Part shown: positions 1 through 64,000 of the stretch, piece after piece
How the letters are laid out: every line of letters starts with the position of its first letter
Numbering within the stretch: position 1 is the first letter of the stretch
Source: Candidatus Kaiserbacteria bacterium
GTDB taxonomy: Bacteria > Patescibacteriota > Minisyncoccia > Phycocordibacterales > Phycocordibacteraceae
Assembly: GCA_016182485.1 (NCBI GenBank)
Contig: JACPGH010000007.1
Location: 27,656-91,655, forward strand
Direction of reading: 5' to 3'
DNA: 64,000 bases
Notes under the pieces: model-generated
Seen by the model: the letters and a program-made list of their open reading frames with translations, nothing else
Databases searched by the model: none
What the model was told of the DNA's origin: nothing
Made by a program: the position numbers and the translations under genes

Positions 1-159
1 GCGCGTGCCGGCAGTGGCTCGCTCGGCGCCGTGCCTAAGAGAACCGAACGAAACGTCTACCGATTGATGCGGGGGCATGATGGATACGAAAATAATCTAT
101 TTGATGATAATGAGGTAAGTATAGCCCGCCTATTTGGTGTCGAGGGCGCTTATATACAG

Positions 160-190
160 GGAATTTTTCGGAAACTTGTGGTATAATATA
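160..190 (+). promoter_or_regulatory. Putative rnpB promoter with extended -10 element (TGgTATAAT at 179-187), ~5-10 nt upstream of the P1 helix
   Basis: Sequence cttgTGgTATAATat sits immediately upstream of the inferred 5' end of the RNase P RNA. Confidence 0.45.
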
Positions 191-213
191 AAAGGACCAG
201 GCTAGGCGATCGC

Positions 214-285
214 ACTCTGGAACGCTGGAGGCTGGATTCTGGATGCTGGTTACCCAGTCTCTAGGAACCAGCTTCTAGCCTCCAA
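214..285 (+). repeat. 72-nt hairpin-forming repeat, copy 1 (ggaggctgg...ccagcttctagcctcc), located where the P3 hairpin of rnpB would be
   Basis: Near-identical direct repeat of 533-605. Contains an internal imperfect inverted repeat. Confidence 0.7.
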
Positions 286-532
286 GGTGAGGAAAGTCCG
301 AACACGGGCCGCCCTGAAAGGGCGCGCAGCAAGTAGCGGGTAACTCCCGCACACCGCGAGGTGAGAGGTGCGAACAGAGACGCTCATGAGCGAAAGCGAA
401 TGAGCGCCCTGCGAAGCTTGATGCGAAGCAGGGCGACTTGGAGTGTATAGTCCTTCTTCGCCAAGGCTACGAAGGACATTTGTCGAAGACTCCAAATGAA
501 ACGGCAAAATCCTTACTTCCGTGCAAGGCCGT

Positions 533-605
533 ACTCTGGAGCGCTGGAGGCTGGACTCTGGATGCTGGTTTACCCAGCCTCTAGAAACCAGCTTCTAGCC
601 TCCAG
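533..605 (+). repeat. 72-nt hairpin-forming repeat, copy 2, in the P15-P17 region of rnpB
   Basis: ~90% identical to 214-285 by direct inspection. Confidence 0.7.
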
Positions 606-855
606 TTTGTGCCGCTAGATCCCGAGCGCAAGCGAGGGACCAGATAAATGATCGCCGCCGATTTTGCCTGCCGCAGGCAGCTGCAGATTCGACAAGCTCA
701 CTGTGGCGAGCTTTGTCGAGCCACAAATCGAGCGTCCCGAGCAAAGTCGAGGGACTGCGACCCTTCGACAAGCTCAGGGTACTCGATTCTGCAACCACCT
801 TCGGTGGGCAGAATCGGTACAGAATTCGGCTTATCGGCCTGGTCCATAAAACTGC

Positions 856-886
856 GAAAACCCGCCTCCCGGCGGGTTTTCGCTTC
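856..886 (+). terminator. Intrinsic terminator of rnpB (aaaacccgcc-tccc-ggcgggtttt); symmetric, so potentially bidirectional
   Basis: Perfect 10-bp GC-rich stem with a 4-nt loop followed by UUUUCG. Confidence 0.6.
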
Positions 887-905
887 CCCAAACCCCGCAG
901 CGCAC

Positions 906-975
906 ATTCTGTGAAGGTCTGACCTTCACAAGCTAAGCGTTCCCTAAATGTGAATGTGAAGGTCAGACCTTCACA
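906..975. repeat. Pair of REP-like 21-bp palindromes (TGTGAAGGTCTGACCTTCACA and its CAG-centred inverse), left flank of the REPtron
   Basis: Perfect inverted repeats tgaaggtc/gaccttca at 908-930 and 954-975. The same palindrome recurs at 1718-1742, 1763-1790 and 18548-18570. Confidence 0.8.
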
Positions 976-984
976 CTACCAGGA

Positions 985-1695
985 CTACCAGGGTTCGAGC
1001 ATGATGGATTTGAAGTCCTCGCCTCGCGAAGCCATGTGCGCCTCGAGCAGTTCCCTCGCCTCTCCTTTGAACGAATCTCCGCTTCCGATAACTTCCGCCA
1101 TTAGCCCCTCTGCATCGTCTACGATCGGAATGGGATTCTCGAAAATGAGACCGGGCAGACTTGAGAATGGATAACGGCACGCCCATTCCCATGCGTCGTC
1201 AAAATTGACAAGCGCCGCTCGCAGCCCGCCTGGATACATCTCGAGTACATTCTTCACGAGGATATAGAACGCGAGGTAATTCAGATGCTCGCCCCTCTCG
1301 ACGACCCTTCCATGATAAGCACCCTGAAATATGCTTCCTTTCTCCTCATATTTCAGGTTGAAACACATGGACATACTTCCGCCTATTCTTTGCATAAATT
1401 TCGCCGTCCCGCCCTTCCGGATTTCTTGCAGCAACAGATGGAAATGGTTCGACAAGAGCGTCCAGGCAAGTATCCGGACCAGCGGCTCGCGTTCGGGCCA
1501 ATGCGATGGGCGTTCGAAAGCGGGAAGTTTGGCCGCTTCTCGATGCCAGTTCGGATCAGTGTAAGTATCGTTGAGCAGCAGAAGCGATCTGGTCGAGCGC
1601 CACCGATCTTCATCGTCGCGTACGATGTCCATTTCGCGAACCCCGCGCTTAGTGACGTGGACAATAGAATCCACTGAGTAGGGTTCAAGCCTCAT
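985..1695 (-). CDS. REP-associated tyrosine transposase (RAYT), an IS200/IS605-like Y1 HUH transposase
   Basis: HUH motif (SNHFHLLLQ) and a downstream YILVKNV segment resembling the RAYT Y-x-x-NPV catalytic region. Flanked on both sides by inverted pairs of the REP palindrome (REPtron layout). The true start may be an internal Met. Confidence 0.55.
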   Translation of the reverse strand: MRLEPYSVDSIVHVTKRGVREMDIVRDDEDRWRSTRSLLLLNDTYTDPNWHREAAKLPAFERPSHWPEREPLVRILAWTLLSNHFHLLLQEIRKGGTAKFMQRIGGSMSMCFNLKYEEKGSIFQGAYHGRVVERGEHLNYLAFYILVKNVLEMYPGGLRAALVNFDDAWEWACRYPFSSLPGLIFENPIPIVDDAEGLMAEVIGSGDSFKGEARELLEAHMASRGEDFKSIMLEPW

Positions 1696-1715
1696 GAAAT
1701 AAGAATACCTCGCGC

Positions 1716-1792
1716 CCCTGTGAAGGTCAGACCTTCACAGGATAGCTGTGGATTACGACAGCTTGTGAAGGTCTGACCTTCACAAGCTGTTC
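1716..1792. repeat. Pair of REP-like palindromes, right flank of the REPtron (extended 14-bp arms acagcttgtgaagg/ccttcacaagctgt)
   Basis: Copies at 1718-1742 (cag centre) and 1763-1790 (ctg centre). Mirror-symmetric to the left-flank pair. Confidence 0.8.
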
Positions 1793-1879
1793 TTCGATGG
1801 AGGGTGGCCAGATAAACAGGCATGGACTTTGCTATGTAAAGCGAACCGGCGCACGCGAAGCGTGCGCCGGATAACTGGC

Positions 1880-2494
1880 CTACCCTATTAGGGGTCGCAC
1901 CAGGAGGAATCGACAGGTCGGAAGCCACAGACATTCATCCTCTTCTCGCAGGCCGATTACCCGCTTCCCCGACAGCTCCTGATACAGGACTACCGGATTG
2001 GGACAGAAGGATGCGATCGAGAAGCGACGCTGCCGGCCTGGATAGAGCGCGGCATGCGCGAGCATGTGCTCGATTCCCGCGAACGACCACCAGGTTGGGA
2101 CCAGCTGTCTGATCTCCTCTCTCGCGCGTGCCGACGTGACCTCCCTATCGAACCGGACATATTGCGCCAAGAACCATTTGGTATTGACGGTGGCCGGCTT
2201 CTGGACGAGGGCGCGGAATCTCTCCCCGACCTGCTTCTCGACGTCGAAGTCACCGAGGGCTAGCATCTCCTCGATCGACAGCGAGTAATCCACGACGAGA
2301 CGGAAGAGGCTCGACTCCAGACCGAGTGCCTGTCGAAAGCTCTTGAGGTCGGGCAGTGTGCGTTTCCTAGCCGCCTGAGCAAGAGCTGCCAGATGGCCGC
2401 CGTGAATCGTGTCGATCTCCTCTTCCGTGAGCCCCTGCTGATCGAGAATGAGAAGCGTCTGCCTCGCCCTGCCGAAGATGCCATCGGTGCCCAT
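1880..2494 (-). CDS. Hypothetical protein (204 aa), no recognisable family
   Basis: Long ORF with coding-like composition between the REPtron and the RNR gene. No motif recognised. Confidence 0.4.
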   Translation of the reverse strand: MGTDGIFGRARQTLLILDQQGLTEEEIDTIHGGHLAALAQAARKRTLPDLKSFRQALGLESSLFRLVVDYSLSIEEMLALGDFDVEKQVGERFRALVQKPATVNTKWFLAQYVRFDREVTSARAREEIRQLVPTWWSFAGIEHMLAHAALYPGRQRRFSIASFCPNPVVLYQELSGKRVIGLREEDECLWLPTCRFLLVRPLIG

Positions 2495-2614
2495 AGGTTC
2501 CTCCTATGTGGCGCTACTCCTTGCGGGTAGCATATGTATTTCTAGAAACGGCACATGCGCCTCATGTGCAAGGTACTCCGTAGGCACTATGCCAGAAGTA
2601 AAAAATGGCGCAAC

Positions 2615-4996
2615 CTAGACAATCTCGCAGGTGCCGCCGGCGCAGGCCAGCTCCTTCTTCATCTCGGTTTCGTCCTGCCGCTCGTACGCGATTAGTTTCG
2701 AGTAGTCCACCTTCGGGAAGCGGGCCATGCGCGCTTCATACTCCTCTTTAGTTATCGCCTCGTATGGCGCGAGGCGGTACACATGGTTCGCGCGCGGCAG
2801 GAACGAGAGTCCGCCGATGATATCCCAATTCTTCTGCAGCCAATCCACGACCCCGATCCACTCATCCTCGCCTACCGATACTGTGGCGGAAGGATTATGC
2901 TCGGTGAAATTAAGCTTTACCCGCTTCCAATATTCGAGCTGATCGAGCGCCGTGAGGTCGTCCTTGAAGCGGGCCTCCTTCGAATGGTCGGGCGCTTTCA
3001 CAGGGAATTCGAGTACGAATGTGTTCGCCTCCTCCACCGACTGCCCTACTTCGGGGTAATACGGAACGCCCTGGTCGCGCATAAGCTTGAATAGCGAATC
3101 GGTCGCGCTAATGCGCACCCGGCGGATATAGTACGGGGCGTGACGCGGATGGATGCCCGAGGCGCAATTGAAGGTTTGCGAGACAGTTCCGGAGGGCTTC
3201 ACGGCGGTGACGGACATAGAAGCCTCGATGCCGAACCGCTTCGCGTATGCTTGATTCGTCTTAATGGCCACATCGCGCATCTTGCGCATAATTTCCGGCT
3301 TGCGCGCGGCGGGCGAGTCCCATTGGCCGGTAACCGAGACGCCGAGCAGCCGCTCGGCACGGCAATGGTCGGTCCACTCCTTCGAAATGTAATTGAAATT
3401 CGTCAGCGAGGACTGGTACGTGCCGAGGATAGAGGCGAGGCGCGCCTTCCGAAGAAGCGTCGCTTCAGTGTCTCCCGCGCGCGCGATCACCTCGGAGAGA
3501 TTGCAGAATTGCTTCGACTGGAGGATGATCTCCGCGCACGGGTTGGTACCGATCGGGCCGCGCACGGTCATGTCTTCTCCGATGAATCCGATCTTCTTGA
3601 AATATTCTGCCCGCCGCTTCGGAAGCGTGATGGCCAGAGAGCCGCGGTTGAAGATACCCCGCTCTCCGGAGCCGCTCTTCATAAGCGCGACCCACTCATC
3701 CATCAGCTCCGCATTGGTAGGCTGGCTCTCGTAAACGGCGGAGTTATTCGCGACTGAGCGGTGCGGATCCGTCATATAGAACTGGCCCTTCTTGGCGTCG
3801 CGCATCTCGACGTCGTCGAGATCCGAGAGCGAGATCATCGCCGTGCGGCGAACGCCTCCAGACACTATGGCTTCGCCTATCTTGCAGACGATGTCATGCA
3901 CGTCGATATTGCGAAGGCGGCGGCCCTGGCGCGAGAGTATGCGTTCGCGGGCAAAGGCGAGAAGTGAACGCAGGGGTTCGGGGCCCGAAGCCTTTCCGCC
4001 CATCGTCTTGAGGCGCGCGCCGGCCGGTCGAACTTTCGAGAAGTCGAAGGAGACATCTTTCCCCGCATACCAAGTCTTGAGACCGAGCGTGAGCGCATTG
4101 CACCAGCCCTCGCTCGAATCTTCGACCGTGTGAGTCTGGAGTTTCGCCCCCGTCTGCTTCATTATCTGCGGCAGCTGCTCGACATTTTGGCTCTCGACGG
4201 CGAAGCCGACGCCGCAGCCGCGCGAAGAAAGGTACATGACCTCGGCAAAATCCTCGAGCTTGGTAGGCGCAGCAAACGTACAGTTGTACGCGCACGTATT
4301 GCAGCGGCGCGCGGCTTCGCCTGCGAACTGCATGAGCCGCATCGAGGGCATCACCTCCTGCTTGAGGATGCCCGTACGTATTTCGGTATATTCCTTGTCG
4401 GCGAGTTTGTTGCCAAGATTCTCCCGCATAAAATTCATGTACCGGTCCACCGTCTCTATCCAGGTTTCGCGCCGGCCCTCTTCGGGAATCCATTTCGCAT
4501 AGGTCCGCAGATAAACGAACTCGCCGAGCGCATTCCCTTCAAAATATTTCCTGCTCTCTTCCGCCAGCTTCTTCACCTGTGGAGGGATATCGACGTGCGC
4601 CGCGCGCAGCTGCGCGCGCTTGTCTCGGTACAGAATATAGGCCTTCGCCGTTTTGACGTAATCATTCAAGATCAGGTATTTCTCTACAGAATCCTGCATG
4701 CCCTCGACCGTCGGGAGAAAGTTCTTATATTTCCTCGCGAAGCGGGCCAATTCTCCGGCCACCTGATGTGCGACCAGCGTAGCGTCGTCCTGGCTGCCTT
4801 CGCCCGCGGCAGTCATGCCCTTCCAAATCGCGGTGGCGATTTTATCGAAATCGAAAGAAACAAGACGTCCGTCTCGCTTCTCGATCTGCGGGATCATTTC
4901 GCGATACCGCAGTGTTTCTTTAGAGATTGTGGGAGCGGCCGCTTTTGCAACCGGGATTACGGCAGTTTTGGAACGGATTTTGGCGGCCTTGGACAT
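2615..4996 (-). CDS. Ribonucleotide reductase large chain with N-terminal ATP-cone; likely class II (B12-dependent, NrdJ-like), since no nrdB is nearby
   Basis: ATP-cone-like N-terminus (KRDGRLVSFDFDKI). Active-site motif GTNPCAEI. Cys-rich C-terminal tail (CAGGTCEIV). 793 aa. Confidence 0.8.
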   Translation of the reverse strand: MSKAAKIRSKTAVIPVAKAAAPTISKETLRYREMIPQIEKRDGRLVSFDFDKIATAIWKGMTAAGEGSQDDATLVAHQVAGELARFARKYKNFLPTVEGMQDSVEKYLILNDYVKTAKAYILYRDKRAQLRAAHVDIPPQVKKLAEESRKYFEGNALGEFVYLRTYAKWIPEEGRRETWIETVDRYMNFMRENLGNKLADKEYTEIRTGILKQEVMPSMRLMQFAGEAARRCNTCAYNCTFAAPTKLEDFAEVMYLSSRGCGVGFAVESQNVEQLPQIMKQTGAKLQTHTVEDSSEGWCNALTLGLKTWYAGKDVSFDFSKVRPAGARLKTMGGKASGPEPLRSLLAFARERILSRQGRRLRNIDVHDIVCKIGEAIVSGGVRRTAMISLSDLDDVEMRDAKKGQFYMTDPHRSVANNSAVYESQPTNAELMDEWVALMKSGSGERGIFNRGSLAITLPKRRAEYFKKIGFIGEDMTVRGPIGTNPCAEIILQSKQFCNLSEVIARAGDTEATLLRKARLASILGTYQSSLTNFNYISKEWTDHCRAERLLGVSVTGQWDSPAARKPEIMRKMRDVAIKTNQAYAKRFGIEASMSVTAVKPSGTVSQTFNCASGIHPRHAPYYIRRVRISATDSLFKLMRDQGVPYYPEVGQSVEEANTFVLEFPVKAPDHSKEARFKDDLTALDQLEYWKRVKLNFTEHNPSATVSVGEDEWIGVVDWLQKNWDIIGGLSFLPRANHVYRLAPYEAITKEEYEARMARFPKVDYSKLIAYERQDETEMKKELACAGGTCEIV

Positions 4997-5081
4997 GGGT
5001 TGATAATCAGTGATTGGTAATGACTCCCTCGACTTAGGTTTAGTGTACTCCTCATGTGATTTCGATACCTGTGGATATTTT

Positions 5082-5540
5082 TTATTGCGAAACGTTCGGC
5101 AGATTTTTCAACGAGAACAACGTACCGGTGGCGACTCCGTACATTCGAGCAAAGCCCGCGGCTGTCTCAAGGACATAATGAGTTGGCAGAGCGGGGTAAA
5201 AGACATTCGGAAAGCTCGAGGCAGCCACATCGCTCGCGATAGATATGACTTGTCCTTTATCATCCAGCCAGAAAATATCTATCGGGACAAGCATATCCTT
5301 CATCCATATGCCGTAACGCTCGCTTTTCGGAAAAACTAAAAGCATCCCGGAATCTTCCGGGATGCTTTCTCGACCGCTAAGCCCCTTTTCCCGCGCGGCA
5401 GGAGTTGTAGCAAATTCGATCTTTAAGGACAGGTCGTCGAGCTTAACTACAGGCTCGTTCAGAGCGTATGTCCTATAGACAAGCAGGGCCCCCACGATAA
5501 TTACGCACCCTATCAACAGAGATGCTATCCATCTCGCCAT
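5082..5540 (-). CDS. DUF192 (COG1430) family protein with N-terminal signal/TM segment
   Basis: Motifs GLSGRESIPEDSGMLLVF and GIWMKDMLVPIDIFWLD are typical of DUF192. Confidence 0.6.
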   Translation of the reverse strand: MARWIASLLIGCVIIVGALLVYRTYALNEPVVKLDDLSLKIEFATTPAAREKGLSGRESIPEDSGMLLVFPKSERYGIWMKDMLVPIDIFWLDDKGQVISIASDVAASSFPNVFYPALPTHYVLETAAGFARMYGVATGTLFSLKNLPNVSQ

Positions 5541-5560
5541 TCGCTAATTATGCGCTACCT

Positions 5561-5749
5561 CTAGGAAGTCCTATGCCGCTGCCCACTTTCTTCCATTCGA
5601 GAATGCGTCTGTACGCCCCAGAGCGCGAATACGGCGACTAAGAGGCCGGTAACCACTAGCGTCCAAGATAGCGCCGAACCGGTCAGCCCCAAGAAAGGGA
5701 CGACTATCGTCCACAATCCGAGCACTGCGTTAACCCACTGTTGCCACAT
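5561..5749 (-). CDS. Small two-TM membrane protein (62 aa), possibly SPW-repeat-like
   Basis: Two hydrophobic helices with W/G-rich motifs. Family uncertain. Confidence 0.35.
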   Translation of the reverse strand: MWQQWVNAVLGLWTIVVPFLGLTGSALSWTLVVTGLLVAVFALWGVQTHSRMEESGQRHRTS

Positions 5750-5848
5750 GGTGTGAATAATTACCTAATAATAAGTTGCATGCTAGCCGAGCAGTGATGA
5801 AAATATCGTGAGCGAGATTTCTGTTTTTCTGCTATAACTCCCGTATAC

Positions 5849-5935
5849 GGAGGCGTCGCATAGTGGTCTAGTGCACCGCCTTGGAAAGGCGGCAGGCCGG
5901 AAACGGTCTCGAGAGTTCGAATCTCTCCGCCTCCG
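5849..5935 (+). tRNA. tRNA-Ser (anticodon GGA), class II with long variable arm; CCA not encoded
   Basis: Acceptor stem ggaggcg/cgcctcc, D-arm, anticodon stem ccgcc/ggcgg with loop uuGGAaa, long variable arm, T-arm gagag-ttcgaat-ctctc, discriminator G. Confidence 0.85.
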
Positions 5936-5936
5936 C

Positions 5937-6827
5937 TTATTTTGCAAGTAAAGCTCTGATGCGGTCCGCGACGGGCGGGTGCGTGGAGAAGAGACGCTCG
6001 AGCCAGCTGACCGTCTTGCCTTCCGGACGGCCATAGGGCTCGTCAATAAAGAGATGCGCCGTGGCATGGCTCTTGTGCCGCATAGGCCGGTTATGCGCGC
6101 TGATCTTCTCTAGTGCGGAAGCCAGTCCTTCCGGAAAGCGAGTCAAGAGCGCGCCGGAAGCGTCGGCCAGATATTCCCGCCGGCGGGAAATAGCGAGCTG
6201 AATGAGCTGAGCGGCGATCGGCGCGAGAATAATCCCGACGAGGCCGAGGACAAGGATGATCGGACTGCCGCGATTCTCCCGGTTATTGCCGCCGTAGAAC
6301 GACATGCGCAGAAAGAAGTCCGCCGCGATAGCGACGAAGCCGGCGAGCACCACGGCAATAGTCATCACGAGGATATCCCGATTCTTGATGTGCGAAAGCT
6401 CGTGCGCAATGACTCCTTCGAGTTCGGTCCGCGAAAGCATTGAGAGAAGTCCGGTCGTCGCCGCGACTACCGCGTGCTTCTCGTCGCGGCCGGTCGCGAA
6501 TGCGTTCGGCGCCGGATCGTTTATGACGTACAACTTCGGCATCGGCAATCCCGCCGTGATCGCGAGGTTTTCCGTGACGGTATAGAAATCGAAAAACTCC
6601 TTGCGAGATACCGGGCGCGCCTTCGTGAGCGAGAGCACGAGCTTGTCCGAGGCCCAGTACGCGTAAAAATTCGTCGCTATCGCGATGATGACCGCGAGCC
6701 AGAGGATCGCCGGCTCGTTGTAGTACCATGCGATCGCATAACCGACTGCTATAACGACGACCAGGAAGCCCGCGATCAAGGCCCATGTCCGGCGGATGTT
6801 GCTCGAGCGCTGTTCGTAGAGGTTCAT
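5937..6827 (-). CDS. htpX: Zinc metalloprotease HtpX (M48 family)
   Basis: HELSH zinc motif, four TM segments, and the conserved C-terminal layout of HtpX. Confidence 0.85.
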   Translation of the reverse strand: MNLYEQRSSNIRRTWALIAGFLVVVIAVGYAIAWYYNEPAILWLAVIIAIATNFYAYWASDKLVLSLTKARPVSRKEFFDFYTVTENLAITAGLPMPKLYVINDPAPNAFATGRDEKHAVVAATTGLLSMLSRTELEGVIAHELSHIKNRDILVMTIAVVLAGFVAIAADFFLRMSFYGGNNRENRGSPIILVLGLVGIILAPIAAQLIQLAISRRREYLADASGALLTRFPEGLASALEKISAHNRPMRHKSHATAHLFIDEPYGRPEGKTVSWLERLFSTHPPVADRIRALLAK

Positions 6828-6828
6828 G

Positions 6829-7311
6829 TTAGTGCCTTTTCCAGACGTATTTCTCGCCTTTGCGCAAAGCGTCGGCCATGACTATTTCATCATAGATACC
6901 GTCGAGCAGGTCGTATTCCTTCGACTCCTCCACGTCCACCCAAGCGTATTTGTCATTCTCTGCTTCCTCTAGCTTTACCTCCCCGCCCGCATGATCTGCG
7001 AGGCATGATATCACGATTGAGGCGGCGGCGCCGTCATGTTCGGTTGCGAGCGAGGTAACGTACCGGACGTTCTCAATCGCAAGGCCGACTTCTTCCAGGA
7101 TTTCCCGCGCGAGCGCCTTCTCGAGCACGTTATACCAATAATGCTCGGTATCCTTCGGATATCCGGTAAAGTCTGACGGTTCGAGATGCCCTCCCGGCAC
7201 CGTCCACTTGCCCGGGAATCTTTTCTTCGTGGCCGGACGGCGCGTTATCAAATATTTGCCGTCTTTCTGGATGATCGCGGTAATAACCACTTCAAACCGC
7301 GTGTAAGCCAT
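6829..7311 (-). CDS. NUDIX hydrolase
   Basis: Nudix box GKWTVPGGHLEPSDF...REILEEVG. Confidence 0.75.
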   Translation of the reverse strand: MAYTRFEVVITAIIQKDGKYLITRRPATKKRFPGKWTVPGGHLEPSDFTGYPKDTEHYWYNVLEKALAREILEEVGLAIENVRYVTSLATEHDGAAASIVISCLADHAGGEVKLEEAENDKYAWVDVEESKEYDLLDGIYDEIVMADALRKGEKYVWKRH

Positions 7312-7312
7312 T

Positions 7313-7876
7313 TTAGAACTGCACTTTGACCGGCTCCGCCGCGGCCGCCTCGCCTTCGCCTAGTTCAAAAAGGTCCATGAGCCCGAAGCCGAGCATAGAG
7401 GCGATCAGGTTGCCCGGGAACACTTGCTCGGCGGTGTTGAGGGCCATGACAGTTGAGTTATAGAAGCGCCGGGCGGCCTGGATCTTGTTCTCCGTATCGG
7501 CGAGCTCTTGCTGTAATCCGAGGAAGTTCTGGTTCGCCTTCAGTTCCGGGTACGCCTCGGAGACGGCAAAAAGAGTCTTCAACGCGCCGGTTAGCTGGTT
7601 CTCGGCCTGCGCCTTATCCGGCGCGCTCGTCGCGCTCATGGCGGCCGCCCGCGCCTTCGTTACGTTCTCGAAGGCGCGCGCCTCATGCGCGGCATAGCCC
7701 TTCACGGTCTCGACGAGATTCGGGATGAGGTCATAGCGGCGCTTGAGCTGGACCTGAATATCGGCCCAGGCCTCTTTCGCCCGGTTCACTAGAGTGATCA
7801 ACCGGTTATAGGCAAAAATGACCCACAGCACGACAAGCGCGAGAACGGCGAGCACGACGATGGTGGTAGTAGACAT
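7313..7876 (-). CDS. LemA family membrane protein
   Basis: N-terminal TM, then NRLITLVNRAKEAWADIQVQLKRRYDLIPNLVETVKGYA, typical of LemA. Confidence 0.8.
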   Translation of the reverse strand: MSTTTIVVLAVLALVVLWVIFAYNRLITLVNRAKEAWADIQVQLKRRYDLIPNLVETVKGYAAHEARAFENVTKARAAAMSATSAPDKAQAENQLTGALKTLFAVSEAYPELKANQNFLGLQQELADTENKIQAARRFYNSTVMALNTAEQVFPGNLIASMLGFGLMDLFELGEGEAAAAEPVKVQF

Positions 7877-7991
7877 GCCTAAAGTATACCCCGCATAGAA
7901 GCAAATTCAATGAATCCGGATGCTCTTCATGATATATTCATACAAGAGACGGATAATGACATAATTATAATTCGTATAAAATCCTAATTTT

Positions 7992-8432
7992 ATGACCGGG
8001 AGAACTGTCGGCATTATAATAATAGCGGTTATCGTAATCGCGTTCGGAATCTGGTACCTGCTCACCCTGGTTCCGGGGGAAGCGCGCCAGACTCCCGGCG
8101 CGACAGGAATAACCGGAACGGGCACAACGGTCGCATACACGAACGATGGTTTCTCTCCGAGGAACATCACAGTCCCGGTCGGCACGGCGGTGACGTTCGA
8201 CAATGACTCCGGCGACCCGATGTGGGTCGCCTCGGCGATGCACCCCACGCACGAGGCATATGACGGCACAGCCCTGAGCGCGCACTGCGCCTCTGGTTAC
8301 GCGGGTCCGGAGCCGTTCGATCAGTGCAACGCGGGAGGGAGCTACAGCTTCACCTTCACGAAACCCGGGACTTGGAACTACCACAACCACGCCAACCCCG
8401 CCGATTTCGGATCAGTCACAGTAACTCCGTAA
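7992..8432 (+). CDS. Membrane-anchored cupredoxin-like (plastocyanin/EfeO-type) domain protein
   Basis: N-terminal TM and a beta-sandwich-like segment with His/Cys residues (HPTHEAY, CASGY, YHNHANP). Confidence 0.5.
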   Translation: MTGRTVGIIIIAVIVIAFGIWYLLTLVPGEARQTPGATGITGTGTTVAYTNDGFSPRNITVPVGTAVTFDNDSGDPMWVASAMHPTHEAYDGTALSAHCASGYAGPEPFDQCNAGGSYSFTFTKPGTWNYHNHANPADFGSVTVTP

Positions 8433-8437
8433 AGGAG

Positions 8438-9595
8438 TTAACGTATCGCGCCCGCGACCGCTTTGACCACGCGCGGGTCGAGCATGTCGGGAATGATCTT
8501 GTCCGCCGCGGGCCGGGCGACAAGCGCCGCGAGCGCGCGAGCGGCGCGCAGCTTCGCGGCTTCAGTTATCTGCCGCACGCCGCGGTCGAGCGCGCCGCGG
8601 AAGACCCCCGGGAATACGAGCGAGTTGTTGATCTGGTTGGGGAAGTCGCTCCGGCCGGTCGCGACGACGACGGCGCCGGCTTTCTTCGCCACGTCCGGGA
8701 ATATTTCCGGCTCCGGATTCGCCATTGCGAAGACGATGGCCCTCGGCGCCATGCTGCGGACATGGCCTGCCGATAGGAGCCCTTTGCCGGAGAGGCCGAT
8801 GAATACGTCGGCGCCGACCATCGCTTCATCGAGCCCGCCCTTCACCTTGCGCGGATTCGTGAGCTTGGCGAGCTCGGCTTTATTTTCATTCAAGTTCTCG
8901 CGGCCGGCATAGAGCGTGCCTGTGCGGTCGAGCATAACGATGTCGCGCACTCCCGCCGCAATAAGGAGCTTCGCGGTCCCGGTGCCGGCCGCGCCAGCGC
9001 CGCTTATCACTATCTTCAATTCCTTAAGAGTCTTTTTCACCACCTTCGCGGCATTGGTGAGCCCCGCGAGCACCACGATCGCCGTGCCGTGCTGGTCGTC
9101 GTGCATAACGGGAATGTCGAGCGCTTCGATGAGGCGCTCCTCGATGTCGAAGCACTTGGGCGCCGCGATGTCCTCGAGATTAATGCCGCCGAAAGCCGGC
9201 GCGATCGCCTTCACGACCTGCACTATCTCCTCCGGTTCTTGCGTCGAAAGAACGATCGGCCACGCGTCCACTCCTGCTTTTTCTTTAAATATGAGCGCCT
9301 TCCCTTCCATGACCGGCAGGGCGCCATAGGGGCCGATATTCCCCAGCCCAAGCACGGCCGAGCCGTCGGAGACTACCGCTACGCTGTTTTTCTTGACCGA
9401 TAATTTGCGCGCCTCCTCCGGATGCTCCGCCAGATATCTCGAGGCGACCGCGACGCCCGGCGTATACCACAGCGAGAAATCCTTTTTTTCCTTTAGCTTC
9501 ACGCGCGCCTTGGTCTCCACCCGTGCGCCCTGTTTCTTGAATGCGGTCAATATCTTTTTTGATTTTGTATCCATAGATAGACCGTCAGTATACAT
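8438..9595 (-). CDS. NAD(P)-dependent malic enzyme (small form)
   Basis: YTPGVA motif, Rossmann GAGAAG, and the overall malic-enzyme/MaeB N-domain layout. 385 aa. Confidence 0.8.
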   Translation of the reverse strand: MYTDGLSMDTKSKKILTAFKKQGARVETKARVKLKEKKDFSLWYTPGVAVASRYLAEHPEEARKLSVKKNSVAVVSDGSAVLGLGNIGPYGALPVMEGKALIFKEKAGVDAWPIVLSTQEPEEIVQVVKAIAPAFGGINLEDIAAPKCFDIEERLIEALDIPVMHDDQHGTAIVVLAGLTNAAKVVKKTLKELKIVISGAGAAGTGTAKLLIAAGVRDIVMLDRTGTLYAGRENLNENKAELAKLTNPRKVKGGLDEAMVGADVFIGLSGKGLLSAGHVRSMAPRAIVFAMANPEPEIFPDVAKKAGAVVVATGRSDFPNQINNSLVFPGVFRGALDRGVRQITEAAKLRAARALAALVARPAADKIIPDMLDPRVVKAVAGAIR

Positions 9596-9615
9596 TACAG
9601 GTATATACTTGGCCC

Positions 9616-11793
9616 ATGCAGGACGACCTGGTAGAAAAATACTTCCCGCGCTTGCGGCGGGAGCAGTTGAGCGCGCTGCGCAAACTGAAAATTCGGACCG
9701 CGCGCGACCTCCTATATCACTTTCCCTCGCGTTATGAACGCTCGGGCCCTTCGGCCCAGATCGCGGGAGTATCGGCGGGAGCCGAAGTAACGCTCTATGG
9801 GATGGTGAGAAAACCGGATGTGCGCAAGACTTGGAAGAGCCGCCGGCCGATAGCCGAAGCGTGGCTTGAAGACGCCTCGGGAAAGATCAAAATGATGTGG
9901 TTCAACCAGCCCTATATCGCGAAGACCTTGCATGACGGGATGGTGGTGAAAGCGCGCGGCCGCGTTTCGGGCGCGGGTTCGAAAGTTTATCTTGCGAATC
10001 CCGAGATCGATCGAACGCCTGTAAATCCGGAAGAGATGCATGACTCTCTCTTTCAACAAGGTCGAACCTTGGAACAAGGTTCGACCTTGGATACCGAGTT
10101 ATATCCTATTTATCCGGAGAGCCAGGGGGTGTCCTCTCTCTGGTTCTTCCACGCGGTGAAGAAGCTTTTCGAGACGCGCGTGCATGAGGGGCTTTCCGAT
10201 CCTATCCCTTCCGACATCCGGGAACGGTACAATCTGCCTGCGCTAACCCCGGCGCTTCTTCTCATGCACGCCCCGCGGCGGCCTGCGGACGCCGCGGCGG
10301 CCCGGAAGCGCTTCGCCTTCGAAGAGATCTTCGCGCTTCAGATCGTGATGCAGAAGCGCCGGCGCGCGCTCCAGTCGGAGCGCGCCCTGCCGGTGGCTGT
10401 GAACCGAGCGGCCCTGGAAGATTTCATCGCCTCGTTTCCCTTTCCGGCTACCGCTGCGCAGTTGAGGGCTATCAACGCAATACTCGCCGATTTCGAAAAG
10501 CCGCATCCGATGATGCGTTTGCTTGAAGGCGACGTGGGGAGCGGCAAGACCGCGGTCGCCGCGGCTACCGCTTATCTCGTCGCGACTTCCCTGCCCGTCG
10601 GTCGCATTGCCGGTGCGCTCCAGGTCGCCTACCTCTGCCCGACCGAGGTGCTCGCGAAGCAGCATTTCTCGACGTTCGTCTCCTATTTCCGCGACCATCC
10701 GATACCTATCGGACTCATTACCGGCAGCGAATGCCGGAAGTTTCCCTCCCGCGTGCGGTATGAAGAATCGGCCAAACTGTCGAAGCCCGCGTTCAAAAAG
10801 ATGGTGGCGGGCGGCGAGATCCCTATCGTCATCGGGACGCACGCGCTCATCGAGCAGTCGCTCTCGTTTAAATATTTCGCCTACGCGATTATCGATGAAC
10901 AGCACCGCTTCGGAACTGGCCACCGGCAAAAAATGGTTTCCAAACACGACATTCAGCCGCACTTGCTCTCGATGACGGCAACGCCTATTCCGCGCACGCT
11001 CGCGCTCACGCTCTACGGCGATCTCGACCTCTCGCTTCTTGACGAGATGCCGGCCGGGAGAAAAAAGGTAATTACGGAAGTCCTCGCGCCGAAAGAGCGC
11101 GAGCGCGCCTATGTCTGCGTACGCGCTGAGCTTGCGAAGCATCACCAGGTTTATGTAATCTGTCCGCGAATCGATGAGCCGGACCCGGCCAAAGAACTCG
11201 CGCTCCAGGCCAAGTCGGTGAAGGCCGAAGCGGCCCGCCTAAAGAAATCCGTGTTCCCTGAAGCGGTGATAGGCATCCTGCACAGTAAGATGACTCCGGC
11301 GGACAAGGAGCAGGCGATGGAGGAATTCAAGAAGGGAGAAATGCAGATCTTAGTGGCCACCTCGGTGGTCGAAGTGGGCGTCAACGTACCGAACGCGACC
11401 GTCATTCTCATCGAAGGGGCCGAACGCTTCGGGCTGGCCCAGCTCCACCAGCTGCGCGGACGCGTCATCCGCTCGACACACCAATCCTACTGCTTCGTCC
11501 TTCCGGAAACGACTGGACCTTCGACCCAAGAGCGGCTGCGGGCATTTAAGAACGCGCAGAACGGGTTCGAGCTCGCCGAGTACGACCTCACGCTCCGCGG
11601 CGCGGGCGAGCTCGCCGGCGGCAGGCAGTGGGGCGTCTCAGACATCGCCATGGACGCGCTCAAGAATCTCAAGCTCGTCGAAGCCGCCCGCGCCGAGGCG
11701 GCAAGCCTCATCGAGCGCGATCCGGAACTCGCGCGCCACCCGGAACTGGCGCGGCGCGCCTCCCTCGCCGGCACGGCGCTCCACCTCGAGTAG
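9616..11793 (+). CDS. recG: ATP-dependent DNA helicase RecG
   Basis: N-terminal wedge/OB domain, Walker A GDVGSGKT, DEQHRFG box, helicase C motifs. 725 aa. Confidence 0.85.
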   Translation: MQDDLVEKYFPRLRREQLSALRKLKIRTARDLLYHFPSRYERSGPSAQIAGVSAGAEVTLYGMVRKPDVRKTWKSRRPIAEAWLEDASGKIKMMWFNQPYIAKTLHDGMVVKARGRVSGAGSKVYLANPEIDRTPVNPEEMHDSLFQQGRTLEQGSTLDTELYPIYPESQGVSSLWFFHAVKKLFETRVHEGLSDPIPSDIRERYNLPALTPALLLMHAPRRPADAAAARKRFAFEEIFALQIVMQKRRRALQSERALPVAVNRAALEDFIASFPFPATAAQLRAINAILADFEKPHPMMRLLEGDVGSGKTAVAAATAYLVATSLPVGRIAGALQVAYLCPTEVLAKQHFSTFVSYFRDHPIPIGLITGSECRKFPSRVRYEESAKLSKPAFKKMVAGGEIPIVIGTHALIEQSLSFKYFAYAIIDEQHRFGTGHRQKMVSKHDIQPHLLSMTATPIPRTLALTLYGDLDLSLLDEMPAGRKKVITEVLAPKERERAYVCVRAELAKHHQVYVICPRIDEPDPAKELALQAKSVKAEAARLKKSVFPEAVIGILHSKMTPADKEQAMEEFKKGEMQILVATSVVEVGVNVPNATVILIEGAERFGLAQLHQLRGRVIRSTHQSYCFVLPETTGPSTQERLRAFKNAQNGFELAEYDLTLRGAGELAGGRQWGVSDIAMDALKNLKLVEAARAEAASLIERDPELARHPELARRASLAGTALHLE

Positions 11794-11796
11794 CAA

Positions 11797-11890
11797 ATTT
11801 TCAATGCTCAATTTCGCAATTTTTAATCAATTTTCAAACATTGATACATTGGGCATTATTTGAAAATTGGAAATTGTAAATTGAAAATTA
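11797..11890. repeat. AT-rich imperfect-palindrome element, family 1 (arms caattttcaa / ttgaaaattg around a loop acattgatacattgg)
   Basis: The same arm/loop layout recurs in every spacer from 11797 to 18339. Confidence 0.75.
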
Positions 11891-11902
11891 TGTTAGACTA
11901 AA

Positions 11903-12889
11903 ATGATGGATTTCCTCGCTATCGGCGACACGACCGTAGACGAATTTATCCGGCTCAAAGAAGCGAAGATCTCTTGCGACGAGAACAGGGATCATTGCAC
12001 TATTACGTTCCCGTGGGGCGAGAAAATTCCCTACGAGTCTTCGGTGCTCCTCCCCGCCGTCGGCAATGCGGCGAATGCGGCCGTAGCGGCGGCGCGCCTC
12101 GGACTCTCTGCGGGCCTCGTGAGCAATGTAGGTAATGACCGTTTCGGCGAAGAGACGCTCGCGGTTTTCCAGCGGGAAGGCGTCGATGTCTCCCATACGC
12201 GCGTCAACGACGGCATCCCTACGAATCACCACTACGTCCTATATTACGATTCCGAGCGGACCATCCTTATCCGGCACGAGGCGTATCCGTACGCTCTGCC
12301 GGAGAATATGACCGCCCCGAAATGGATATACCTCTCCTCGCTCGGCGAAGGCGCGCATGCCTTCCATGACGAACTCGCTGCGTGGCTCGCGGACCACCCG
12401 GAAACCAAGCTCGCTTTCCAGCCGGGCACGTTCCAGATACAGATTGGGCGGGAACGATTGAGAAATTTATATGCGCAAGCGGCAGTCTTCGCGAGTAACA
12501 AGCAGGAGGCGGAAAACATCCTCGGGGTTGGGGACACCGACGTCAGGAGTCTCCTTGAGCAAATGCGGGCGCTGGGGCCGAAAATTGTTCTTATCACAAA
12601 TGGCGTCGCCGGCGCCTACGGCTTCGATGGCGAGAAAATGCTCAAAGTCCCGATGTACCCGGACCCCAAGCCGCCTTATGAGCGCACCGGCGCCGGCGAC
12701 GCCGCCACCGCAACCTTCGTAGCCGCGCTCGCGCTCGGCAAACCTCTGGAAGAAGCGCTTCGCTGGGGACCGATCAACTCGATGTCGGTCGTCCAATTCC
12801 TCGGCGCGCAAGAAGGCCTGCTCTCTCGCGACGCGCTCGAGAAACTGCTCGCCGACGCGCCCGAATCGTACGCAGTAACCACGCTCTAA
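11903..12889 (+). CDS. PfkB-family carbohydrate kinase (ribokinase-like)
   Basis: N-terminal GG motif region and C-terminal TGAGDA anion-hole motif. Confidence 0.75.
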   Translation: MMDFLAIGDTTVDEFIRLKEAKISCDENRDHCTITFPWGEKIPYESSVLLPAVGNAANAAVAAARLGLSAGLVSNVGNDRFGEETLAVFQREGVDVSHTRVNDGIPTNHHYVLYYDSERTILIRHEAYPYALPENMTAPKWIYLSSLGEGAHAFHDELAAWLADHPETKLAFQPGTFQIQIGRERLRNLYAQAAVFASNKQEAENILGVGDTDVRSLLEQMRALGPKIVLITNGVAGAYGFDGEKMLKVPMYPDPKPPYERTGAGDAATATFVAALALGKPLEEALRWGPINSMSVVQFLGAQEGLLSRDALEKLLADAPESYAVTTL

Positions 12890-12892
12890 TTT

Positions 12893-13010
12893 TCAATTAC
12901 CAATTTTCAATTTACATTGAATTTTCAAAGCTTCAATTTTCAAACATTAATACATTGGAAATTGGAACATTATTTGAAAATTGTAAATTGCAAAATTGAA
13001 AATTATTTGG
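12893..13010. repeat. Family-1 AT-rich palindromic element (loop caaacattaatacattgg)
   Basis: Arms caattttcaa ... ttgaaaattg. Inverse orientation of the copy at 16709-16802. Confidence 0.75.
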
Positions 13011-13151
13011 GCTGTTCGAGCCCGTACATCACCCGATTCCCGAAGGTTTCCGCGAGCGTAACATCTGTCGCCACGCGCACGATGAGCAGGGCCGCGCCGC
13101 CGCCAATGATCGTAATGAGCAATGCTCCGATATAAGAATTCACGCAGGCCC

Positions 13152-14165
13152 TCATGCTGCCAATACTATATCGCGTACGAGCGCTTTTGCCGCCTCGATA
13201 ATGTGGGTAACATCAAGCCCGTAGCGCGCCAACAGTTCCTGGGGCGTACCCGATTGGCCGAATTGATCTTGTATCCCGAGCCGTTTGATGGACACGACGT
13301 GTCCATCAGACAAGAATTCCGCGACGGCGCTCCCGAAGCCTCCGGCCGTTTGGTGTTCTTCTAGAGTAAGTACGCGGCCCGCGCTTTCCGCCGCTTCGAG
13401 TATCGCCCCGGTATCGAGGGGCTTCACGGTCGGCACATGGAGTACGACCGAATCGATTCCCTGTTCTTCGAGAGCGCGCGCGGCTTCGAGCGCGGCGTAG
13501 CTCAAGGAACCGGTCGAGAATATGGCGATTTCTGGTTTCTGGTTTCTGGTTTCTGGTTCCCAGAGTATAAGCGCCTTCCCGATCTCAAATGGCGTTTCGC
13601 GAGTGGTGAACACCGGAGTCGCCGCGCGTCCGAAACGTAAATATACAGGCTCTCCCAGGGCAGCCGCCGCAATGACTGCCTTGCGCGCCTCCTCGGCGTC
13701 CGCCGGAGCGATGACCGTCATCCCCGGCAGCATCCGCATCATGCCTATGTCCTCGAGCATCTGGTGCGTGGCGCCGTCGGCGCCGACCGATACGCCCGCA
13801 TGCATCCCGCACACGATGACCGGCATATTGTTGAGAGCAATCGTGGTGCGTATCTGCTCATAATTGCGCCCGGGATTAAACGCGGCATAGCTTGCGATGA
13901 AAGGAATTTTTCCCGCCGCCGCCATGCCCGCCGCCACAGTGGCCATATTCTGTTCCGCGACGCCCATCTCGATGAACCGGTCCGGGAAGGCTTTTTGAAA
14001 TTGTTCGGCGCGGGTGGATTCGGCCAAATCGGCGCAAAGCACTACGACGCGCGCATCCTTTTCTCCCGCCTCCACGCTTCCCGTTCCGAACCCGTCGCGC
14101 GTCGGCGCCGTCTCGATATCGTTCGAAAAAATTTTCTGCGAAAGCTTTGCGGAAAGATCCAACAT
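13152..14165 (-). CDS. Transketolase, C-terminal section (split transketolase subunit B)
   Basis: Pyrimidine-binding and C-terminal domains. Carries an in-frame (tggtttc)x3 microsatellite at 13533-13556. Confidence 0.85.
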   Translation of the reverse strand: MLDLSAKLSQKIFSNDIETAPTRDGFGTGSVEAGEKDARVVVLCADLAESTRAEQFQKAFPDRFIEMGVAEQNMATVAAGMAAAGKIPFIASYAAFNPGRNYEQIRTTIALNNMPVIVCGMHAGVSVGADGATHQMLEDIGMMRMLPGMTVIAPADAEEARKAVIAAAALGEPVYLRFGRAATPVFTTRETPFEIGKALILWEPETRNQKPEIAIFSTGSLSYAALEAARALEEQGIDSVVLHVPTVKPLDTGAILEAAESAGRVLTLEEHQTAGGFGSAVAEFLSDGHVVSIKRLGIQDQFGQSGTPQELLARYGLDVTHIIEAAKALVRDIVLAA

Positions 14166-14294
14166 AATTTTCGATTTACAATTTACAATTTACAAATAAG
14201 GACCAATTTCCAATTTTCAAACAAAGATTCCCGTTTGAGCATTGCACATTGAAAATTTCATTGGAAATTGCAAAATTGAAAATTGAAAATTCTT
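14166..14294. repeat. Family-1 AT-rich palindromic element
   Basis: Arms caatttacaattt... / ...ttgcaaaattgaaaattgaaaatt. Confidence 0.75.
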
Positions 14295-15209
14295 TCATGT
14301 TCTCTGTATTTGAGCTAAGAACCGCTCCCCTTCCTCCGCCGAAGGCGGCTTCCCATGCCACCTATAATCCCCTTCGATTTCCGGCACGCCCTTGCCGGCG
14401 GTCGTATGCGCGATGATTAGCGTCGGAGCGTCCGATACTGCCTTCGCTTCTTCAACCGCCCCGACAAATGCGTCCAAATCGTGCCCATCCACTTCGAGCA
14501 CGCGCCAGTTAAACGCGCGGTACTTCTCGGCGAGCGGTTCGAGCGGCATGACCTCCTCGGTATTGCCGTCGATTTGAATGTTGTTGCGATCCATGATCGC
14601 CGTGAGCCCGGCGAGACGGTGCTTCCCCGCGAACATGGCCGCCTCCCAAGTATTCCCCTCGTCCTGCTCGCCGTCGCTCATCACGCAGTAAATTCTAGGC
14701 GCTAGGCTATAGGCGCTAGGCTCTAGCTCTGATCCGTTTTTAAAATTGGAAATTGAAAATTGTCCGCCGGAGGCGGATCCGCCTTTGGCGGAAAAATTTT
14801 TAAGAGCCCACGCCATTCCCGCCGCCTGCGAGAGGCCCTCGCCAAGAGGCCCTGAGGTGGTTTCGAGACCTGTCAGCCGCGTTCTCTCGGGATGCCCTTG
14901 GAGCCGCGAGCCGAATTTCCGCAATGTGAGACATTCTTCGACCGGGAAATAGCCGGCATGAGCCAGAGTCGCGTACAAGACTGGGCAGATATGCCCGTTG
15001 CTGAGTACGAGCCTATCTCGTTCTTCCCAATCCGGCCGCGCAGGGTCGTGTTTCAAGATATGAAAATAAAAGGCGGCGAAGATGTCCGCCATGTCGAGCG
15101 GCCCCGCCGTGTGGCCGCTGCCCGCGGCGACAAGCATCCGGATCACAGTCTCGCGAATGGCCCGAGCCTTTCCCTCAAGCAGCCGAATCTCCTCATCAGT
15201 CAAAGCCAT
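14295..15209 (-). CDS. Transketolase, N-terminal section (TPP-binding subunit A); contains an in-frame ~25-aa repeat-derived insert
   Basis: GHxxxxxD and GDGE TPP motifs. An insertion (…KNFSAKGGSASGGQFSISNFKNGSELEPSAYSLAP…) is encoded by 14695-14775. Confidence 0.85.
   Translation of the reverse strand: MALTDEEIRLLEGKARAIRETVIRMLVAAGSGHTAGPLDMADIFAAFYFHILKHDPARPDWEERDRLVLSNGHICPVLYATLAHAGYFPVEECLTLRKFGSRLQGHPERTRLTGLETTSGPLGEGLSQAAGMAWALKNFSAKGGSASGGQFSISNFKNGSELEPSAYSLAPRIYCVMSDGEQDEGNTWEAAMFAGKHRLAGLTAIMDRNNIQIDGNTEEVMPLEPLAEKYRAFNWRVLEVDGHDLDAFVGAVEEAKAVSDAPTLIIAHTTAGKGVPEIEGDYRWHGKPPSAEEGERFLAQIQRT
14695..14775. repeat. Composite in-frame insertion inside the transketolase gene: ctaggcg/ctaggct tandem repeat plus a family-1 AT-rich motif (aaaattggaaattgaaaattg)
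   Basis: Direct sequence identity to the intergenic family-1 arms. Reading frame preserved. Confidence 0.7.
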
Positions 15210-15235
15210 GCTCTAAGTATACAGCATGAAACTAC

Positions 15236-15365
15236 CCTAATTTTTCAATTTACAATTTCCAATTTTCAAATAATTACCAATCTCCAATTTTCAAACAAAA
15301 TCCTTGTTTGGACATTGAATCATTGAAAATTGATTGAAAATTGCAAAACTAAACATTGAAAATTC
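15236..15365. repeat. Family-1 AT-rich palindromic element
   Basis: caatttacaatttccaattttcaa ... cattgaaaattgattgaaaattg. Confidence 0.75.
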
Positions 15366-16112
15366 TTAAACCCCGTAGGGATATTGGGCGATATACAACG
15401 CCTCGAACTCGGCGATGGCCTTTGCCGGATCTGCGGCTCGCAATATGCTCGAACCGACCACGAGATTCGAGACTCCGGCGGCAATAAGCCGCTTGGCATT
15501 ATGCAGGGAAACGCCGCCGTCAACCTGGATCGGGAGCCGCGGATATTTCTCGCGCAGGACGCGGATTTTCTCGAATACGCGCTCGTCGAAGGGCTGTCCT
15601 TGGCGGCCGATCCGCGCGATACCCATGCACTGCACGTACTGAACACAGCGGATACAGGGCTTGTCCTTCGTAGCTTCAGCGAAGAAGGGCTCGATGAGCG
15701 CAAGACTGCTCGCGAGATTAATTGCGAGACCGATCGAGAAGCCGCCGGCCTCTCCGAACCGTTCGGAGAGCGAGCCGAGAAGGCGCGGCAGGTCTATGGG
15801 GCTCTCGGCATGTATCGTGAGGCGGCTGGCGCCGAGAGCGAGCCATGCCGCCGCAGCCGCCTCCGCATCGATACACATGATATCGACTTCATACTCGACC
15901 GCGCCGAGCCGCGGCAACATGCCTTCCCAATTTTCAATTTCCAATTTCCAATTTTCAATGCTATACGGCCAGGAGGCAGGCGAGGCGAACTGCCCGTCTA
16001 CGACGTCGATCTGGATACGGTCAATCGAGGGAAGACTCGTGAGGAGTGCGAGTTTTTCTGCCAGCTCTTTTTTGGATGCGGGCAAAACGGCTGGAACGAC
16101 AAATGACATAGC
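15366..16112 (-). CDS. rpe: Ribulose-phosphate 3-epimerase
   Basis: IDVVDGQF…, HxMV-equivalent region, C-terminal VDGG(V)…GSSIL. Start set at MSFVVPAV; the upstream ORF extension only reads through the AT-rich element. Contains an in-frame repeat insert at 15927-15960 (IENWKLEIENW). Confidence 0.8.
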   Translation of the reverse strand, partial: AMSFVVPAVLPASKKELAEKLALLTSLPSIDRIQIDVVDGQFASPASWPYSIENWKLEIENWEGMLPRLGAVEYEVDIMCIDAEAAAAAWLALGASRLTIHAESPIDLPRLLGSLSERFGEAGGFSIGLAINLASSLALIEPFFAEATKDKPCIRCVQYVQCMGIARIGRQGQPFDERVFEKIRVLREKYPRLPIQVDGGVSLHNAKRLIAAGVSNLVVGSSILRAADPAKAIAEFEALYIAQYPYGV

Positions 16113-16216
16113 AAGAAAATTTTCAATTTTCAATTTTGCAATTTTCAAACGTTTGAAAATTAATACATTGAAAATTATTTGTAAATTGAAAATTGTAAAT
16201 TGTAAATTTGGTCATT
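16113..16216. repeat. Family-1 AT-rich palindromic element
   Basis: ttttcaattttcaattttgcaattttcaaacg ... ttgtaaattgaaaattgtaaattg. Confidence 0.75.
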
Positions 16217-16708
16217 CTAGAATTTCGCCAGCCTTCGCGCGTGGCGCGGCGAATCAGAGAACGGCGTGTTCAGGAAAATGCGGACCGCTTCGTCGGCTTC
16301 GCTCCCCGAAACGAACCGGGCGCCGATGCAGAGCACGTTCGCGTTATTGTGCCGGCGCGGGAGGCGCACGGCGTCATACCCGTCCTCCGAGCGGCCGCCT
16401 TCGATGTCGAGCGCTTCGGTCACCCGCATGGGGCCGTAGAAGACCGCGGCGCGGACGCCGGGCACTCGATTGGCGCACATCGCTTCGCCCTGCCCGCTGC
16501 CCCCGAGCGCGATGCCGCGCGCTTCGGGCTCGGCCGCCACGCGGCGGGCGAGCGCCCCGACGACGTCCGGATAATCGTCATCCGGCGCGAGCGAGTACGC
16601 GCCCAGGTCTTCGGCCTCGTGTCCGAGCGCCCGCACGTGCTCGAGGAGCGCGTTCTTCAGGTCAAACCCGGCGTGGTCAGAAGCAAAATAAATTTTCATA
16701 ATTTTCAA
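16217..16708 (-). CDS. rpiB: Ribose-5-phosphate isomerase B (RpiB/LacAB family)
   Basis: MKIYFASDHAGF… and the catalytic Cys region (GSGQGEAMCANR). Confidence 0.85.
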   Translation of the reverse strand: MKIMKIYFASDHAGFDLKNALLEHVRALGHEAEDLGAYSLAPDDDYPDVVGALARRVAAEPEARGIALGGSGQGEAMCANRVPGVRAAVFYGPMRVTEALDIEGGRSEDGYDAVRLPRRHNNANVLCIGARFVSGSEADEAVRIFLNTPFSDSPRHARRLAKF

Positions 16709-16802
16709 TTTTGCAATTTACAATTTTCAAATTATGTCCCAATTTCCAATGTATTAATGTTTGAAAATTTATTGTAAATTGCAAATTGATAATTGAGAAT
16801 TG
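16709..16802. repeat. Family-1 AT-rich palindromic element, inverse orientation
   Basis: Loop ccaatgtattaatgtttg is the reverse complement of the loop in the 12893-13010 copy. Confidence 0.75.
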
Positions 16803-17852
16803 TCACTTGGCCGTGCCGGCCGCTAGGACGTGCCGGACAAGTGACTCCGTATACCCCATCTCGTTGTCGTACCAAGCGAGCACCTTGACGAGATTGCCGT
16901 CCACGACCCGGGTCATGCCGAGGTCAGCGATCGAGGCGCACGGCTCTCCCACGATATCGCTTGAAACCAGCTCCTCATCGGTGGTCATGAAGAGGCCCTC
17001 CCAACGCGAGTCAGCCGCCGCCTTCCGCAAAATGTCATTGACTTCCTCGGCGGATGTCGGCCGCTTCGAAACGAAGGTGATATCCGCGATAGAGCCGGCT
17101 GCCACCGGCACGCGCAGGCTTATCCCGTCGAATTTCCCGGCGAGCGACGGGTACGCCTGCGTCACGGCGACGGCCGCGCCGGTCGAAGTCGGCACGATAT
17201 TAAGCGCGGCCGCCCTCCCTTCCTTCTTGTCTTTTCGCGAAGGCCCGTCGACGATAGACTGACTCGCTGTGTAAGCATGCGCCGTCGAGAGTATCGCCTT
17301 TTCGATACCAAGCGCCTCGTCGAGTATCGCTATGACCGGACTCGCGGCATTCGTCGTGCACGACGCATTCGAACTTATCTGACATGTCGAGAGCTTCTCC
17401 TCATTCACCCCCATCAGCACCGTGGCTCCTAGCGACTGGCTGCTAGTGGCTAGTGGTTGGTTTTTGACCGGTGCAGTGATGACAACACGCTTCGCTCCGG
17501 CCGCGAGATGCGCGCTCGCCTTCTCATAATCGGTGAACAATCCCGTAGACTCGACCGCTACATCGATACCGAGCTCCCCCCAAGGCAAATTCGCCGGCTC
17601 CTTTTCCGAGAAGAACTTCACTTCCTTCCCGTCAATCAGCAAAGCTGATTGCCCCGAGCTTGTCGAGGGGCTGATCCCGACCGAAAATGGCGCGCGCCCA
17701 TATACGGTGTCGTACTTCAATAAATAGGTTAGGTTTTCAAGCGAGCCGAGATCATTCACGGCGACCACTTCGATTCCGCGGCCCTGACTTCTCCTCGCAA
17801 ACGCGCGCCCTATTCGTCCGAATCCGTTAATGGCGACTCTAATGGGTTTCAT
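16803..17852 (-). CDS. gap: Glyceraldehyde-3-phosphate dehydrogenase (type I)
   Basis: NGFGRIGR Rossmann motif and catalytic SCTTN. Start set at MKPIRVAING; the upstream ORF extension is read-through of the repeat. In-frame repeat-derived inserts at ~17423-17460 and ~17640-17680. Confidence 0.85.
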   Translation of the reverse strand: MKPIRVAINGFGRIGRAFARRSQGRGIEVVAVNDLGSLENLTYLLKYDTVYGRAPFSVGISPSTSSGQSALLIDGKEVKFFSEKEPANLPWGELGIDVAVESTGLFTDYEKASAHLAAGAKRVVITAPVKNQPLATSSQSLGATVLMGVNEEKLSTCQISSNASCTTNAASPVIAILDEALGIEKAILSTAHAYTASQSIVDGPSRKDKKEGRAAALNIVPTSTGAAVAVTQAYPSLAGKFDGISLRVPVAAGSIADITFVSKRPTSAEEVNDILRKAAADSRWEGLFMTTDEELVSSDIVGEPCASIADLGMTRVVDGNLVKVLAWYDNEMGYTESLVRHVLAAGTAK

Positions 17853-17933
17853 GATGATAGTGTAGCATGGCCAAAAATGAGAATTTTCAATTTTGCAATT
17901 TTCAATTTTCAATAAATTTTCAAGGCTCAATTT
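17853..17933. repeat. Family-1 element, left-arm type (caattttcaa repeats), abutting the 3' end of the 4HB gene
   Basis: gagaattttcaattttgcaattttcaattttcaataaattttcaaggctcaattttcaaac. Confidence 0.7.
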
Positions 17934-18293
17934 TCAAACGGATCGCGCCGAGGCAGCAATTTTTTGGAAAATTAATGTTAATTCTTGGCTCTCTTTCTGT
18001 AATCTCCCTAAAGCATCGTCTTCTATCGTCCCACAGGACACCAGCATCCTAAGCCAGTGCTTCGTTTCTTGTATCTCTTTTTTGCATATGTAAATCTTGT
18101 TGACGAAATCTCTTTTTGAGCTGGCGCCGTTCGCTTCCATATAATTGGCTCCTACGCTCGTACCAGAGCGTAAAAGTTGGTTAACAATTGGATCTGTTAT
18201 ATGACTACGATGGATTTTCTTACAAAGCGATATAATTTCTTCACCAAACCGAGCCGTTCTTTCTTCTAGATCGTATTTCTTCGTTTGATCCAT
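17934..18293 (-). CDS. Four-helix-bundle protein (PF05635/TIGR02436, '23S rRNA intervening-sequence protein' family)
   Basis: 119 aa. Motifs LRSGTSVGANYMEA and RDFVNKIYICKKEIQETKHWL match the 4HB family. Sits exactly between a left arm and a right arm of a family-1 element. Confidence 0.75.
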   Translation of the reverse strand: MDQTKKYDLEERTARFGEEIISLCKKIHRSHITDPIVNQLLRSGTSVGANYMEANGASSKRDFVNKIYICKKEIQETKHWLRMLVSCGTIEDDALGRLQKESQELTLIFQKIAASARSV

Positions 18294-18339
18294 TGAAAAT
18301 TGGTCCTTATTTGAAAATTGGAAATTGTAAATTGAAAAA
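18294..18339. repeat. Family-1 element, right-arm type (ttgaaaattg repeats), upstream of the 4HB gene
   Basis: ccattgaaaattggtccttatttgaaaattggaaattgtaaattgaaaaatt. Confidence 0.7.
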
Positions 18340-21300
18340 TTATTGTGGCGTTGTCGAAGTTTCGGTAGCCGCGGAGAGGGGCTCGATTACTGTCACTAGC
18401 CTCGAAACCGAACCCGTGTTCCCCGCCGCGTCCGTCGCGCTGTAGGTGAGCGTGTATGAGCCGGCTGTTGCGGTATCTGCGGAACCCGAGGTCGCGATTT
18501 TTGCCGTTAGGTCTCCGTCCGTTTCATCTGTAGCGGTCGCCCCCGGGTCTGTGAAGGTCTGACCTTCACTGATCTGCATCGCCGCCTCTCCGTTCAAGGT
18601 CACGATCGGAGGTTGAGAGTCTGAATCCGGACTTATGACTTCCGACTCTGGAGTAGCGCTCGACTCTTGACTCGTGACTTGTGACTCTTGACTTGTTGTA
18701 CCGGCTACTACGCTCCCGTTGCCTACGATCACCGACCGCGTCGCCATGATGCTCCCATTCGGCCCGAGTACGCGATAGGTGATTATGTAGGTCGTCTCGC
18801 TTGAGGTATCAATAGTCCCCGGGCCGACTTCCGACTCCACGCCGTTGATATAAGTCGTTACGGGCGCACCCCCTGCATCGATTCCCGGATCAACGAAGTT
18901 CCCCCCGACCTCGATCAGATAAGGATTATCCCCGAGCACCGTAATCCATTGGGTGCTCGTGTTTGAATTGGAAATTGAAAATTGAGAATTGGAAATTTGT
19001 GACTCTGGCGTGCTTGTCGCCATCTGCCCTTCCGTCTGGATCAAGAAGTAATCGAAGGAGGTGTCTCCCGCCTGCGGGCTCTCGAGCACGAGGCGGAAGG
19101 AGCCGTCCTTCTTCTCCGCGATATACCAGGAGCCGGTCGTCGAGGCGGTGAAGGTGACGAATATCTTGGTCGAGGGCTTCACGTAGGCGTTCTGCACCTC
19201 CGCGACCGTGTTGCCGGCGATTATTTTCACCGTCCCGGCCGAGCTCGTACCGGCGGAATTCGTCGCCGCGACGAACTGGTCGGCCACGAGCGTGCCGAAC
19301 TGCGCGATGCCCTTCGCGATATAGGCGCCAAAGGCGTTAAAGGCGCTCGCGAGCGAGGTCGTCGAGAAGGAGACCGGCGAGCCGGAGGCAGAGGAGACCG
19401 CGCCGCTCTCGAGCGCCGCGAGGCGCGCCTCGAGCGAGGTGAGCCGCACCTCGGCGCGATCGACCTTCTCGGCGAGCGTCTGCACGCCCGCGAGGGTCAG
19501 GGTCGCGAGCTTGTAGAGATCCACGCCGTTGCCGTCTATCGAGAGGATCTCGGGCGCCGTCTCCCGCGCATCCTCGGCAATGAGGCCGAGCCGGAGCGGG
19601 TTGCTCCCGGCCTCTGCCGCGTAGCGATACGTCGCGACCTTGAGCCCGCGAACCTTGCCCAGCACGGCCTCGGTCGAGCTCGCGCTCATATAATTGATGT
19701 CGGTCTTGAGCGCGCGCGTCGAAGTGTTCACGAAGCTCGTCGCGCTCACTTCCTGCGCCGTGAGGCGATTGATGTAGCCCTCGTTCGTCACCGCGAGATT
19801 CGATGTCCACACGGAGGTCGAGGCGACAAAAGAATCCGCCGCTACGTTGCCATATACTGTGAACAAGCCGGCAGCTTGGTGCGGAAACGATCCTGTCACT
19901 TCGATTTCTGAGGGTTCGATTCCCTCTGCCGGCTTTTGCAGGTTTTCCACAATGCTTGCCGGGGTGCTTGACGCGTAAACCCAGTTTGCTATAATAGGTG
20001 CGGTGACAGGCTCGTTTCTCGCAGAAATCGAACCCTCGTAAGAGAACCCGAAGTAGCCGCCCGTAAGGGCGGTTATTTCGTTTTCCAGCGTCCCTACCCT
20101 CCCCGCGAGCCGCGTCGAAGTGGTGCTCAGCTCCTGTATCGCCAGTATCATCGGCGCGGCGAGGCCGTCGTAATTGATGGAGAGCGTGCCGTCGGGCGTG
20201 AGCGAGGTGGGGGCGGAAGTCTGTACGAGATCCGGGAACACCTCTCGCACCTGCTGGGCGATGAGGCCGAATTGCTTCTGGCTCGAGCGCTCCGCCGCCG
20301 GATCCCAGTAGAAAGAAACGGGCCGGAGCGCGTCGATCGCAGACAGCCCGCTCGCTGTCGCGAGCGGGCTTATATCCTGCTTCAGCCGCTCGTCAGACGC
20401 GGAGCAGGCGAGGAGGCCGTTGCCGTTAGACGTGAAGCCGGTGCAGTTCTTGTAGCCGTCGAAGGTGACGTTCGCCGTCTCCCCGCCGACTTCAAGCAGG
20501 GTCGCGGGCGTCGTAGTCCCGAGGCCTATCGCGCTCGCGCTCATGTAGATCGGCTGGACGCCGCTCCCCACGAGGCGCGAGGTGATGATGAGATTGCCGG
20601 TTGAGGCGTCGATGCCGAATTCGCCGATGTAGTTGGGGTCGGAGCCGTTGTAGATGGTCATGGCGGAAGCGCTCCCCGCGGTCGTCACGATCGAGAAGCG
20701 CTCGCTTTGTCCGCCGGGGCTTGCCGTCCCAATCCCGACATCACCGGAGTCGTCGATCACGAACGGCGTCGGGTCGCCTGCCTGGTCGTTCACGGCGAAG
20801 GAGAGCGCGGCGCTCGTATTCTCGACCGCGAACTTCGCGAACGGCGTGCTCGAGGCGATGCCGACCCGCTCGTTCGTGGCGACATAGAGCGAGGAAGTGG
20901 CGGTGAGGGTCGTACCGGTCCCCGCATAGTATGGGAACTGCCCGGCCGTGCCGGAACCGACCGTCCCTGTCCCGCTCCCGCCTCCCACGCAGACTCCGTT
21001 AATCGCAAAACATCCTGTTCGTATATCAATGCCGGAGCCGAACGTGGACGTGGCGGTCGCCGAAATGTTAATCGTATTGGCTCCCGTATCTCCAAGCGAG
21101 AGCAGCGTCCCCGGACTCGTCGTCCCGATGCCGACGTTGCCTTCTATTATCATCCCGTTAGTGGGAGCCGCCGCACCGTAATTTGTTCCCACGGAAACCC
21201 CTCCAGCAATACTCAATTTACTTCCCGGAGTAGTGGTGCCAATACCAACCCTCTGGTTGTACCCTCCAGAGACACCGCCAATAAAGAACGGCGTGTAGCT

Positions 21301-24300
21301 CGTGGAGAAATCTCTGACAGCAGCCGTGTTTTGCTCAATAGAAAAGAAATCAGTCGTATTTCCTACATGGAGCCGCCAGATACCTTCAGAAGTTGCATAA
21401 TTCTTGTTGTCCATTACGAAGTAATTGTCTCCGCCGGTTGTGGTTTGAAGAATGCTTAATGGCGTTGTCGTCCCTATGCCGACGTTGCCAGTGCTGTTTA
21501 TCACCATTTGTGTAGCATTGCCGCCTGTTCGGAAAGACATGCCTCTCGATAGCCCGTTGGGACTGTAGAAAACCCCCCCATCAGCTACGTTATTCGGGCT
21601 TCCAAACAACAAAGCTTGCTCATTAGCATTTGGAGCAAGAAGAGATAGGTAATTTGAGCCACTGTTTTCAACCGTCAGGACTGTCCCCGCAAGAGGGGTA
21701 ATCCCCGAAAATCCTCCTGTTACATGCAATTTACTCTGCGGACTCGTCGTCCCGATCCCGACGTTGCCATTCTTTATAATAGTCATGTAGTTCGAGATGG
21801 TAGAACCATCCCAGACGCCAAAGTCGAGTGCCATATTGCTGCCGCCGGGCGCCCGAGTTTGGATACGAGCGAAGTCATACCCTCCGGTGGCCGTATCGCT
21901 AAAGAGGAGCCCGATAGCATCACCGGTTTGTCCTCCAAAACCGCTCGTACCAATTTTGGCTACGCTTGTCAGGCTTCCTGCGACTCGTGTACCGGAAACA
22001 GTTAATGTATTTGTAGGCGTCGTCGTCCCGATGCCGACATTTCCGGTGCTTGCTTGAACGGTTAACTTAGGATTGCCACTGATAGACAATTGCACATCTC
22101 TGTTTGAACTTAACATCGCATATGTAGAATTGTCCGTGGAGAGATAATGGCTTTCATCACCAAAGAAAATATTCCCGGCTACTGAAAGTTTTCCTCCAGG
22201 TGCCGCCGCCCCAATCCCCACATTCCCATTCGCCAGCACGGTCATGAGGGTGGAAGTCGACGTGCCAGCAGTCGTAGAGGCGATAGTGAACAGCGGCGTG
22301 TTTACAGCGGTTCCCGCAGCGTTCGAAATCGAGAGGATTGAATACGGCGAGGTCGTCCCGATGCCCACGTTGCCGCCGCTTGTGATGCGCATTTTTTCAG
22401 AGGCATTGGTAGTAAACCCAAGATAGCTACTTCCAAAAATGCCGTAGCCAGTGAGGTTTGAAATATTTACGGCTGGAGTCTCTGCGGTACTTTGAGCTTG
22501 TTCATCAAACGAAGCCCGGCCGAAGGCGTCAATCTTAAACCATTCCTGGGCAGTCGTCAGGTCGGTACCATTTATCAAAACCGCGCCATTACCGGTAGTG
22601 CCGCGTAAAATTAGGCGAGTGTTGTTGGTCGTGGTGTTCGCTATTTCCAAATGACCGACCGGACTCGTCGTCCCGATGCCGACGTTGCCGGCAGTCGTGA
22701 TTGTTAATTTTGCGCCATCAGAAGGAACGGCGTTATTTGTCGTTATGTAGAATTTATTTTCAGAATCATCCCCGAGTCCCATTGCCCAATTCGTCGTTCC
22801 ATTTGTCTGGAATTCTAGCTCATTGTTATTGGTTACAGCTCCACGATTCAATCTCAAATAATTGTGGCTGCCGGAATCAAACCTTGAAACAAGATTCGAG
22901 CTTTTATAGACATCCAATAATACACCCGGCGTCGTTGTCCCAATCCCGACGTTGCCAGTCTGCACTATCAAAGCTGCGTGACTTGCATCAGCCATGTTTA
23001 TGTGAAGACCTCGCTGTATGCCTGCGTTTGATTGCGACCCTCCGGTTATTCTTAGACCGGTATTTATTCCGTTTGTCCCTGAGCCTGTCGTAGCGCCGGT
23101 CGTAATATCTATGCCGTAAGATTCCTGCGCATTGCCGCCGCTGTGATCTTTTCTCATGGTTGGGGTGGTAATTTGTACGCCCCTCCATGTAAAGCCGCCC
23201 GTATTCCCTAACCAATTCCCGGAGGTAATCTCGATTCCCCGAACTGTCGCGACATCGCCGCCTTGATCAAATTGGCCGGGGCTGCCTGTCTCGATCCTAG
23301 CTCCCGTGAGGGTAGCTGGCGCATTATTCATGGTGAAGGTTGGCATCTTGAGAACCAACCCTCTCTGCGTAACTCCCGAGGCATTGGTTACATTGGTATT
23401 CGCATCGAGAGTCGCAAGGTCAAAAGTAGAGCTTATAGCCGAAGGCTGTGCAACCGCCAATCTGCTTTCGGGACTCGTCGTCCCAATCCCAACATTCCCA
23501 TTCCCGTCGATCACGAAGCGGTCGTCGGTGCCTAAGGCGGATGACGACGCGATTTTGAATTTGCCTCCGTCGGAGTAATCCATGCCCATTGTCCACTTGT
23601 ACGTCGGCCCCGCGAGCGCTGATAATTCGATTGCGACGTCGTTCGCCGGCTGATAAAGAGTCAGGACTTGATTAGCGCTCGTCGTCGCAATGCTCAATTT
23701 TCCGTCACCGCTGCCAGTACCCTGCGCGGTTATGAATGGAATCGTTGCACCCACATATAGTTTAAAAACATCATTCCCTCCGCTAAGAGCCGTGTTATCC
23801 CAATCGTCGGAATTGCCTAAGTAGACAACTCCGTTCCCTCCGGTGCTTTTTGAAGAGCCTACTATGGCAATCCCAGCTGCTGAAGAGCTGCCCCACGCCC
23901 TTTCGAACAGCGCATTAAGCCAGCTGTCTGGGGTATCGGTAATACCCGCGCTTTGGGCTGTGTCGCGGACATGCAAATCCGCCCAAGGACTCGTCGTCCC
24001 GATGCCGACGTTGCCGCCGTTTGGATTTATCAACGCGCTGCGGTTATTAGCGGAATGAGCTTGCAGAGTCAAATTCCCGGTAGAGGTGTTATACAATTCG
24101 AGGTATCCATAGATAGAAGTGTTATCAAGACCTGAGCGAATTTGCTGAGAGTACGGCTGGAATATATCTCCGGCTACATGCAAGGTTGCGAGAGGACTTA
24201 CTGTTCCAATCCCAACATTGGAAGTTGTTGCCGATACAGTAAGGACATTTGTGCCAACTTGTAATGTAGCTCCGGGATTGGTAGTCCCGATGCCGACGTT

Positions 24301-27300
24301 GCCGCCGTTTGTCTGAAGAGAGAGCGGGTAGTTGACCGACTGGTCTGTGCTGTCATGTACTTGAATCCATGCAGACCACGGAGAAGTATTCAACGCACCA
24401 AAATCCATCGCAATATTATCTGTGCCGCTGAAACGTACCCGTCCGGTAGCAGTCGTCCCCGAATTAGCCGGGACACCCGCGGCTCCATTCACCTGGAGCG
24501 AAAGGGCGGGATTTGAAACGCCAATACCAACGCTTCCCCCCGCATCTATGGTAAAGGGCGTGGCGTCCGGCGACTCTGTGTCCTCCACAACGAATGAGGG
24601 ACCACTCCCTGCATTCGTTACCGAAAGCACTCCCCACGGACTCGTCGTCCCGATGCCGACGTTGCCGGAAGTGTCTATCGTCAAAGATTCTACACCGTTG
24701 GAATAGAGCGAAAGTTTTTGAGCCTTGCCATTGACATCCCCCATCTGCAAAGTGCTGCCCGATTGTGAGGCAATAATTATATTGCCCGGAGCCACCGAGA
24801 GAACATAATTGGAGGTCGCGTAGAATCCAGGAGCCGTAAGGTATCCGTTATAATCCCATCTGGCTAATTCTGATTGTGCGCTATTTTCGATTCTTATGAT
24901 TGGTCGGTTTGCTGCGTCATCTATAGTTCTAAAAACCGCGACATAGTCATTTGGAGACGCGCTCGTCGAACCGGCCACGACCAATTTCGACGTTGGATTC
25001 GTTACACCAATCCCCACGTTCCCTCCGAGGAACACCGCCGCCGGGCCAGTCGATTTCTGCTCGATAGCGAGCGTCGGATACGCCGAGGTGCTTGAGGCAG
25101 AGAGCTGGCCCCAAGGGGTGGTGGAACCGATCCCGAATTTCCCATTCGAAAGGTCAAGGGTCATTCGGGTTGTGGGCGTAAAAGCAGAATTCATCGTTAA
25201 GCCCGTATCCCCCGTAAACAAAAGTTCTCCGTTTAGCTCTCGGAGCATAGAAGCCGCCGTTCCGCGGGCAACCATAGCGGCTGCGACCTCGTCTACGTCG
25301 AAACCTAGGAATACATTTCCAGAATTGACGACGGACATTGAAATAGACCCGGGACCTGCGGCATAACCAGAATTCACAATAAATTGCGAATTAAGCCCTT
25401 GGCCCCCTCCATAATTCTGGATATTTAACAAAGCATCTGGACTCGTCGTCCCGATCCCGACGTTGCCGCCTTCCTGAATGTACATCCGCGCAGACAATGT
25501 TGCTGCACTCCCAACCGCCCCGCTTGGCGCGGTGTAAAATCCAATATCTCCAGCTCTGTTGTTATCATTAATCCCGATTGCTGCGCCACCGGCGGCTTCT
25601 ATATATTTCCAACCACTCGAATAGTAAAGGTTGCCCGCTACATTGGCTCCGGCGTTCCCACCAAAGGTCATGTCATCCCCTGATGTGGCAATATGAAGAA
25701 GATTTAGCGGACTCGTCGTCCCGATGCCGACGTTGCCAGTGCTATCAGCAATGAACATTGAATCATCTGGAGCGTTGTAGCCGATCGAAAACTTCCTTCC
25801 ACTCGTTCCTGCATCTGTCCCAAGAATTATTCTTCCAGCGTTATTACCAAAGTAAACTATCTTACCAGCTGGAGAAGATGCTGAGTCATCCAAGCGTATA
25901 TATGGAGTCGAACCAACTGCATGAATAATCTGTACAGGATTGGCGACTCCTATACCGAGTTTCCCATTAGTCCCCCCTGCAGTTGATGCTCCGACGAAAA
26001 GATCGCCTCCAATAGAGGTGAGTGCAGCCGGACTCGTCGTCCCAATGCCGACGTTGCCTGAGCCGTTTGCGTAGAGGGTGCTGGCGATCGCGACTTGAGT
26101 AGCCGAAACACTAATGGCATTATCGAGACCTGCTGCAGCAAATGCCAGAAGAGTTTTATCGTCTTTACCATCACGTATGTAGAAATTGTTACTGGTCAAG
26201 CCTCCAATGAAGCCAACCTTCCACAAAGCAGCTCCGTTCGAGTCTAATGTAAGCCCTCCATCATGGCTATTATTTGGTCTATTAAAAAGAATAGAAGCAG
26301 GGCCACCGCTAATGGAGAGTAACGCTCCCGGACTCGTCGTCCCGATGCCGACGTTGCCGTTCGCTTGCAATGTCATCACTGTAACATCCCCTGTTTTATC
26401 AAAACTGCCGCTGCTTTTGAGATTAATATCGAGGCGTGAATACGGATTGGTATCACCCACTTGGTATCGTCCGAGCGCAAATTCCGCAATATTGGGATAT
26501 GAGACACCGTCATTTACACCTCTATAGAGCTGCAGGATTCCTGCTGCTCCCACTGAAGAAGGAGCAACAGAGCCCACCACCTCAAGAGGCACCGCTGGAT
26601 TTATCGTTGGAGTTCCGATACTCACTTCGGTACCGCTTATAATCATCGCATCCGAAAATACATTTGCCCCCGTTGTGGTCTGAAACACTAACAAGGAGCA
26701 ATCATTTCCATAACAGTTACCCCCGAAAGTACCTAAAATTCTTCCAACCGACGGTGTTGGAGTCACACCTCCCGTAGGCGCAAGAAACCTGATACCCGCA
26801 CCCGGCCCATAATTTGTACCCGGTAAATCGTTCACCACCGCTATCTCGGCGCTTATATTTCCACTCCGTGTAGAAGTAGTATCGGACCGAGAAAATTCCG
26901 CAAGAAAATTCGGTATAGCTTTCCCAATCCCCACATTCCCCGCGTTCGTAATAGTAAGCGCCGCGGGGGTTGATGTCCCATACGCATCCGTCGATGTCCC
27001 GACGTACAGGTTCCCGCCCATTGAGGAAAAGAGCCAGTGTTTCAAGTTGGCACCCGCCGAAGAATCAGAGAGCGCAAAAGATGGTCGAGTGCCCGCGGCT
27101 TGCAGGAGCCAGTTCGGCGTCGTAGTCCCGATGCCGACGTTGCCGGAGTCATTGACGACCATCAGGACATTATTCGTTGCGTCTCCATCTGTTTGATGAT
27201 GGCCGATGACGAAGGCCTGGCCAGTGTTGTCATTATCAGCGTCAAGGTTGACCCGGAAACTGCCTGTGCTTGAAATCATTCCCCAACCATCAGGTCCGGT

Positions 27301-30300
27301 TGCAGGAACATATCCATCCTGTGTCGTGCCGCCGTAGCCAAAACGGAAGCTCGAAGATACTATCATCTGCGATCCAGTAAGAGATAGTCCCGATGCTCCT
27401 AACCCGAAAAATTCTACGGTGCTGTTTGGTTGAAACCGCATTCGTTCCGCAAGCGAACTGGTATTGGTATCCACCCCATAAAATACCAAAGACGTACCCA
27501 ATCCTCCCGGACTCCATGAGCCGTTTCCAGCTGCTTCCGCGATAATTCGCGCCCCGGTTTGATACGCCGAGCCGTCATATCCCATGAAATCTATCTGGCC
27601 CAATGTATCACTTGAACAATCCACTCCGCATGTTGCAGAGGGAGCACTTGCCGTCCCGCGGGCATGGATTAGTTGAAGCGCCGGACCTGCATCACTAGTA
27701 AGAAATTGACGAATCGTCGAGGTAGCACTCGAGTTACTGACAATGTCAAAGAGTGTACTTGGCCCCGCCGTCCCAATTCCTACCCTGCCATTCGCGAGCA
27801 CGGTCATCAAAGTCGAGGTCGAGGTGCCACCCGTCGTCGAGGCGATGGTGAAGAGCGGAGTATTCGCCGTCGTACCGGCTGAATTTGAAATCGAGAGGAG
27901 TGAATACGGAGAAGTAGTACCGATGCCTACTTTTCCGAGATCATTGATAGTCATCCTCTGAACAAGCGTATTGGTGGAATCTGCTCCGGTATTTACATAA
28001 AACTGCAATTCGGGGGAATTGTGCGACTCACCGCTTGATCCCACTATTTTAGCTTGGTTGGCAACGCCATTTCGCATATTGAACTGAAGTTCAGGAGCGC
28101 CCTGATTACTGTCGCCAGTAATGCGAATGGCTGTGACCCCTGAAGAGCTGTAAACTTCAAGTTCTTCTGCAGGAACTGTAGCAGTATTTAACCCACCTCC
28201 TACCCCCAATAAGCCGCCCGTGGTCAGAACCATCTTGCCGTTTGTACTTACTGCAGTCGAATCTTTGAAGAACCCGAGATGTCCGCTGTCTCCTGCGGAT
28301 ATATACCAGTCATCCCCCCCAACAGCCGCATTTGATGTTGAAAGATAGCCAGTTGTCGATATATTAGCTGCCGTAAGTGTTCCAGTAGCAGTGATATTGG
28401 CAGCTGTTATGTTTCCGGAGAAAAGGCCATTTCCGTGTACCGAGAATAGGCTTGCCGGACTCGTCGTCCCTATGCCGACGTTCCCGCCCAAGAACACCGC
28501 TGCAGGACCGGTCGACTTCTGCTCGATGGCGAGGGTTGGATATGCGGAGGTCGAGGAGGCAGAGAGCTGGCCCCAAGGGGTGGTGGAACCGATCCCGACA
28601 AGACCAGCGGCTGTGATGCGCATAAGCTCATATGCTCCTACAAAAGTGATAGGATCGGCGTTCGACAAAAGCCTATAGGCACTTCCTGTCCAGTTGAGAT
28701 TGTGATTTACATCATAGCCAATGTAGCCGCTTGTGGTAGTGAAATTCCCTCCAGAAACGACACCCGTTGAATTCACGGTCAATCTTGGGGTCCCTTCGGT
28801 AGCTACAACGAGAGCATTAGTGTTTGATCCTTGAGCTACATTGACATACATCCCGTGCGAGCCATTCGTAGTATTGGAGTTATAGAAGTTGGCTACATAA
28901 TTGCCTGGCTCACTTTTTGTAACATCGAGTGTGTAACCCGGCGCAGCCGTCCCGATTCCCACATTCCCATTCGCGAGAACGGTCATGAGGGTCGAAGTCG
29001 AGTTCCCTGCCGTAGTCGAAGCGATCGTGAACAGCGGTGTGTTCACCGTGGTGCCTGCCGAATTTGAAATCGAGAGGAGTGAATACGGAGAAGTAGTACC
29101 GATGCCGACGTTGCCTTCCACTATTAATCCATTTGTCGGCGCTACTGTCGTGTCATACGAAGCGCCGATTGTTGCTCCACCCGACACGCTCAGCTTAGAC
29201 CCTGGCGCCGTTTCCCCGATACCAAGGTTTCCGCCTGCAGTAAGTCTCATTTTTTCAGAATCATTGGTTACAAAAGCGAAGGGATGATTAGTGTATGTTC
29301 CTATGAAGGCGCCTGGGGTTCCAAGCTTGCCGGTGCCCACGCCTTCTCCCTGCCAGTAAGAGGTTACACCGCCCCCCGCAACGTCAACTTGAAATTGAGC
29401 ATACGATTTATCTGAGGTAGACAGGTTCCTAACTCTAACTGTCGGAAAAATCGTGCCATTGTCGCTTGTTGAATTTTTTACGACATCAAGCAATACACCC
29501 GGCGTCGTCGTCCCGATGCCGACGTTTCCAGTGCTTGAAATCCTGACCCGTTCTGCTACTGAAAGATTAGCCGGAGTTGTCCAAAACGATAAACCCGTAT
29601 CACCTTGTTCTGCTTGAAAATTGTCATGAACTGCAACAATTCTAGCGGCGTCATTTGTTACAACATTATTACCAACATCAACTTGGCGGAATCCAATATA
29701 TCCTCCCTGTTCGCTATATCCATTGGCCAGACGAGACTCAAGAATCATTATAGGCGCGTATGTCTGGGACGGAACCGTGGTCGGAACAATATCGAGTCGA
29801 GCTGACGGCGTCGTCGTCCCGATACCGATGTTGCCGGTGTTAAATATTGCGGCAGGATTTGTGCCATCGCCTACAACGTAAAGACGCGCGGGAATAGTGC
29901 TTGCAGTAGGCGTGTCCGATCCGATGATTTGAACATTTCCTCTACCAAGATTTAAACTACTTGCGTCGATGCCAGCATTGACAACAGCACTTACTGCTGC
30001 ATTGGTAAACTGCCAATAAGGAAGAGCGCCGCTTGAGGTAACGCGGACAGTATAATTATCTGACGTATTCGTGATAGCAAGTGGGGCAGAACCTGCTGCA
30101 CCGCTGACCACTTGAAGATTATTATTCGGACTCGTCGTCCCGATGCCGACGTTGTTGTTAGAAGAAAGGATCGTAAAGACGGCCGAGGAATCCTCTGCAG
30201 GTGCGTTTCCTTTGCTGATTACGAAGTTATCCGAAGCGCTGTACGGCAAGCCCAATCCCCACTTGACGGCTGAACTCCGCGAAAAATTCACAAAGGCACT

Positions 30301-33300
30301 CTGGCTGTCTCCCGTATTGAGGTTGATTCCTATGCTATTAGAATTCGGATTATTAATGGTGAAAATCGAAGTCGGCCCGGGTGTAAAATCAAATCGATCG
30401 CTGCCGCCGATTTGGACAGCCCCGTTTTGCATCACTAAGAGTCCCGCATTGCCGGCCGACAGTCCCCCCGCGAACGTCGAAGTCGCCGTCGTCGAGGTCG
30501 CGGTGAAATACTGTGAGACGGTTTCCCCAACCACCGAAAGTTTGGCATAGGGACTCGTCGTCCCGATACCGACGTTGCCAGAATTTGTAATACGCATTTG
30601 CTCCGTAGCAGAAGCTCCAGTTTCGAAAAGAATATTCCCGTAGGTAGCGCTGGCGCTCGTGTTGGTAATGTGTATGTTGCCGGTACTCGGATTATAAAGA
30701 TCAATGTACGCAATGTTATCAACTCCGAGAATCTTGCTTGTACTCAGCCCTAAATTGCCGGCGAGCGTATTGGAGGAACCGTTAAGCGCCATAACGTTTG
30801 TTGCGCCAACTCTCAGATTTAACACACTGTACCCGGCAGTTTTAAGGTATGATCCACTGTTTTCCGCGCTTATTTCCGTATACCACGTGGGGTCACTTGG
30901 TAAACTTGCTCTGACGTTCGTGCCCGCCACCAATCCACCAGTGAGCGTGGAAGTGCTTGTATTCGTAACGATAAGGTTCGTCAATGTCGACGTTCCCACT
31001 GCGAGCGTGCTTGTCCCCGTTATCGCACCACCAAAAAATCCTGTGCCACTAACATAACTATTGCCATGTACGCTTAACAGAGCCGCAGGACTCGTCGTCC
31101 CGATGCCGACGTTGCCCGTGTCGCTCTTGATGGCGATGTCTGTCCTCTGGATGCTGCCATCATCCGCCGAAATCCAGAAAGCATCGTCAATGATTCGGAG
31201 AATATGTTTCTTGCTGTTCGAGTTGTCTTGGAGGACGATACCCGGATTTGTGCCGCTGCCCGGGCCTATGTGCAGAGAGGTGGTGAGTGCCGTTGCAATG
31301 CCGCTTCCTGGGCTCGCCGTCCCGATGCCGACGTTGCCGGAAGTATCAATTCTCATTCTCTCTGTAGGTGTAAAACTATTGCCAGCTGTTAGCCCGCTGT
31401 TTGTGAAGAACCGAATATTCCCCAAATAATTTTCCACTTGCGAAGCCATCGTACTCCGGGCGACATAACTACTGCCATTCCACGACATTCCTCCGGCAAT
31501 ATTGCCTTGGCTGTCCGCAGTTGAAATGAGAAAGCCGCCACTGTTAGTCCCGTCGGAACCAAACCTTATTTGAGTATTTGAGCTTGCTGTGGCTATGTCC
31601 AGCTTATAGTTTGGCCCCGCCGTCCCGATGCCGACGTTGCCGGTGCTTGTTATTCGCATCCGCTCTGCAATCGTGGAATCGGTCTGCGTTGTCGAAAATT
31701 GCAGATACCCGGCGTTAGGGTTCGATTCCATTCTTCCTGCAATTGTGGCAAAGGCTAATGCACCTGTTGCTCCGCCACCAAAACCGGAGAATCGAAGTTG
31801 AGGACCTTTATCAATTGCTGCAGCATCGCTTGAACGTAAGACTAGGGTGCCAGCAGATTCGGCTGAATTAACCACTCCACTCGCTGCCTCAACCGTTAAT
31901 TTCCCACTTGGACTCGTCGTCCCGATGCCGACGTTGCCGCTCGACAAAGTAGTGCCAGTACCATCGATCCCCGTACCATAAATGAGATTGCCAATATTAA
32001 GAATATTTGATGAGGTGACCGCCGGAGCATCAATGTCGTAGCCTAGGATGATATTCCGCGAACCAGTCGTAAGCGCATCTCCTGCCTGATAGCCCAGGAG
32101 AATATTCCCCCCGCCGTAGGTGATGGCATTCCCCGCATTGTAACCAAGCGCTACGTTCCCTTCGGTATCATTGGAGGGGCCGGTAATCATATTAAGCAGA
32201 GCCTGATAGCCGATGGCGACTTGATTTGAAGAGCTCGTCGCTGTTTGAAGCGCACTCTGTCCCATTGCGATGTTGTAGCTACCCGTCGTATTGCTCAAGA
32301 GGACATTTACACCGATGCCGATGTTTGACGCTCCACTCGTATTCGCTGACATAGCACTTCTGCCGACAGCCGTATTGAAATCGCCCGTCACGATCGCGCC
32401 GCCAATCGCGTTACTACCGACAGCTGTATTATATGCGCCTGTGGAAATATGGTAGCCTGCTTGAAGTCCCAGACCAGTATTTTCGACACCCGTGGTATCG
32501 GCTAAGGCGTATGCTCCCAAAGCGGTAAGGCCATCTGTCGTGACATTGCTATTTAACGCTGATGTGCCTATAGCTACGTTATTGCTTGCAGTAGTAAGGG
32601 AGGCACCCGCCAAATAGCCCAAGACTGAATTATTGTTTCCTGTGGTCAAACTCTTCAAACCATAGCGTCCGATCGCGATATTAGAAGTTCCAGTGGTAAT
32701 ACTAGAAAGAACCAAGTCGCCGCCAATGCCAATATTGTAAGTTCCGGTCAAGGTCGTGTTTCCAGCCGGCGCACCGTTCGTGCCAATCATGAGATTGCCG
32801 GTACCGTAAGAGTCAATCCACCTGTTGTCTCCCATCTTTATTTGACCAACTGCTGTAGTTGTAACCGGAAGACGGAAGTTCCCAGTAATTTCTAATTGCT
32901 CCGCCGGCGTCGTCGTCCCGATGCCGACGTTGCCCGCGCTCGTTACTGTGAGATACGGCGTGACCGTATCACTCGAGGAGGCGATGCGGAAGAGGTCCGA
33001 GGTCTGGCCGCTCCAGCCCTGGACGAAGAGCGTCGAGGTGGCGGAGGTGAGCGAGGCGTCTTGTATATAGAGCGGCTGATTGAATTCAAAGCGCTTGCTC
33101 GACGTGGCGGCGTTCCAGGCCAGCTGAGCGTTCGGCGAACTGCTGCCGCGCGCGAACACTAGGTAGGCGCTCTCTTGATCTGCGGATGTGTTATCAGAAT
33201 TGACAGTGAGCGTCTCTGCCTGCACATTGCCGCCGACTATAGTGCCCACCACGGTGACCGCGCTCACTTCGTTGGCGTAGATTTTATCGAAGCGCACAGA

Positions 33301-36300
33301 CGGCGTGCCGATGTCCTGTGTGCCGTCAAGCGCTTCGATGTTGCCCGTGATGATGTTGGAGCCGATGCGGAGCGTCCCGCCAGCGGCGACGATGTCGTGA
33401 TTGCCCGTACCGGTGAAGGTGAGGCCCGATCCGGCGCCGTCTATCGTCACGCCGCCGTTCAAGAGCGACGCGCCGTTGACCGAGAACTTTGACGATGGGG
33501 TTGAAGTCCCTATGCCGACGTTGCCATCCGAGTCGATGATGAAAGGAGTGGAATCGGGAGAAGCAGTATCCTCTACGACAAAGGAAGGGAAACTATTATC
33601 GCCATTGGTCACGCTCAACTTCCCCCATGGAGTCGTTGTGCCAACACCGGCCGCCGATTTGCTTCGAGTGAGTGATAGAACCGTATTAACAACACCTCCC
33701 AGGGCCCGCTCGATATGCAGGTCTCCGCCGTTTGTATCCACTGCGGTCGTCGAGACGCGGAATCCCCAGGTCTGACGACCGCCGGTGAGCGAATCGCCCA
33801 AAGTAAGCACTTGATTAGAGCCAGCCGTGTCACCTCCCGAGGTAAGGATATTCAGCGCGCCAAGTGGAGCCTGTGTCCCTATTCCCACCCTCCCATTCGC
33901 GAGTACGGTCACGAGCGTGCTCGTCGAAGTGCCGGCAGTCGTAGACGCGATAGTGAAGAGCGGCGTGTCTACAGCCGTCGACGCAGAATTTGAGATCGAC
34001 AGGAGGGAGTAGGGAGAAGTCGTCCCGATGCCGACATTTCCTGCCGTATCGATGCGCATGCGCTCGAGATTGTTCGTGCCGAAGACGACAGGGTTATTCG
34101 AGGTAGCGCCGAAAGCGACTATGCCGCCCGCATCGGCCATATTTCCCTTGAACAATACGGAGTTGTTAAGTTGTAGCGCACCGAATAGATTCCCCGTCTG
34201 CGTCGTGCCATACACATCGACCGCGCCATAGGAGTTCCCGTCGTTTTGAATAGAGACTTGGGTCCTGCTATTGGGATCCGCCCCGGTTATCGCCACCTGC
34301 GTCTGCCCACTACCCGAACCGAGGATATCCAGCAATCTTGTGGGTACAGCTTTGCCGATACCGATCTTGCCGTTCGCGAGCACGGTCATGAGGGTCGAAG
34401 TCGAGGTGCCGCCGGTGGTCGAGGCGATGGTGAACAAGGGCGTGTTGACCGTTGTTTGTTGGCTGTTTGAAATTGAGAGAAGCGAATATGGAGAAGTGGT
34501 CCCGATACCGACGTTTACGGCGTTCGCGCCCGTGCCTCCCAGCACGAGAGAGTTGCTCGCGCCGACGATTGCGTTCGCGCCGATAGCCGTAGCGTTTGTC
34601 AAAGTACTCGAAGCCGCATCGGCCAAGTGGCCCAAGAACGTATTGTAGGTTCCTGTTGTGTTAGTCCAGCCTGCATAAGTCCCGAAGGCTGCGTTATTAC
34701 TACCAGTGGTGTTGTAGCGTAAAGAACGATATCCATAACCAGCGTTGAAGTTACCGGTCGTATTTACCGAGGCGGCTTGATAGCCCGCTACGGTGTTGTA
34801 ATCGCCAGTCGTGTTTGCATCTAACACAAGACTGCCAAGGGCCGTGTTGTAGCTGCCGGTCGTATTGGCGGTGAGAACCTGCAAACCGAGCGCCGTATTG
34901 TGCCTGCCCGTCGTATTTACTGGCAGAGTGTATCCGCCTATTGCCGTGTTGTAATCGCCCGTCGTGTTCGCATTGAGCGCGAGATTGCCGATCGCGGTGT
35001 TATATAGCCCGGTAGTGTTAGCGGTCAGCGTGTTCGCGCCGATGCCCGTGTTCTGCGTCCCGGTCATCGTGAAGTTGCCCGCGTCGAGGCCGAGGAATGT
35101 GTTGTCCGTGCCGTAATTGTGGAGGAAGCGCATCGAGTTGACGTATACGCCGCCGGCCGTCGCGGTCGAAGAGGCGAGGACGAGATTGCCGCTAAACGTA
35201 GTCCCGCCTGTGATAGTGAGCCGGCCGAAGGTGGCCTCCGCCGCCGCGACCGAGATGCCGTTCGTGAGCGTGCTCCTGTCGAAAGTCCCGCCGCCGAAGG
35301 TGCCGTTATTGATGGTCAGATTATCGAGCTTTTCGATTCTCGCCACTTGCTGAATGGTCGTGATATTGGTCGCGGTCTGTCGCGAGATTGGCGAGAGCAT
35401 GCCGCCGACGGTGGAGAGAATGTCGTTTTTGAGCGCATTGAGCGAGAGCGTAACGTAGTCCTGTGTGACGCCCTCGACGACGGTGGTGTAGAAGTTGGAG
35501 GCTGGTTGCTGGAGGCTGGTTACTGGAATGATGTAGGCGCTAGCCGGAGCGGAGGCGACAACCGGGGTGGAGCTTGCCGTGCCCTTCGTAGCCTTTGTCG
35601 CAGGCTTAGGCGAAGTAGGGGAGCTTGCCGTGCCCTTCGTAGCCTTTGTCGCAGGCTTAGGCGAAGTAGGGCTATATACGATGACGGGCGCTGGTGCGGG
35701 GTTCAAAAGATACGCGAGGCCGCTCGCCCCGTTAGAAATCAGATTTCTAACGGGGCTGGTCGCAGAGTCCCAAAAATTGTTGATCGCTCGGTAGGTCGTA
35801 AGCGCGACTTTTTCTCCGGCCGAGAGCTGGGAGATGACGGCGGCGACGGGAGTGCCTTCGCGGTTCATATTTTCAAGAAGAGCAGGACCCTTGCCGCGCG
35901 TCGCCTCGTACGCGCCGACGATGGTTCTGCCGACCGCGCTGAATATCTGCGGGTCATTCACCATCTCGCTGAACCTTCGAGGAGCGAGTGTGAGCGGCTG
36001 GGCGGCTGCGACACCCGCATACGCGAGGTCCCCGGTCCCGGTAACGAGGGCGAGATATCGGTCGGAAGCGAAGGCGGTCGCGCCGACGAAGCGGTGCGCG
36101 AGCGCGTACTCGGCGTCGAATACCGCCTGAGCGATTCTCGGCCCTGCTTCGCTCACGCTACGCAGGGCGAGCCCGGCTTTTTCTGGCGTTTTGATAGTAG
36201 CGGCGACAGTCGCCCGCGCGAGCAGATCGCCTGTATTCCCGACGAGCGCCACGGTGGCGCGCCCTGCTTCGTTAAAACTACGCAGGGCAAGAGCGCTTAC

Positions 36301-37398
36301 TTCAGGTGCGGCAGTGGCGGGTACATACGCGAGCGAGACGTCCGCCTGGATCGCCGCATGCGTGAGATCGATGACTGCATTGCCGAACGCGAGATTCACG
36401 CGATTGACGAAGGATGGGGAAGCGGCCAGCGCATCGCGCGCCGTCGCCGCGAAAGCGAGCGCTTCTCTCCCCGAGACATCGAGGAGCGATCGATACGTCG
36501 AAAATATTTTCTCGACCGCGCCGTACGAGTTCTCGCCAAGCGCGAGGTACTGCTCTTTGCCGACGCGCGCCACGTTTGCGGGCGCATGCAGGATAGCGCC
36601 TCGCATGCGCTCCGGAGAAGAGAGGAACGCGAATGTCTCGAGGATACTGTCCTCGAGAAGCTGGGCTTCGCTCGCAGACAATTCACGCGAAGTAATAGGA
36701 GAAGTGCCGCGCCCGCCGCTCGCCCCGTTAGAAATCAGATTTCTAACTGGGCGGGCATCAAGCTTCAGTACGAACAGTGGCGAAAGAGAGATGTCCTTAA
36801 TCTCTGACGTCGCATATGTCCTATGTGCATCCTCTGATTTGGTCGTATTCCTAAAGGACGCCGATTTACGCTGGTTCAGATCCGCGGATATCCTCTGATA
36901 TGGATCCGCGCTAATCTCCCGGAAGCCGAAAGCGACGACGCGCGCGAACGAACCGAGAGCGCGTGCTGCCTGCGGAATGATCGGGGTCTGCGCGGCGAAA
37001 GCCGCTCCGGTTACCACGAACGCGGCTACCGAAAGCGCGGCGAGTTGAGAACGCCATCCGCTAAACGCAGATGATCGCAGATCTAAATCCGCGGATATCC
37101 GCTGATTCAATTTGGCGGAAATCCGCTTATACATCTGCGGAATCCGCGCAGCATGCCGGTGTGAGCGATATTCAGCTTCGCGCGCGCGCGCGAGCGCGCG
37201 CGAATAATCAGACTTACGCGCTTCCTGCCGGTCAAGGAAGCGGATAAGAGACTCTCTGCCGACGAACCAGCTGTGGCCGATCTTTTTTCCGGAAATTTTC
37301 CCGCTGCGGACTAGACGCGCGAGGTAATCGGAAGTATATCCGGACAGCTCTCCAGCATCCTTTGTCGTGATCAGATTTCCGTTAAGAGAAGGATCCAT
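18340..37398 (-). CDS. Giant (6352 aa) membrane-anchored fibre/adhesin-like protein: N-terminal cytoplasmic HTH_17 (MerR/excisionase-type) domain, one TM helix, ~6000-aa extracellular region with YadA-head-like NTAIG/NTTG repeats and dozens of phage-tail-fibre-like GNVGIGTTSP repeats, two tandem peptidase-S74-like intramolecular chaperone domains, and C-terminal DUF5011-like Ig domains
   Basis: Uninterrupted 19,059-nt ORF. N-terminal motif ITTKDAGELSGYTSDYLARLVRSGKISGKKIGHSWFV. TM segment WRSQLAALSVAAFVVTGAAFAA. ggactcgtcgtcccgatgccgacgttgcc (GNVGIGTTSP on the minus strand) recurs throughout. CSASDERLKQDI…FYW…GLIAQQV…MILAIQEL matches the S74 autoproteolytic chaperone. PPIVTLNGEAAMQISEGQTFTDPGATATDETDGDLT…TDAAGN matches DUF5011. 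Confidence 0.8.
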   Translation of the reverse strand: MDPSLNGNLITTKDAGELSGYTSDYLARLVRSGKISGKKIGHSWFVGRESLIRFLDRQEARKSDYSRALARAREAEYRSHRHAARIPQMYKRISAKLNQRISADLDLRSSAFSGWRSQLAALSVAAFVVTGAAFAAQTPIIPQAARALGSFARVVAFGFREISADPYQRISADLNQRKSASFRNTTKSEDAHRTYATSEIKDISLSPLFVLKLDARPVRNLISNGASGGRGTSPITSRELSASEAQLLEDSILETFAFLSSPERMRGAILHAPANVARVGKEQYLALGENSYGAVEKIFSTYRSLLDVSGREALAFAATARDALAASPSFVNRVNLAFGNAVIDLTHAAIQADVSLAYVPATAAPEVSALALRSFNEAGRATVALVGNTGDLLARATVAATIKTPEKAGLALRSVSEAGPRIAQAVFDAEYALAHRFVGATAFASDRYLALVTGTGDLAYAGVAAAQPLTLAPRRFSEMVNDPQIFSAVGRTIVGAYEATRGKGPALLENMNREGTPVAAVISQLSAGEKVALTTYRAINNFWDSATSPVRNLISNGASGLAYLLNPAPAPVIVYSPTSPKPATKATKGTASSPTSPKPATKATKGTASSTPVVASAPASAYIIPVTSLQQPASNFYTTVVEGVTQDYVTLSLNALKNDILSTVGGMLSPISRQTATNITTIQQVARIEKLDNLTINNGTFGGGTFDRSTLTNGISVAAAEATFGRLTITGGTTFSGNLVLASSTATAGGVYVNSMRFLHNYGTDNTFLGLDAGNFTMTGTQNTGIGANTLTANTTGLYNTAIGNLALNANTTGDYNTAIGGYTLPVNTTGRHNTALGLQVLTANTTGSYNTALGSLVLDANTTGDYNTVAGYQAASVNTTGNFNAGYGYRSLRYNTTGSNNAAFGTYAGWTNTTGTYNTFLGHLADAASSTLTNATAIGANAIVGASNSLVLGGTGANAVNVGIGTTSPYSLLSISNSQQTTVNTPLFTIASTTGGTSTSTLMTVLANGKIGIGKAVPTRLLDILGSGSGQTQVAITGADPNSRTQVSIQNDGNSYGAVDVYGTTQTGNLFGALQLNNSVLFKGNMADAGGIVAFGATSNNPVVFGTNNLERMRIDTAGNVGIGTTSPYSLLSISNSASTAVDTPLFTIASTTAGTSTSTLVTVLANGRVGIGTQAPLGALNILTSGGDTAGSNQVLTLGDSLTGGRQTWGFRVSTTAVDTNGGDLHIERALGGVVNTVLSLTRSKSAAGVGTTTPWGKLSVTNGDNSFPSFVVEDTASPDSTPFIIDSDGNVGIGTSTPSSKFSVNGASLLNGGVTIDGAGSGLTFTGTGNHDIVAAGGTLRIGSNIITGNIEALDGTQDIGTPSVRFDKIYANEVSAVTVVGTIVGGNVQAETLTVNSDNTSADQESAYLVFARGSSSPNAQLAWNAATSSKRFEFNQPLYIQDASLTSATSTLFVQGWSGQTSDLFRIASSSDTVTPYLTVTSAGNVGIGTTTPAEQLEITGNFRLPVTTTAVGQIKMGDNRWIDSYGTGNLMIGTNGAPAGNTTLTGTYNIGIGGDLVLSSITTGTSNIAIGRYGLKSLTTGNNNSVLGYLAGASLTTASNNVAIGTSALNSNVTTDGLTALGAYALADTTGVENTGLGLQAGYHISTGAYNTAVGSNAIGGAIVTGDFNTAVGRSAMSANTSGASNIGIGVNVLLSNTTGSYNIAMGQSALQTATSSSNQVAIGYQALLNMITGPSNDTEGNVALGYNAGNAITYGGGNILLGYQAGDALTTGSRNIILGYDIDAPAVTSSNILNIGNLIYGTGIDGTGTTLSSGNVGIGTTSPSGKLTVEAASGVVNSAESAGTLVLRSSDAAAIDKGPQLRFSGFGGGATGALAFATIAGRMESNPNAGYLQFSTTQTDSTIAERMRITSTGNVGIGTAGPNYKLDIATASSNTQIRFGSDGTNSGGFLISTADSQGNIAGGMSWNGSSYVARSTMASQVENYLGNIRFFTNSGLTAGNSFTPTERMRIDTSGNVGIGTASPGSGIATALTTSLHIGPGSGTNPGIVLQDNSNSKKHILRIIDDAFWISADDGSIQRTDIAIKSDTGNVGIGTTSPAALLSVHGNSYVSGTGFFGGAITGTSTLAVGTSTLTNLIVTNTSTSTLTGGLVAGTNVRASLPSDPTWYTEISAENSGSYLKTAGYSVLNLRVGATNVMALNGSSNTLAGNLGLSTSKILGVDNIAYIDLYNPSTGNIHITNTSASATYGNILFETGASATEQMRITNSGNVGIGTTSPYAKLSVVGETVSQYFTATSTTATSTFAGGLSAGNAGLLVMQNGAVQIGGSDRFDFTPGPTSIFTINNPNSNSIGINLNTGDSQSAFVNFSRSSAVKWGLGLPYSASDNFVISKGNAPAEDSSAVFTILSSNNNVGIGTTSPNNNLQVVSGAAGSAPLAITNTSDNYTVRVTSSGALPYWQFTNAAVSAVVNAGIDASSLNLGRGNVQIIGSDTPTASTIPARLYVVGDGTNPAAIFNTGNIGIGTTTPSARLDIVPTTVPSQTYAPIMILESRLANGYSEQGGYIGFRQVDVGNNVVTNDAARIVAVHDNFQAEQGDTGLSFWTTPANLSVAERVRISSTGNVGIGTTTPGVLLDVVKNSTSDNGTIFPTVRVRNLSTSDKSYAQFQVDVAGGGVTSYWQGEGVGTGKLGTPGAFIGTYTNHPFAFVTNDSEKMRLTAGGNLGIGETAPGSKLSVSGGATIGASYDTTVAPTNGLIVEGNVGIGTTSPYSLLSISNSAGTTVNTPLFTIASTTAGNSTSTLMTVLANGNVGIGTAAPGYTLDVTKSEPGNYVANFYNSNTTNGSHGMYVNVAQGSNTNALVVATEGTPRLTVNSTGVVSGGNFTTTSGYIGYDVNHNLNWTGSAYRLLSNADPITFVGAYELMRITAAGLVGIGSTTPWGQLSASSTSAYPTLAIEQKSTGPAAVFLGGNVGIGTTSPASLFSVHGNGLFSGNITAANITATGTLTAANISTTGYLSTSNAAVGGDDWYISAGDSGHLGFFKDSTAVSTNGKMVLTTGGLLGVGGGLNTATVPAEELEVYSSSGVTAIRITGDSNQGAPELQFNMRNGVANQAKIVGSSGESHNSPELQFYVNTGADSTNTLVQRMTINDLGKVGIGTTSPYSLLSISNSAGTTANTPLFTIASTTGGTSTSTLMTVLANGRVGIGTAGPSTLFDIVSNSSATSTIRQFLTSDAGPALQLIHARGTASAPSATCGVDCSSDTLGQIDFMGYDGSAYQTGARIIAEAAGNGSWSPGGLGTSLVFYGVDTNTSSLAERMRFQPNSTVEFFGLGASGLSLTGSQMIVSSSFRFGYGGTTQDGYVPATGPDGWGMISSTGSFRVNLDADNDNTGQAFVIGHHQTDGDATNNVLMVVNDSGNVGIGTTTPNWLLQAAGTRPSFALSDSSAGANLKHWLFSSMGGNLYVGTSTDAYGTSTPAALTITNAGNVGIGKAIPNFLAEFSRSDTTSTRSGNISAEIAVVNDLPGTNYGPGAGIRFLAPTGGVTPTPSVGRILGTFGGNCYGNDCSLLVFQTTTGANVFSDAMIISGTEVSIGTPTINPAVPLEVVGSVAPSSVGAAGILQLYRGVNDGVSYPNIAEFALGRYQVGDTNPYSRLDINLKSSGSFDKTGDVTVMTLQANGNVGIGTTSPGALLSISGGPASILFNRPNNSHDGGLTLDSNGAALWKVGFIGGLTSNNFYIRDGKDDKTLLAFAAAGLDNAISVSATQVAIASTLYANGSGNVGIGTTSPAALTSIGGDLFVGASTAGGTNGKLGIGVANPVQIIHAVGSTPYIRLDDSASSPAGKIVYFGNNAGRIILGTDAGTSGRKFSIGYNAPDDSMFIADSTGNVGIGTTSPLNLLHIATSGDDMTFGGNAGANVAGNLYYSSGWKYIEAAGGAAIGINDNNRAGDIGFYTAPSGAVGSAATLSARMYIQEGGNVGIGTTSPDALLNIQNYGGGQGLNSQFIVNSGYAAGPGSISMSVVNSGNVFLGFDVDEVAAAMVARGTAASMLRELNGELLFTGDTGLTMNSAFTPTTRMTLDLSNGKFGIGSTTPWGQLSASSTSAYPTLAIEQKSTGPAAVFLGGNVGIGVTNPTSKLVVAGSTSASPNDYVAVFRTIDDAANRPIIRIENSAQSELARWDYNGYLTAPGFYATSNYVLSVAPGNIIIASQSGSTLQMGDVNGKAQKLSLYSNGVESLTIDTSGNVGIGTTSPWGVLSVTNAGSGPSFVVEDTESPDATPFTIDAGGSVGIGVSNPALSLQVNGAAGVPANSGTTATGRVRFSGTDNIAMDFGALNTSPWSAWIQVHDSTDQSVNYPLSLQTNGGNVGIGTTNPGATLQVGTNVLTVSATTSNVGIGTVSPLATLHVAGDIFQPYSQQIRSGLDNTSIYGYLELYNTSTGNLTLQAHSANNRSALINPNGGNVGIGTTSPWADLHVRDTAQSAGITDTPDSWLNALFERAWGSSSAAGIAIVGSSKSTGGNGVVYLGNSDDWDNTALSGGNDVFKLYVGATIPFITAQGTGSGDGKLSIATTSANQVLTLYQPANDVAIELSALAGPTYKWTMGMDYSDGGKFKIASSSALGTDDRFVIDGNGNVGIGTTSPESRLAVAQPSAISSTFDLATLDANTNVTNASGVTQRGLVLKMPTFTMNNAPATLTGARIETGSPGQFDQGGDVATVRGIEITSGNWLGNTGGFTWRGVQITTPTMRKDHSGGNAQESYGIDITTGATTGSGTNGINTGLRITGGSQSNAGIQRGLHINMADASHAALIVQTGNVGIGTTTPGVLLDVYKSSNLVSRFDSGSHNYLRLNRGAVTNNNELEFQTNGTTNWAMGLGDDSENKFYITTNNAVPSDGAKLTITTAGNVGIGTTSPVGHLEIANTTTNNTRLILRGTTGNGAVLINGTDLTTAQEWFKIDAFGRASFDEQAQSTAETPAVNISNLTGYGIFGSSYLGFTTNASEKMRITSGGNVGIGTTSPYSILSISNAAGTAVNTPLFTIASTTAGTSTSTLMTVLANGNVGIGAAAPGGKLSVAGNIFFGDESHYLSTDNSTYAMLSSNRDVQLSISGNPKLTVQASTGNVGIGTTTPTNTLTVSGTRVAGSLTSVAKIGTSGFGGQTGDAIGLLFSDTATGGYDFARIQTRAPGGSNMALDFGVWDGSTISNYMTIIKNGNVGIGTTSPQSKLHVTGGFSGITPLAGTVLTVENSGSNYLSLLAPNANEQALLFGSPNNVADGGVFYSPNGLSRGMSFRTGGNATQMVINSTGNVGIGTTTPLSILQTTTGGDNYFVMDNKNYATSEGIWRLHVGNTTDFFSIEQNTAAVRDFSTSYTPFFIGGVSGGYNQRVGIGTTTPGSKLSIAGGVSVGTNYGAAAPTNGMIIEGNVGIGTTSPGTLLSLGDTGANTINISATATSTFGSGIDIRTGCFAINGVCVGGGSGTGTVGSGTAGQFPYYAGTGTTLTATSSLYVATNERVGIASSTPFAKFAVENTSAALSFAVNDQAGDPTPFVIDDSGDVGIGTASPGGQSERFSIVTTAGSASAMTIYNGSDPNYIGEFGIDASTGNLIITSRLVGSGVQPIYMSASAIGLGTTTPATLLEVGGETANVTFDGYKNCTGFTSNGNGLLACSASDERLKQDISPLATASGLSAIDALRPVSFYWDPAAERSSQKQFGLIAQQVREVFPDLVQTSAPTSLTPDGTLSINYDGLAAPMILAIQELSTTSTRLAGRVGTLENEITALTGGYFGFSYEGSISARNEPVTAPIIANWVYASSTPASIVENLQKPAEGIEPSEIEVTGSFPHQAAGLFTVYGNVAADSFVASTSVWTSNLAVTNEGYINRLTAQEVSATSFVNTSTRALKTDINYMSASSTEAVLGKVRGLKVATYRYAAEAGSNPLRLGLIAEDARETAPEILSIDGNGVDLYKLATLTLAGVQTLAEKVDRAEVRLTSLEARLAALESGAVSSASGSPVSFSTTSLASAFNAFGAYIAKGIAQFGTLVADQFVAATNSAGTSSAGTVKIIAGNTVAEVQNAYVKPSTKIFVTFTASTTGSWYIAEKKDGSFRLVLESPQAGDTSFDYFLIQTEGQMATSTPESQISNSQFSISNSNTSTQWITVLGDNPYLIEVGGNFVDPGIDAGGAPVTTYINGVESEVGPGTIDTSSETTYIITYRVLGPNGSIMATRSVIVGNGSVVAGTTSQESQVTSQESSATPESEVISPDSDSQPPIVTLNGEAAMQISEGQTFTDPGATATDETDGDLTAKIATSGSADTATAGSYTLTYSATDAAGNTGSVSRLVTVIEPLSAATETSTTPQ
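18548..18570. repeat. Fifth copy of the REP palindrome (tgtgaaggtctgaccttcac), lying in frame inside the C-terminal DUF5011-like domain of the giant gene
   Basis: Identical 19-bp palindrome to the REPtron flanks. Encodes SEGQTFT. Confidence 0.7.
35567..35690. repeat. Perfect ~62-bp tandem duplication inside the giant gene (encodes SPTSPKPATKATKGTASS x2)
   Basis: ggagcttgccgtgcccttcgtagcctttgtcgcaggcttaggcgaagtaggg appears twice in succession. Confidence 0.85.
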
Positions 37399-37839
37399 GT
37401 CGGATAACCGAATTAACTAAATAATAGCTCGTCATTTCGGCAAAAAAATACCTACAAAAAAATTGTGTGGATAATGCGCTGACCTGCGCTTCAGATGAAC
37501 CGCTGAGACGGGGCCATTTTCGATCGAAACGTACGCATTTCTCACCCATTTTTTCAAAATCGTCCCGCAAAACCAGAAATCGGACGCTCCAAAGCGGAAT
37601 AGGCCACGCAAAGCCGGCCCAAGCGCATGTCAAAGCTCACGGAAACCTGTGTAAATTAGCTTTGAGAGCGGCATATTCGCGGTCCAGAGACGTCCATAAT
37701 TGATATTCTGAAATCACCCCAGACTTATGCGCGACATATACCGCTTATTTTTTAGATATTTCGGGCAAGCGACCTGGCTCACAACCGAATAGCAGTGATC
37801 GATGAATGGCGCTATTTACGCATTGTAAAAATAAATTCA

Positions 37840-37960
37840 GCCACTGCGCACAATATGAGATTGCATATATTGTGCGCACACATGCTTATCTCATAGAATA
37901 GATCTCCCTCAAGGAGATGAAATGCACAATATATATAGTATGTGACCTATACTTTCCCTT
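37840..37960. promoter_or_regulatory. AT-rich upstream region of the giant gene with operator-like inverted repeats (GCGCACAATAT / ATATTGTGCGC half-sites x3; hairpin atctccctcaaggagat)
   Basis: gcgcacaatatgagattgcatatattgtgcgc palindrome at 37845-37878, a further half-site gcacaatatatat at 37923-37935, and TATA-like hexamers. Confidence 0.4.
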
Positions 37961-38021
37961 TTTGGCACATTTTTCACTTTTATTTGTCAGGCAGTTTTAG
38001 ACGAGACAAGAAAGCATTGTA

Positions 38022-38795
38022 CTATCTGTCTATTTCATAGACTACTACCCCTGCCATGAGCGAGGCTCGTTTATCCGATTCTATATATTTATCGAAATAT
38101 CCAGTGCCAAGTATCGCCAGGGCCATAGTACACACGGCAACTAAAGCTCCAGACAGATATATCGCAGAGACCATCCTCTTTCCTCTGCTTTTAGGCTGAT
38201 CGTCTCCTTTATCCTCTGCTTCCTTCGGGAAATCCGGCAGCAGCTCCTTAGGAGGATGCCGGTATATGGCGCGGATTGGTATGTCTACCGATTCTTCGCT
38301 CTTCTCTCCGGGTCCTTCCACGCGTTCCGCGCGCTCTTCAGGCTCGAAATTGGCCTTCTCTATTTCGTTGGACGCTGTAATTGGGGTCGTAGCTATGCTT
38401 GCAACCTGCTCAAACCATGATTTCCAAGTCTCTGCCATATTCAATGGCGCAGATTCCGCGGAATTGTTCTCATCCGCGGATATCCGCTGATTTGAATCGG
38501 CGGTTATCAGCTCCTCCAGAGGAGCAGGCCCGTAGCGTGGAGATTCCCAGGCAGAAGAGACAAAAGATCGTGACTCATGGCTCTTTCCCCTCTTAGGCTC
38601 CTGTTTGGGAGTCTCCTCGCCGAAGCGATGATCGCGGACCGCAGTCTCAAGAACATACCAATTCCGACCTACTAGCCTGGCAGGCAGACGCCCTTCTCGG
38701 CACAGCTGCCCTATGTAATCCTTCGCATACCCGGTTACCTTCGCAGCTTGTTTTGACGATATGTACTTCTTGTCTTCGATAAGCAGCTCGTCCAT
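38022..38795 (-). CDS. Small paralogue of the giant protein's N-terminus: HTH_17-type DNA-binding domain + RISAD repeat region + C-terminal TM anchor (257 aa)
   Basis: KYISSKQAAKVTGYAKDYIGQLCREGRLPARLVGRNWYV aligns with the giant N-terminus. Shared palindromic DNA motif atccgcggatatccgctgat. C-terminal hydrophobic helix. Confidence 0.6.
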   Translation of the reverse strand: MDELLIEDKKYISSKQAAKVTGYAKDYIGQLCREGRLPARLVGRNWYVLETAVRDHRFGEETPKQEPKRGKSHESRSFVSSAWESPRYGPAPLEELITADSNQRISADENNSAESAPLNMAETWKSWFEQVASIATTPITASNEIEKANFEPEERAERVEGPGEKSEESVDIPIRAIYRHPPKELLPDFPKEAEDKGDDQPKSRGKRMVSAIYLSGALVAVCTMALAILGTGYFDKYIESDKRASLMAGVVVYEIDR

Positions 38796-38847
38796 GCCAG
38801 CAGTATAGCCATATCTCGGCTGGGATGGAAGGGAGATGTGTACAAAC

Positions 38848-40347
38848 CTATCCTATTCGTTCCCGTAGCAACTTTTGCAGTTCTTGAGGATTGCCCGCTC
38901 CGCGGCTCTCCCGCATAGCCTGCCCGACCAGGTACTGAAGGGAGGCCTGTTTGCCGCCTCTGTACTCCTCAACCGCCTTCTGCTCGCGGGCAATTACGGA
39001 ATCAACTATGGCGCCGAGCGCAGTCGCATCGTGCACTTGGATAAGATCGTGCTCCTTCGCGATAATTTCCGGATCTTCATTACCGCCGCCTTCTACTAAA
39101 AGCGCGAGCGTATCCTTCGCGCCGCGGGAAGAGAGCGACTGGGCTTTCACCAGCTTGATGAGTTTTGCGAATGCATTTGGATCCAGTGATTCGTAATCTT
39201 CATTCCCTTTCTTTGCGTATATACCGGCAAGATCTGAAACTATGTAATTTGCCGCCAGACGAACATTATCCGAATCATTTGAAAGCGCGGCTGCGACGGC
39301 GTCGAAGAAGGCCGCCCGCTCGAGAGTGCCTGAGACATATGCGATATCGTTCTCCTTAAGCGCATAGTCTCTCGCGTACCGCTCGCGCCGGAGCCAGGGC
39401 AGCTCGGGCAGCGACGCGCGTATCGCTTCAGTCCCGAATTCCGGAATCTCAGAAATAAGCAGCTTGGGCAGATCGGGTTCCGGAAAATACCTATAGTCGG
39501 CGCTCCCCTCTTTAAACCGCTGGTGGAAGGTCTCCTGTTTTTCTTCGTTCCAGCCGCGCGTCTCCTGCACCACCTTCCCTCCTTCTTGGAGCAGTTTCGT
39601 CTGCCGCTTGATCTCAAAATCAATCGCCCGCTCCACTGACCTAAACGAATTCAGGTTTTTTATTTCGACCTTTGTTCCCAGTTTTGAATTTTGGTCATTG
39701 GTGCTTGTTTGGTTCTTGAGATTTGGTTCTTGGGATTTAGCCACGCTGACGTTCGCCTCGATGCGCATCTCGCCTTTTTCCAGATTCGCTTCGCTGGCGC
39801 CGAGAGTGCGCAAGAGAAGCTGCAGTTCGCGCGCGAAGCGGCCGGCAGTCGAAGCATCGGGGATGACCGGCTCCGTTACTAGCTCCATGAGCGGGATGCC
39901 CGCGCGATTGAAATCGACGAGACTCCTTCCTGCAGTCCGTTCGCTGCGCTCAGGATCTCCGGCTTCGCCTGCGACGTGAATAGAGCGGGCGGTATCTTCT
40001 TCGAGATGCACGCGCGTCAATTCCACTCCAACAAGAGAGCCGCCGACAACAAGCGGGTTGGCATACTGACTGATCTGATACCCCTTCGGAATATCCGGGT
40101 AAAAATAGGACTTGCGATCGAATTCGCTGTAGTCCGCGAGCGCGCCGCCGAGCGCGGTGCCGACACGCAGGATATGCCGCACCGCCTCCCGATTCGCTAC
40201 CGGCAGAGTCCCGGGGTGAGCGAGACAAATGGGACATATATTGACGTTCGGCCGCGTCTCGTCCGGATCGTTCGCGCAGGAGCAGAACATCTTGGTCCGG
40301 GTCTTGAGCTCGGCGTGGATCTCGAGACCGATGGTAGGACGATACAT
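38848..40347 (-). CDS. gatB: Asp-tRNA(Asn)/Glu-tRNA(Gln) amidotransferase subunit B
   Basis: MYRPTIGLEIHAELKTRTKMFCSC…, GatB/YqeY C-terminal domain. Start set at the conserved N-terminus; the upstream extension is repeat read-through. Contains an in-frame family-2 repeat insert at 39655-39765. Confidence 0.85.
   Translation of the reverse strand: MYRPTIGLEIHAELKTRTKMFCSCANDPDETRPNVNICPICLAHPGTLPVANREAVRHILRVGTALGGALADYSEFDRKSYFYPDIPKGYQISQYANPLVVGGSLVGVELTRVHLEEDTARSIHVAGEAGDPERSERTAGRSLVDFNRAGIPLMELVTEPVIPDASTAGRFARELQLLLRTLGASEANLEKGEMRIEANVSVAKSQEPNLKNQTSTNDQNSKLGTKVEIKNLNSFRSVERAIDFEIKRQTKLLQEGGKVVQETRGWNEEKQETFHQRFKEGSADYRYFPEPDLPKLLISEIPEFGTEAIRASLPELPWLRRERYARDYALKENDIAYVSGTLERAAFFDAVAAALSNDSDNVRLAANYIVSDLAGIYAKKGNEDYESLDPNAFAKLIKLVKAQSLSSRGAKDTLALLVEGGGNEDPEIIAKEHDLIQVHDATALGAIVDSVIAREQKAVEEYRGGKQASLQYLVGQAMRESRGAGNPQELQKLLRERIG
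39655..39765. repeat. Family-2 AT-rich repeat (ttggtcattggtgcttgtttggttcttgagatttggttcttgggattt) inserted in frame in gatB
   Basis: Identical motifs to the intergenic copies at 40375-40535 and 41932-41995. Encodes …KSQEPNLKNQTSTNDQNSKLGTKVEIKNL…. Confidence 0.7.
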
Positions 40348-40374
40348 ATGCGAAAGATACTTCATAAAGCACCA

Positions 40375-40535
40375 AATCTCAAATCGCAAGATCCAAGATG
40401 AGTGCCCAAGAACCAACCTCTAAGAACCAAACAAAAACCAATGTCCAAAGGACCAATGTTTTATTTTTGAAGATTGGTGCTTGAAATTTGTTTGGTACTT
40501 GGGGTTTGGTGCTTGGAATTTAGTATTTTTGAGAG
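40375..40535. repeat. Family-2 AT-rich imperfect-palindrome element (arms caagaacca… / …ttggtgcttgg), complete copy between gatB and obg
   Basis: Left arm ccaagaaccaacctctaagaaccaaacaaaaaccaatg and right arm cattggtc…ttggtgcttgaaatttgtttggtacttggggtttggtgcttgg are roughly reverse-complementary. Confidence 0.7.
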
Positions 40536-41483
40536 TGTACCCGAGAATGCTTTGACCGATTCGGGCTCTTCGACCGTGACTGAAAGCACTTCCCTGCCGG
40601 TACTAGCGGCTAGAAGCTGGATCCTGGTTTCTCGTTCTGCGGCAGATATGAGGTCTATTTTTGACAGGATAATAATCTCTCGTTTGCGGGTCAGGCCTTG
40701 GCCGAATGCCTCAAGCTCTTTGCACACCTCCTCATAGGCCTTTAGCGGGTCATCTTGGTCTGCCGAGACGAGATGCAAGAGAATACCTGTCCTTTCTATA
40801 TGCTTCAGGAATTTTATGCCGAGTCCTCGGCCAGCCGAGGCGCCTTCTATCAAACCAGGTATATCGGCCAGGATATAGCCATAGAAATCGCCGAGCGTTG
40901 GTTCGAGGGTTGTAAAGGGATAGTCCCCTATCTTAGACTTCGCGCGAGTAAGGGCGTTTAAGAGAGAGGATTTCCCGGCATTGGGCAAGCCAATGAGCCC
41001 CACATCGGCGATAAGCTTGAGAGACAGCTCGATATTCCCCTCCTTCCCCGGCTTGCCGGCTGTCTGCTGGAAAGGATTCCGGTTCGTAGAGCTCTTGAAG
41101 CGCGCGTTGCCGAGCCCGCCCTTCCCCCCGCGGAAGATAATGATGCGCTCCCCTTCTTCCTTCACCTCGTACTCCTTCCCGACCGAGGGCACTCGGACAT
41201 GCGTTCCGACCGGGACCTTAAGGAGAACCGGCTCGCCGTCCGCCCCGGTCTGAAGCTCGTTCTTCCCAGCTTCGCCGTCTTCTGCCTTAAATTTTTTCTC
41301 ATATTTATAATTGGCGAGAGCGGCATAATCACGCACTCCAACCAGAATAACGTCGCCTCCCCTGCCGCCATCCCCGCCCGAGGGCCCGCCCTTCGCCTTT
41401 TCTTTGGTCCGCCGCCAGCGAATGACGCCGTCGCCGCCCTTCCCCGCCGCGGCGTAGATTGTCACCTCGTCTACAAATGCCAT
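40461..41483 (-). CDS. obg: GTPase Obg/CgtA
   Basis: Obg fold N-domain (GGDGG repeats), G1 GLPNAGKSS, G3 DIPGLIEGA. Start set at MAFVDEV. The C-terminal 23 aa are encoded by the family-2 repeat. Confidence 0.85.
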   Translation of the reverse strand: MAFVDEVTIYAAAGKGGDGVIRWRRTKEKAKGGPSGGDGGRGGDVILVGVRDYAALANYKYEKKFKAEDGEAGKNELQTGADGEPVLLKVPVGTHVRVPSVGKEYEVKEEGERIIIFRGGKGGLGNARFKSSTNRNPFQQTAGKPGKEGNIELSLKLIADVGLIGLPNAGKSSLLNALTRAKSKIGDYPFTTLEPTLGDFYGYILADIPGLIEGASAGRGLGIKFLKHIERTGILLHLVSADQDDPLKAYEEVCKELEAFGQGLTRKREIIILSKIDLISAAERETRIQLLAASTGREVLSVTVEEPESVKAFSGTLSKILNSKHQTPSTKQISSTNLQK

Positions 41484-41571
41484 TGCACCACGATACGCTA
41501 AAAAGAACCAAGAACCAAATCGCAAGAACCAAACAAACCACGCTAAAAAGAACCAAGGACCAAACAAACAC
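41484..41571. repeat. Family-2 element, left-arm type (aagaaccaa periodic repeats)
   Basis: aaaaagaaccaagaaccaaatcgcaagaaccaaacaaaccacgctaaaaagaaccaaggaccaaacaaaca. Confidence 0.65.
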
Positions 41572-41931
41572 TCAGGATACCTTATTGATGATTGCAGTAA
41601 GTATGAGCATGATTTCCCGCGCCTCGGATCTCAAGCGATGGCATTCCGCTATTCCATTTTCATTTGACTCTAGCAAGGAAAGCCAAAAGGCACTTTCCTT
41701 TGCTTCTTTTCGAGATATCCGCAATCTCATAACGAAGTCCTTCTTCCCGAGCGCCTCATTTCCTTCAATATAATTTGCCCCAATGGCTCCGGATGAGCGA
41801 ACTAATTGCTTAGCATCTTCATTGTTTTGTATGGTTTTCGGTAATCTGGAAACAAGCTTTCGTACGTCTTGAGCAAAAATCAGCGTCCTTTCTTCAAGAT
41901 TAAAACGTTTGCTCTTTTGAACATTGGTCAT
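41572..41931 (-). CDS. Four-helix-bundle protein (second paralogue; PF05635/TIGR02436 family)
   Basis: 119 aa. SSGAIGANYIEGNEA…KDFVMRLRISRKEAKESAFWL. Sits between the left and right arms of a family-2 element. Confidence 0.75.
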   Translation of the reverse strand: MTNVQKSKRFNLEERTLIFAQDVRKLVSRLPKTIQNNEDAKQLVRSSGAIGANYIEGNEALGKKDFVMRLRISRKEAKESAFWLSLLESNENGIAECHRLRSEAREIMLILTAIINKVS

Positions 41932-44474
41932 TGAGATTTGTTTGGTTCTTGCGATTTGTGATTTGGTACTTCAATAATACTCCATCCGTCGGCGAGGAAC
42001 GGTTCGGCTTTTTTATATTTTATCGTCTTCGTTTCGTCGCCTTTTTTGATGGTAACAAAATCGTTCCGGCCGTAGGATTGCTTGTTTACGATCGGCTGAG
42101 ACCCGGAGTCTTCCGAGCCGGCGGCTATGAGTTGCGCCCGGATCTTCGCTTCTTCCGCCCTGATGCGCGCCTCGTCCCGCGGCAGGATGTGCGGAACCAT
42201 CTCGGCGATGGTGGCACGGATATTTTCTTCGAGCTGACGGAAGCGCGCGAGCCCTTCGCGCCGATACTCGATGAGAGGATCCCGCTGGCCATACGCGCGC
42301 AAGGACACCGAGCGGCGCAGATAATCCATCGCCTCTAGATGCTCGAGCCAGAAAGTGTCGATTACCTGCAGAAGGAGTCTCCGGAGGGTCGCTCCGAACG
42401 CCTCGCCTAGCTCGGCCTTCCTGGCTTCGAATGTCTCGAGGGTCTGCGCAGGCGCGCCCGCGAGCATCTCCCGGACGATCTCTTCCACTTCGGCGTTACT
42501 CCCGAGAAGCGCGGTCCGGCGGCGAGCATAGATCGCGAGCCGCTGGGTATTCATCACGTCGTCGTAGGCGAGCACCTGCTTGCGCGCGTCGAAGTTGAAG
42601 CCCTCGATGCGCTCCTGCGCCGTCTCGAGCGACCGCGTTATCATCGCGCTCTCTATCGGCTCGTCCTCGGGAATGCCGAAGCGGCCCATCACCTTCTTCA
42701 GGGTCTCAGACGCGAACACGCGCATCAGCTTGTCTTCCAGAGATACGTAAAATCTCGTTTCGCCGGGATCGCCTTGGCGGCCGGAGCGGCCGCGCAGCTG
42801 ATTGTCGATGCGGCGCGCGTCATGCCGCTCCGTGCCGATGACCACCAACCCTCCCTTTAAGAGAACGGAGGCGCGCTCGTCCGCAGTGGCGCGCGCGCCG
42901 CCGAGCTTGATGTCGACGCCTCGGCCGGCGAGGTTGGTCGCCACCGTCACCCTCCCCTCCTTCCCCGCCTCCGCAATGATCTCGCCTTCGCGTTCGTGAT
43001 TCTTAGCGTTCAGCAACTCGTGCGGCACTCCCGCCTCGGCGAGATACCCGCTCACCAGCTCGTTGTCCTCGATCGATACGGTGCCGACGAGGATCGGCTG
43101 GCCTTTCTCATGCCGTTCCTTCACGGCTTTCGCCACCGCGCGGTATTTCCCGGCCGCCGTCTGGAATATGAGGTCGTCGTGATCCTTGCGCGCGACCGGC
43201 TTGTTAGTCGGGATGGCTACGACCTCGAGCCCGTAGACTGTATAAAATTCTTCCTCGGAAGAGAGGGCCGTGCCCGTCATGCCCGCGAGCCGCGCATACA
43301 TACGGAACAGATTTTGGAACGTCACGGTCGCGTACGTCCGCGTTTCTTCTTTCACTGCGGCGCCTTCTTTCGCCTCGATCGCTTGATGCAGGCCCTCCGA
43401 CCAGCGGCGGCCGGGCTGGAGCCTGCCGGTAAACTCGTCGACGATGACTATCTCGCCGCCCTGTACCACATATTCCTTATCCTTATGGAAAAGCGCCTTG
43501 GCGCGCACGGCCGTCTCAAGATGGTGCGCGTACTTCACCCCGCCCTCGGTATATAAGTTCTCGAGGCCGAGCGCCGCTTCGGCTTTTTTCATTCCCGCGT
43601 CCGTCACTTGGATCGCCTTCTGCTTCTCGTCCACCGTGTAATCCTCTCCCTCCCGCATGTGCTCGACGATGCCGGCGAACCGCTCGTAGAGCATCTGCGA
43701 ATCTCCCGCGGGCCCCGAGATGATAAGCGGAGTGCGCGCTTCGTCGATCAAGATCGAGTCTACCTCGTCGATGATCGCGTAATGGAAGCCGCTCTGCCGC
43801 TGGACTATCTGCGGCATTTCATACGCGGTATTGTCGCGCAGGTAATCGAATCCCAATTCGTTGTTCGTCACGTAGGTGATGTCCGCGGCGTACGCCTCCT
43901 GCTTGGACACCGGCCGCAGATAATCGTAAAAGACGAGATACGCCCCGGCTACATCGCGCGCCTCGTCCTCCTGCTTCTCCGTATGCGATGCGTCATATCG
44001 AAAGGCGCCGGAACTCGTCACCACGCCCACCGAAAGGCCGAGATAATCGTAGATCTGTCCCATCCAGGCCGCATCGCGCCGCGCGAGATAGTCGTTCACC
44101 GTGATGATGTGCACGCCTTTGCCGGAGAGCGCATGGAACGTGGCCGGTAGAGTCGCGACCAGCGTCTTCCCTTCTCCGGTGCGCATCTCGGCGATCTTCC
44201 CCTGCGCGAGCGCGAGCCCTCCCGCGAGCTGGACATCGAAATGGAACTGCCCGAGGGTACGGCGCGCCGCTTCGCGCACGAGAGCAAATACAAGCGGCAA
44301 GTCCTCCTCCCGAGCGGCTTCGCCCTTGAGCGCCGCGAGCCTCCCGGAAAGCGCCTCTTTCGGCAGTCCCGTAAGCTCGCCCTCGAGCGCATTCACCCTC
44401 TCGATGGCCGGCGCCGCCGCTTTGAGAAATGCGGCGGATTGATCCTTAGAGAATAAGCGCGAAAGCCCTAACAT
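41928..44474 (-). CDS. secA: Preprotein translocase ATPase SecA
   Basis: MLGLSRLFSKDQSAAFLKAAAPAIERVNALE… N-terminus, DEAD-like motor domains, GTERHDARRIDNQLRGRSGRQGDPG. Start set at the conserved Met; the upstream 100-codon ORF extension is not supported. Confidence 0.85.
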   Translation of the reverse strand: MLGLSRLFSKDQSAAFLKAAAPAIERVNALEGELTGLPKEALSGRLAALKGEAAREEDLPLVFALVREAARRTLGQFHFDVQLAGGLALAQGKIAEMRTGEGKTLVATLPATFHALSGKGVHIITVNDYLARRDAAWMGQIYDYLGLSVGVVTSSGAFRYDASHTEKQEDEARDVAGAYLVFYDYLRPVSKQEAYAADITYVTNNELGFDYLRDNTAYEMPQIVQRQSGFHYAIIDEVDSILIDEARTPLIISGPAGDSQMLYERFAGIVEHMREGEDYTVDEKQKAIQVTDAGMKKAEAALGLENLYTEGGVKYAHHLETAVRAKALFHKDKEYVVQGGEIVIVDEFTGRLQPGRRWSEGLHQAIEAKEGAAVKEETRTYATVTFQNLFRMYARLAGMTGTALSSEEEFYTVYGLEVVAIPTNKPVARKDHDDLIFQTAAGKYRAVAKAVKERHEKGQPILVGTVSIEDNELVSGYLAEAGVPHELLNAKNHEREGEIIAEAGKEGRVTVATNLAGRGVDIKLGGARATADERASVLLKGGLVVIGTERHDARRIDNQLRGRSGRQGDPGETRFYVSLEDKLMRVFASETLKKVMGRFGIPEDEPIESAMITRSLETAQERIEGFNFDARKQVLAYDDVMNTQRLAIYARRRTALLGSNAEVEEIVREMLAGAPAQTLETFEARKAELGEAFGATLRRLLLQVIDTFWLEHLEAMDYLRRSVSLRAYGQRDPLIEYRREGLARFRQLEENIRATIAEMVPHILPRDEARIRAEEAKIRAQLIAAGSEDSGSQPIVNKQSYGRNDFVTIKKGDETKTIKYKKAEPFLADGWSIIEVPNHKSQEPNKSQ
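41932..41995. repeat. Family-2 element, right-arm type (ttggttctt repeats)
   Basis: cattggtcattgagatttgtttggttcttgcgatttgtgatttggtacttc. Confidence 0.65.
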
Positions 44475-44600
44475 TGGGCCATCATACCCCGTATGACTAC
44501 TTTTCGCGATATTGCATATTGGTAAAAGTACGTACAGCCAGCGCGTGGAGGCATACATAGAAAACAGGCGCGGCATCGGCGAGTTGTCATACGGGGCATA

Positions 44601-44636
44601 ACAGAAAATCGCGTCCTCCGGGACGCGATTTTCTGT
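44601..44636 (-). promoter_or_regulatory. Perfect 16-bp stem hairpin (acagaaaatcgcgtcc-tccg-ggacgcgattttctgt) in the secA leader
   Basis: Lies ~125 nt upstream of the secA start and directly downstream of a 15-codon Lys-rich mini-ORF (44651-44698). Confidence 0.35.
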
Positions 44637-44936
44637 ATCGAGGCTGATACTATTTGCGCTTCTTCGATGCCTTTTTCTTTGCCTTCTTCTTTGCCATGGT
44701 GGTTGCAATTTAGAATAACGGCTGATATGTCGACCCGTCTGCGCATTCGCCAGCTGGCGAAAAATTTTCCGCAAACGTTTCTACTCACTAGTATCGCGCA
44801 TTAAAAATATTTTTTGGGTTAATTTTTGCGCGACCTGTGGATAAACTCGCGTCAAAAAATTTCTCCGCAAAAAAATTTTCTCTAAAAGTTTTGAAAATCT
44901 TCTTGTTTCTCCCGCTTGCCCAGTAGGAAATGCCTT

Positions 44937-47168
44937 TTACTGGGCTTGTATCTGCGCGATCGCGGAGTTCGCCGCGGCCGCCGCCTCCGGGAAACGGTCG
45001 GCGGCGGCGCGCAGCGTACGAATAGCTGCGGACGAATTGCCTGATTGGTACTCCGCTGAAGCGAGCGCGAACCAAGCCTGCGGCGGGGCCCCCGGCTTCT
45101 CTGTGCGCTGCGCGAGCATCGAAATAAGACGCGGCCAGTTTTTGGTACGTAAATACGCGATCGCGAGGATGTCGCTGTCCACTTCGGTAGTCCCGAAGTA
45201 AGACACGAGGATCGCGTCGGCCGCCGCCTGGTCGCCCGCCGCGAAATGGCCGAGAGCGGCATAAATCGCGAGATCGGAGAATTGGGGGCCGAGCTCATAC
45301 GCTTTCAGGAAATCCGCCTGAGCGGCTTTCGTCTCGCCGAGATCCAGCTCGAGCGCGCCCTTCTCGACATAAAAGCCTTCTTTCCTAGGGGAGAGCGCGA
45401 CGGCCGCTTCCATCTCCTCTAAGGCGCGCGCGCCGTCGCCGGCCGCGCGATACGCATAGGAGAGTTGCAGGCGTCCGCGCGCATCCCGCGGATACGCGGC
45501 AACCTGTTTCTGCATTTCTGCGATGGCGAGAGTTACCATCCGCTGCTTTAGTTCTTGCGGGGCAGCCGGATTCTGCGCGATCGCTCCGGCGGCTGTTACC
45601 ATCTGCTCGCGGATCTCTTGCGCCGCGAAGGAAGGATTTTTCGCGAGCTCCTCGAAAACAGAGATATTCTTCGCAAGATCGTTCGACGGCGTGAGGGCAG
45701 TGATGAGCTTGCCGGCTGTCTGCATGCCGGAGATATTTACGGTCCAAATGACGACGAGCGCTCCGACTGCCGCGACCGGAAGCGCGTAAGTGGCCGCGTC
45801 GCTTTCGGAAAGTACCGGCGCCCGCTCGACCCATCGCATCGGCCGCGCCGCGCCCTCCGAAGCCTTGTGCGAAGGAAGGGCCACTTTCGAATCTATGTAG
45901 GCGAGTATCGCGAAGAAGTAAACGTACGAATACAGATTGTCGAAGACGAACATATTGTGCACCGCATAGCCGACGAGCGCGGCCGTAAGCGCGATGCGCT
46001 CGCCTGCGGAAAGCTGCGGGCCATGCCTGCTCGCCTCGCTCGCAGGCCGCCACAAGTACCAGAACGCGAGGCCGAAAAGGGATACATATAATAGGAATGC
46101 CGGGACCCCTCCGGCAGTCAGCCAGTCAATGAATGCGCTGTGCGCGCGGTCGAACCACGGCTCCTGGGTATGCAAGGAAGGGTCGTAATGAGCGTTGAAT
46201 ATATAATTAAATCCCTCCTGCCCCCAGCCGGAAACCGGACGCTCGCCTACCCCTGCCAAGGCCATCTTCCAGATGGTGAATCGGGTCTGCCCGTCCGAAA
46301 GCGAGATCGAGGCGATGCGCTGAAGCGTATGATTACTCCGTACAAAGGAGGTATCGCGCGCCGCGTAGAACGCGGCCGAGGCGAAAATAATGAGCGCGAG
46401 CGCGAGGGCTGCTACAAGGCGGGCGCGCCGGTGCGCGAGCTTCCATGCGGCCAGAAGCGCGGCAAGGACGAGCGCTGCCGCGAGAGCAAGTACCGTACCG
46501 CGAGTTTCCGTAAAGAAAAGGAGAACGCCCTCAAGCAGCGCGAGCCCGCCAAGCGAGTAGCGCAGCCACGGCCGACGCTCTGAAAACGCGAGCGAGAGCG
46601 CTATGAAAATATTGAACAAGAGATAGATCGCGAGGTATGCGGAATTGCCGAACGAAGCGTCGATCCGGGTCGCGCCCTGATGGATAGCGAGCCTGCCCGC
46701 TATCTGAAGGAGCGCGTACGCAGAGACGATGAGCGAGACGGCGAGCGACGAAAGAAACCATGCGCGCCACTTCTTCTCGGCGCCGAGGACGGCGCTCGCG
46801 GCACCGAAGAAGCCCAAGAGATGCACCAGGAGAATCCAGCCTTCCATCCGCTCGAAATTGCTCCAGAACGCCTTGGCGGCATTCGGCGCGAATGCATCCG
46901 CCACGGACATCCAAGCCACGAAAACAAGGACCGCGACGCCGAGCCACGAGAACCGCGGGCGATATGCCTTATCGACAAGCATGAGCACCGCCCAGGCGGC
47001 GACGGCGATCTCCGTTACGATGCGAAAATAAAACGCCTTGCCCGTGATGAACGGGAAGAAGAAGGAGTCGACGACAATGAGCGGCGTGAGCGGTACCAGA
47101 AAAAGAGCCCCGAGCGCTACATATCTGGCTATTTGTCGAGCATCCATAATGGCGCAACTATAGCACAT
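44937..47168 (-). CDS. O-antigen ligase/polymerase-like (Wzy_C) multi-TM protein with C-terminal TPR domain
   Basis: ~12 TM helices, a Wzy_C-like loop, then TPR-like repeats. The start could instead be the internal Met at 47147. Confidence 0.6.
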
Positions 47169-47191
47169 CGTGTAAGGTATCCTTATATTGT

Positions 47192-48289
47192 ATGGCGGCT
47201 AAGGCCTTCATCACTGGAATAACAGGCCAGGACGGTTCGTATCTGGCCGAGCTCCTGCTTGAAAAAGGCTACGAGGTTCACGGACTCATCCGGCGGGCGA
47301 GCAATTTCAACACGCAGCGCATAGACCATATATATGAAGATTCCCATTCTCGAAGCGGGAAGCTCTTTCTCCATTTCGGGGATCTCTCCGACGGAAGCAA
47401 TTTGAACCGCCTCTTGAGCAAGATCGGGCCGGACGAGATATATCATCTCGGCGCCCAGAGCCATGTGCGGGTAAGCTTCGACATGCCGGAATTCACCGCC
47501 GACGTTACCGGCCTCGGCACGCTCCGCCTGCTCGATGCCATGCGGGAGGCGGGACTCTCGAAGACCCGGTTCTATCAGGCGTCTTCGAGCGAGATGTTCG
47601 GAAAAGCAACCGAGATCCCGCTCAAAGAAACCAGCCCTTTCCATCCGCGCTCGCCATATGGGTGCGCAAAAGTGTTCGCGTATTGGATCACCAAGAATTA
47701 CCGCGAATCTTACGGCTTGTTCGCGGCGAACGGCATCCTCTTCAATCACGAGAGCGAGCGGCGCGGCGAAACGTTCGTGACCAGAAAAATTACGAAAGGT
47801 CTTTCCCGCATCGCGCTCGGACTGCTAGAGAAGATTTATCTGGGTAATCTCGATGCCGAGCGCGACTGGGGCCATGCGAAAGACTACGCGGAAGGCATGT
47901 GGCGCATTCTCCAGCACACGGAACCGGACGATTTCATTCTGGCTACGAACGAGTCCCACAGCGTCCGCGAATTCGTCATGGAAGCCGGCAAAGCGCTCGG
48001 CATGAATATTGCCTGGAGCGGCAAGGGTCTCTCCGAGCGCGGCATAAATATGGATACCGGCAAGACGATCATCGAGATAGATCCCCGTTATTTCAGACCG
48101 GCGGAGGTGGATATTTTGCGCGGCGATTATGCCAAAGCTCGGAAAAAACTGGGGTGGAAACCGAAGACCTCGTTCCGAGATTTGGTGCGGTTGATGATCG
48201 AAGCCGATTTCGGGAAGGAGCGGCTGCTGACACACGCGCCTGTGTTGAACGCAGTGGGCCTTAAGAAATCTCATGGGGCGAAACGCTAA
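47192..48289 (+). CDS. gmd: GDP-mannose 4,6-dehydratase
   Basis: [25 protein letters not shown]…, YxxxK, conserved Gmd C-terminus. Confidence 0.9.
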
Positions 48290-49199
48290 AATCTACGTGG
48301 CCGGACACCGAGGGCTCGTCGGCTCGGCGCTCGTCCGCGCGCTAACGCGCGCCGGATATAAACGGATAATCACGCGCACGCACGCGGAGCTCGAGCTGCT
48401 TGACCAAGCGGCCGTTCTTAAATTTTTCGAGAAAGAACGGCCGGAGTACGTTTTCCTCGCCGCGGCGAAGGTGGGCGGCATAATGGCGAACAAGACTTTC
48501 CCCGCCGATTTCATAAGGTCTAACCTCGCGGTGCAGATGCACGCGATCCACGCGGCGCATACGCATGGCGTGAAAAAATTCCTTTTTCTCGGCAGTTCCT
48601 GCATCTATCCAAAACTCGCTCCGCAGCCAATTCCGGAAAGCGCGCTGCTCACGAGCGAGCTTGAAGAAACGAATATGCCCTACGCAATAGCGAAGATAGC
48701 CGGCATCGTAATGTGCCAAAGCTATAATCGCCAGCACGGCACCAATTACATCTCGGTCATGCCGACGAATCTGTACGGCCCGAATGACAATTACGATCTC
48801 GAAACTTCGCATGTCCTCCCAGCCCTCCTGCGCCGTTTCCACGAAGCCAAAGAAGCGCGCGCACCGTCCGTCACGCTATGGGGAACGGGAAGCGCCAAGC
48901 GCGAATTCCTGCACGTCGACGATCTCGCGGACGCCTGCTTATTCCTCATGCACCGGCATGACGGGAGCGAGATAATCAACATCGGCTCAGGCGAAGAAGT
49001 CTCTATCAAAGAGCTCGCCGAAACGATCAGCGAAGTCGTGGGGTACGCGGGCGAGATCCGCTGGGATAGCGAGAAGCCAGACGGCACGCCGCGGAAGCTT
49101 CTCGATGTTTCGAAACTCCACGCGCTCGGCTGGCGCCACTCGATACCGCTTATCGAGGGCCTGCGGCGCACCTACGAGACTTTCAGGCGGGAAGTCTAG
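48273..49199 (+). CDS. fcl: GDP-L-fucose synthase (GDP-4-keto-6-deoxymannose 3,5-epimerase/4-reductase)
   Basis: [11 protein letters not shown]…, [19 protein letters not shown] motifs. Overlaps gmd by 17 nt. Confidence 0.85.
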
Positions 49200-49207
49200 T
49201 CATATAC

Positions 49208-50476
49208 ATGCAGGCGGTTAAAAACACGCTAGTAAAGATCCTGCGCGCAAGCGAGCGCTACACCCATCTCGACATGGTGTATGTGGCTCATGGTAGTTTT
49301 TGGGTCCTGTTCGGACAGGTTGCCTCGAACTTACTCTCCCTCGTCCTTGTCATCGCGTTCGCGAACTTGCTTCCTAAAGAGACGTACGGCTTGTACCAGT
49401 ACATCCTGTCGCTTGCCGGCATCCTGAACATTTTCACGCTCACCGGCATGAATACGGCCGTCGCGCGCGCGGTAGCGGCCGGCGAGGAGGGCGCGTTCCG
49501 TACCTCGGTAAGCTACCAGCTAAAGTGGAATCTACTTCAATTCCTGGCGTTCTTAGGGCTCGGCGCGTATTACTTTTACAACGGCAATACGGCGATCGCT
49601 CTCTCGTTCCTGATTTTCAGCCTCGCCTCGCCGCTCTCGCAGGCCTTCAACACTTACAGCGCATATCTCTACGGTAAGAAAGAGATCCGGCTATCGAATA
49701 TTCTCGGCGTCCTTACGACCGCGGCTTACGTGCTCGGCATGCTGGCCGTCATCCTTATCGGCGGCGAGATCATATGGATGGTGGCCGCCTATGCGCTCAT
49801 CACGCTCATGGCGAACTTGGCATTCTATATATATACGCTGCGAGCCTTCGCCCCCTCTCGCGGGACAGACGCCCGGGAGACTTTGCGGTACGGACGGGAA
49901 CTCACCTTTATAAGCATTCTCGATCCTATCGTATCGCAGATAGATAAGATCATACTCACTCACTATTGGGGTAGCGCCCAGCTCGCCATGTATTCGCTCG
50001 CCACGGCGGCGCCCAGCCGGGCGACTACCCTTATAAAAAGCTGGGTCGGCCTCGCGCTCCCGAAATTTGCAGCCAAATCACCGGCAGAACTGAACTCAGT
50101 CTTTTACACCCGGATCTTCCAGGGACTCCTCCTCGGCGCGCTCTGCACCGCCGGATATTTTGTTCTCGCTCCGTACCTGTTCACGTTTCTTCTGCCAAAA
50201 TATCTGGATGCTTTGCAGTATTCGCAGATACTCTCGATAAGTTTCATCGTTGCGATACCGAACCGCTACATCAGCCAACTTTTGGCTTCCCAGAAATTAT
50301 CGAAGGTCATTTTCTCCAATAATTTAGTCCAGGTTACCATACGGATCGCCTCCTATGTAGGGTTCGGCATCTGGGGCGGCCTCATGGGCCTAGTGCTCGC
50401 ACAGGTGCTCAATTCATTCATTGGTCTCGCTGCCAATATAATCGTGTGGCGCAGCTGGAGCAGCAGAATCAACTGA
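49208..50476 (+). CDS. Polysaccharide flippase (Wzx-like, MOP superfamily)
   Basis: ~12 predicted TM helices. Position in the glycan locus. Confidence 0.6.
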   Translation: MQAVKNTLVKILRASERYTHLDMVYVAHGSFWVLFGQVASNLLSLVLVIAFANLLPKETYGLYQYILSLAGILNIFTLTGMNTAVARAVAAGEEGAFRTSVSYQLKWNLLQFLAFLGLGAYYFYNGNTAIALSFLIFSLASPLSQAFNTYSAYLYGKKEIRLSNILGVLTTAAYVLGMLAVILIGGEIIWMVAAYALITLMANLAFYIYTLRAFAPSRGTDARETLRYGRELTFISILDPIVSQIDKIILTHYWGSAQLAMYSLATAAPSRATTLIKSWVGLALPKFAAKSPAELNSVFYTRIFQGLLLGALCTAGYFVLAPYLFTFLLPKYLDALQYSQILSISFIVAIPNRYISQLLASQKLSKVIFSNNLVQVTIRIASYVGFGIWGGLMGLVLAQVLNSFIGLAANIIVWRSWSSRIN

Positions 50477-52202
50477 CCGAGCGGGACTCTCCTCGGATCA
50501 CCGCTTCTGCCTGGTCTACCATCCAGGCGCTGCCATTCTTCGCAGGATCACCGAAGAATCGCTCCTGTAGATCCTTAAGCTCGTCGAGCGATGCCTCTCT
50601 GCCCTGCTTGATGCGCGCAATAAGCTCGCTTGGGTCCTCTGCAAAATATTTTCCGCTTTTATACTCTCGCATAGCGAAATAATCGCCCCATTTTGATGAG
50701 TTGAAGAATACCAACGGCTTAAACTGAAGCAGCGCCTCAAGTACTGCGGTGCTGTATGAACCGACGACTACGTCGCATTCGGCAATATCCTCTTGTATGC
50801 GTCTGCCGCGGAAAATTAGATTTGCCGCGCCGAGTTCCTCCAATATCCGCGGATCATTTTTCTTCAGCCAGTCTTCGAACTGGTCCCGATACGGCCTGAA
50901 CGTGAGATAGAATGATATGCTTGGATCTTTGCGCAGTGCGTCGATATATCTCATAACTTCCTGCGGAACCGACAGCTCTCCCGGCACAAACAGTACTTTG
51001 ATCGGTCCATCCCTGCGCGGAGCAACCGCAGGCAGGACGCTCATCGGACGCATCGGGCCGGATACGACGATTTGCTCTGGCGCGTACGCCTTTCCATTCG
51101 CTATATAGTAATCGCGCCACCATTTGGACCACACGCCATAGATATCGAGCGCAAGCCGCTTCTTCCCGCGATATTCCGGCAAGAAGTCGTACACGTTGTA
51201 ATACTTCGACGCTGCGCCGTGCAGTATCCCGATCGTCGGCACATCCGCCGTGCGGCATCCGAGAACCTCATGGAATGTCCGGCTCGACGCTGCCGGGATG
51301 ATAGCGGCGCGGATGCCGATGCTGCGGACAAGCAACCGCATGGCGCGAATGGACCAGGCATGGGCGCGTTCATTCCGCGTATAGTGCAGAGCTAGCGCGA
51401 GCCTGAAGTCGTACTCGGCATTCCCTGTTTTTTTAGGAGTCTGCAGTGTAGAGACCCTGGAATCCGCGAGCCAGGCGATGAGCACCTTAAGCGCGTACGA
51501 ATAAATCACCGGACGCCTGCGCTTCATGGCATGCGCAAGCATTACCCGCCCCGGCTCCAAGCTTCTGATGAATTCCGCGAATGGTATTTTCTTTGCGCGC
51601 AATTCATCGTATATGAATCGCATGCGAAAGCTATGATCGCGCGGCGGATCAAAAAGGTCGCCCGTATATACTAGAAGCCACGGACGTTTGATCATGAGGA
51701 TCGGCCATGACAGCAGTGTGATGAGCGCTTGGATCCAGACGCCAAGCGCCGGCACCGAACGAGGGCCCTCTTCTATGGCATAAGAGATGCCGTGCGCTTC
51801 CAGGAACGATCGGAATAACGCGGTCGCCGGAGGAACATGGAGCGTGACATGCCCGAACGTACGAAGACGGTCAAGCAGGCGCCGATATTGCGTATACGGC
51901 ACGCACTGCCGATAAAAAAGCTCGTCATAGGAGAGCCACCACAGCTCATAGCCCTCATTGGCGACCGCTTCTGAAACGCGCCGGCCATCGGGGAGTTCTA
52001 CCGTCGCTAGCTCGTGCAAAAAAGCCGTGGCTTCTTCTATGCTGCCCGGGTCCGTGAAATCCTCGAGCGGCTCGAACGCGAGTCCGCGATCGGCTGCAGC
52101 TTGGGCGAACGCGCCCGGCCCTATTAGCGTCGTAAATTGCATCCACCACTTCTGCGAGCGATCCGGCAGCTTGGGAGTGAAGAGAACCAGGGCGCGGTTC
52201 AT
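50469..52202 (-). CDS. Putative GT-B-fold polysaccharide biosynthesis transferase (TagB/TagF glycerophosphotransferase- or KpsC/KpsS-like)
   Basis: C-terminal Rossmann-like segment …VVVGSYSTAVLEALLQFKPLVFF…. Start set at MNRALV; the family assignment is tentative. Confidence 0.35.
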   Translation of the reverse strand: MNRALVLFTPKLPDRSQKWWMQFTTLIGPGAFAQAAADRGLAFEPLEDFTDPGSIEEATAFLHELATVELPDGRRVSEAVANEGYELWWLSYDELFYRQCVPYTQYRRLLDRLRTFGHVTLHVPPATALFRSFLEAHGISYAIEEGPRSVPALGVWIQALITLLSWPILMIKRPWLLVYTGDLFDPPRDHSFRMRFIYDELRAKKIPFAEFIRSLEPGRVMLAHAMKRRRPVIYSYALKVLIAWLADSRVSTLQTPKKTGNAEYDFRLALALHYTRNERAHAWSIRAMRLLVRSIGIRAAIIPAASSRTFHEVLGCRTADVPTIGILHGAASKYYNVYDFLPEYRGKKRLALDIYGVWSKWWRDYYIANGKAYAPEQIVVSGPMRPMSVLPAVAPRRDGPIKVLFVPGELSVPQEVMRYIDALRKDPSISFYLTFRPYRDQFEDWLKKNDPRILEELGAANLIFRGRRIQEDIAECDVVVGSYSTAVLEALLQFKPLVFFNSSKWGDYFAMREYKSGKYFAEDPSELIARIKQGREASLDELKDLQERFFGDPAKNGSAWMVDQAEAVIRGESRSVS

Positions 52203-52278
52203 AGGAGCTCTACGAGATGTTCCGATAGTAGCACAAAAGAAAGCGGCCCGACACGCGAGCGTGTCGGGCCGCAGCCCG

Positions 52279-52803
52279 CTAGAACTTCCGGTCTCCGAAG
52301 AGACCAAGGTCGAAGGCCACCCCACTCGTCGTGTCGGGCTTGACCTCGGCCCCAGGCCCGTCAGCCGCCGGCGTCTCCTTCGGGAGGTACTCGATCCCGT
52401 AGAGGGTGACGACCGTGTCGTTGTCGAACTTCTTCCCGGGCGACATCTCCGTCTCGAGGTAGCGCCTCACTTCTGGCACCGTATGCGGGACTGCAGAGCG
52501 GCTGCAGAACCACAGATCGGTGTCTCTCAGATCGCCGAGCCTGCCGATCTTCTTCATGACGATCCGGATGGTGGTCCCGTCGTCCGGCTCGAAGCCGAGC
52601 CGACCGCCCCGCCCGGCCTCCTCGTCGAGGTAGTACACCGGCACCGGCGCGAACTGCTCGAGGTACTGCTTCGGCGCCTTCTCACGGCTCGACCGGTCGC
52701 CGAGCCGGATGACGACACCGAGCGTTTCCGCCTTGAGCATTTCTGCCTCGACGAGCTTCGCCCAAATACTGGGCTCTCCGTACACATGGTTGTTGGTTCG
52801 CAA
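52279..52803 (-). CDS. Hypothetical protein (174 aa) in a locally higher-GC segment
   Basis: ORF with coding-like codon use and no recognisable motif. Confidence 0.3.
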   Translation of the reverse strand: MRTNNHVYGEPSIWAKLVEAEMLKAETLGVVIRLGDRSSREKAPKQYLEQFAPVPVYYLDEEAGRGGRLGFEPDDGTTIRIVMKKIGRLGDLRDTDLWFCSRSAVPHTVPEVRRYLETEMSPGKKFDNDTVVTLYGIEYLPKETPAADGPGAEVKPDTTSGVAFDLGLFGDRKF

Positions 52804-52907
52804 GTTGTCCTCCCTTTCCGGCGTTTACTAACGCCATGAACGTCTGAATTAATTGTATACCAGAGTGTTGAAAATGTCAATAGCTCGTAAATTGGTCCTG
52901 ATTTGCA

Positions 52908-54767
52908 TTAAGGCTTGAGCAGTATCTTCAACTGCTTGCCCTCGCGCTGCATTTGCCACGCCGTCTCGAATTCCTCGAGCGGCAGTATCGTGTTCGTAAA
53001 TGCGGAGAGGTCCAGATGCGGCAGGAGAGCGAGCGCCTCGTCAAAGGCCCGCTCGTCGCCGCCGACGGAGCCGACGATTACCTTCTCGTTCCCCACGACG
53101 TCCTCAAAGTTGTATGACATTTTCCCGTACGGGAATCCCAAGACGAGCAGTGCGGAGTCAAACCGGCTCTGGGAAAGGGCTTTCTCGAGAACTTCGCGTA
53201 CACCCGTCAATTCCACGATGATATCGAATGACCCGAGGCCCGAGAGTTCCGTGTGCCCCTCCTCTGCGATCCCTTTAAGGAGCGCGAGGCGCTTCTCGTT
53301 ATTATCGAATGCCGTTACGCGGCAGCCGCGATGATGCAGCGCCTGCGCGGCTAGATTGCCGACCGACCCGACCCCGATCACGGCGACGCGAGAACCTGGA
53401 CGCAAATGGGATTCGATGCGGCGCAAAGCCCTCAGAACGACCGCGAGCGGCTCCGCTAGCGCCGCCTCTTTCATGTCGAGACCCTCTGGCACCGGGTGTA
53501 CGGCCCATCCCGGCACGACAATATGCGTCGCGTACGCTCCATTCTGATTGATGACTCCTACTTCCCGGCGATCATTCGGCTCGCGCGAGAGAATACATTC
53601 GCCGACGATCCGTTGCCCTACGCGGAAACGCTCCTGATAACGGTTATTCGGACCTATGCGCAGGATAGTGCCTGAAAACTCGTGTCCCGGGACAATGGGA
53701 TAGGAAGCCAGTCCTGAACGATAGTAGCCAAGTGAGCCCTCAAGAACCTCGAGATCGGTTCTGCAAACGCCGACGTACTCTACCTTGACGAGGATGTCAC
53801 TCGGCTTAAGCTGGGGCAAATCGATCGGCCCGAGTTCAGCATGACCCTGACTGCGAATTGCGACTGCACTCGCCGGAGCTTGAAAGAACATTTGTTCTTT
53901 TTCGGTCTGCAAGTTGAGATTTTTCCCTTGCTTGAAGCCCACGCGACTTCCCTTCCATTGGTAATAGCGGAATCGCAGGATCTCTTCTAACCGCGCACGC
54001 GTCCAATACGGGAAAGACGCGAGAATATCGCCCGCAAGCCGGGCAAGAAACCAGGGCCATGTAAGCCCCGACTGCGGCGGCTCGGTAAGGCCGATACGGA
54101 CGGCCGCGATCGCCTCGCGACGATAGCGATTGAAGACCTGAGGCCAGCGTTCCTCGTGGATGTGATAAATTGCCGCCCGCGGTTCGTACCGGACGCGCTG
54201 GCCGTCAGCGGTGATCTTGCGCGCGAAATCGATATCTTCAAGCCCGAAGAGATACTCATCGAACGGATACTTTTCCCACGCCTCCCGGTGTACGGCGGCA
54301 TTCGCATTGTTCGCATAGGAGAGCGGCGCCTGCGCATTCTCTGGCGTCATGCTGAAGAGCCGGGCGAAATCCCGTTTCTCCGAAAATTTCGACTGCGGCG
54401 CGCCGAGGTGCCGTCCGTAGACCATAGCGACGTTCTCGTGCTCAAATCCCCGTATGAGGTTCTCCAGCCAATTGCGATCGGCCGGCAGTACATGCGCCGA
54501 AACGAATACGAGATACGTGCCGTTCGCCGCTCTGCAGCCGATATTCAGCGCATAACCGAAAGTGAAATCCTGGCTTTTTATCTGAATGATATTTACTGAA
54601 AATGAACGCGCTATCTCAAGCGTCCGATCCGTAGAGCCAGAATCTACGAGAACGATCTCGTAATCCGAATACTCCTGCTCTTTGATCCTCTGTAATAGAT
54701 TGCCGAGATGTTTCTCTTCGTTATACGTTCGGATAACGATGCTTGTCTCCGGCTTACCGCCGGACAT
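52908..54767 (-). CDS. Bifunctional fusion: family-2 glycosyltransferase (N-terminal) + zinc-dependent medium-chain dehydrogenase/reductase (C-terminal)
   Basis: GT2 motifs (SIVIRTYNEE…, DSGSTD, DxD-like LEDID). Zn-ADH motifs (GVCRTDL, GHEFSG, Rossmann GVGSVG). Confidence 0.7.
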   Translation of the reverse strand: MSGGKPETSIVIRTYNEEKHLGNLLQRIKEQEYSDYEIVLVDSGSTDRTLEIARSFSVNIIQIKSQDFTFGYALNIGCRAANGTYLVFVSAHVLPADRNWLENLIRGFEHENVAMVYGRHLGAPQSKFSEKRDFARLFSMTPENAQAPLSYANNANAAVHREAWEKYPFDEYLFGLEDIDFARKITADGQRVRYEPRAAIYHIHEERWPQVFNRYRREAIAAVRIGLTEPPQSGLTWPWFLARLAGDILASFPYWTRARLEEILRFRYYQWKGSRVGFKQGKNLNLQTEKEQMFFQAPASAVAIRSQGHAELGPIDLPQLKPSDILVKVEYVGVCRTDLEVLEGSLGYYRSGLASYPIVPGHEFSGTILRIGPNNRYQERFRVGQRIVGECILSREPNDRREVGVINQNGAYATHIVVPGWAVHPVPEGLDMKEAALAEPLAVVLRALRRIESHLRPGSRVAVIGVGSVGNLAAQALHHRGCRVTAFDNNEKRLALLKGIAEEGHTELSGLGSFDIIVELTGVREVLEKALSQSRFDSALLVLGFPYGKMSYNFEDVVGNEKVIVGSVGGDERAFDEALALLPHLDLSAFTNTILPLEEFETAWQMQREGKQLKILLKP

Positions 54768-55548
54768 AATGCTTCATGAGAGGATCGTCTTTCATAAAGC
54801 GCCTGACTCGCTCGATGTCCGGGGGAGTATCGACGGCATAGGTCTCGAAATCTTCCGGGACCATCTTCACACGATGTCCGTACTCTAGTACACGGTTCAT
54901 ATCGATGGACTCGATCTCCTCAATAACGCCCGGCTGCATGTCCGAGAGCTCAGCCAGGAAATCACGGTTATAGGGGATAATGCACACTTGCTTGTACCGC
55001 GGGATATCGCCGCCTTTCCATTTCTTCTTCGACGGTATCGGTTCGCGCGAGAAATAGAGCGCGTAATTATTCTTATCGACAACTACTTTGGGGCAGTTGA
55101 CGTCCTCATGCTCCTCGTCGCTGCGGATCGGGGCCATGAGATTGATGACCTTGATCTCTGGGTTTTCTAGCATGGGAGCAACGGCCATATCGATCATTTC
55201 AGGTACGACCATAGGCTCATCGCCTTGGACGAGTACGACGATGTCCACTTTCTTGCCAATACGCCGTTCTATCTCGGTCGTCGCGTCGGCGATAGCGTCG
55301 CCGCAGCCGCGATAGGACTCCTTCTGGTCCGGAATCCATTTCGCGCCGATCGAATCCGCGAAACCCTCAAGCTCCTTCCCGGATACCGCCAGATAGACTT
55401 CGTCGAGTACGGGGCTCATCTTCGTGCGGTGATACACATGCCCGAGCATGGGCATGCCATGGATATCCTGCAGGTGCTTGCCGGGGAAGCGCGTCGAACC
55501 CATGCGCGCGGGAATAATCGCTATAACATGCGGCTTTTTCTTGTTCAT
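54754..55548 (-). CDS. Sugar-nucleotide cytidylyltransferase (CMP-Kdo / CMP-N-acylneuraminate synthetase family, CTP_transf_3)
   Basis: VIAIIPARMGSTRFPGKHL…, QGDEP motif. Confidence 0.7.
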   Translation of the reverse strand: MNKKKPHVIAIIPARMGSTRFPGKHLQDIHGMPMLGHVYHRTKMSPVLDEVYLAVSGKELEGFADSIGAKWIPDQKESYRGCGDAIADATTEIERRIGKKVDIVVLVQGDEPMVVPEMIDMAVAPMLENPEIKVINLMAPIRSDEEHEDVNCPKVVVDKNNYALYFSREPIPSKKKWKGGDIPRYKQVCIIPYNRDFLAELSDMQPGVIEEIESIDMNRVLEYGHRVKMVPEDFETYAVDTPPDIERVRRFMKDDPLMKHYVRR

Positions 55549-55632
55549 GATTTTGGGATTATATGATATAACCGGCCGATTTTCAACGAAGTTACTGCAT
55601 CTCCACTCTTGTGCTAGACTTCGATTACAGTA

Positions 55633-56493
55633 ATGAGCCTACGCAAAAAGATATACGCGGTATTTCCACTGGCGCGGAAAGTTACTGCGCTTCGCAATCA
55701 CGCGTGGTACCACCTCGCCGGCCGTAAGCCGTGGGCTCGCGGCTATTTCGAGCACAAATGGGCCACTATCGGGCGTGCCATTCGGAATGAAGCGCTGCTT
55801 GACTTATTCCGGCAGAAGGGTCGTCTGCCAGCCGGATTCGGAAGAGGCATCGACGACCGGGCGATCGAATATCCGTGGCTGCTCTCTCGTCTGCCCATTG
55901 GCCCCTCGCGCCTCTTGGATGCCGGTTCAGTGCTTAACTTCGAGACAATTCTCGATCATCCGAAGTTGGCTGATAAGCAGATAACCATCGCGAATCTCAA
56001 CCCGGAGCCCAACTGCTTTTGGAGGCGCGGCGTCTCATATGTGTTTGAAGACATCAGACAACTGCCTTTCAAGTCCGATATGTTCGATATGGTGACCTGC
56101 ATCTCCACGCTCGAGCATATCGGAATGGATAATACGGAGAAATATACTGCGGATTCCCGATACAAAGAAAACCGGCCGGACGATTACCTGCGCGCGCTCG
56201 AAGAATTGCGCCGCATACTGGTCCCGGGCGGAACGTTGTATCTCTCCGTTCCGTTCGGCGAGCGCAAGCACTTCGGCTTCCTCCAGCAATTCGACTCCTC
56301 GATGCTCCGCGCCATGGTCGCTCTCTTTAGCGAAAGCGAGAGCGTTTTTTACCATTGCGCCGAAGACGGTTGGCAGATAAGCACCGAGGAAGAAGGCGCT
56401 TCTGCAACGTTCACGCCCCCAGAACACGCTCGAAAAGACACATCACTACCTGCGGGCGCCGGCGCGCTCGCCTGCCTGAAACTGATCAAATGA
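55633..56493 (+). CDS. Class I SAM-dependent methyltransferase
   Basis: Motif I LLDAGS, FDMVTCISTLEHI, PGGTLYLS. Confidence 0.6.
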   Translation: MSLRKKIYAVFPLARKVTALRNHAWYHLAGRKPWARGYFEHKWATIGRAIRNEALLDLFRQKGRLPAGFGRGIDDRAIEYPWLLSRLPIGPSRLLDAGSVLNFETILDHPKLADKQITIANLNPEPNCFWRRGVSYVFEDIRQLPFKSDMFDMVTCISTLEHIGMDNTEKYTADSRYKENRPDDYLRALEELRRILVPGGTLYLSVPFGERKHFGFLQQFDSSMLRAMVALFSESESVFYHCAEDGWQISTEEEGASATFTPPEHARKDTSLPAGAGALACLKLIK

Positions 56494-56554
56494 GACCAAT
56501 TACGCTGGCGGCTTACGCCGCCCGCGTACTACGGTCTCATAGGGTATAGAAAAG

Positions 56555-57619
56555 CTACGAGAGCACTGCGTGGATCGCTTCGCGGTGCGCGGAAATCCAG
56601 GCGTACATGTTCCGCCATCCGTCGGCAATGTTTGTGCGCGGCTCCCAACCGAGCTCGTTCTTCAGCCTGCGAACATCGGCGACAAAAATCGGCTGATCGC
56701 CGGCCCGCTCTTCCGCCCGGCGCGGATTGATTTGTTTTCCCATCTCCCCTTCTAGGTGAGCCAAAAGCTCAATGAGCGAGATCGTATTCTTCGGCCCCCC
56801 GCCGACGTTGTAGGCCTGGCCGCTAACCTTATGTATTTTTCTGATGGCAAGGTCATAGAGACGTATGAGATCCTCGACAGATAGAATATCCCGCACCTGC
56901 TTGCCGGAGCCGTAGAGCGTTATGGGTTTATCGAGGAGCACGGCTATCGTGAACCATGCGACCCAGCCCTGATCCTCTACGCCGAACTGATGCGGCCCGT
57001 AGATGCACGACTGGCGGAAGACGACGGTCCGTAGCCCATAGATACGGCTGTAGTCGATGACATACTGGTCCGCAGCTCCTTTGGAACAGCCGTACGGGGA
57101 ATGGAAATCGAGCTGCTCATGCTCCGGAACGCCATAGGTCGCGTGCCGCTTTGATACGAACAGGTGGCGCGTTTTCGCATCTTTAACGGGTAAATGCGGC
57201 AATGACCCGTAGACTTTATTCGTCGATGAATAGAGAAGAATGGGTTTTTTCTTCGAGAGGCGAATGGCTTCGAGTACGTTAAAAGTGCCGATCATATTCG
57301 TCTCGAAATCGACGCGCGGATCGGCGATCGAAGTAGTAACCGCCACTTGCGCGGCCAGATGGATGACGACGTCCGCCCGCGCCGCCTCCCGATCGAGAGC
57401 CTTCAGGTCCTTAACGACGTCTCCGCGCACAACTCTCAGCGCCCCTGGCGCGCCCCTCACTTCCTTCTTCAGCAATTTGACATTCGTTTCCGTACCCTTA
57501 CGGGAGAAATTATCGAAGATAGTGACATTGGCACCCTTCTTGAGGAAATAGTGGGAGGCATTGACACCAATAAAACCTGCTCCGCCAGTTATAAGGATAG
57601 TCTTCCGCGTCGTAGTCAT
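56555..57619 (-). CDS. NAD-dependent sugar-nucleotide epimerase/dehydratase (extended SDR, CDP-paratose-2-epimerase-like)
   Basis: ILITGGAGFIG, YxxxK (YGCSKGAAD). Start set at MTTTRK. Confidence 0.7.
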   Translation of the reverse strand: MTTTRKTILITGGAGFIGVNASHYFLKKGANVTIFDNFSRKGTETNVKLLKKEVRGAPGALRVVRGDVVKDLKALDREAARADVVIHLAAQVAVTTSIADPRVDFETNMIGTFNVLEAIRLSKKKPILLYSSTNKVYGSLPHLPVKDAKTRHLFVSKRHATYGVPEHEQLDFHSPYGCSKGAADQYVIDYSRIYGLRTVVFRQSCIYGPHQFGVEDQGWVAWFTIAVLLDKPITLYGSGKQVRDILSVEDLIRLYDLAIRKIHKVSGQAYNVGGGPKNTISLIELLAHLEGEMGKQINPRRAEERAGDQPIFVADVRRLKNELGWEPRTNIADGWRNMYAWISAHREAIHAVLS

Positions 57620-57659
57620 GCCGTGGGGACAAACCCAGTATATACTGTATGAGCTGAAG

Positions 57660-58844
57660 ATGAAAATAGCGGTCAATCTTTTCTTAGCATCGCCCAAAAG
57701 CATTACCGGCGCTTTTGTGTATATCGAGGATATTTTACCGGCGCTCTTCAAAGCTGACACGCGCCACACGTATTATCTTTTGGGGCATGCGGAGACCATC
57801 GAGTATTTCAGGTCGAAATATCGCCACTTCCCTAACGTCAAATATCGCGTGTGCGATATCCGGCGCGATATCTTAGTTAATCCGGCAAGAGCTCTGCTGA
57901 AACTCGTTGCCAAGCTCAAGAAGAACAACGAGCTCCGCGAACGAATCGTCGCTACAGAAGTCCAAACATTCTTCGACAAGAAGGATATTGACGTGTACTT
58001 CTCGCCTTCGTCGGTCATATACCCTCGCGGCCTGCACGGCGCTCGGAACATCACGACGATCCTCGACCTTCAGCCCGAGTACTTTCCTGAGAATTTCCCC
58101 CAGAGCTACCTCGCGATGCGGAGGCGCGACGCAACCTACGCTGCCCAGCACTCAGAACGCCTGATCGCCATATCTGAATACACTAAAAAAACGCTTGAAG
58201 AAAAATACGGTACTGATCCTGGGAAAATGCGGGTTATTTATTTTGCCCCGCATGAGATCGAACACACCCAGGTTGATACTGCGCTTCCGGAAGATTTTAT
58301 TTTCTACCCGGCAGCGCTGTGGCCGCACAAGAACCACCGTGTCCTGATCAAAGCCATGAGCCTGCTTAAAGGCCGCTTTCCTTCGCTGCACGCCGTATGC
58401 GCGGGCGTCGTTAAACGGAAGGAACTGAAAACAGAACTTGAAGCCCTCGCGGAAGCAGAAGGCCTTGCTGGTCAAGTAGTATTCCCGGGCTATATGTCCG
58501 GTGGCAATTTACGCCAAATCTACGCGAAAGCCAGGGCGCTCGTATTCCCCTCCGCCTTCGAGGGGTTCGGCATCCCGCTAGTGGAGGCAATGCATTTCGG
58601 CTTGCCGATCGTGGCGGCGGATAATTCGAGCATAACGGAAGTGGTGGGCGACGCGGGAATATTGGTGCAGACCGGCGATGAACATGCGCTTGCTAAGGCG
58701 ATAGAGAAAGTCTTGACCGATACGGACTTGCGGAATGAGCTTATCCGGAAAGGCCGCGAGCGCGCCAAGCTCTTCTCCTGGGATAAAACGGCCCTGGAGA
58801 CGCTCGCGGTCTTCAGAGACGCGATATCCGGGCACATTCGTTGA
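57660..58844 (+). CDS. Glycosyltransferase family 4 (GT-B, retaining)
   Basis: C-terminal EGFGIPLVEAMHFGLPIV motif. Start set at MKIAVN. Confidence 0.75.
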   Translation: MKIAVNLFLASPKSITGAFVYIEDILPALFKADTRHTYYLLGHAETIEYFRSKYRHFPNVKYRVCDIRRDILVNPARALLKLVAKLKKNNELRERIVATEVQTFFDKKDIDVYFSPSSVIYPRGLHGARNITTILDLQPEYFPENFPQSYLAMRRRDATYAAQHSERLIAISEYTKKTLEEKYGTDPGKMRVIYFAPHEIEHTQVDTALPEDFIFYPAALWPHKNHRVLIKAMSLLKGRFPSLHAVCAGVVKRKELKTELEALAEAEGLAGQVVFPGYMSGGNLRQIYAKARALVFPSAFEGFGIPLVEAMHFGLPIVAADNSSITEVVGDAGILVQTGDEHALAKAIEKVLTDTDLRNELIRKGRERAKLFSWDKTALETLAVFRDAISGHIR

Positions 58845-58912
58845 GCCGTAATCCTTCCTCTCCGTCTCTCCCGCACCTATCCCCATTTATTCACGGTCGT
58901 ACACAAATAGCG

Positions 58913-59503
58913 TCAATCAGAATGCGGCAGGTTGAAATGCTCACGGAGATGGCGGTCATTTTCTATTTCCTGAACAACCATATACAAAACCGCGGAGCCG
59001 ATTTTTAGCTCTGCCTTAAGGAGCGCGAGTACCTCTTCGCAATCATACGGATACACCCACACGCTGTCCTGCAATCTTTTAAAGCCGAAAGATTCCATGA
59101 ATCTCCGCAGCCGATCGCGAACCCTTCTCCTCTTTTCGGAAATATCGAACACGATGACGCGCCAGTTCTGATCCCATTTCCTTTTTCTTTCCGGACTCAT
59201 GAACTCTTGCAATCCCTTGCTGAAAAGGAGCATTTTCCCCTCCTTAGTCGTACGCGCGTACCACTTCCCGTCCTCCTGTACGAACTTAACCAATCCGGCT
59301 TCTTTTAGCCTCCCGAGCGCGCGCTTGTTTTGATACTTAAATCTTGCATTATTTATCCCTGATATCCGCTTCAGCAATTGAAACGGGTCGGGTATACGCC
59401 CTCCGATGAGAATGAGACCTGCTCCCAAACAGGCCAGGAGCAATGCAGTTCGTAATTGCCGTTTCCGCCGCCTCACGCGTACTTTCCCCTCAACCGTGTT
59501 CAT
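58913..59503 (-). CDS. Membrane-anchored protein with wHTH-like segment and a C-terminal PaaX_C/Cas2-like motif
   Basis: Basic N-terminus + TM (LLLACLGAGLILIGG), GRLKEAGLVKF…WYARTTKEGK, then WRVIVFDISEKRRRVRDRLRRFMESFGFKRLQDSVWVYP. Confidence 0.35.
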   Translation of the reverse strand: MNTVEGKVRVRRRKRQLRTALLLACLGAGLILIGGRIPDPFQLLKRISGINNARFKYQNKRALGRLKEAGLVKFVQEDGKWYARTTKEGKMLLFSKGLQEFMSPERKRKWDQNWRVIVFDISEKRRRVRDRLRRFMESFGFKRLQDSVWVYPYDCEEVLALLKAELKIGSAVLYMVVQEIENDRHLREHFNLPHSD

Positions 59504-59641
59504 ATGTACATGATGACATCAGTATATCTCTACCCAGTCGCTATCCCCATTTGTTTACGGTCGTACAAAATAGCGTCGTATACCTAGCGGCACACATAAG
59601 CGACACCCCGAACGATGAGTTTTACGCTGCGGTATGGAGTT

Positions 59642-60883
59642 TTATACGCTGCGGTATGCGGCGAGATAGCGCGCAATATATGTATCGAAATTGAAATCTT
59701 TCAAGACTCTCTCCCGACCGGCGCGGCCTATGGCGGCTGCTTTTTCCGGATCTTGCAAAAGAGCGAGAGTCTTATCGGCTATTTCCCGCGATTGAAACGG
59801 ATTGACGACGTAGCCTGTCTCCCCGTCGACGACGAGCTCTGGCGCCCCGCCGAATTTCGTAGCAATGAGCGGTTTGCCTGCAGCGGACGCTTCAAGCGCC
59901 GAACGCGGGAAGGCGTCGAAGTAGGGAGAAGGAACCCATACAATGTCGCTCGCACAGTAGGCAACAATCTTTTCTTCGCCCGAAAGCCAGCCGGTAAAGA
60001 CCACATCCAGCCGAGGATTACTATCCCTATTTTTAGACGACCGTTCAAAAATGGGGATGTCTCTCTTTATCGCTTCGGCGTTTTCATCTTTCCCCATTAC
60101 CACCAGAACGGCATGGGGCATTCGCTCAGCCACGAGGCGCATAGCTTTGACGGCCTCTCGCCTCGCGCCGAGCCGGCCGCCGAAGAGGACAACCTTCTTC
60201 CCTATAAGCCCACGGTGGCTCTTGAACGCGGTTACCGCCTCGGCGCTTGCCTGCCAAGCGGCGGCGTCAATACCGGTATGTATTGCCGCAACCGAGCGAA
60301 TTCCGTTCTTCTCGAGCACTTCTTTGAGCGCCTCGCTTACCGCGAACCGGGCATCGGCATAGTTCAAGTATCTTCGTATCAGAAAATTGCGCAAGGGATT
60401 GTAGCGCTTTCCCGCTTGCCGCAGGTTATCGCGCCACGAAAGGCGCGGATCGAGTTTTTGGAAATACTTATCAGTCGCCAGTTTGCCGTAACTTACCGCC
60501 ATCGCATCGCGCGCAGTCCAGACGACCCTCTTCGCATAACGCTTCGCGATTTTGAGGCAATGATATGAAAGATAACAATGAATGTTGTTGGCATGCACGA
60601 CGTCCGGTTGTATCTTTTTCAATATGAATTCCACCTGCCGGATGACAGACGGATTGTAAAGAGACACCCAAGGGCGCCAGCGCTCGTGATAATCGCTAGC
60701 TATCTTGAAAACTGTGAGGCCTTGACAATACGACTCTCCTGCTTCGCTCTCTTTCCTACAGGCGGTAATTACAAAAACCTCGTGACCGGCTTTCTGCATT
60801 CCGACAGCGAGCTCGTAGGCAGAAATCCCTGCTCCTCCGAAACTTTGCGGAGGAAAATCGTCCTGCAAAAAGAGAATCTTCAT
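59642..60883 (-). CDS. Glycosyltransferase family 4 (GT-B)
   Basis: MKILFLQDDFPPQSFGGAGI… N-terminus; C-terminal E-x7-E region. Confidence 0.75.
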   Translation of the reverse strand: MKILFLQDDFPPQSFGGAGISAYELAVGMQKAGHEVFVITACRKESEAGESYCQGLTVFKIASDYHERWRPWVSLYNPSVIRQVEFILKKIQPDVVHANNIHCYLSYHCLKIAKRYAKRVVWTARDAMAVSYGKLATDKYFQKLDPRLSWRDNLRQAGKRYNPLRNFLIRRYLNYADARFAVSEALKEVLEKNGIRSVAAIHTGIDAAAWQASAEAVTAFKSHRGLIGKKVVLFGGRLGARREAVKAMRLVAERMPHAVLVVMGKDENAEAIKRDIPIFERSSKNRDSNPRLDVVFTGWLSGEEKIVAYCASDIVWVPSPYFDAFPRSALEASAAGKPLIATKFGGAPELVVDGETGYVVNPFQSREIADKTLALLQDPEKAAAIGRAGRERVLKDFNFDTYIARYLAAYRSV

Positions 60884-60891
60884 TTTGGGAT

Positions 60892-62397
60892 TTATCGTTC
60901 GATCTTATAGAAAACAAAAGATTCATTTTCTTCGACAACAACTGCGTGCTTGCCAGCCTTCCGTATCAGATTCGTTACAGTAGCAGCGTTACTCCTTCCT
61001 AACACCGCATATTGGGTGCCGTTCTTAATCAATGATATGAGCTCTTTCTCATTCGCAGGGTAGTTCCTGTCCCCCCACGAGGAAAGATGCGGGAGAAGAT
61101 ATACTGGCAGACTATTAAAATTGTATGCGTTATTATGCGCGTAAAACACCATGTCGGTATGCTCATCAATAAGAACTGAATCTTGCGGGGAAATTTCGCG
61201 TTGCGCTAGAAAAACCAGAGCCGCGTCGTCCCTTCGCGCGTTGTATCGAGAGACAGAGGTAAATGTCGAATAGGGGTACGGAACTAATTCGCTGCCGACG
61301 AATAATACAATACACCCTAGGAGCGCGCCGATTGCTTTTTTCTCAATTCTCTTATGCTGTACGGAGAGAGATAATATCGTTAGAACGGTCATAGTAAAGG
61401 CAAGTATCCCGAAACGGCTGTATATGAGCAGGATCGGGGACAATGACGAAACAAGCCAAATCAAGACATAAAACGCAATTGGGGTGAGCGAAACGGCTGC
61501 GAACGCTATGCTGCACTCGTACGGTTGAACCACTGCCTTAACGCGTTGATACACGCGTAGCATTAGGAATGCGAGCACTGCCCCAATAGCCGCTAGTACA
61601 GACAGAAAAATAGGGTGCTGAAGCGCTCTAGTCGCCAACGGCGGCAGAATTATCGGATACCCGACCCAGAAGACGTACGTAAAAACTATTGCCGCCCATG
61701 CTAGCCAATTAAGAAAAAGTAGTTTGCTGACGCGGTGGTTTTGTCTTTCGAAGCGTTCTCGAATGAATACATATGCTATTGCCGCGGCAGAAAAAATGAG
61801 GGCTTCTTCTCTCACAAAAAGAAGCAGGTTGAGAAAAAACAGGTTCTCGGCTAGACCGCGCCGACAGATAATCGAAAGGGTGAACAATATCGAAAAAGAG
61901 GAAAGGAGTACCCAAGGGGAGAGGTTCCCTGCCATGGTAATGACACTGCTGGGATATATCGCGCTGGCTATCACACCCGCAAGCAATAAAAAGGCGGAAG
62001 CGCTGCGCGGCTTCCACGCGATAACAGCTATATAAATCAGCGGTAAAAAATATAATACGGTCCACACGAGAAATAGAAAGAATACCGACGGAACCGCGCT
62101 ATACAGCAACGCATTGAAAAGTTTTACCGGTTCAAAATGAATCCAATGATAAAGCCCTTCCCCGCCATCAATTCCCTGCATGAAAAACATGTTATTGCCG
62201 GTTATGTCGGCAGCGAGGTGCTTCTGCAGGTTTGGATTGAATGCTTTTACAGCGAAGGGCAAATAATAGGTCCCCTCAAAACTAAGCGCTCTGTACTTAA
62301 TATTAGCCAGCGCGGAAGAGACCAGCACCAGGGCGCAAAACAATAATATGGAAAGCAGCGGCACGGTATGGATTCGAAAGAATGCGGAGATATGCAT
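60892..62397 (-). CDS. GT-C fold membrane glycosyltransferase (ArnT/PMT-like, GT39/83)
   Basis: ~11 TM helices followed by a soluble C-terminal domain. Neighbours an ArnE/F-like small transporter gene. Confidence 0.5.
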   Translation of the reverse strand: MHISAFFRIHTVPLLSILLFCALVLVSSALANIKYRALSFEGTYYLPFAVKAFNPNLQKHLAADITGNNMFFMQGIDGGEGLYHWIHFEPVKLFNALLYSAVPSVFFLFLVWTVLYFLPLIYIAVIAWKPRSASAFLLLAGVIASAIYPSSVITMAGNLSPWVLLSSFSILFTLSIICRRGLAENLFFLNLLLFVREEALIFSAAAIAYVFIRERFERQNHRVSKLLFLNWLAWAAIVFTYVFWVGYPIILPPLATRALQHPIFLSVLAAIGAVLAFLMLRVYQRVKAVVQPYECSIAFAAVSLTPIAFYVLIWLVSSLSPILLIYSRFGILAFTMTVLTILSLSVQHKRIEKKAIGALLGCIVLFVGSELVPYPYSTFTSVSRYNARRDDAALVFLAQREISPQDSVLIDEHTDMVFYAHNNAYNFNSLPVYLLPHLSSWGDRNYPANEKELISLIKNGTQYAVLGRSNAATVTNLIRKAGKHAVVVEENESFVFYKIER

Positions 62398-62404
62398 GAA
62401 AATT

Positions 62405-63451
62405 TCAAAATATATACTTAGCCAGCTTTAGAATGCCCTGATCCCAGGGCACTCGATGCGAAACACCGCTCGCACGAAACTCCGATCGATGTTCTAGAAA
62501 CCATTCATAGTTACGAATAAGAGCTTGTTTATTTGAGTAACGAGGGTGCCAATCAAGCTTCTGTTCCGCCTTTTCTATCGAAACGAAACTGTCTTTGGAG
62601 GCGGTCTCATATACCCATTTATACAGCGGCGAGAGATGTAGAAATTCCAATATACGCAGCGCCAAAATGATCGGCGCCGCTGGTAATCCGATTATGCGTT
62701 TATGGAAACCGGCTTTATCAAGCACCGCCTGATAATCTTCTTTCATAGTCGTAAATTCTTTAGCGCCGACGTTGAACGTGTCGTTTACTAGCTCTTTTGG
62801 CTTCGTTGCGGTCAGATAAATTGCGTCGCACAGATCCTCGACATCGAGGAGCTGATATCGATTAAGGCCATTCCCTATCATCGGGAAATTCTTTCCGTCA
62901 GCCGCCCAATCATAGAAGAGCGCGAATACGCCAAGGCGCTCAGGGCCTACAAATGATTTGGGGCGGAGAATCGGCACTATGACGCCCTTGGCACGATATT
63001 CCTGGCACAATCGTTCTGCTTTAATTTTCGCCTTGCCGTATTCACCCACGCCGTCGAGCGCATCATTTTCGAAAAGCGGGTGGTGGTCAGGAATTCCATA
63101 GACCGCAGTCGATGAGATTTGTATCACGCGCGAAATTCCGTTTTGAAACGCAGCTTCAAGCACGTTCCTGGTGCCATAAACATCGGTCGAATGAATATCC
63201 TCCGCGTTGTAGAGAGGCAGTGCCGCCGCGGCATGGATTACAACATCGCACTCGCGCATGGTCAATTTCAATTTTTCGAAGTCTCGGATGTCGCCAGTAA
63301 TGGCTGTCATCCGGCTTTTTTCCGGATACTCGAACTGAACTAGGTCATACGAAACGACTTTGTGTCCGCGCGCGAGCAAATGGCGCACCATATTAATGCC
63401 CAGAAACCCGGCTCCGCCGGTTATAAAAAATGTATGCGCCGCTTCAGGCAT
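62405..63451 (-). CDS. NAD-dependent epimerase/dehydratase (SDR family)
   Basis: FITGGAGFLG, YGKAK (YxxxK). Confidence 0.75.
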   Translation of the reverse strand: MPEAAHTFFITGGAGFLGINMVRHLLARGHKVVSYDLVQFEYPEKSRMTAITGDIRDFEKLKLTMRECDVVIHAAAALPLYNAEDIHSTDVYGTRNVLEAAFQNGISRVIQISSTAVYGIPDHHPLFENDALDGVGEYGKAKIKAERLCQEYRAKGVIVPILRPKSFVGPERLGVFALFYDWAADGKNFPMIGNGLNRYQLLDVEDLCDAIYLTATKPKELVNDTFNVGAKEFTTMKEDYQAVLDKAGFHKRIIGLPAAPIILALRILEFLHLSPLYKWVYETASKDSFVSIEKAEQKLDWHPRYSNKQALIRNYEWFLEHRSEFRASGVSHRVPWDQGILKLAKYIF

Positions 63452-63794
63452 AAAGCAGAATGACGCCGAGAACGATCAGCGAGAGACCGCTTGCCTGCAG
63501 ATACGACAAAGATTCGCCGAAGATAAATGCCGATGCTGTAGTGATAATAAGTAATCCGCCGATAATCATCGTTGGATATGCGAGCGAAAGCGGCAGGCGC
63601 GTGAGCGCATATGAATAAAAAACGACATTAAGCGCAAAAAGTATGATGCCGCCGACCAGATAAGGATTCGTTAATACGCGCGGCATGGTCGCGAATGAAA
63701 GACCTTCAGTTAATACAGGCGAGCCCGCCTTCAGAGACACATTTGCAGCCGCGTTGAGAATTAAAGCTAAACCGAGCGCAAGCCAATTCATCAT
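63444..63794 (-). CDS. Small 4-TM EamA/SMR-like transporter subunit (ArnE/ArnF-like undecaprenyl-phosphate-sugar flippase)
   Basis: 116 aa with four hydrophobic helices. Overlaps the upstream epimerase by 8 nt. Confidence 0.5.
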   Translation of the reverse strand: MMNWLALGLALILNAAANVSLKAGSPVLTEGLSFATMPRVLTNPYLVGGIILFALNVVFYSYALTRLPLSLAYPTMIIGGLLIITTASAFIFGESLSYLQASGLSLIVLGVILLYA

Positions 63795-64000
63795 ACGAAT
63801 AATGATACGATATTTTCTAGAATATACGAAAGGCGTACGCTGAGCTTCTCCGATTTTGAACGCTTTGGGCGGACGTGCAGAAAGGGTGCCTCTAGCATAT
63901 ACGCGAACAAACCGTCCGTAACAAGTTTGTCGCCAATGACAAGAAATGGCGGCGGGGCTGTTAAACCGCGCGCCGCACGTTTGAATGGCTTCCCCGCCGG

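Follow-up and report, generated by a model that had tools for sequence, protein, structure and literature searches.

At positions 194-849 (+) of the window, by which we mean the whole stretch of 64,000 nucleotides analysed here, lies an RNase P RNA gene that raises a simple question: what are the long hairpins embedded in it, two of them nearly identical, and does the gene that holds them still encode a working ribozyme? An earlier note on this DNA had assigned the region to RNase P RNA, and cmscan agrees. It is rnpB of an uncultured Kaiserbacteria (CPR), encoding a bacterial type-A RNase P RNA (RF00010, RNaseP_bact_a), with model positions 1-367 all aligned at 66.4 bits and E 7.3e-20, and with core signatures that can be read directly. 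The gathering score of this model is 100 bits, and the match is thus absent from the gathering scan of the whole window. With P1 spanning 194 to 845, the RNA is about 652 nt long, close to the ~670 nt first estimated, and it was rightly described as oversized: among 85 well-paired rnpB genes with the same P4 variant, the median is 371 nt and the window gene ranks second longest. The parts of the gene and its immediate surroundings are as follows.

179-187 (+): extended -10 promoter element TGGTATAAT, read directly
194-204 (+): P1 5' strand, pairing with 834-845 in the minimum free energy (MFE) fold
205-211 (+): P2 5' strand, pairing with 650-656 in the MFE fold
214-288 (+): hairpin copy 1, replacing or extending P3, which is ~18-20 nt in relatives
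289-303 (+): J3/4 and P4 5' strand GAGGAAAGTCCGAAC, partner 819-833
336-350 (+): P8 GCGGGTAACTCCCGC, read directly
367-381 (+): core signature GGTGCGAACAGAGAC, read directly
437-498 (+): last S-domain helix (P14-like) with nested hairpin 450-477 GTCCTTCTTCGCCAAGGCTACGAAGGAC, from alignment with relatives and the MFE fold
533-606 (+): hairpin copy 2, at the P15/16 tip, 93% identical to copy 1
620-639 (+): P18 hairpin TCCCGAGC GCAA GCGAGGGA, with tandem G.A/A.G mismatches
657-818 (+): branched 161-nt insert at the P19 position, flanked by the 3' strands of P2 and P4; its parts are a hairlet (669-679), hairpin X (690-718), arm H2 (735-780), and a second hairlet (793-807)
819-833 (+): P4 3' strand ACAGAATTCGGCTTA
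834-845 (+): P1 3' strand
854-883 (+): perfect 13-bp hairpin GCGAAAACCCGCC/GGCGGGTTTTCGC, an inverted repeat with 100% complementarity
985-1695 (-): RAYT-like Y1 transposase gene, 120 nt downstream of rnpB
906-980, 1719-1788, 18548-18569: REP palindromes of the RAYT-like gene, unrelated to the rnpB hairpins

The core of the ribozyme, some 350 nt, is intact and consists of P1, P2, P4, J3/4, J18/2, J2/4, P8, P9, P12, and P18. Both P4 strands, the three joining regions, and helices P1, P2, P8, and P18 are accounted for by the RF00010 alignment, the coordinates, and the fold; the unconstrained MFE structure recovers P1, P2, P8, P9, P12, and P18 and makes each insert a domain of its own. P1 pairs throughout (194-203 with 836-845, 10/10 pairs), and P4 carries GAA/UUC on its two strands as against GGG/CCC in the Rfam consensus, a compensated change. 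The compensatory P1 and P4 pairing in relatives whose absence, according to the earlier note, would refute the reading is present, and P2 shows it likewise. Over the 85 genes, P1 and P2 covary: their positions hold several kinds of Watson-Crick pair, most of them all four, and among syntenic relatives P1 of the window differs from that of L007 by two compensated pairs, with compensatory changes relative to L005 as well.

The surroundings of the gene are also conserved. The TATA of the -10 element is invariant in a four-way alignment with relatives, and, judged from its position, transcription would begin at about G194; the hairpin directly 3' of rnpB (854-883) is likely a terminator. The locus reads RNR - rnpB - TPR - MurJ - LepA, with a class II RNR on one side and TPR-MurJ-LepA on the other, and rnpB occupies this same position in L005, L006, L007, L134, and L135. 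Two independent Logan assemblies (L001 and L002) are 100% identical to the window over 850 nt, and thus the sequence is not an assembly artefact.

The syntenic rnpB genes of relatives are 316-380 nt long and lack the window inserts; this holds for all five of the closest relatives (L007, L134, L135, L005, L006), the genes of L134 and L135 being compact. At the expected rnpB site, the closest relative by TPR protein (P0122, 72% identity) has a 538-nt gap. Because the insert-free syntenic orthologues in L005, L006, and L007 score 116-128 bits against RF00010, we infer that the shortfall of the window gene, 66.4 against 100 bits, is the cost of its four long inserts. An Infernal score below threshold, which the earlier note had said would refute its reading, is formally what we find, with all 367 positions aligned. 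The low score counts against the identification but, given the full-model alignment, the scores of the relatives, and the expected cost of the inserts, does not refute it.

The excess length lies where it had been supposed to lie, in hairpin inserts within peripheral helices. There are four of these and not three, the addition being the nested hairpin 450-477, and all are on helix tips: at P3, the last S-domain helix, P15/16, and the P19 position. Judged from alignments with relatives and a survey of the P19 site, they are lineage-specific.

Two of the four are copies of one hairpin. By blastn, 214-285 aligns with 533-604 over 72 nt at 93% identity (E 6e-23), in agreement with the earlier observation, and no further full copy of the 72-nt hairpin was found in the 64-kb window or the 6.4 kb upstream of it, together ~70 kb of this genome. 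The pair had been placed at P3 and in the P15-P17 region; both regions are right, but the second copy caps a simple P15/16 hairpin. In the close relatives L005 and L006 this site is one short hairpin in place of a separate P16 and P17, and the 3' side of the window P15/16 hairpin shows no GGU (CCA-binding) motif. Copies 1 and 2 each form ~30 bp (-44.3 and -49.8 kcal/mol; z -7.4 and -8.4) and are made of 7-nt repeats, CTGGAnn. In copy 1, CTGG recurs at 217, 225, 232, 239, and 246 on one arm and C[CT]AG at 254, 261, 268, and 275 on the other; copy 2 follows the same pattern. Antisense, the energies are -30.8 kcal/mol for copy 1 and -40.3 kcal/mol for copy 2, a sense advantage of 9-13 kcal/mol that comes from 3-6 G-U pairs (6 in copy 1).

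The base of copy 2 (GGCCGTACTCTGGAG..CTCCAGTTTGTGCC) matches a short native hairpin of L036 (GGCCGTATTCTAGTA GAAA TACTAGTTTGTGCC), and P15/16 appears to be where the lower part of the copied hairpin originally belonged. Direct repeats of 93% identity spaced 319 nt apart should make deletion, and pairing of one hairpin with the other, more likely; the persistence of both copies could reflect a very recent origin, or a selected function rather than neutrality. Beyond this genome, the pattern CTGGAGGCTGGA..TTCTAGCCTCCA had no match in 185,579 GTDB representative genomes and none in IMG/VR. Five matches in JGI metagenomes were rejected as analogues and not homologues: they lie outside rnpB on unrelated contigs of 63-69% GC and carry (CTGGAGG)n/(CCTCCAG)n hairpins, whose shared 3' arm is forced by the search pattern. 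The window itself is rich in long intergenic hairpins of 7-nt repeats, with units that differ from those in rnpB.

The other two inserts have counterparts in other rnpB genes. The last S-domain helix with its nested hairpin is ~40 nt longer than in L005, L006, and L007, and the same CUUCGC..GCUACG hairpin is also present in L092, L026, and L038, again within the S-domain, and in L135, there at P19. At the P19 position, where most relatives have nothing or a short hairpin, the insert is closed by a 17-bp stem (657-673 with 802-818, MFE). The earlier note had singled out a repeat-rich segment at 680-780. The repeats are there, with TTCGACAAGCTCA exact at 688-700 and 764-776 and an inverted copy within hairpin X, but the segment is part of the larger 657-818 insert.

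A homologous structured module of ~125 nt occurs within rnpB of three other Patescibacteria (L081, L036, and L123), the homologues sitting at P19, P9, or P15/16. Across ~1 Mb of Patescibacteria DNA scanned, every copy found of it lay in rnpB and read in the sense direction. Its sense and antisense scores in the four genes are 130 vs 58, 133 vs 88, 126 vs 86, and 99 vs 64 bits; 94-96% of cells are paired, and 10-12 pairs are changed on both sides, against ~5 in shuffles (0/500). The insert also holds inverted pairs of a short motif, CCTTCGACARGCTCAGG, that is dispersed in many genomes and occurs in coding DNA, intergenic DNA, and viral contigs. One copy of this motif lies within an ORF of the window (17650-17672). 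Searches of the literature for it, as a DNA string or as a translated peptide, gave no match.

Neither the hairpins nor the module are explained by any family found in permissive Rfam scans of window positions 100-950 and of four viral short-motif loci. Matches to microRNA and sRNA families were dismissed as generic long hairpins, and AaHKsRNA41 was dismissed since its likeness is limited to a similar inverted motif. The module can be drawn as three hairpins or as a four-way junction. The idea that the latter fold is tRNA-like was rejected, as the hairlets show by eye no T-loop or D-loop features; ARAGORN reports a tRNA-Ser as the sole tRNA in the window.

At least four other lineages (L078, L030, L007, and L005) also have an rnpB that bears the same hairpin twice, at different positions, according to an offset-checked list of relocated segments in which some false calls near J5/15 persist. 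In L030 the two sites are exactly P3 and P15/16, as in the window gene, and identical hairpins came to occupy this pair of helices independently in the two genes. The hairpin sequences are wholly different between lineages. At the same P15/16 site, Kaiserbacteria RIFCSPLOWO2_01_FULL_55_19 carries a different 7-nt-repeat hairpin, and large rnpB expansions occur in L096, L109, and L093 as well.

We consider it likely, on the strength of sequence and predicted structure, that 194-849 is a working rnpB with an intact reduced type-A core, tolerated hairpin expansions, and a history of hairpin copying. Hairpin-forming repeat DNA would have been added at four loop tips that are directed away from the catalytic centre. 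First, a hairpin would have grown on the native P15/16 stem, its two arms lengthening by amplification of CTGGAnn and of the complementary unit, respectively. The hairpin would then have been copied within rnpB onto P3, by template switching or by non-allelic gene conversion between the tips; the direction from P15/16 to P3 is suggested by the likeness to a single distant relative, L036. The P19 insert would be a structured Patescibacteria module put together from a dispersed REP-like motif in inverted pairs. All of these inserts would be transcribed with the ribozyme and would persist as independently folding helix extensions, with selection keeping their pairing while catalysis is neither much helped nor much harmed. 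More broadly, and as a tentative proposal, patescibacterial rnpB may hold a small repertoire of hairpin modules that is copied between peripheral helices, both within the gene and between lineages. Compatible with this, the module was found in rnpB only and sits at three helices, double hairpins occur in at least five lineages, and the combination of P3 and P15/16 has appeared twice independently. The helices taking part in such exchange may be P3, P5.1, P9, the last S-domain helix, P15/16, and P19.

Tolerance is not the sole way to account for these inserts. The hairpins and the P19 module could be functional gains: they might offer binding platforms to a protein, possibly a dimer recognising both identical copies, or might brace these reduced CPR ribozymes in place of the tertiary contacts that went with P13/P14, P16/P17, and P6. 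We regard this as unlikely overall, though several observations point towards it: pairing is kept through compensatory changes and sense-specific G-U pairs, the module was found in rnpB only and in one orientation across the ~1 Mb scanned, and losses of P13, P14, P16, and P17 are described as frequent in CPR (PMC8172020). For the independent recurrence of identical hairpins at P3 and P15/16, a functional reading fits at least as well as a neutral one. However, the five closest relatives manage without any insert, the hairpin sequences share nothing between lineages, and the module sits at three differently directed helices (P19, P9, and P15/16), which is hard to fit to one tertiary contact. 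The building block of the module is moreover a dispersed repeat, found also in coding, intergenic, and viral DNA.

An equally unlikely alternative is that the hairpins are a mobile palindromic element of the REP/REPIN or MITE kind, moved by a Y1 transposase and landed in rnpB by chance. The RAYT-like Y1 gene lies 120 nt away, Y1_Tnp genes also adjoin rnpB in L007, L134, and L135, the window has many 7-nt-repeat intergenic hairpins, and a motif dispersed in many genomes recurs as inverted pairs in the P19 insert. Yet the RAYT-like gene is flanked by REP doublets of its own, TGTGAAGGTCTGACCTTCACA, that are unlike the rnpB hairpins, and its protein is 29% identical to the Y1 protein of L007 and lies on the opposite side of rnpB from it; we rejected this gene as the direct source of the hairpins on these grounds. 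The searches described above, in this genome, the GTDB representatives, and IMG/VR, found no further full copy of hairpin 1 or 2, and the metagenome matches were unrelated high-GC hairpins. No target-site duplication is evident by eye at hairpins 1 and 2 or at the P19 module, and neither the two hairpins nor the four module copies include one in antisense. The ends of the module are complementary to each other.

It is less likely still that the inserts are intervening sequences (IVS) cut out by RNase III, which would make the active ribozyme a non-covalent assembly of three to four RNA pieces. Long near-perfect duplexes of such length are within the known substrate range of RNase III, and the ~30-bp hairpins 1 and 2 and the 17-bp base of the P19 insert are of this kind; a break at a helix tip spares the flanking helix, and the inserts fold as autonomous domains in the MFE structure. 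Active RNase P RNA has also been reconstituted from fragments in work on E. coli M1 RNA. Against excision, the G-U pairs and small internal loops of the hairpins fit retained helices equally well, and the repeats in cyanobacterial rnpB, the known precedent, are reported to stay in the mature RNA. Finally, a decaying pseudogene or an assembly chimera, for which the sub-threshold Infernal score and direct repeats able to mislead assemblers could be cited, is very improbable given the intact core strands and junctions, the fully paired P1 and P2, the retained promoter and downstream hairpin, the syntenic site, and the identical independent assemblies.

If the proposed repertoire exists, it would imply either copying directed to rnpB, akin to homing, or selection favouring identical hairpins in pairs, to which, for instance, a dimeric partner could bind; passive tolerance of junk would be the alternative. 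That one hairpin was copied between helices, that the same has recurred elsewhere, and that the module occupies different helices suggests that the ribozyme periphery trades hairpins far more freely in CPR than in other bacteria. The gene is also a natural experiment, in which P3, the last S-domain helix, P15/16, and P19 each accept 40-160 extra nucleotides in an apparently intact ribozyme gene. Since it falls below the cut-off, standard pipelines would probably call this genome RNase P RNA-less, and an insert-aware search is needed before rnpB is declared absent, a problem that Lui et al. (2021; PMC8172020) also raise for CPR.

Compared with the type-A model RF00010, the window gene shares P1-P4, J3/4 GAGGAAAGUCC, P8 GGGUAAC, J18/2 AGAUAAAUG, and the P4 3' strand ACAGAAUUCGGCUUA, but differs in its four helix-tip expansions and its single P15/16 hairpin. 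Like rRNA IVS and expansion segments, it bears extra hairpins on peripheral helix tips that vary between close relatives; unlike them, the host is RNase P RNA, and the RNase III excision that defines an IVS is hypothetical here. REP/REPIN and Rickettsia palindromic elements are likewise short palindromes, occurring in inverted pairs, that functional genes can accommodate, and the adjoining RAYT-like gene with its REP doublets and the dispersed-motif inverted pairs of the P19 insert recall REP/RAYT systems. In contrast to REP/REPIN, hairpins 1 and 2 are unrelated to the neighbouring REP and had no dispersed copies in the searches above, and the ~125-nt module was found in rnpB only, in sense only.

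The STRR of cyanobacteria are reportedly tandem heptanucleotide repeats in a peripheral helix, said to be P12, of a functional type-A rnpB. The window hairpins share the tandem 7-nt period within a peripheral rnpB helix. They differ in their Kaiserbacteria host, in that the repeats form both arms of a hairpin, and in that this hairpin is present twice; unlike the dispersed STRR family, it has just two copies in the 70 kb examined. STRR repeats in rnpB of heterocyst-forming cyanobacteria are named in the title of Vioque (1997, Nucleic Acids Res 25:3471), as cited in PMC2858038.

The closest parallel is with other CPR RNase P RNAs. In the parts of Lui et al. (2021, PLoS Comput Biol, PMC8172020) that bear on this gene, such RNAs are missed at default Rfam thresholds in 10/35 genomes, have large helix extensions such as an extended P15, often lose P13, P14, P16, and P17, and lack the UGG motif in 23/35 cases. 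The window gene comes from the same group of organisms and shares the helix extensions and the sub-threshold detection. It goes beyond what those parts describe in having one hairpin at two helices, hairpins of 7-nt repeats, and a module that sits at differing helices in different genes. The window gene is thus a variant of the already known divergent CPR RNase P RNAs.

When Rfam was run with default settings over the whole window, a tRNA was the sole match. A permissive scan of 100-950 aligned RF00010, the type-A bacterial RNase P RNA, to 194-849 (+) over 367 of 367 model positions (E 7.3e-20), and its 66.4 bits fall short of the family's gathering score of 100 bits, which explains why the default scan gave a tRNA alone. 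Together with the following elements of the sequence, this bears out the claim of the earlier note that the gene is an rnpB with its core signatures.

289-303, + strand: J3/4 and P4 5' strand, GAGGAAAGTCCGAAC
819-833, + strand: P4 3' strand, ACAGAATTCGGCTTA
336-350, + strand: P8, GCGGGTAACTCCCGC
640-650, + strand: J18/2, CCAGATAAATG
205-211 with 650-656, + strand: P2
194-203 with 836-845, + strand: P1, 10 of 10 pairs
179-187, + strand: extended -10 element TGGTATAAT, 7 bases 5' of G194
854-883: perfect 13-bp hairpin directly 3' of rnpB

An unconstrained minimum-free-energy fold of 194-849 regained P1, P2, P8, P9, P12 and P18. The 3' side of P15/16 shows no CCA-binding GGU motif; the window's sole tRNA gene, tRNA-Ser(GGA) at 5849-5936 (+), has no encoded 3' CCA, consistent with the absence of the GGU/UGG motif from P15.

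Relatives fetched via the neighbouring proteins keep the gene order RNR - rnpB - TPR - MurJ - LepA. The RNR adjoining the window gene is a class II ribonucleotide reductase with 100% identity to a protein from a MAG of Candidatus Kaiserbacteria; for the divergent TPR protein the match is locus tag HYV30_04105 of that organism, which places the window in the CPR/Patescibacteria. In these relatives rnpB occupies the same place and is compact, measuring 350, 316 and 349 nt from P1 to P1 in L005, L006 and L007 (RF00010 scores of 127.7, 123.2 and 115.9 bits), 366 nt in L134 and 380 nt in L135. Alignment with L005, L006 and L007 shows four expansions in the window gene:

214-288, + strand: P3 expansion, 75 nt vs about 18-20 nt in the relatives
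437-498, + strand: last S-domain helix, about 40 nt longer than in the relatives, with nested hairpin GTCCTTCTTCGCCAAGGCTACGAAGGAC at 450-477
533-606, + strand: P15/16 expansion, a 74-nt hairpin in place of the relatives' short hairpin
657-818, + strand: P19-position insert, 161 nt, between the 3' strands of P2 and P4, where the relatives carry at most a hairpin of about 15-25 nt

The CUUCGC..GCUACG hairpin of the window's S-domain occurs again at P19 of L135, and three further loci (L092, L026 and L038) have it in their S-domain. Among the syntenic relatives, an RVT_1 reverse transcriptase gene adjoins rnpB in L134 (1658-2725), and L006 has a LOOT RNA match (732-862, 62 bits).

For a wider sample, GTDB representative genomes were scanned for this lineage's P4 variant with P8 following it, giving at least 120 loci, mostly from Patescibacteria. 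The P4 strands lie 530 nt apart in the window and 207-416 nt apart in nearly all matches listed; in that list, no more than two Buchananbacteria and one Magasanikbacteria approach or exceed the window's distance. Among the matches listed, 85 genes have a well-paired P1; their median length is 371 nt, and the window gene, at 652 nt, ranks second, after L096 (811 nt). Several Watson-Crick pair types occur at the P1 and P2 positions of these genes, all four at most positions. P1 differs between the window and L007 by two compensated pairs, and P4 has GAA/UUC in place of the Rfam consensus GGG/CCC, so that the compensatory pairing of P1 and P4 for which the earlier note had proposed a check is indeed found. 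Further very large CPR rnpB genes stand at L096 248-965 (+), from Buchananbacteria, with about 380 nt inserted in P12; at L109 1960-2522 (+), from Magasanikbacteria, 563 nt with P12, P16/17 and P19 expanded; and at L093 603-982 (-).

The near-identical hairpin repeats of the earlier note proved to be 93% identical (214-285 at P3 and 533-604 at P15/16), and the window holds no other full copy. Both form hairpins of about 30 bp (z -7.4 and -8.4 vs shuffles) with an arm period of 7 nt (CTGG at 217, 225, 232, 239 and 246; C[CT]AG at 254, 261, 268 and 275). Because six pairs in copy 1 and three in copy 2 are G-U, the sense RNA is more stable than the antisense by 13.5 and 9.5 kcal/mol, respectively; in these folding models, that is the pattern expected if pairing is maintained at the RNA level. 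The base and flanks of copy 2 (GGCCGTACTCTGGAG ... CTCCAGTTTGTGCC) match the short P15/16 hairpin native to L036 (GGCCGTATTCTAGTA GAAA TACTAGTTTGTGCC), and from this one comparison we infer that the hairpin first grew at P15/16 and was later copied onto P3.

When 118 rnpB genes were compared all against all, one hairpin turned up at two non-homologous positions of the same gene in L078 (S-domain and P15-17; 61 nt, 95%), L030 (P3 and P15/16; 31 nt, 93.5%), L007 (S-domain and P15/16; 28 nt, 96%) and, marginally, L005 (S-domain and P19; 22 nt, 95%, E 3e-4). The L030 pair occupies the same two helices as the window's, with unrelated sequence. Judged by eye, L056 has two small hairpins of nearly the same sequence, at P3 and at P5.1 (CACACTGCAGAAGTGTGACGG and TCATACTGCATAAGTGTGACGG).

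Parts of the P19 insert (657-818) are 85-89% identical to segments within other Patescibacteria rnpB genes. This module was detected in four lineages by a profile search and a covariance model run over about 1 Mb of Patescibacteria DNA, and solely inside rnpB: at P19 in the window and in L081 (Nomurabacteria), at the tip of P9 in L036 and at the tip of P15/16 in L123. All four genes score higher in sense than in antisense (130 vs 58, 133 vs 88, 126 vs 86 and 99 vs 64 bits). The module's elements follow in the order a - hairlet - a' - long arm H2 - a2 - hairlet (AACCACC NNNN GGUGG) - a2'. Since a is similar to a2, and a' to a2', the module could fold in two ways, as three successive hairpins or as a four-way junction that a/a2' closes. 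Pairing is 94-96% in both folds across the four sequences (slid controls, 31-56%), and either has 10-12 pairs changed on both sides vs about 5 in shuffles (0/500); four sequences are too few to decide between them. At P19 the Saccharibacterium L067 has the bare closing stem alone (CCAAUUUUGUUCGCC UCU GGUGGGCAAGAUUGG), and P19 may thus be the module's original home. We think it unlikely that the added hairpins or the module serve a function.

Within the module, H2 and an extra hairpin X in the window's copy (690-718) are inverted pairs of the motif CCCTTCGACAAGCTCAGGG. Scanning IMG/VR for CCTTCGACANNCTCAGG gave at least 135 matches at no fewer than 120 loci. Among the matches listed, the two free motif positions are GG or AG in 89%; at least 11 contigs carry 2-5 copies, often as inverted pairs. 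This preference and these multi-copy contigs mark the matches as real instances of a widespread repeat and not of chance. The listed matches to CCTTCGACA[AG]GCTCAGG in the IMG/VR contigs (L136-L255) lie in viral-classified contigs of 51-68% GC, often as inverted pairs or within longer hairpins (CCGTTCR CCCT..AGGG YGAACGG), as at L208 5104-5212 and 9256-9314 and L184 3992-4086. In Patescibacteria rnpB the motif occurs in inverted orientation in L092 (P5.1) and L023 (S-domain), and L030 has a copy 3' of a tRNA gene. The window hairpin CCCCGAGCTTGTCGAGGGG at 17650-17672 is another copy, inside ORF 16803-17930 (-), and perhaps belongs to the coding-sequence inserts named in the earlier note. No Rfam family, and no string in the literature searched, matched the motif to give it a name.

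The copied hairpin itself has no third copy in the 64-kb window or the 6.4 kb upstream, and is absent from GTDB representative genomes and IMG/VR; five JGI metagenome matches were high-GC hairpins with no relation to it, of the (CTGGAGG)n/(CCTCCAG)n type. The searches gave no evidence that it is a dispersed element. Long intergenic hairpins of 7-nt units are frequent in the window (AAATTGn at 11.8-19 kb, TTGGTnC at 39.6-42 kb), with the same architecture as the rnpB hairpins but different units. Many of these, 100-140 nt long with arms of tandem 7-nt repeats (CAATTTn / nAAATTG; a second type, CCAAGAA / TTCTTGG), lie at 11794-19010 and 39670-41980, for example at 11794-11910, 12885-13025, 14160-14300, 15235-15370, 16115-16230 and 16695-16810. 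At the same P15/16 site, Kaiserbacterium RIFCSPLOWO2_01_FULL_55_19 (L056) has a different 7-nt-repeat hairpin, (GAAATCC)n, of about 90 nt; its rnpB (1-383, -) is interrupted by the contig end. A 7-nt-repeat-like stretch at 35481-35523 (GTTGGAGGCTGGTTGCTGGAGGCTGGTTACTGG) resembles the 5' arm of the rnpB hairpin (89% similarity across 28 nt), with weak significance. It lies inside a single ORF of 6352 aa (18340-37398, -) with about 28 repeats of one unit (GGCAACGTCGGCATCGGGACGACGAGTCC on the coding strand, translated by eye as GNVGIGTTSP), whose product would be a giant repetitive protein, probably at the surface.

Directly downstream of rnpB, a RAYT-like Y1 (IS200-like) transposase gene (985-1695, -) is flanked on both sides by doublets of the palindrome TGTGAAGGTCTGACCTTCACA (906-980 and 1719-1788), with one more copy 17 kb off at 18548-18569, a REP/RAYT-type arrangement in a CPR genome. 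Since its REP palindromes are unrelated to the rnpB hairpins, the gene is not an obvious source of them. Three relatives have a different, Y1_Tnp-like gene on the other side of rnpB, between it and the TPR gene (L007 4120-4788, L135 3162-3839, L134 3167-3838). We give a genome-wide mobile element only a small chance of having been the source of the hairpins.

The best-supported reading, which we hold with good confidence, is that rnpB is functional: hairpin-forming repeat DNA would have entered its peripheral loops, a single hairpin would then have been copied within the gene, and the added helices would stay paired because they are part of the rnpB transcript. In the unconstrained fold each extra segment forms a separate domain of its own. 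That RNase III cuts out the long duplexes and leaves a fragmented ribozyme strikes us as improbable. A pseudogene or assembly artefact is very unlikely; across 850 nt the window sequence is identical in two independent Logan assemblies, so the long form is no assembly artefact.

Heptanucleotide STRR repeats within rnpB of heterocystous cyanobacteria were reportedly described by Vioque in 1997. The literature searched held no account of intragenic rnpB hairpin duplication or its recurrence across lineages, nor of a shared rnpB module at alternative helices or REP-like motif pairs inside it. Divergent, extended CPR RNase P RNAs were already known: Lui et al. 2021 (PMC8172020) describe them as divergent, often overlooked by Rfam and bearing large helix extensions. 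The window's missing GGU motif and its tRNA without encoded CCA both match the state described there for two thirds of CPR genomes.

What the first reader, a model, noticed from the sequence alone, without database searches (positions are those of the whole stretch)
906..1792. Complete REPtron: RAYT transposase bracketed by mirror-image pairs of a 21-bp palindrome
The layout is [REP(ctg)-REP(cag)]-RAYT-[REP(cag)-REP(ctg)], with a HUH motif and an RAYT-like Y region in the protein. REPtrons have been described mainly in proteobacteria. A complete one in this lineage, with dispersed REP copies (for example 18548), indicates an active or recently active REP system.
Basis: partly seen in the sequence, partly recalled or inferred. 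Interest (0 to 1): 0.55.

Follow-up and report, generated by a model that had tools for sequence, protein, structure and literature searches.

The report
RAYT-like gene bracketed by cognate palindromes
A candidate-phylum (Kaiserbacteria) genome carries a single, strongly conserved relative of the REP-associated tyrosine transposases, bracketed by four copies of a perfect 21-bp hairpin-forming palindrome; the same layout recurs across this bacterial group, but the palindromes are few, lack the usual REP tag and often lie inside genes.

The parts
910..930 (.). Distal downstream palindrome (centre T). It is a direct repeat, 25/25 including AGCT, of the copy at 1764-1788.
955..975 (.). Gene-proximal downstream palindrome (centre A). 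It starts 10 nt beyond the stop codon of the minus-strand gene.
985..1695 (-). RAYT-like HUH/Y1 gene, 236 aa. It has NHFH (H84, H86), FQ123-124, catalytic Y144 and the S178-S179 tail motif.
1702..1707 (-). Putative -10-like hexamer TATTCT, between the proximal palindrome and the ATG. It corresponds to the family-wide TGnTAnnnT element 7-12 nt before the ATG. This is an inference; the strict sigma-70 scan found no promoter.
1717..1741 (.). Gene-proximal upstream palindrome. The core is 1719-1739 (centre A on the + strand) and the extended form is CCTGTGAAGGTCAGACCTTCACAGG. Its core begins 44-46 nt before the ATG, as in most homologues.
1747..1755 (-). DnaA-box-like motif TAATCCACA (8/9 match to TTATCCACA) on the gene strand, 5 nt 5' of the proximal upstream palindrome.
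1758..1790 (.). Distal upstream palindrome. The core is 1764-1784 (centre T) and the arms are extended to 16 nt.
854..883 (-). Terminator-like hairpin just beyond the downstream palindromes. It lies between the cassette and the 3' end of the RNase P RNA and marks the cassette boundary.
1846..1870 (-). Terminator-like hairpin of the upstream 204-aa ORF, just outside the distal upstream palindrome. It marks the other cassette boundary.
18550..18570 (.). Fifth copy (20/21). It is intragenic and in frame in the 6352-aa ORF, where it encodes S-E-G-Q-T-F-T within a PF16403 Ig-like domain. It is conserved in the homologue in L019.

Best explanation
The locus is a REPtron-like unit. It consists of a vertically inherited, single-copy, domesticated HUH single-tyrosine DNA endonuclease of the TnpA-Y1 class-2 (RAYT-like) lineage together with its cognate hairpin repeats. 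The proposed mechanism is inferred by analogy with E. coli TnpA-REP and IS608 TnpA. When DNA is single-stranded, for example at the replication fork, each palindrome folds into a 9-15-bp stem with a C-W-G loop. The protein recognises the invariant apex (A-R-G-T-Y / W / R-A-C-Y-T), plus a clade-specific stem. H84 and H86 hold the metal, and Y144 cleaves and rejoins the strand. This maintains copies of the palindrome and occasionally spreads them. The gene-proximal upstream copy overlaps the gene's own promoter region and lies beside a DnaA-box-like site, so it probably also couples the gene's expression to the protein itself and/or to DnaA. The fold, the catalytic residues, the conserved bracketing, the co-variation, the purifying selection and the low-copy dispersal are shown here. 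Binding, cleavage, mobility and regulation are inferred.

For: Catalytic residues. H84, H86 and Y144 are invariant down to 24% identity. They align with the HVH motif and Y132 of ISDra2 TnpA. All 32 family members match Pfam Y1_Tnp, and distant relatives pass the gathering score at 31-37 bits.

Bracketing. In 62 non-redundant homologous loci, 40 of 56 have a perfect odd palindrome (stem at least 8) upstream and 35 of 58 have one downstream. The background rate is 0.026 per window.

Co-variation. Arm identity tracks protein identity with Mantel r 0.54 and 0 of 2000 permutations reaching it. Positions -3 G and -2 T are invariant in 44 of 44 loci. A 693-kb contig holds two paralogues, at 74% and 51% identity, each with its own palindrome type.

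Selection. dN is 0.12-0.18 while third codon positions are saturated at 43-53% identity, yet the flanking palindromes in L055 and L056 remain identical in 21/21 and 19/21 positions.

Vertical inheritance. L110, whose Y1 protein is 46% identical, keeps the order RNR - Y1 - RNase P - TPR - MurJ. No relative was found in viral contigs.

Dispersal. The exact 19-mer occurs at 47 sites in 26 Patescibacteria genomes, 36 of them away from a Y1 gene. Only 7 hits fall in all other phyla, against about 4 expected by chance by my own calculation.
Against: There is no biochemical evidence. Copy number is low: 1 extra copy in 64 kb here, at most 5 exact copies per related genome, and about 1 apex-type palindrome per 40 kb in flanking DNA. 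The palindromes are perfect and lack the GT[AG]G tag, so both strands form almost the same hairpin; this differs from all tested RAYT substrates. The clade's Tyr motif is YILVKNV and not Y-x3-NP. The NCBIfam RAYT model scores 27 against a cutoff of 80. Many solo copies lie in frame inside housekeeping genes with no net change in domain length and are conserved between deeply diverged genomes; simple insertion does not explain this. A palindrome type is not strictly private to one protein clade: Y1 genes at 42% and 30% identity (L022, L032) use the same GTGAAGGTC core.
Confidence: 0.62

Rival explanations
1. The palindromes are mainly cis-regulatory DNA, acting as an operator or promoter element. 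The Y1 protein has been exapted as a housekeeping, replication-linked DNA-binding or DNA-processing factor that autoregulates through the proximal palindrome together with DnaA. Under this reading the solo copies are further binding sites and not products of transposition.
For: The upstream palindrome sits at a nearly fixed distance from the start codon: its core begins about 36-53 nt before the ATG in most loci. It lies between a TTATCCACA box, found in 23 of 53 loci at -50 to -68 against a background of 0.035, and a TGnTAnnnT -10-like element. The same box-palindrome-(-10) module precedes the downstream gene in about 12 loci. Exact boxes also lie upstream of RNR, the giant ORF and other genes. 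The protein is very strongly conserved at 62-81% identity and a constant 236 aa. Copy number is low.
Against: The catalytic HUH and Tyr residues are invariant, which would not be needed for a pure DNA-binding role. Palindromes also flank the 3' end of the gene, occur in pairs, and occur inside coding regions of unrelated genes. Only 4 of 48 solo copies have the box. The C-terminal domain shows no similarity to the DnaA DNA-binding domain.
Confidence: 0.2
2. The cassette is an autonomous IS200/IS605-type insertion sequence whose left and right ends are the palindromes, together with the adjacent box, and it moves as a unit by peel-and-paste.
For: Hairpins bracket the gene tightly, lying 4-30 nt after the stop codon and about 20 nt before the ATG. 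The [box-spacer-palindrome] module is a direct repeat on both sides in some loci, such as L038. The gene sits in different neighbourhoods in different lineages: RNase P/RNR here, rplJ-rplL in L006-L008, and elsewhere in L005. The cassette here sits between two terminators.
Against: Each contig or genome holds one copy per type and never near-identical duplicates. Synteny is conserved at 46% protein identity. There is no tnpB/iscB partner. The protein is 236 aa, not about 130-150, and structurally much closer to TnpA-REP than to IS608 or ISDra2 TnpA. It lacks the Y-x3-Q motif. No viral contigs carry it.
Confidence: 0.1
3. The palindromes are ordinary hairpins, such as terminators, or chance matches that happen to flank a decayed transposase gene.
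For: Some solo copies lie next to intrinsic terminators at gene 3' ends. Rfam reports only spurious sub-threshold miRNA-hairpin matches on the pairs.
Against: Shuffles give zero expected copies. The stems are not followed by T-runs. The ORF is intact and under purifying selection. The layout recurs in dozens of independent loci with co-varying sequence.
Confidence: 0.02

Closest known systems
E. coli REPtron: TnpA-REP (RAYT, Bertels group 2 / Quentin subclass 2.2) with REP/BIME sequences (PDB 4ER8; PMC3333891, PMC3479197)
   Different: Sequence identity is only 13%, and the NCBIfam equivalog score is 27 against a cutoff of 80. The protein is 236 aa against 165, with extra N-terminal and C-terminal elements. 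E. coli REPs are imperfect, bulged, GTAG-tagged, strand-specific and number in the hundreds. The palindromes here are perfect, untagged, nearly strand-symmetric and number a handful.
Group 3 RAYTs (subclass 2.5; S. maltophilia, Marinomonas) with small perfect-palindrome REPs (PMC8266576)
   Same: The REPs are short, perfect palindromes. Specific loop bases are essential for recognition there, which parallels the invariant apex here. Protein and REP co-evolve.
   Different: Those REPs still carry the 5' GTAG, which helps strand discrimination and cleavage-site choice, and they are abundant. Those proteins are about 150 aa with DH[LF]H, WQ and YI[VI]ANP motifs.
Quentin subclass 2.4 / Bertels group 4 (Cyanobacteria, Bacteroidetes and scattered phyla), with 'double-foot' REPs (PMC6006769)
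   Same: The REPs are symmetric ('double-foot') palindromes. REP copies are inserted in frame inside genes, including the tnpA-REP gene itself; this is seen here in L032 and L022. Flanking 16-mer abundance is low, about 14 in Bertels 2017 (PMC5581495). Both have NH[IFV]H.
   Different: In subclass 2.4 the feet are GT[AG]G...C[TC]AC. Here the foot is variable (TGTG, TTGG, TGTT, TGCA and others) and the conserved part is the apex. The motifs are WQ and YIxNNP there, FQ and YILVKNV here.
Quentin subclass 2.1 / TIRYT (Di Nocera 2013, PMC3733652)
   Same: The length is similar (median 238 aa), as are the NH[YF]H and FQ signatures, the SS tail motif and the low copy number.
   Different: Subclass 2.1 genes have no REP-like hairpins. 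They have GGGGWSAS terminal inverted repeats and a C-terminal HTH resembling Bac_DnaA_C. Here hairpins are the rule, and the C-terminus shows no such similarity.
IS200/IS605 TnpA (IS608, ISDra2)
   Same: Both have the HUH/Y1 catalytic core, and the HUH and Tyr residues align. Both have hairpins at both ends of the gene.

Membership tests
HUH single-tyrosine (TnpA-Y1 / Pfam Y1_Tnp) superfamily | His-hydrophobic-His metal-binding motif | tested here: met
   N83-H84-F85-H86. H84 and H86 are invariant in A1 (32 sequences) and in A2 (29 sequences down to 24% identity). They align to the HVH motif of ISDra2 TnpA.
HUH single-tyrosine (TnpA-Y1 / Pfam Y1_Tnp) superfamily | Single catalytic Tyr on the C-terminal helix of the core | tested here: met
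   Y144 is invariant. It lies on helix 135-151 of the model. It aligns with Y132 of ISDra2 TnpA.
HUH single-tyrosine (TnpA-Y1 / Pfam Y1_Tnp) superfamily | PF01797 match at the gathering score | tested here: inconclusive
   The window protein scores 22.2 bits against a gathering score of 23 (E 1.6e-4). All 32 close homologues match (best E 1.3e-7), and 9 of 10 distant relatives pass at 26-37 bits.
HUH single-tyrosine (TnpA-Y1 / Pfam Y1_Tnp) superfamily | HUH nuclease fold | tested here: met
RAYT / REPtron | Protein recognised by the curated RAYT model (NCBIfam NF047646 equivalog) | tested here: not met
   The score is 27.4 bits against a cutoff of 80. Relatives score 21-50 bits.
RAYT / REPtron | Class-2 Tyr motif Y-x-x-x-N-P (Quentin 2018) | tested here: not met
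   This clade has an invariant F-Y-I-L-V-K-N-V, with N at +5 and no P. The distant relative in L032 has the canonical YIHLNP.
RAYT / REPtron | Structure closer to TnpA-REP than to IS200/IS605 TnpA | tested here: met
RAYT / REPtron | Gene flanked on both sides by its cognate palindromic repeats | tested here: met
   The window has 2 + 2 copies. Family-wide, 40 of 56 loci have one upstream, 35 of 58 downstream and 29 of 52 on both sides, against 0.026 expected.
RAYT / REPtron | REP carries a 5' GT[AG]G tag at the hairpin foot and is strand-asymmetric | tested here: not met
   The palindromes are perfect and the foot is variable. The invariant part is the apex, G-T at positions -3 and -2. Only the central base differs between strands.
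RAYT / REPtron | Cognate repeats dispersed in high copy number, mainly extragenic | tested here: not met
   The 64-kb window has one extra copy at up to 3 mismatches, and it is intragenic. Related genomes hold 1-5 exact 19-mers each, and 16 of 36 solo sites lie inside Pfam-identified genes. The source genome was not in the scanned collection, so a whole-genome count for it is missing.
RAYT / REPtron | Repeats occur away from the gene at all (dispersal above chance) | tested here: met
   There are 36 solo sites in 26 Patescibacteria genomes, against 7 hits in all other phyla. Nine apex-type palindromes lie more than 400 nt from the gene in 363 kb, against about 0.1-0.5 expected.
RAYT / REPtron | Single copy per genome, vertically inherited, each paralogue with its own repeat type | tested here: met
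   There is one cassette per genome. Two diverged paralogues with different palindromes lie on one 693-kb contig. Synteny with L110 holds at 46% identity. dN/dS is far below 1. No species tree was built.
RAYT / REPtron | Protein cleaves and rejoins its single-stranded REP in vitro | not testable with these tools
   This needs purified protein and oligonucleotides.
IS200/IS605 insertion sequence | Several near-identical copies per genome, often with tnpB, and a Y-x3-Q motif | tested here: not met
   No duplicate cassettes were found. The neighbours are a 204-aa ORF without a Pfam match, RNR and RNase P RNA. The motif is YILVKN.
TIRYT / subclass 2.1 | C-terminal HTH resembling Bac_DnaA_C, and flanking TIRs instead of hairpins | tested here: not met
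No member matches a Pfam HTH family. The flanks are hairpin palindromes.

The most novel reading that the evidence does not exclude
Paceibacteria and relatives carry an ancient, near-housekeeping HUH enzyme-hairpin system that is coupled to replication through DnaA boxes. Its palindromes are actively imposed on, or maintained in, the genome, including inside essential genes (TopoI, PheT, LeuRS, Dus, UDG, Pol III delta', a giant surface protein). They are kept at the nucleotide level beyond what the protein sequence requires. The process involved would not be simple insertion; it could be hairpin-templated conversion or 'flip-flop', as the Q/L centre-base switch at one homologous site suggests. 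That would be a RAYT-type system with a mode of sequence propagation and a host function not described for REPs.
Probability: 0.15. Interest if true: 0.8.

Novelty: new variant of a known kind. Interest (0 to 1): 0.55.

Why it matters
RAYT/REP systems have been studied almost only in Proteobacteria and a few other cultured phyla, where REPs are abundant. This locus shows that ultra-small, streamlined candidate-phyla genomes keep a strongly conserved RAYT-like enzyme with co-evolving hairpins at very low copy number. That argues for a host-level or regulatory role and against selfish amplification alone.

The substrate is simple: a perfect palindrome with an invariant 7-nt apex and no tag. The dozens of natural protein/hairpin variants form a ready-made specificity series for testing how Y1 enzymes read hairpins.

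Two further features, if confirmed, would link this enzyme class to replication control and to the shaping of coding sequences. They are the adjacent DnaA-box-like site and the in-frame copies inside essential genes.

Tried and rejected
- **Source-genome count.** Only exact matches in related genomes are available.
- **DnaA-like C-terminus.** The idea that the C-terminal domain is a DnaA-like HTH that would read the TTATCCACA box was rejected (hhalign probability 0.1%; no Pfam HTH in 32 members).
- **Box private to the cassette.** The idea that TTATCCACA belongs only to the cassette was rejected. Exact boxes lie upstream of the giant ORF and a 948-aa ORF, a near-exact one lies upstream of RNR, and boxes are about 4-fold enriched near gene starts in 684 kb of related DNA.
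- **Terminator explanation.** Rejected, because the palindromes have no T-runs; separate terminator-like hairpins lie outside the cassette.
- **Sigma-70 promoter.** The strict consensus scan found nothing in 800-2000. The -10-like element is therefore only an alignment-based inference.
- **Rfam hits.** The hits on the palindrome pairs (mir-980, mir-2188, mir-22) are sub-threshold hairpin artefacts.
- **Viral contigs.** No relatives were found.
- **Direct sequence search of the PDB.** The single protein gave only noise, such as thioredoxins. Profiles gave weak ISDra2 and TnpA-REP hits. Structure comparison was needed.
- **Literature.** Searches for RAYT, REP or IS200 together with CPR/Patescibacteria found nothing relevant. 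One preprint only mentions a K07491 hit in an archaeon.
- **'Mirror image' as a meaningful symmetry.** Rejected, because the orientation of the centre base relative to the gene varies between loci.

Full report
**1. Observation**

The window holds exact copies of the 21-bp odd palindrome TGTGAAGGTC[T/A]GACCTTCACA at 910-930 (centre T), 955-975 (A), 1719-1739 (A) and 1764-1784 (T). A 20/21 copy lies at 18550-18570. No further copy appears even at 3 mismatches, and dinucleotide-preserving shuffles give 0.00 expected.

The two pairs bracket a 236-aa ORF on the minus strand, 985-1695. Two copies extend into longer perfect palindromes, 1717-1741 and 1758-1790. As single strands they fold into 9-15-bp stems with a 3-nt C-W-G loop.

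The two outer copies are direct repeats, 25/25 when 4 flanking bases are included. The 'mirror image' rests on the central base alone.

**2. The protein**

Pfam Y1_Tnp scores 22.2 bits, just under the gathering score of 23. The NCBIfam RAYT equivalog scores 27 against a cutoff of 80.

The protein belongs to a large, tight family. There are 490 hits, the best 120 at 62-81% identity and nearly all exactly 236 aa. They come from Patescibacteria (Kaiserbacteria, Paceibacterota, Minisyncoccia). The window's own protein is annotated 'transposase [Candidatus Kaiserbacteria bacterium]'.

A search without a word index finds 3861 clusters at E no more than 1e-3. Nine of ten distant relatives tested, each about 230 aa, pass the Pfam threshold. 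H84, H86 and Y144 are invariant down to 24% identity. They align with the HVH motif and catalytic Y132 of ISDra2 TnpA.

Motif signatures were compared with the classification of Quentin et al. 2018 (PMC6006769). NHFH, FQ, the SS tail motif and the length resemble subclass 2.1. However, the Tyr motif is YILVKNV and not Y-x3-NP, and the C-terminus is not DnaA-like.

**3. The layout is a family trait**

I gathered homologous loci from three sources: assemblies carrying named homologues, a metagenome scan (66 loci) and a DNA-pattern scan of one genome per species.

In 62 non-redundant loci, 40 of 56 have at least one perfect odd palindrome with a stem of at least 8 within 220 nt upstream, and 35 of 58 have one downstream. 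The background is 0.026 per window. The upstream copy usually begins 36-53 nt before the ATG. The downstream copy begins 4-30 nt after the stop. Extra upstream copies lie near -100 to -110.

The stem changes from clade to clade. Examples are TGTGAAGGTC, GATGAAGGTC, TTGGGAAGGTC, TGTTTAAGTC, TGGGAAAGTT, TGCAGAAGTC and TGGACAAGTC. The apex stays constant: G at -3 and T at -2 in 44 of 44 loci, and A at -5 in 40 of 44. Arm identity tracks protein identity (Mantel r 0.54, 0 of 2000 permutations).

One 693-kb contig carries two paralogues at 74% and 51% identity, each with its own palindrome type. The second type also brackets a small DUF1653 gene elsewhere on that contig. Two loci (L069, L095) carry long inverted dimers of imperfect palindromes, which resemble REPINs.

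**4. Age and selection**

Against homologues at 74-80% identity, dN is 0.12-0.18. Third codon positions are saturated at 43-53% identity. Even so, the non-coding palindromes of L055 and L056 still match the window's almost perfectly.

L110, whose Y1 protein is 46% identical and whose palindrome is different, keeps the gene order RNR - Y1 - RNase P - TPR - MurJ seen here. I saw no duplicated cassette in any genome and no relative on viral contigs. This is the profile of a domesticated, vertically inherited RAYT and not of an insertion sequence.

**5. Dispersal**

The exact 19-mer GTGAAGGTCWGACCTTCAC occurs in 46 stretches of 596 Gb. Seven are in unrelated phyla; about 4 are expected by chance by my own calculation. 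The rest amount to 47 sites in 26 Patescibacteria genomes, with at most 5 per genome. Eleven of these sites flank a Y1 gene and 36 are solo.

The window's own genome was not in that collection, so no count could be made for the source genome.

Solo copies are of two kinds. Some are intergenic, often beside terminators and often with site-specific perfect extensions of the stem. Sixteen lie inside Pfam-identified genes: Dus, UDG, PheT, LeuRS, KsgA, a GT1 glycosyltransferase, TopoI (two tandem copies), Pol III delta' and an Ig-like giant protein. In-frame copies also lie inside the Y1 gene itself in L032 and L022. Intragenic REPs, including within tnpA-REP genes, are known (PMC3733652, PMC6006769).

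**6. The copy at 18550**

This copy is not evidence of recent mobility. It encodes SEGQTFTDPG within a PF16403 domain of the 6352-aa ORF, with no change in domain length. It is present at the homologous site of a protein only 52% identical. There, all 6 third codon positions inside the palindrome are identical, against 27 of 70 outside it.

In a glycosyltransferase pair, the same site reads Q in one genome and L in the other. The central base has flipped while the palindrome is kept. Chance cannot account for the excess of such sites, and simple insertion cannot account for the unchanged lengths. I leave this unexplained.

**7. An unexpected neighbour**

On the gene strand, a DnaA-box-like TTATCCACA lies 4-8 nt 5' of the proximal upstream palindrome. 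With up to 1 mismatch it is present in 23 of 53 loci, with a mode at -61/-62 from the ATG, against a background of 0.035. In the window it is TAATCCACA at 1747-1755.

In 16 of 58 loci a box is also present just after the stop codon. In most of these it sits ahead of the downstream palindrome and a TGnTATnnT element that precedes the next gene. Only 4 of 48 solo palindromes have the box.

The box is not private to the cassette. Exact copies lie 60-80 nt upstream of the giant ORF and of a 948-aa ORF. ATATCCACA lies upstream of the ribonucleotide reductase gene. In 684 kb of related DNA, exact boxes number 22 against about 5 expected, mostly within 300 nt upstream of ORFs.

My reading, which is inference, is that this is a DnaA (or other global regulator) site. 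On that reading the Y1 promoter has the order box, palindrome, -10 element, with a very short leader. The strict sigma-70 scan found nothing here.

**8. Interpretation**

The best explanation (0.62) is a REPtron-like locus of a new, CPR-wide RAYT-like clade. Rivals are a mainly regulatory or housekeeping role for the palindromes and protein (0.2), an autonomous IS200/IS605-type element (0.1), and ordinary hairpins or chance (0.02).

The locus works like a RAYT/REP system in fold, catalytic residues, bracketing, co-evolution, single copy and inheritance. It fails several membership criteria of canonical RAYT/REP: the curated model score, the Y-x3-NP motif, the GT[AG]G tag, strand asymmetry, and high extragenic copy number. 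I therefore rate it a new variant of a known kind.

I found no description of it in the searchable literature. NCBI merely labels the proteins 'transposase'.

Noticed in passing
window 194-849 (+): A bacterial class A RNase P RNA matches the full Rfam model (positions 1-367) but scores only 66 bits against a gathering score of 100, because it is 656 nt long and so carries roughly 290 nt of insertions. It was missed by the gathering-threshold scan.
   Followed up: partly
window 211-284 and 530-604: Two copies, 93-94% identical, of a roughly 75-nt internally self-complementary element (CTGGAGGCTGGA...AGCTTCTAGCCTCCA) lie inside the RNase P RNA region. They look like inserted hairpin elements.
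   Followed up: no
window 37466-37474 (-), 44836-44844 (-), 5070-5078 (-): Exact DnaA-box-like TTATCCACA motifs lie 60-80 nt upstream of the 6352-aa ORF and of the 948-aa ORF. ATATCCACA lies upstream of the class II ribonucleotide reductase gene. In related loci exact boxes are about 4-fold enriched and mostly within 300 nt upstream of ORFs.
   Followed up: partly
window 35731-35751 and 36727-36747: A second perfect palindrome, GTTAGAAATCAGATTTCTAAC, occurs twice inside the 5' part of the giant ORF. The first copy is extended to 31 bp. Similar palindromes (CAGCACTAA...TTAGTGCTG, apex ATCAGAT) occur in L081, L087, L093 and L102, and the one in L081 is next to a TTATCCACA box.
   Followed up: no
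window 18340-37398 (-): A single 6352-aa ORF. Its C-terminus carries PF16403 bacterial surface Ig-like domains.
   Followed up: partly
L051:110-159 and L052:6012-6061: Two tandem palindrome copies 31 bp apart lie in frame inside the Topoisom_bac domain of DNA topoisomerase I. They encode NVKVRPSQGQGGEGLTFTM, and the domain length is essentially unchanged (411 residues against a profile of 409).
   Followed up: partly
L017:2455 vs L012:7378: At homologous positions of a GT1 glycosyltransferase in two genomes, the sequence reads AREGQTFTA in one and AREGLTFTA in the other. The palindrome is kept and its central base is flipped.
   Followed up: no
L032:2713-2731 and L022:6287-6301: Palindrome copies lie in frame inside the Y1 genes themselves. 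L032 (Nomurabacteria, 223 aa, canonical YIHLNP) encodes REGQTFT. In L022 the foot is mutated from TGA to AGA, which keeps the frame open and gives RRSDLH.
   Followed up: partly
L005:9068-9088 and 9325-9345: On the 693-kb contig, two copies of TGGACAAGTCTGACTTGTCCA bracket a 75-aa DUF1653 gene. This is the palindrome type of the distant 51% paralogue, which lies 360 kb away. The copies sit 0.7-0.9 kb upstream of the 74% Y1 gene.
   Followed up: no
L026, L036, L049, L046, L007:5456-5494: Solo palindromes have a conserved 21-bp core that is extended by perfectly complementary, site-specific flanks, with arms up to 23 nt. It looks as if the core sits at the tip of a pre-existing or secondarily perfected hairpin.
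   Followed up: no
window 1880-2494 (-): A 204-aa ORF without any Pfam match lies between the ribonucleotide reductase gene and the cassette. It is absent from the syntenic locus L110.
   Followed up: no

Follow-up and report, generated by a model that had tools for sequence, protein, structure and literature searches.

Gene-less AT-rich hairpins in the gene junctions of a Candidatus Kaiserbacteria bacterium as probable derivatives of an intervening-sequence-like cassette

The AT-rich hairpins in the junctions of sugar-metabolism genes of this Candidatus Kaiserbacteria sequence are probably non-autonomous, ORF-less derivatives of a palindromic cassette that resembles an intervening sequence (IVS) and is located in protein-coding junctions. 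The cassette consists of two inverted arrays of about five heptamers each (AATTTNC ... GNAAATT) around a PF05635/TIGR02436 gene of ~120 aa, whose start and stop codons sit in the inner arm ends. The features of the window, i.e. the whole 64-kb stretch of DNA that was analysed, are listed in Table 1.

Table 1. Repeat elements and associated ORFs, with positions counted from the first nucleotide of the window
Feature	Position	Strand	Support
S1, gene-less family-1 hairpin, RecG/PfkB junction	11794-11902	-	palindrome 11796-11889; RNA fold -25.5 kcal/mol, z -4.08
S2, gene-less family-1 hairpin, between PfkB (+) and conserved 50-aa ORF	12890-13002	-	palindrome; z -4.99
Conserved 50-aa ORF, convergent with PfkB	13003-13155	-	
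S3, gene-less family-1 hairpin, TktN/TktC junction	14166-14294	-	z -3.38
In-frame 28-aa insertion in TktN	14695-14800	-	gap when aligned to orthologues
S4, gene-less family-1 hairpin, Rpe/TktN junction	15210-15365 (palindrome 15236-15365)	-	z -3.92
Family-1 heptamer array inside Rpe	15927-15959	-	TRF and motif matches
S5, gene-less family-1 hairpin, RpiB/Rpe junction	16110-16216	-	z -2.92
S6, gene-less family-1 hairpin, GAPDH/RpiB junction	16700-16802	+	z -4.48
Cassette 1 downstream arm, GNAAATT units on coding strand	17853-17933	-	palindrome; long-range pairing
IVP1, 119 aa, PF05635/TIGR02436 four-helix-bundle protein, cargo of cassette 1	17934-18293	-	Pfam E 2.8e-18
Cassette 1 upstream arm, AATTTNC units on coding strand	18294-18339	-	palindrome; pairing; consensus of 50 cassettes
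Family-1 heptamer array, 3' part of giant ORF	18966-18997	-	TRF and motif matches
Family-2 heptamer array inside GatB, KSQEPNLKNQTSTNDQNSK	39682-39738	-	
Family-2 gene-less hairpin, Obg/GatB junction	40400-40525	-	fold -37.2 kcal/mol, z -4.38
Cassette 2, IVP2 between inverted AAGWACC / GGTTCTT heptamer arrays, SecA/Obg junction	41490-41978	-	
IVP2 ORF, 119 aa, 33% identical to IVP1	41572-41931	-	tblastn E 1e-18; Pfam E 2.6e-12

Results

The family-1 repeats form a real family. Allowing at most one mismatch, TTGNAAATTGNAAATTG was found 30 times in the 64-kb window against 0.03 expected matches; all of these lie at 11860-18991, and the AT-rich islands carrying the motif are confined to 11788-19006. 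The elements have a G+C content of 0.19-0.27. Their period is 7, or 15 as the sum of 7 and 8, according to TRF, and thus 7-8 bp overall, with a lag identity of 0.54 at lag 7 compared to 0.26-0.28 at lags 10-11. A preliminary description of this DNA had reported a phasing of the A/T tracts of 10-11 bp and predicted intrinsic bending from it; since the period is 7-8 bp, the bending argument falls together with the phasing on which it was built. It had also listed eight spacers with one type of palindrome. Six of them, S1-S6, are indeed complete imperfect palindromes that each fold into a long hairpin of ~100 nt (z scores against dinucleotide shuffles in Table 1), while 17853-17933 and 18294-18339 are the two arms of a single palindrome. 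The six elements are ORF-free and 103-156 nt long, with arms that are 71-80% complementary, and they occupy all junctions between RecG and the giant ORF. This includes the junction between the convergent PfkB and 50-aa ORF, where S2 agrees with the hairpin described earlier between convergent genes.

Partial family-1 copies within ORFs had been overlooked; they are present in TktN, Rpe and the giant ORF. The TktN insertion has three parts: CTAGGCG heptamers in tandem, family-1 heptamers at 14739-14762 and, at 14763-14792, a GC-rich palindrome. The array in Rpe encodes ENWKLEIENWE with an unchanged net length. Throughout the window there are heptamer arrays built from many unrelated units, some of them inside ORFs.

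The single large palindrome, cassette 1, lies between the giant ORF and GAPDH, and its arms enclose IVP1. This protein matches TIGR02436 (E 5.2e-24) and PDB 2RLD (E 9.3e-15) and has more than 5,000 homologues; we know of no catalytic activity in this four-helix-bundle family. The stop codon of IVP1 is located within GTTTGAAAATTG at the inner edge of the downstream arm, and the upstream arm closes with ...CCAATTTTCA directly before the ATG. In the minimum free energy and centroid folds, the arms (17882-17931 and 18292-18341 in the palindrome scan) pair across ~400 nt. Domain searches detected no RT, transposase or integrase among the larger ORFs of the window.

The gene-less hairpins are related to this cassette. 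Read on the minus strand, S1 is cassette 1 without its ORF: it matches the cassette arms, one of them identically over ~34 nt, and CAATG is fused directly to TTTGAAAATTG. S3-S5 retain CAAAC(G)...GTTTG, matching the first and last codons of the cassette ORF; S3 has an inner mini-stem CAAACG...TGTTTG, and S5 keeps CAAACG/TTTGA, which corresponds to codons 3-4 and the stop region. In one relative (L109), an intermediate form still carries ~6 codons from the start of the ORF (MNQRKK) together with its stop region. The hairpins also include sister copies, namely S2 and S6, which lie in opposite genomic orientations, and S3 and S4, which share 90% identity over 58 nt. S6 spans its spacer exactly from stop codon to start codon.

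In 80 species-level relatives with conserved GAPDH-RpiB-Rpe-TktN-TktC synteny, the orthologous junctions lack the hairpins. The median junction lengths in these relatives are 25, 55, 47 and 28 nt for GAPDH/RpiB, RpiB/Rpe, Rpe/TktN and TktN/TktC, compared to 103, 107, 156 and 129 nt in the window. Cassette 1 is shared at the orthologous site by only one relative (L002), which has no solos, i.e. gene-less copies. Another (L082) instead carries a full cassette in GAPDH/RpiB, the junction of S6, and a related element in RpiB/Rpe. Since the same gene order exists without the hairpins, these are insertions and not conserved regulatory signals. The preliminary description had considered promoter or terminator cassettes as well as a MITE-like family, and had named conserved gene order with unrelated spacers as the finding that would speak against its reading. 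The comparison went against promoter or terminator cassettes, as the relatives express the operon without these spacers, and the evidence as a whole favours a MITE-like family: the elements are absent in relatives, occur as sister copies and are derived from a larger gene-bearing palindromic cassette.

A second family in the same window repeats this organisation. The paralogue IVP2 has a heptamer (AAGAACC), a gene-less hairpin and an in-ORF array of its own; the right arm of this hairpin codes for the C-terminal ~19 residues of Obg. In L178, an orthologous cassette 2 with the same arms is present and the Obg/GatB junction measures 16 nt. The family-2 solo was found in all sister assemblies of the same population, with no strain-level polymorphism among them.

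The design of a gene between complementary heptamer arrays is general. It was found in 70 of 74 metagenome loci, with flank complementarity above the 95th percentile of the controls, and period-7 arrays were present in both flanks of 54/74 loci compared to 8/262 control ORFs. Arm pairing is 81.7% in register versus 54-58% when shifted by one column. All further lineages sampled (9/9, from several phyla) show the same design with other heptamers, and none of 40 cassette loci overlaps an rRNA gene. Beyond the effect of column composition, the two arms covary only modestly, with 21 of 500 shuffles attaining the covariation score, so that selection for RNA pairing is not separable from conservation of the unit sequence; RNAalifold yielded no consensus structure for the arms.

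Discussion

For the mechanism of mobility and any effect on expression, we infer the following course. One ancestral cassette between the giant ORF and GAPDH would have seeded gene-less copies into every neighbouring junction, and array fragments would have entered nearby ORFs in frame. A copy in the operon transcript would form an extended A-U-rich stem and thereby draw the stop codon on one side close to the start codon on the other. In a lineage where translation starts without Shine-Dalgarno motifs, such a copy would be nearly neutral. By analogy with rRNA IVSs, each copy is probably a substrate of RNase III. The spread appears to be local and copy-like and would depend on some factor, possibly the encoded protein. 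All family-1 copies lie within 7 kb, so that local duplication or gene conversion may have acted in place of true transposition. The behaviour is MITE-like, but the elements are not MITEs, because the parent encodes a four-helix-bundle protein and no transposase. No target-site duplications were seen on reading the junctions, where the A/T-rich repetitive ends would mask short ones.

An alternative is that the elements are mobile promoter cassettes whose GNAAATT arm, with hexamers resembling -35 and -10 boxes, gives each gene a leaderless-type promoter, either TTGAAA-N17/18-GAAAAT or TAAATT located 7 nt ahead of the ATG. Pairs of promoter-like hexamers are more frequent than in shuffles (18 versus 5.1 +/- 1.9) and lie mostly in the arms. 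The start layout of the lineage is a -10 box, 6 nt and the ATG, and Shine-Dalgarno-like motifs precede only ~2-14% of orthologous starts. An arm reaches the ATG at TktC, RpiB and Rpe, and likewise at LepA in three relatives (L111, L132 and L135). However, the hexamer matches arise from the repeat unit itself: they occur on both strands, which would cause antisense transcription, and several end just 2 nt from the ATG. Furthermore, the same genes are expressed in relatives without the elements, arrays of the same unit also lie inside ORFs, and TktN and GAPDH keep a native TATACT/TACACT box between element and ATG (for TktN, GTATACT at ~15216-15222, downstream of S4). This explanation is considered unlikely.

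The heptamer arrays could also be putative cognate binding sites of a pentameric four-helix-bundle protein with about five units per arm, in which case the solos would be putative additional sites that regulate or organise the locus and not selfish copies. Each paralogue has its own heptamer with solos of that heptamer nearby. Arms mostly comprise 4-6 units, PDB 2RLD contains five chains, and a Xanthomonas homologue is a homopentamer (PMC4990558). In the IVP1 subfamily, the unit sequence is more conserved than pairing requires, and its variable sixth base is often unpaired. The related protein Avd works in the RNA-templated reverse-transcription complex of diversity-generating retroelements (bioRxiv 10.1101/2023.10.23.563531). 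In the L080-type subfamily, by contrast, the units diverge widely between proteins that are ~60% identical, which fits a constraint on pairing and periodicity better than sequence-specific reading, and the absence of the elements in relatives argues against a needed regulatory role. A function as binding arrays in place of selfish copies thus seems doubtful.

Intercistronic terminators, or REP-like 3'-end stabilisers that shield the upstream mRNA from 3' exonucleases, are improbable. Elements of this kind would set operon stoichiometry; long hairpins in every junction, one of them convergent, are consistent with this, and REP/BIME and Correia elements provide precedents. None of S1-S6 was flagged in the intrinsic terminator scan, which predicted 12 sites compared to 13.3 expected, the imperfectly complementary stems are A-U-rich with no consistent U-tract, and the elements are absent in relatives. 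Finally, it is very improbable that the arrays are by-products of replication with no link to a gene, i.e. heptamer microsatellites created by polymerase slippage and made palindromic by template switching: this would fit the many unrelated heptamer arrays across the window, ORFs included, and slippage has been proposed for the excess of heptamer repeats in bacteria (PMC4692102), but it accounts neither for the conserved loop motifs and oppositely oriented sister copies nor for the association with one gene family in 70/74 loci, nor for the fact that one and the same cassette occupies different junctions depending on the species.

Comparison with known systems

The closest known relative of the cassettes is the rRNA IVS with an S23p ORF; IVSs of this type break up ribosomal RNA into fragments. 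Short ORF-less rRNA IVSs of ~100 nt also exist, for example in Salmonella. In both kinds of element, the cargo family is the same, inverted repeats at the two ends pair into a stem enclosing the ORF, and tandem heptamers of variable copy number immediately precede the start codon. Among the elements of the window, terminal inverted repeats form a stem, and a PF05635 ORF lies in the loop of the two cassettes, while the six solos carry none. In Coxiella, the IVS contains an S23p ORF whose start codon is preceded by tandem heptamers, and its 28-bp terminal stem is cleaved by RNase III (PMC4990558). IVSs with S23p (PF05635) are found in the 23S or 16S rRNA of Coxiella, Leptospira and Brucella and among the rRNA insertions of CPR bacteria, and, like the present cassettes, are regarded as selfish elements (PMC4990558; PMC11270868). 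Unlike these, the elements described here occupy junctions of protein-coding genes and in some cases the genes themselves, each of the two arms is a complete heptamer array, and ORF-less copies have multiplied locally. Insertion into an rRNA helix is not seen, as Rfam detects no rRNA and only one tRNA in the window; the 64 kb also contain no RNase III gene.

With MITEs and Correia (NEMIS) elements, the hairpins share a length of ~100 nt, the lack of an ORF, terminal inverted repeats, an intergenic location inside operons, multiple copies, presence or absence between relatives and the derivation from a longer gene-bearing element. They differ in that a four-helix-bundle protein is the sole product of the parent cassette, with no transposase in it or among the ORFs of the window, in that the arms are tandem heptamer arrays and not unique terminal inverted repeats, and in that the copies stay close to the parent, at distances of a few kb, and are not dispersed, as far as 64 kb shows.

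Hairpin-forming extragenic repeats in operon junctions are also a feature of REPs, BIMEs and REPINs. REPs are G+C-rich palindromes of 20-40 bp with GTAG/CGTC ends (PMC3733652), and REPINs are hairpin-forming doublets tied to one cognate gene (PMC3116915). Membership in this group was rejected, as the elements are ~100 nt long, low in G+C and built from heptamers, and no RAYT gene was detected in the window.

Heptamer arrays are known from cyanobacterial STRR, from TAACTGA in Beggiatoaceae, cyanobacteria and Bacteroidetes, and from GGGAATC in Xanthomonas, with 70-75 convergent inverted pairs of the latter per genome (PMC4679880; PMC4692102). As in the present elements, these are intergenic tandem heptamers, often 1-2 nt from a start codon lacking a Shine-Dalgarno motif and occasionally in ORFs; the arrays described there are mostly direct, in contrast to the palindromic cassette arms. 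In the passages searched, neither source mentions the PF05635/S23p family.

Avd has the same fold as IVP1 and belongs to the same superfamily (PMC10053308). The position of IVP1 directly behind the 3' end of the giant ORF corresponds to that of avd behind its target, but the IVP1 gene is bracketed by heptamer arrays. A diversity-generating retroelement was rejected, since the window contains no RT domain, no template/variable repeat pair and no long direct repeat involving 18340-19000. TIGR-Tas arrays combine tandem interspaced guide-RNA repeats, with a unit size of 36 nt, with a Tas protein, and feature a Nop domain. The family-1 repeats have a period of 7-8 nt and are palindromic. TIGR-Tas systems are reported from parasitic bacteria and phages (PMC12045711).

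The elements differ from the known S23p IVSs in their presence in protein-coding operons and in their MITE-like derivatives. As a tentative and rather speculative extension, PF05635/TIGR02436 genes might be the signature cargo of a widespread, unrecognised class of mobile elements. Their inverted ends of ~5 heptamers would match a pentameric protein that recognises its own arrays as RNA or DNA hairpins; they would insert co-directionally into transcribed DNA, i.e. rRNA helix tips, operon junctions and, in frame, ORFs, and shed ORF-less hairpins and solo arrays. If this were true, rRNA IVSs, much of the unexplained heptamer excess (STRR, TAACTGA and the GGGAATC inverted pairs) and stand-alone Avd-like proteins would have a common origin.

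Repeat units and hairpins of family 1

Within the window, which has a G+C content of about 55%, only the stretch 11788-19006 contains AT-rich islands bearing AATTTNC/GNAAATT units. With at most one mismatch, the pattern TTGNAAATTGNAAATTG was matched 30 times, all within 11860-18991, compared to 0.03 matches expected from shuffles. Six of the islands, S1 to S6, are gene-less hairpins in gene junctions, referred to here as solos. Their arms are 71-80% complementary, and each solo is predicted to fold as RNA into one long hairpin (z -2.9 to -5.0 against dinucleotide shuffles). An Rfam search returned no family matching the hairpins. Given the excess of matches and the six palindromes, the hairpin family shared between spacers that the preliminary description had proposed is largely correct, but its period and its last two members have to be revised. 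The repeat period is 7-8 bp (according to TRF 7, or 15 as 7+8), and base identity is highest at lag 7 (0.54), with only 0.26-0.28 at lags 10-11. Therefore, the 10-11-bp phasing reported before is wrong, and the intrinsic bending or curvature deduced from it is unsupported.

The last two spacers, 17853-17933 and 18294-18339, had been taken for whole elements. Instead, they are the two arms of a single palindrome, 360 nt apart, and enclose the 119-aa ORF IVP1; this unit is called cassette 1. It lies in a gene string comprising RecG followed by the PfkB kinase on the plus strand and, on the minus strand, a conserved 50-aa ORF, TktC, TktN, Rpe, RpiB, GAPDH, the 119-aa ORF and a giant 6352-aa ORF. 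When the 493-nt cassette 1 unit is folded, pairing of one arm with the other is predicted by the MFE structure as well as by the centroid. The start codon of IVP1 is found in the context ...CCAATTTTCA-ATG, its stop codon in GTT-TGA-AAATTG, and thus both are located within arm-proximal motifs. The solved structure nearest to IVP1 is 2RLD. Exact-protein look-ups of GAPDH and IVP1 gave no match; homologues of IVP1 number more than 5,000, and many of them are 65-80% identical across different Parcubacteria lineages.

Features of the window with their positions
Feature	Positions	Description
S1	11794-11902	complete imperfect palindrome
S2	12890-13002	complete imperfect palindrome
S3	14166-14294	complete imperfect palindrome
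S4	15210-15365	complete imperfect palindrome
S5	16110-16216	complete imperfect palindrome
S6	16700-16802	complete imperfect palindrome
IVP1	17934-18293	minus strand; PF05635 '23S rRNA intervening sequence protein', E 2.8e-18; TIGR02436 'four helix bundle protein'
IVP2	41572-41931	minus strand, wedged between SecA and Obg; PF05635, E 2.6e-12
Family-2 gene-less hairpin	40400-40525	Obg/GatB junction; z -4.38
Family-2 unit array	39682-39738	inside GatB
TTTCTGG array	13529-13558	inside TktC; coincides with in-frame +4 aa versus orthologues
CTAGGCG array	14695-14726	inside TktN; part of in-frame +28 aa versus orthologues
GCTAGTG array	17442-17456	inside GAPDH; coincides with in-frame +6-7 aa versus orthologues
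GACTCGT array	18662-18693	inside giant ORF
G+C-rich mini-palindrome (TCCGCCGGAGGCGGATCCGCCTTTGGCGGA)	14763-14792	nested in TktN insertion, beside family-1 array
Giant ORF	18340-37398	about 28 protein-repeat copies (DNA core GGACTCGTCGTCCCGATGCCGACGTTGCC, plus strand)
Tandem duplication	35569-35670	perfect, 51 nt; giant ORF
GC-rich palindromes	35719/36715, 36141/36261	giant ORF
Third small repeat family	36874-36916, 37081-37123, 38466-38508	palindromic core ATCCGCGGAT-ATCCGCTGAT; giant ORF 5' end and upstream of next gene
CTGGAGG/CTGGATG heptamer arrays	211-251, 530-570, 35481-35521	first two 93% identical, 319 nt apart
Ribonucleotide reductase ORF	2615-4996	Pfam domain matches fragmentary (barrel domain 586-629 only)

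The hairpin-forming, insertion-polymorphic solos S1 to S6 derive from a PF05635 cassette. Read on the strand of the cassette, S1 is AATTTTCAATTTACAATTTCCAATTTTCAAATAA...CAATG/TTTGAAAATTGA..., with one arm identical to a cassette 1 arm across about 34 nt and CAATG directly abutting TTTGAAAATTG, the ORF being absent between them. S3, S4 and S5 retain CAAAC(G)...(T)GTTTG, which matches codons 3-4 (CAA ACG) and the last codons plus stop of IVP1, and an intermediate form in the metagenome locus L109 still contains the first six or so codons (MNQRKK) and the stop region. S2 and S6 are sister copies in opposite genomic orientation, and S3 shares 90% identity with S4 over 58 nt; such sister pairs suggest that solos were copied from solos.

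Presence and absence in relatives

The window belongs to a Candidatus Kaiserbacteria-type member of the Patescibacteria. The gene order GAPDH-RpiB-Rpe-TktN-TktC-(small ORF)-PfkB is kept in the comparison set of 80 species-level relatives (TktN identity 62-75%), with median junction lengths of 25 nt for GAPDH/RpiB (103 nt in the window), 55 nt for RpiB/Rpe (107 nt), 47 nt for Rpe/TktN (156 nt) and 28 nt for TktN/TktC (129 nt). No family-1 solos were found across 1.2 Mb of the relatives' loci. A first strict regex census undercounts arms and served only for contrasting sets of loci. Only one relative's locus, L002, contains a cassette at the orthologous site between the giant ORF and GAPDH; its arms match those of cassette 1, and the genes downstream abut or overlap. 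In L082/L083, a cassette lies between GAPDH and RpiB, which is the position of S6 in the window, and the RpiB/Rpe spacer contains another AT-rich heptamer-array hairpin with loop motifs as in family 1. Judged by this comparison of sequences, S1 to S6 are insertions rather than conserved signals, and among the options considered beforehand a MITE-like family comes nearest, as presence and absence among relatives favours a mobile family.

The function as promoter or terminator cassettes that had also been considered is unsupported, since a conserved gene order without the hairpins, as found in the 80 relatives, had been named beforehand as the refuting outcome. The arms contain more promoter-like hexamer pairs than expected (18 compared to 5.1), but these point both ways along the DNA and are a built-in property of the repeat unit. 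The hairpins are not terminator-like. A DGR, whose protein Avd belongs to the PF05635 family (PMC10053308), was excluded because there is no RT and no TR/VR pair, and TIGR-Tas arrays were set aside on repeat geometry (7-8-nt palindromic units).

Extra small ORFs occur in the GAPDH-RpiB-Rpe-TktN-TktC operon junctions of many relatives (L005-L078), including a 53-member family of 99-204 aa paired with an ORF of about 85 aa encoding a membrane protein, as well as toxin-antitoxin-like pairs. The junction ORFs were considered as PF05635 genes, but most belong to a pilin-like family and to toxin-antitoxin pairs, and only the ORF of locus L080 is related. These junctions seem to act as landing sites in general.

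A second cassette and further arrays

IVP2, which is 33% identical to IVP1, has AAGWACC/GGTTCTT arrays (family 2) as arms and forms cassette 2. Another Kaiserbacteria genome (L178) contains the orthologous cassette with identical arm units, and its Obg/GatB junction measures only 16 nt and lacks the solo. In the window, the last 19 or so residues of Obg (NSKHQTPSTKQISSTNLQK) are specified by the family-2 solo, namely by its right arm (40464-40525), and Obg is 340 aa long compared to 324 aa for the L178 orthologue. No presence/absence difference was seen at strain level, where the sister assemblies all carry the family-2 solo. Solos of both families are found 3' of their cassette, at distances within 2-7 kb. 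The analysis shows that the cassette unit gives rise to gene-less hairpins and adds peptides in frame to housekeeping enzymes. With its two cognate protein/heptamer pairs, this one genome provides a concrete, testable model system.

For the TTTCTGG, CTAGGCG, GCTAGTG and GACTCGT units, the window contains no cognate cassette. GC hairpins comparable to the mini-palindrome in TktN are nested within downstream cassette arms of the loci L142, L103, L126 and L155, and the mini-palindrome could represent a second inserting element, smaller in size. The CTGGAGG/CTGGATG arrays may represent a further array family flanking something small, and the ribonucleotide reductase ORF may also bear insertions.

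Generality of the cassette design

The design of a PF05635 gene combined with heptamer arrays is general, and a survey of roughly 90 related loci shows that the S23p-type gene, known from rRNA intervening sequences (IVSs), is normally flanked by inverted heptamer arrays. The flanks are mutually complementary in 70 of the 74 metagenome loci for which both flanks are available (exceeding the 95th percentile for control ORFs from the same contigs), and period-7 arrays occur on both flanks in 54 of these 74 loci compared to 8 of 262 control ORFs. The consensus of 50 cassettes is (AATTTTC)x4-AATC-AATTTTC-AATG ... AATT-GAAAATT-CAAT-(GAAAATT)x4, with mostly 4-6 units per arm. Since RNAalifold gave no consensus structure for 50 arm constructs, the arm pairing used to assess register and covariation was specified by hand. 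Pairing is clearly register-specific: 81.7% of the cells pair in this register, and a shift by one column lowers this to 54-58%, a shift by two or three to about 30%. Covariation of the arms beyond column composition is modest, its score being reached by 21 of 500 shuffles. The sixth base of the unit is often unpaired, and at the last base a compatible change in both arms, with G:T wobble included, was found at 12 of the 16 loci departing from C:G.

Genes neighbouring a cassette are co-oriented in 88-90% of cases, and none of 40 cassette loci is located in rRNA genes. The unit lies mainly between protein-coding genes of Patescibacteria, and also of Gammaproteobacteria, Planctomycetota, Bacteroidota and Desulfobacterota. 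In Thiohalocapsa halophila (L161 3001-3357, NRRV01000037.1), it is inserted in a BREX defence operon, flanked by pglZ and brxL, and has GTGGTTA/TAACCAC arms. Other cassettes were found between pilin genes in Parcubacteria (TAGTTTG arms), after dnaN in a marine lineage (TAGCTTR), at the YebC/RuvC junction of a further bacterium (TAGAGGG) and inside a CO/xanthine-dehydrogenase-type operon in Gemmataceae (GAAATCC x4/GGATTTC x4), while AAATNCS-type arrays form the arms in Salinimicrobium and Desulfobulbaceae. The divergent PF05635 ORF of L080 has AGTCATA/TATGACT arrays, and its contig also contains a solo hairpin built from these units. A rationale of heptamers as three-frame stops in each array, true of TAG-containing units and the GNAAATT arm, was dropped as a general rule because AAGAACC and GAAATCC arms do not fit.

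Possible mechanism

Within an operon transcript, a solo would fold so that the base of its stem places the stop codon of the preceding gene next to the start codon of the following one. Such insertions would be tolerated because the lineage scarcely uses Shine-Dalgarno sequences. SD-like 4-mers precede about 2-14% of orthologous starts, and starts are either of a leaderless type (GTATACT + 6 nt + ATG) or tightly coupled. This leaderless-type arrangement is conserved upstream of TktN and Rpe in L002, L003, L011, L028 and others (about 15216-15222 in the window), which points to leaderless mRNAs in the clade, each gene being directly preceded by a -10 box. By homology with rRNA IVSs, the solo stems are probably RNase III substrates, and cleavage would cut the polycistronic RNA between cistrons. 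The spread is likely to be local and copy-like; no RT, transposase or integrase was found in the window.

Relation to known systems

In genome annotation, genes labelled 'four helix bundle protein' and the AT-rich hairpins beside them should be treated as insertions and not as regulatory signals of operons, and length variation of CPR enzymes can stem from heptamer arrays. PF05635 ORFs in insertions of CPR rRNA genes have been termed functionally uncharacterised (PMC11270868 / bioRxiv 10.1101/2024.02.27.582315). Heptamer arrays have been reported from Nostoc and from Xanthomonas, which has 70-75 inverted pairs per genome (PMC4692102). They are also known from Beggiatoaceae, cyanobacteria and Bacteroidetes, in which they adjoin start codons lacking an SD sequence and are sometimes found inside ORFs (PMC4679880). 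Both the arrays and the bacterial excess of heptamer repeats are unexplained (PMC4692102, PMC4679880). A literature search for heptamer arrays tied to PF05635 genes outside rRNA found no such link. More broadly, our results imply that PF05635 genes together with heptamer arrays make up a single, widespread type of cassette. rRNA IVSs have been known since 1990, with their origin, mobility and the role of the S23p ORF unexplained (PMC4990558). The IVS in the 23S rRNA of Coxiella contains an S23p ORF of the PF05635 family, terminal inverted repeats forming a 28-bp stem that is cleaved by RNase III, and strain-variable tandem GACAGAT heptamers just 5' of the start codon (PMC4990558). The element described here is best filed with the IVS/MITE kind.
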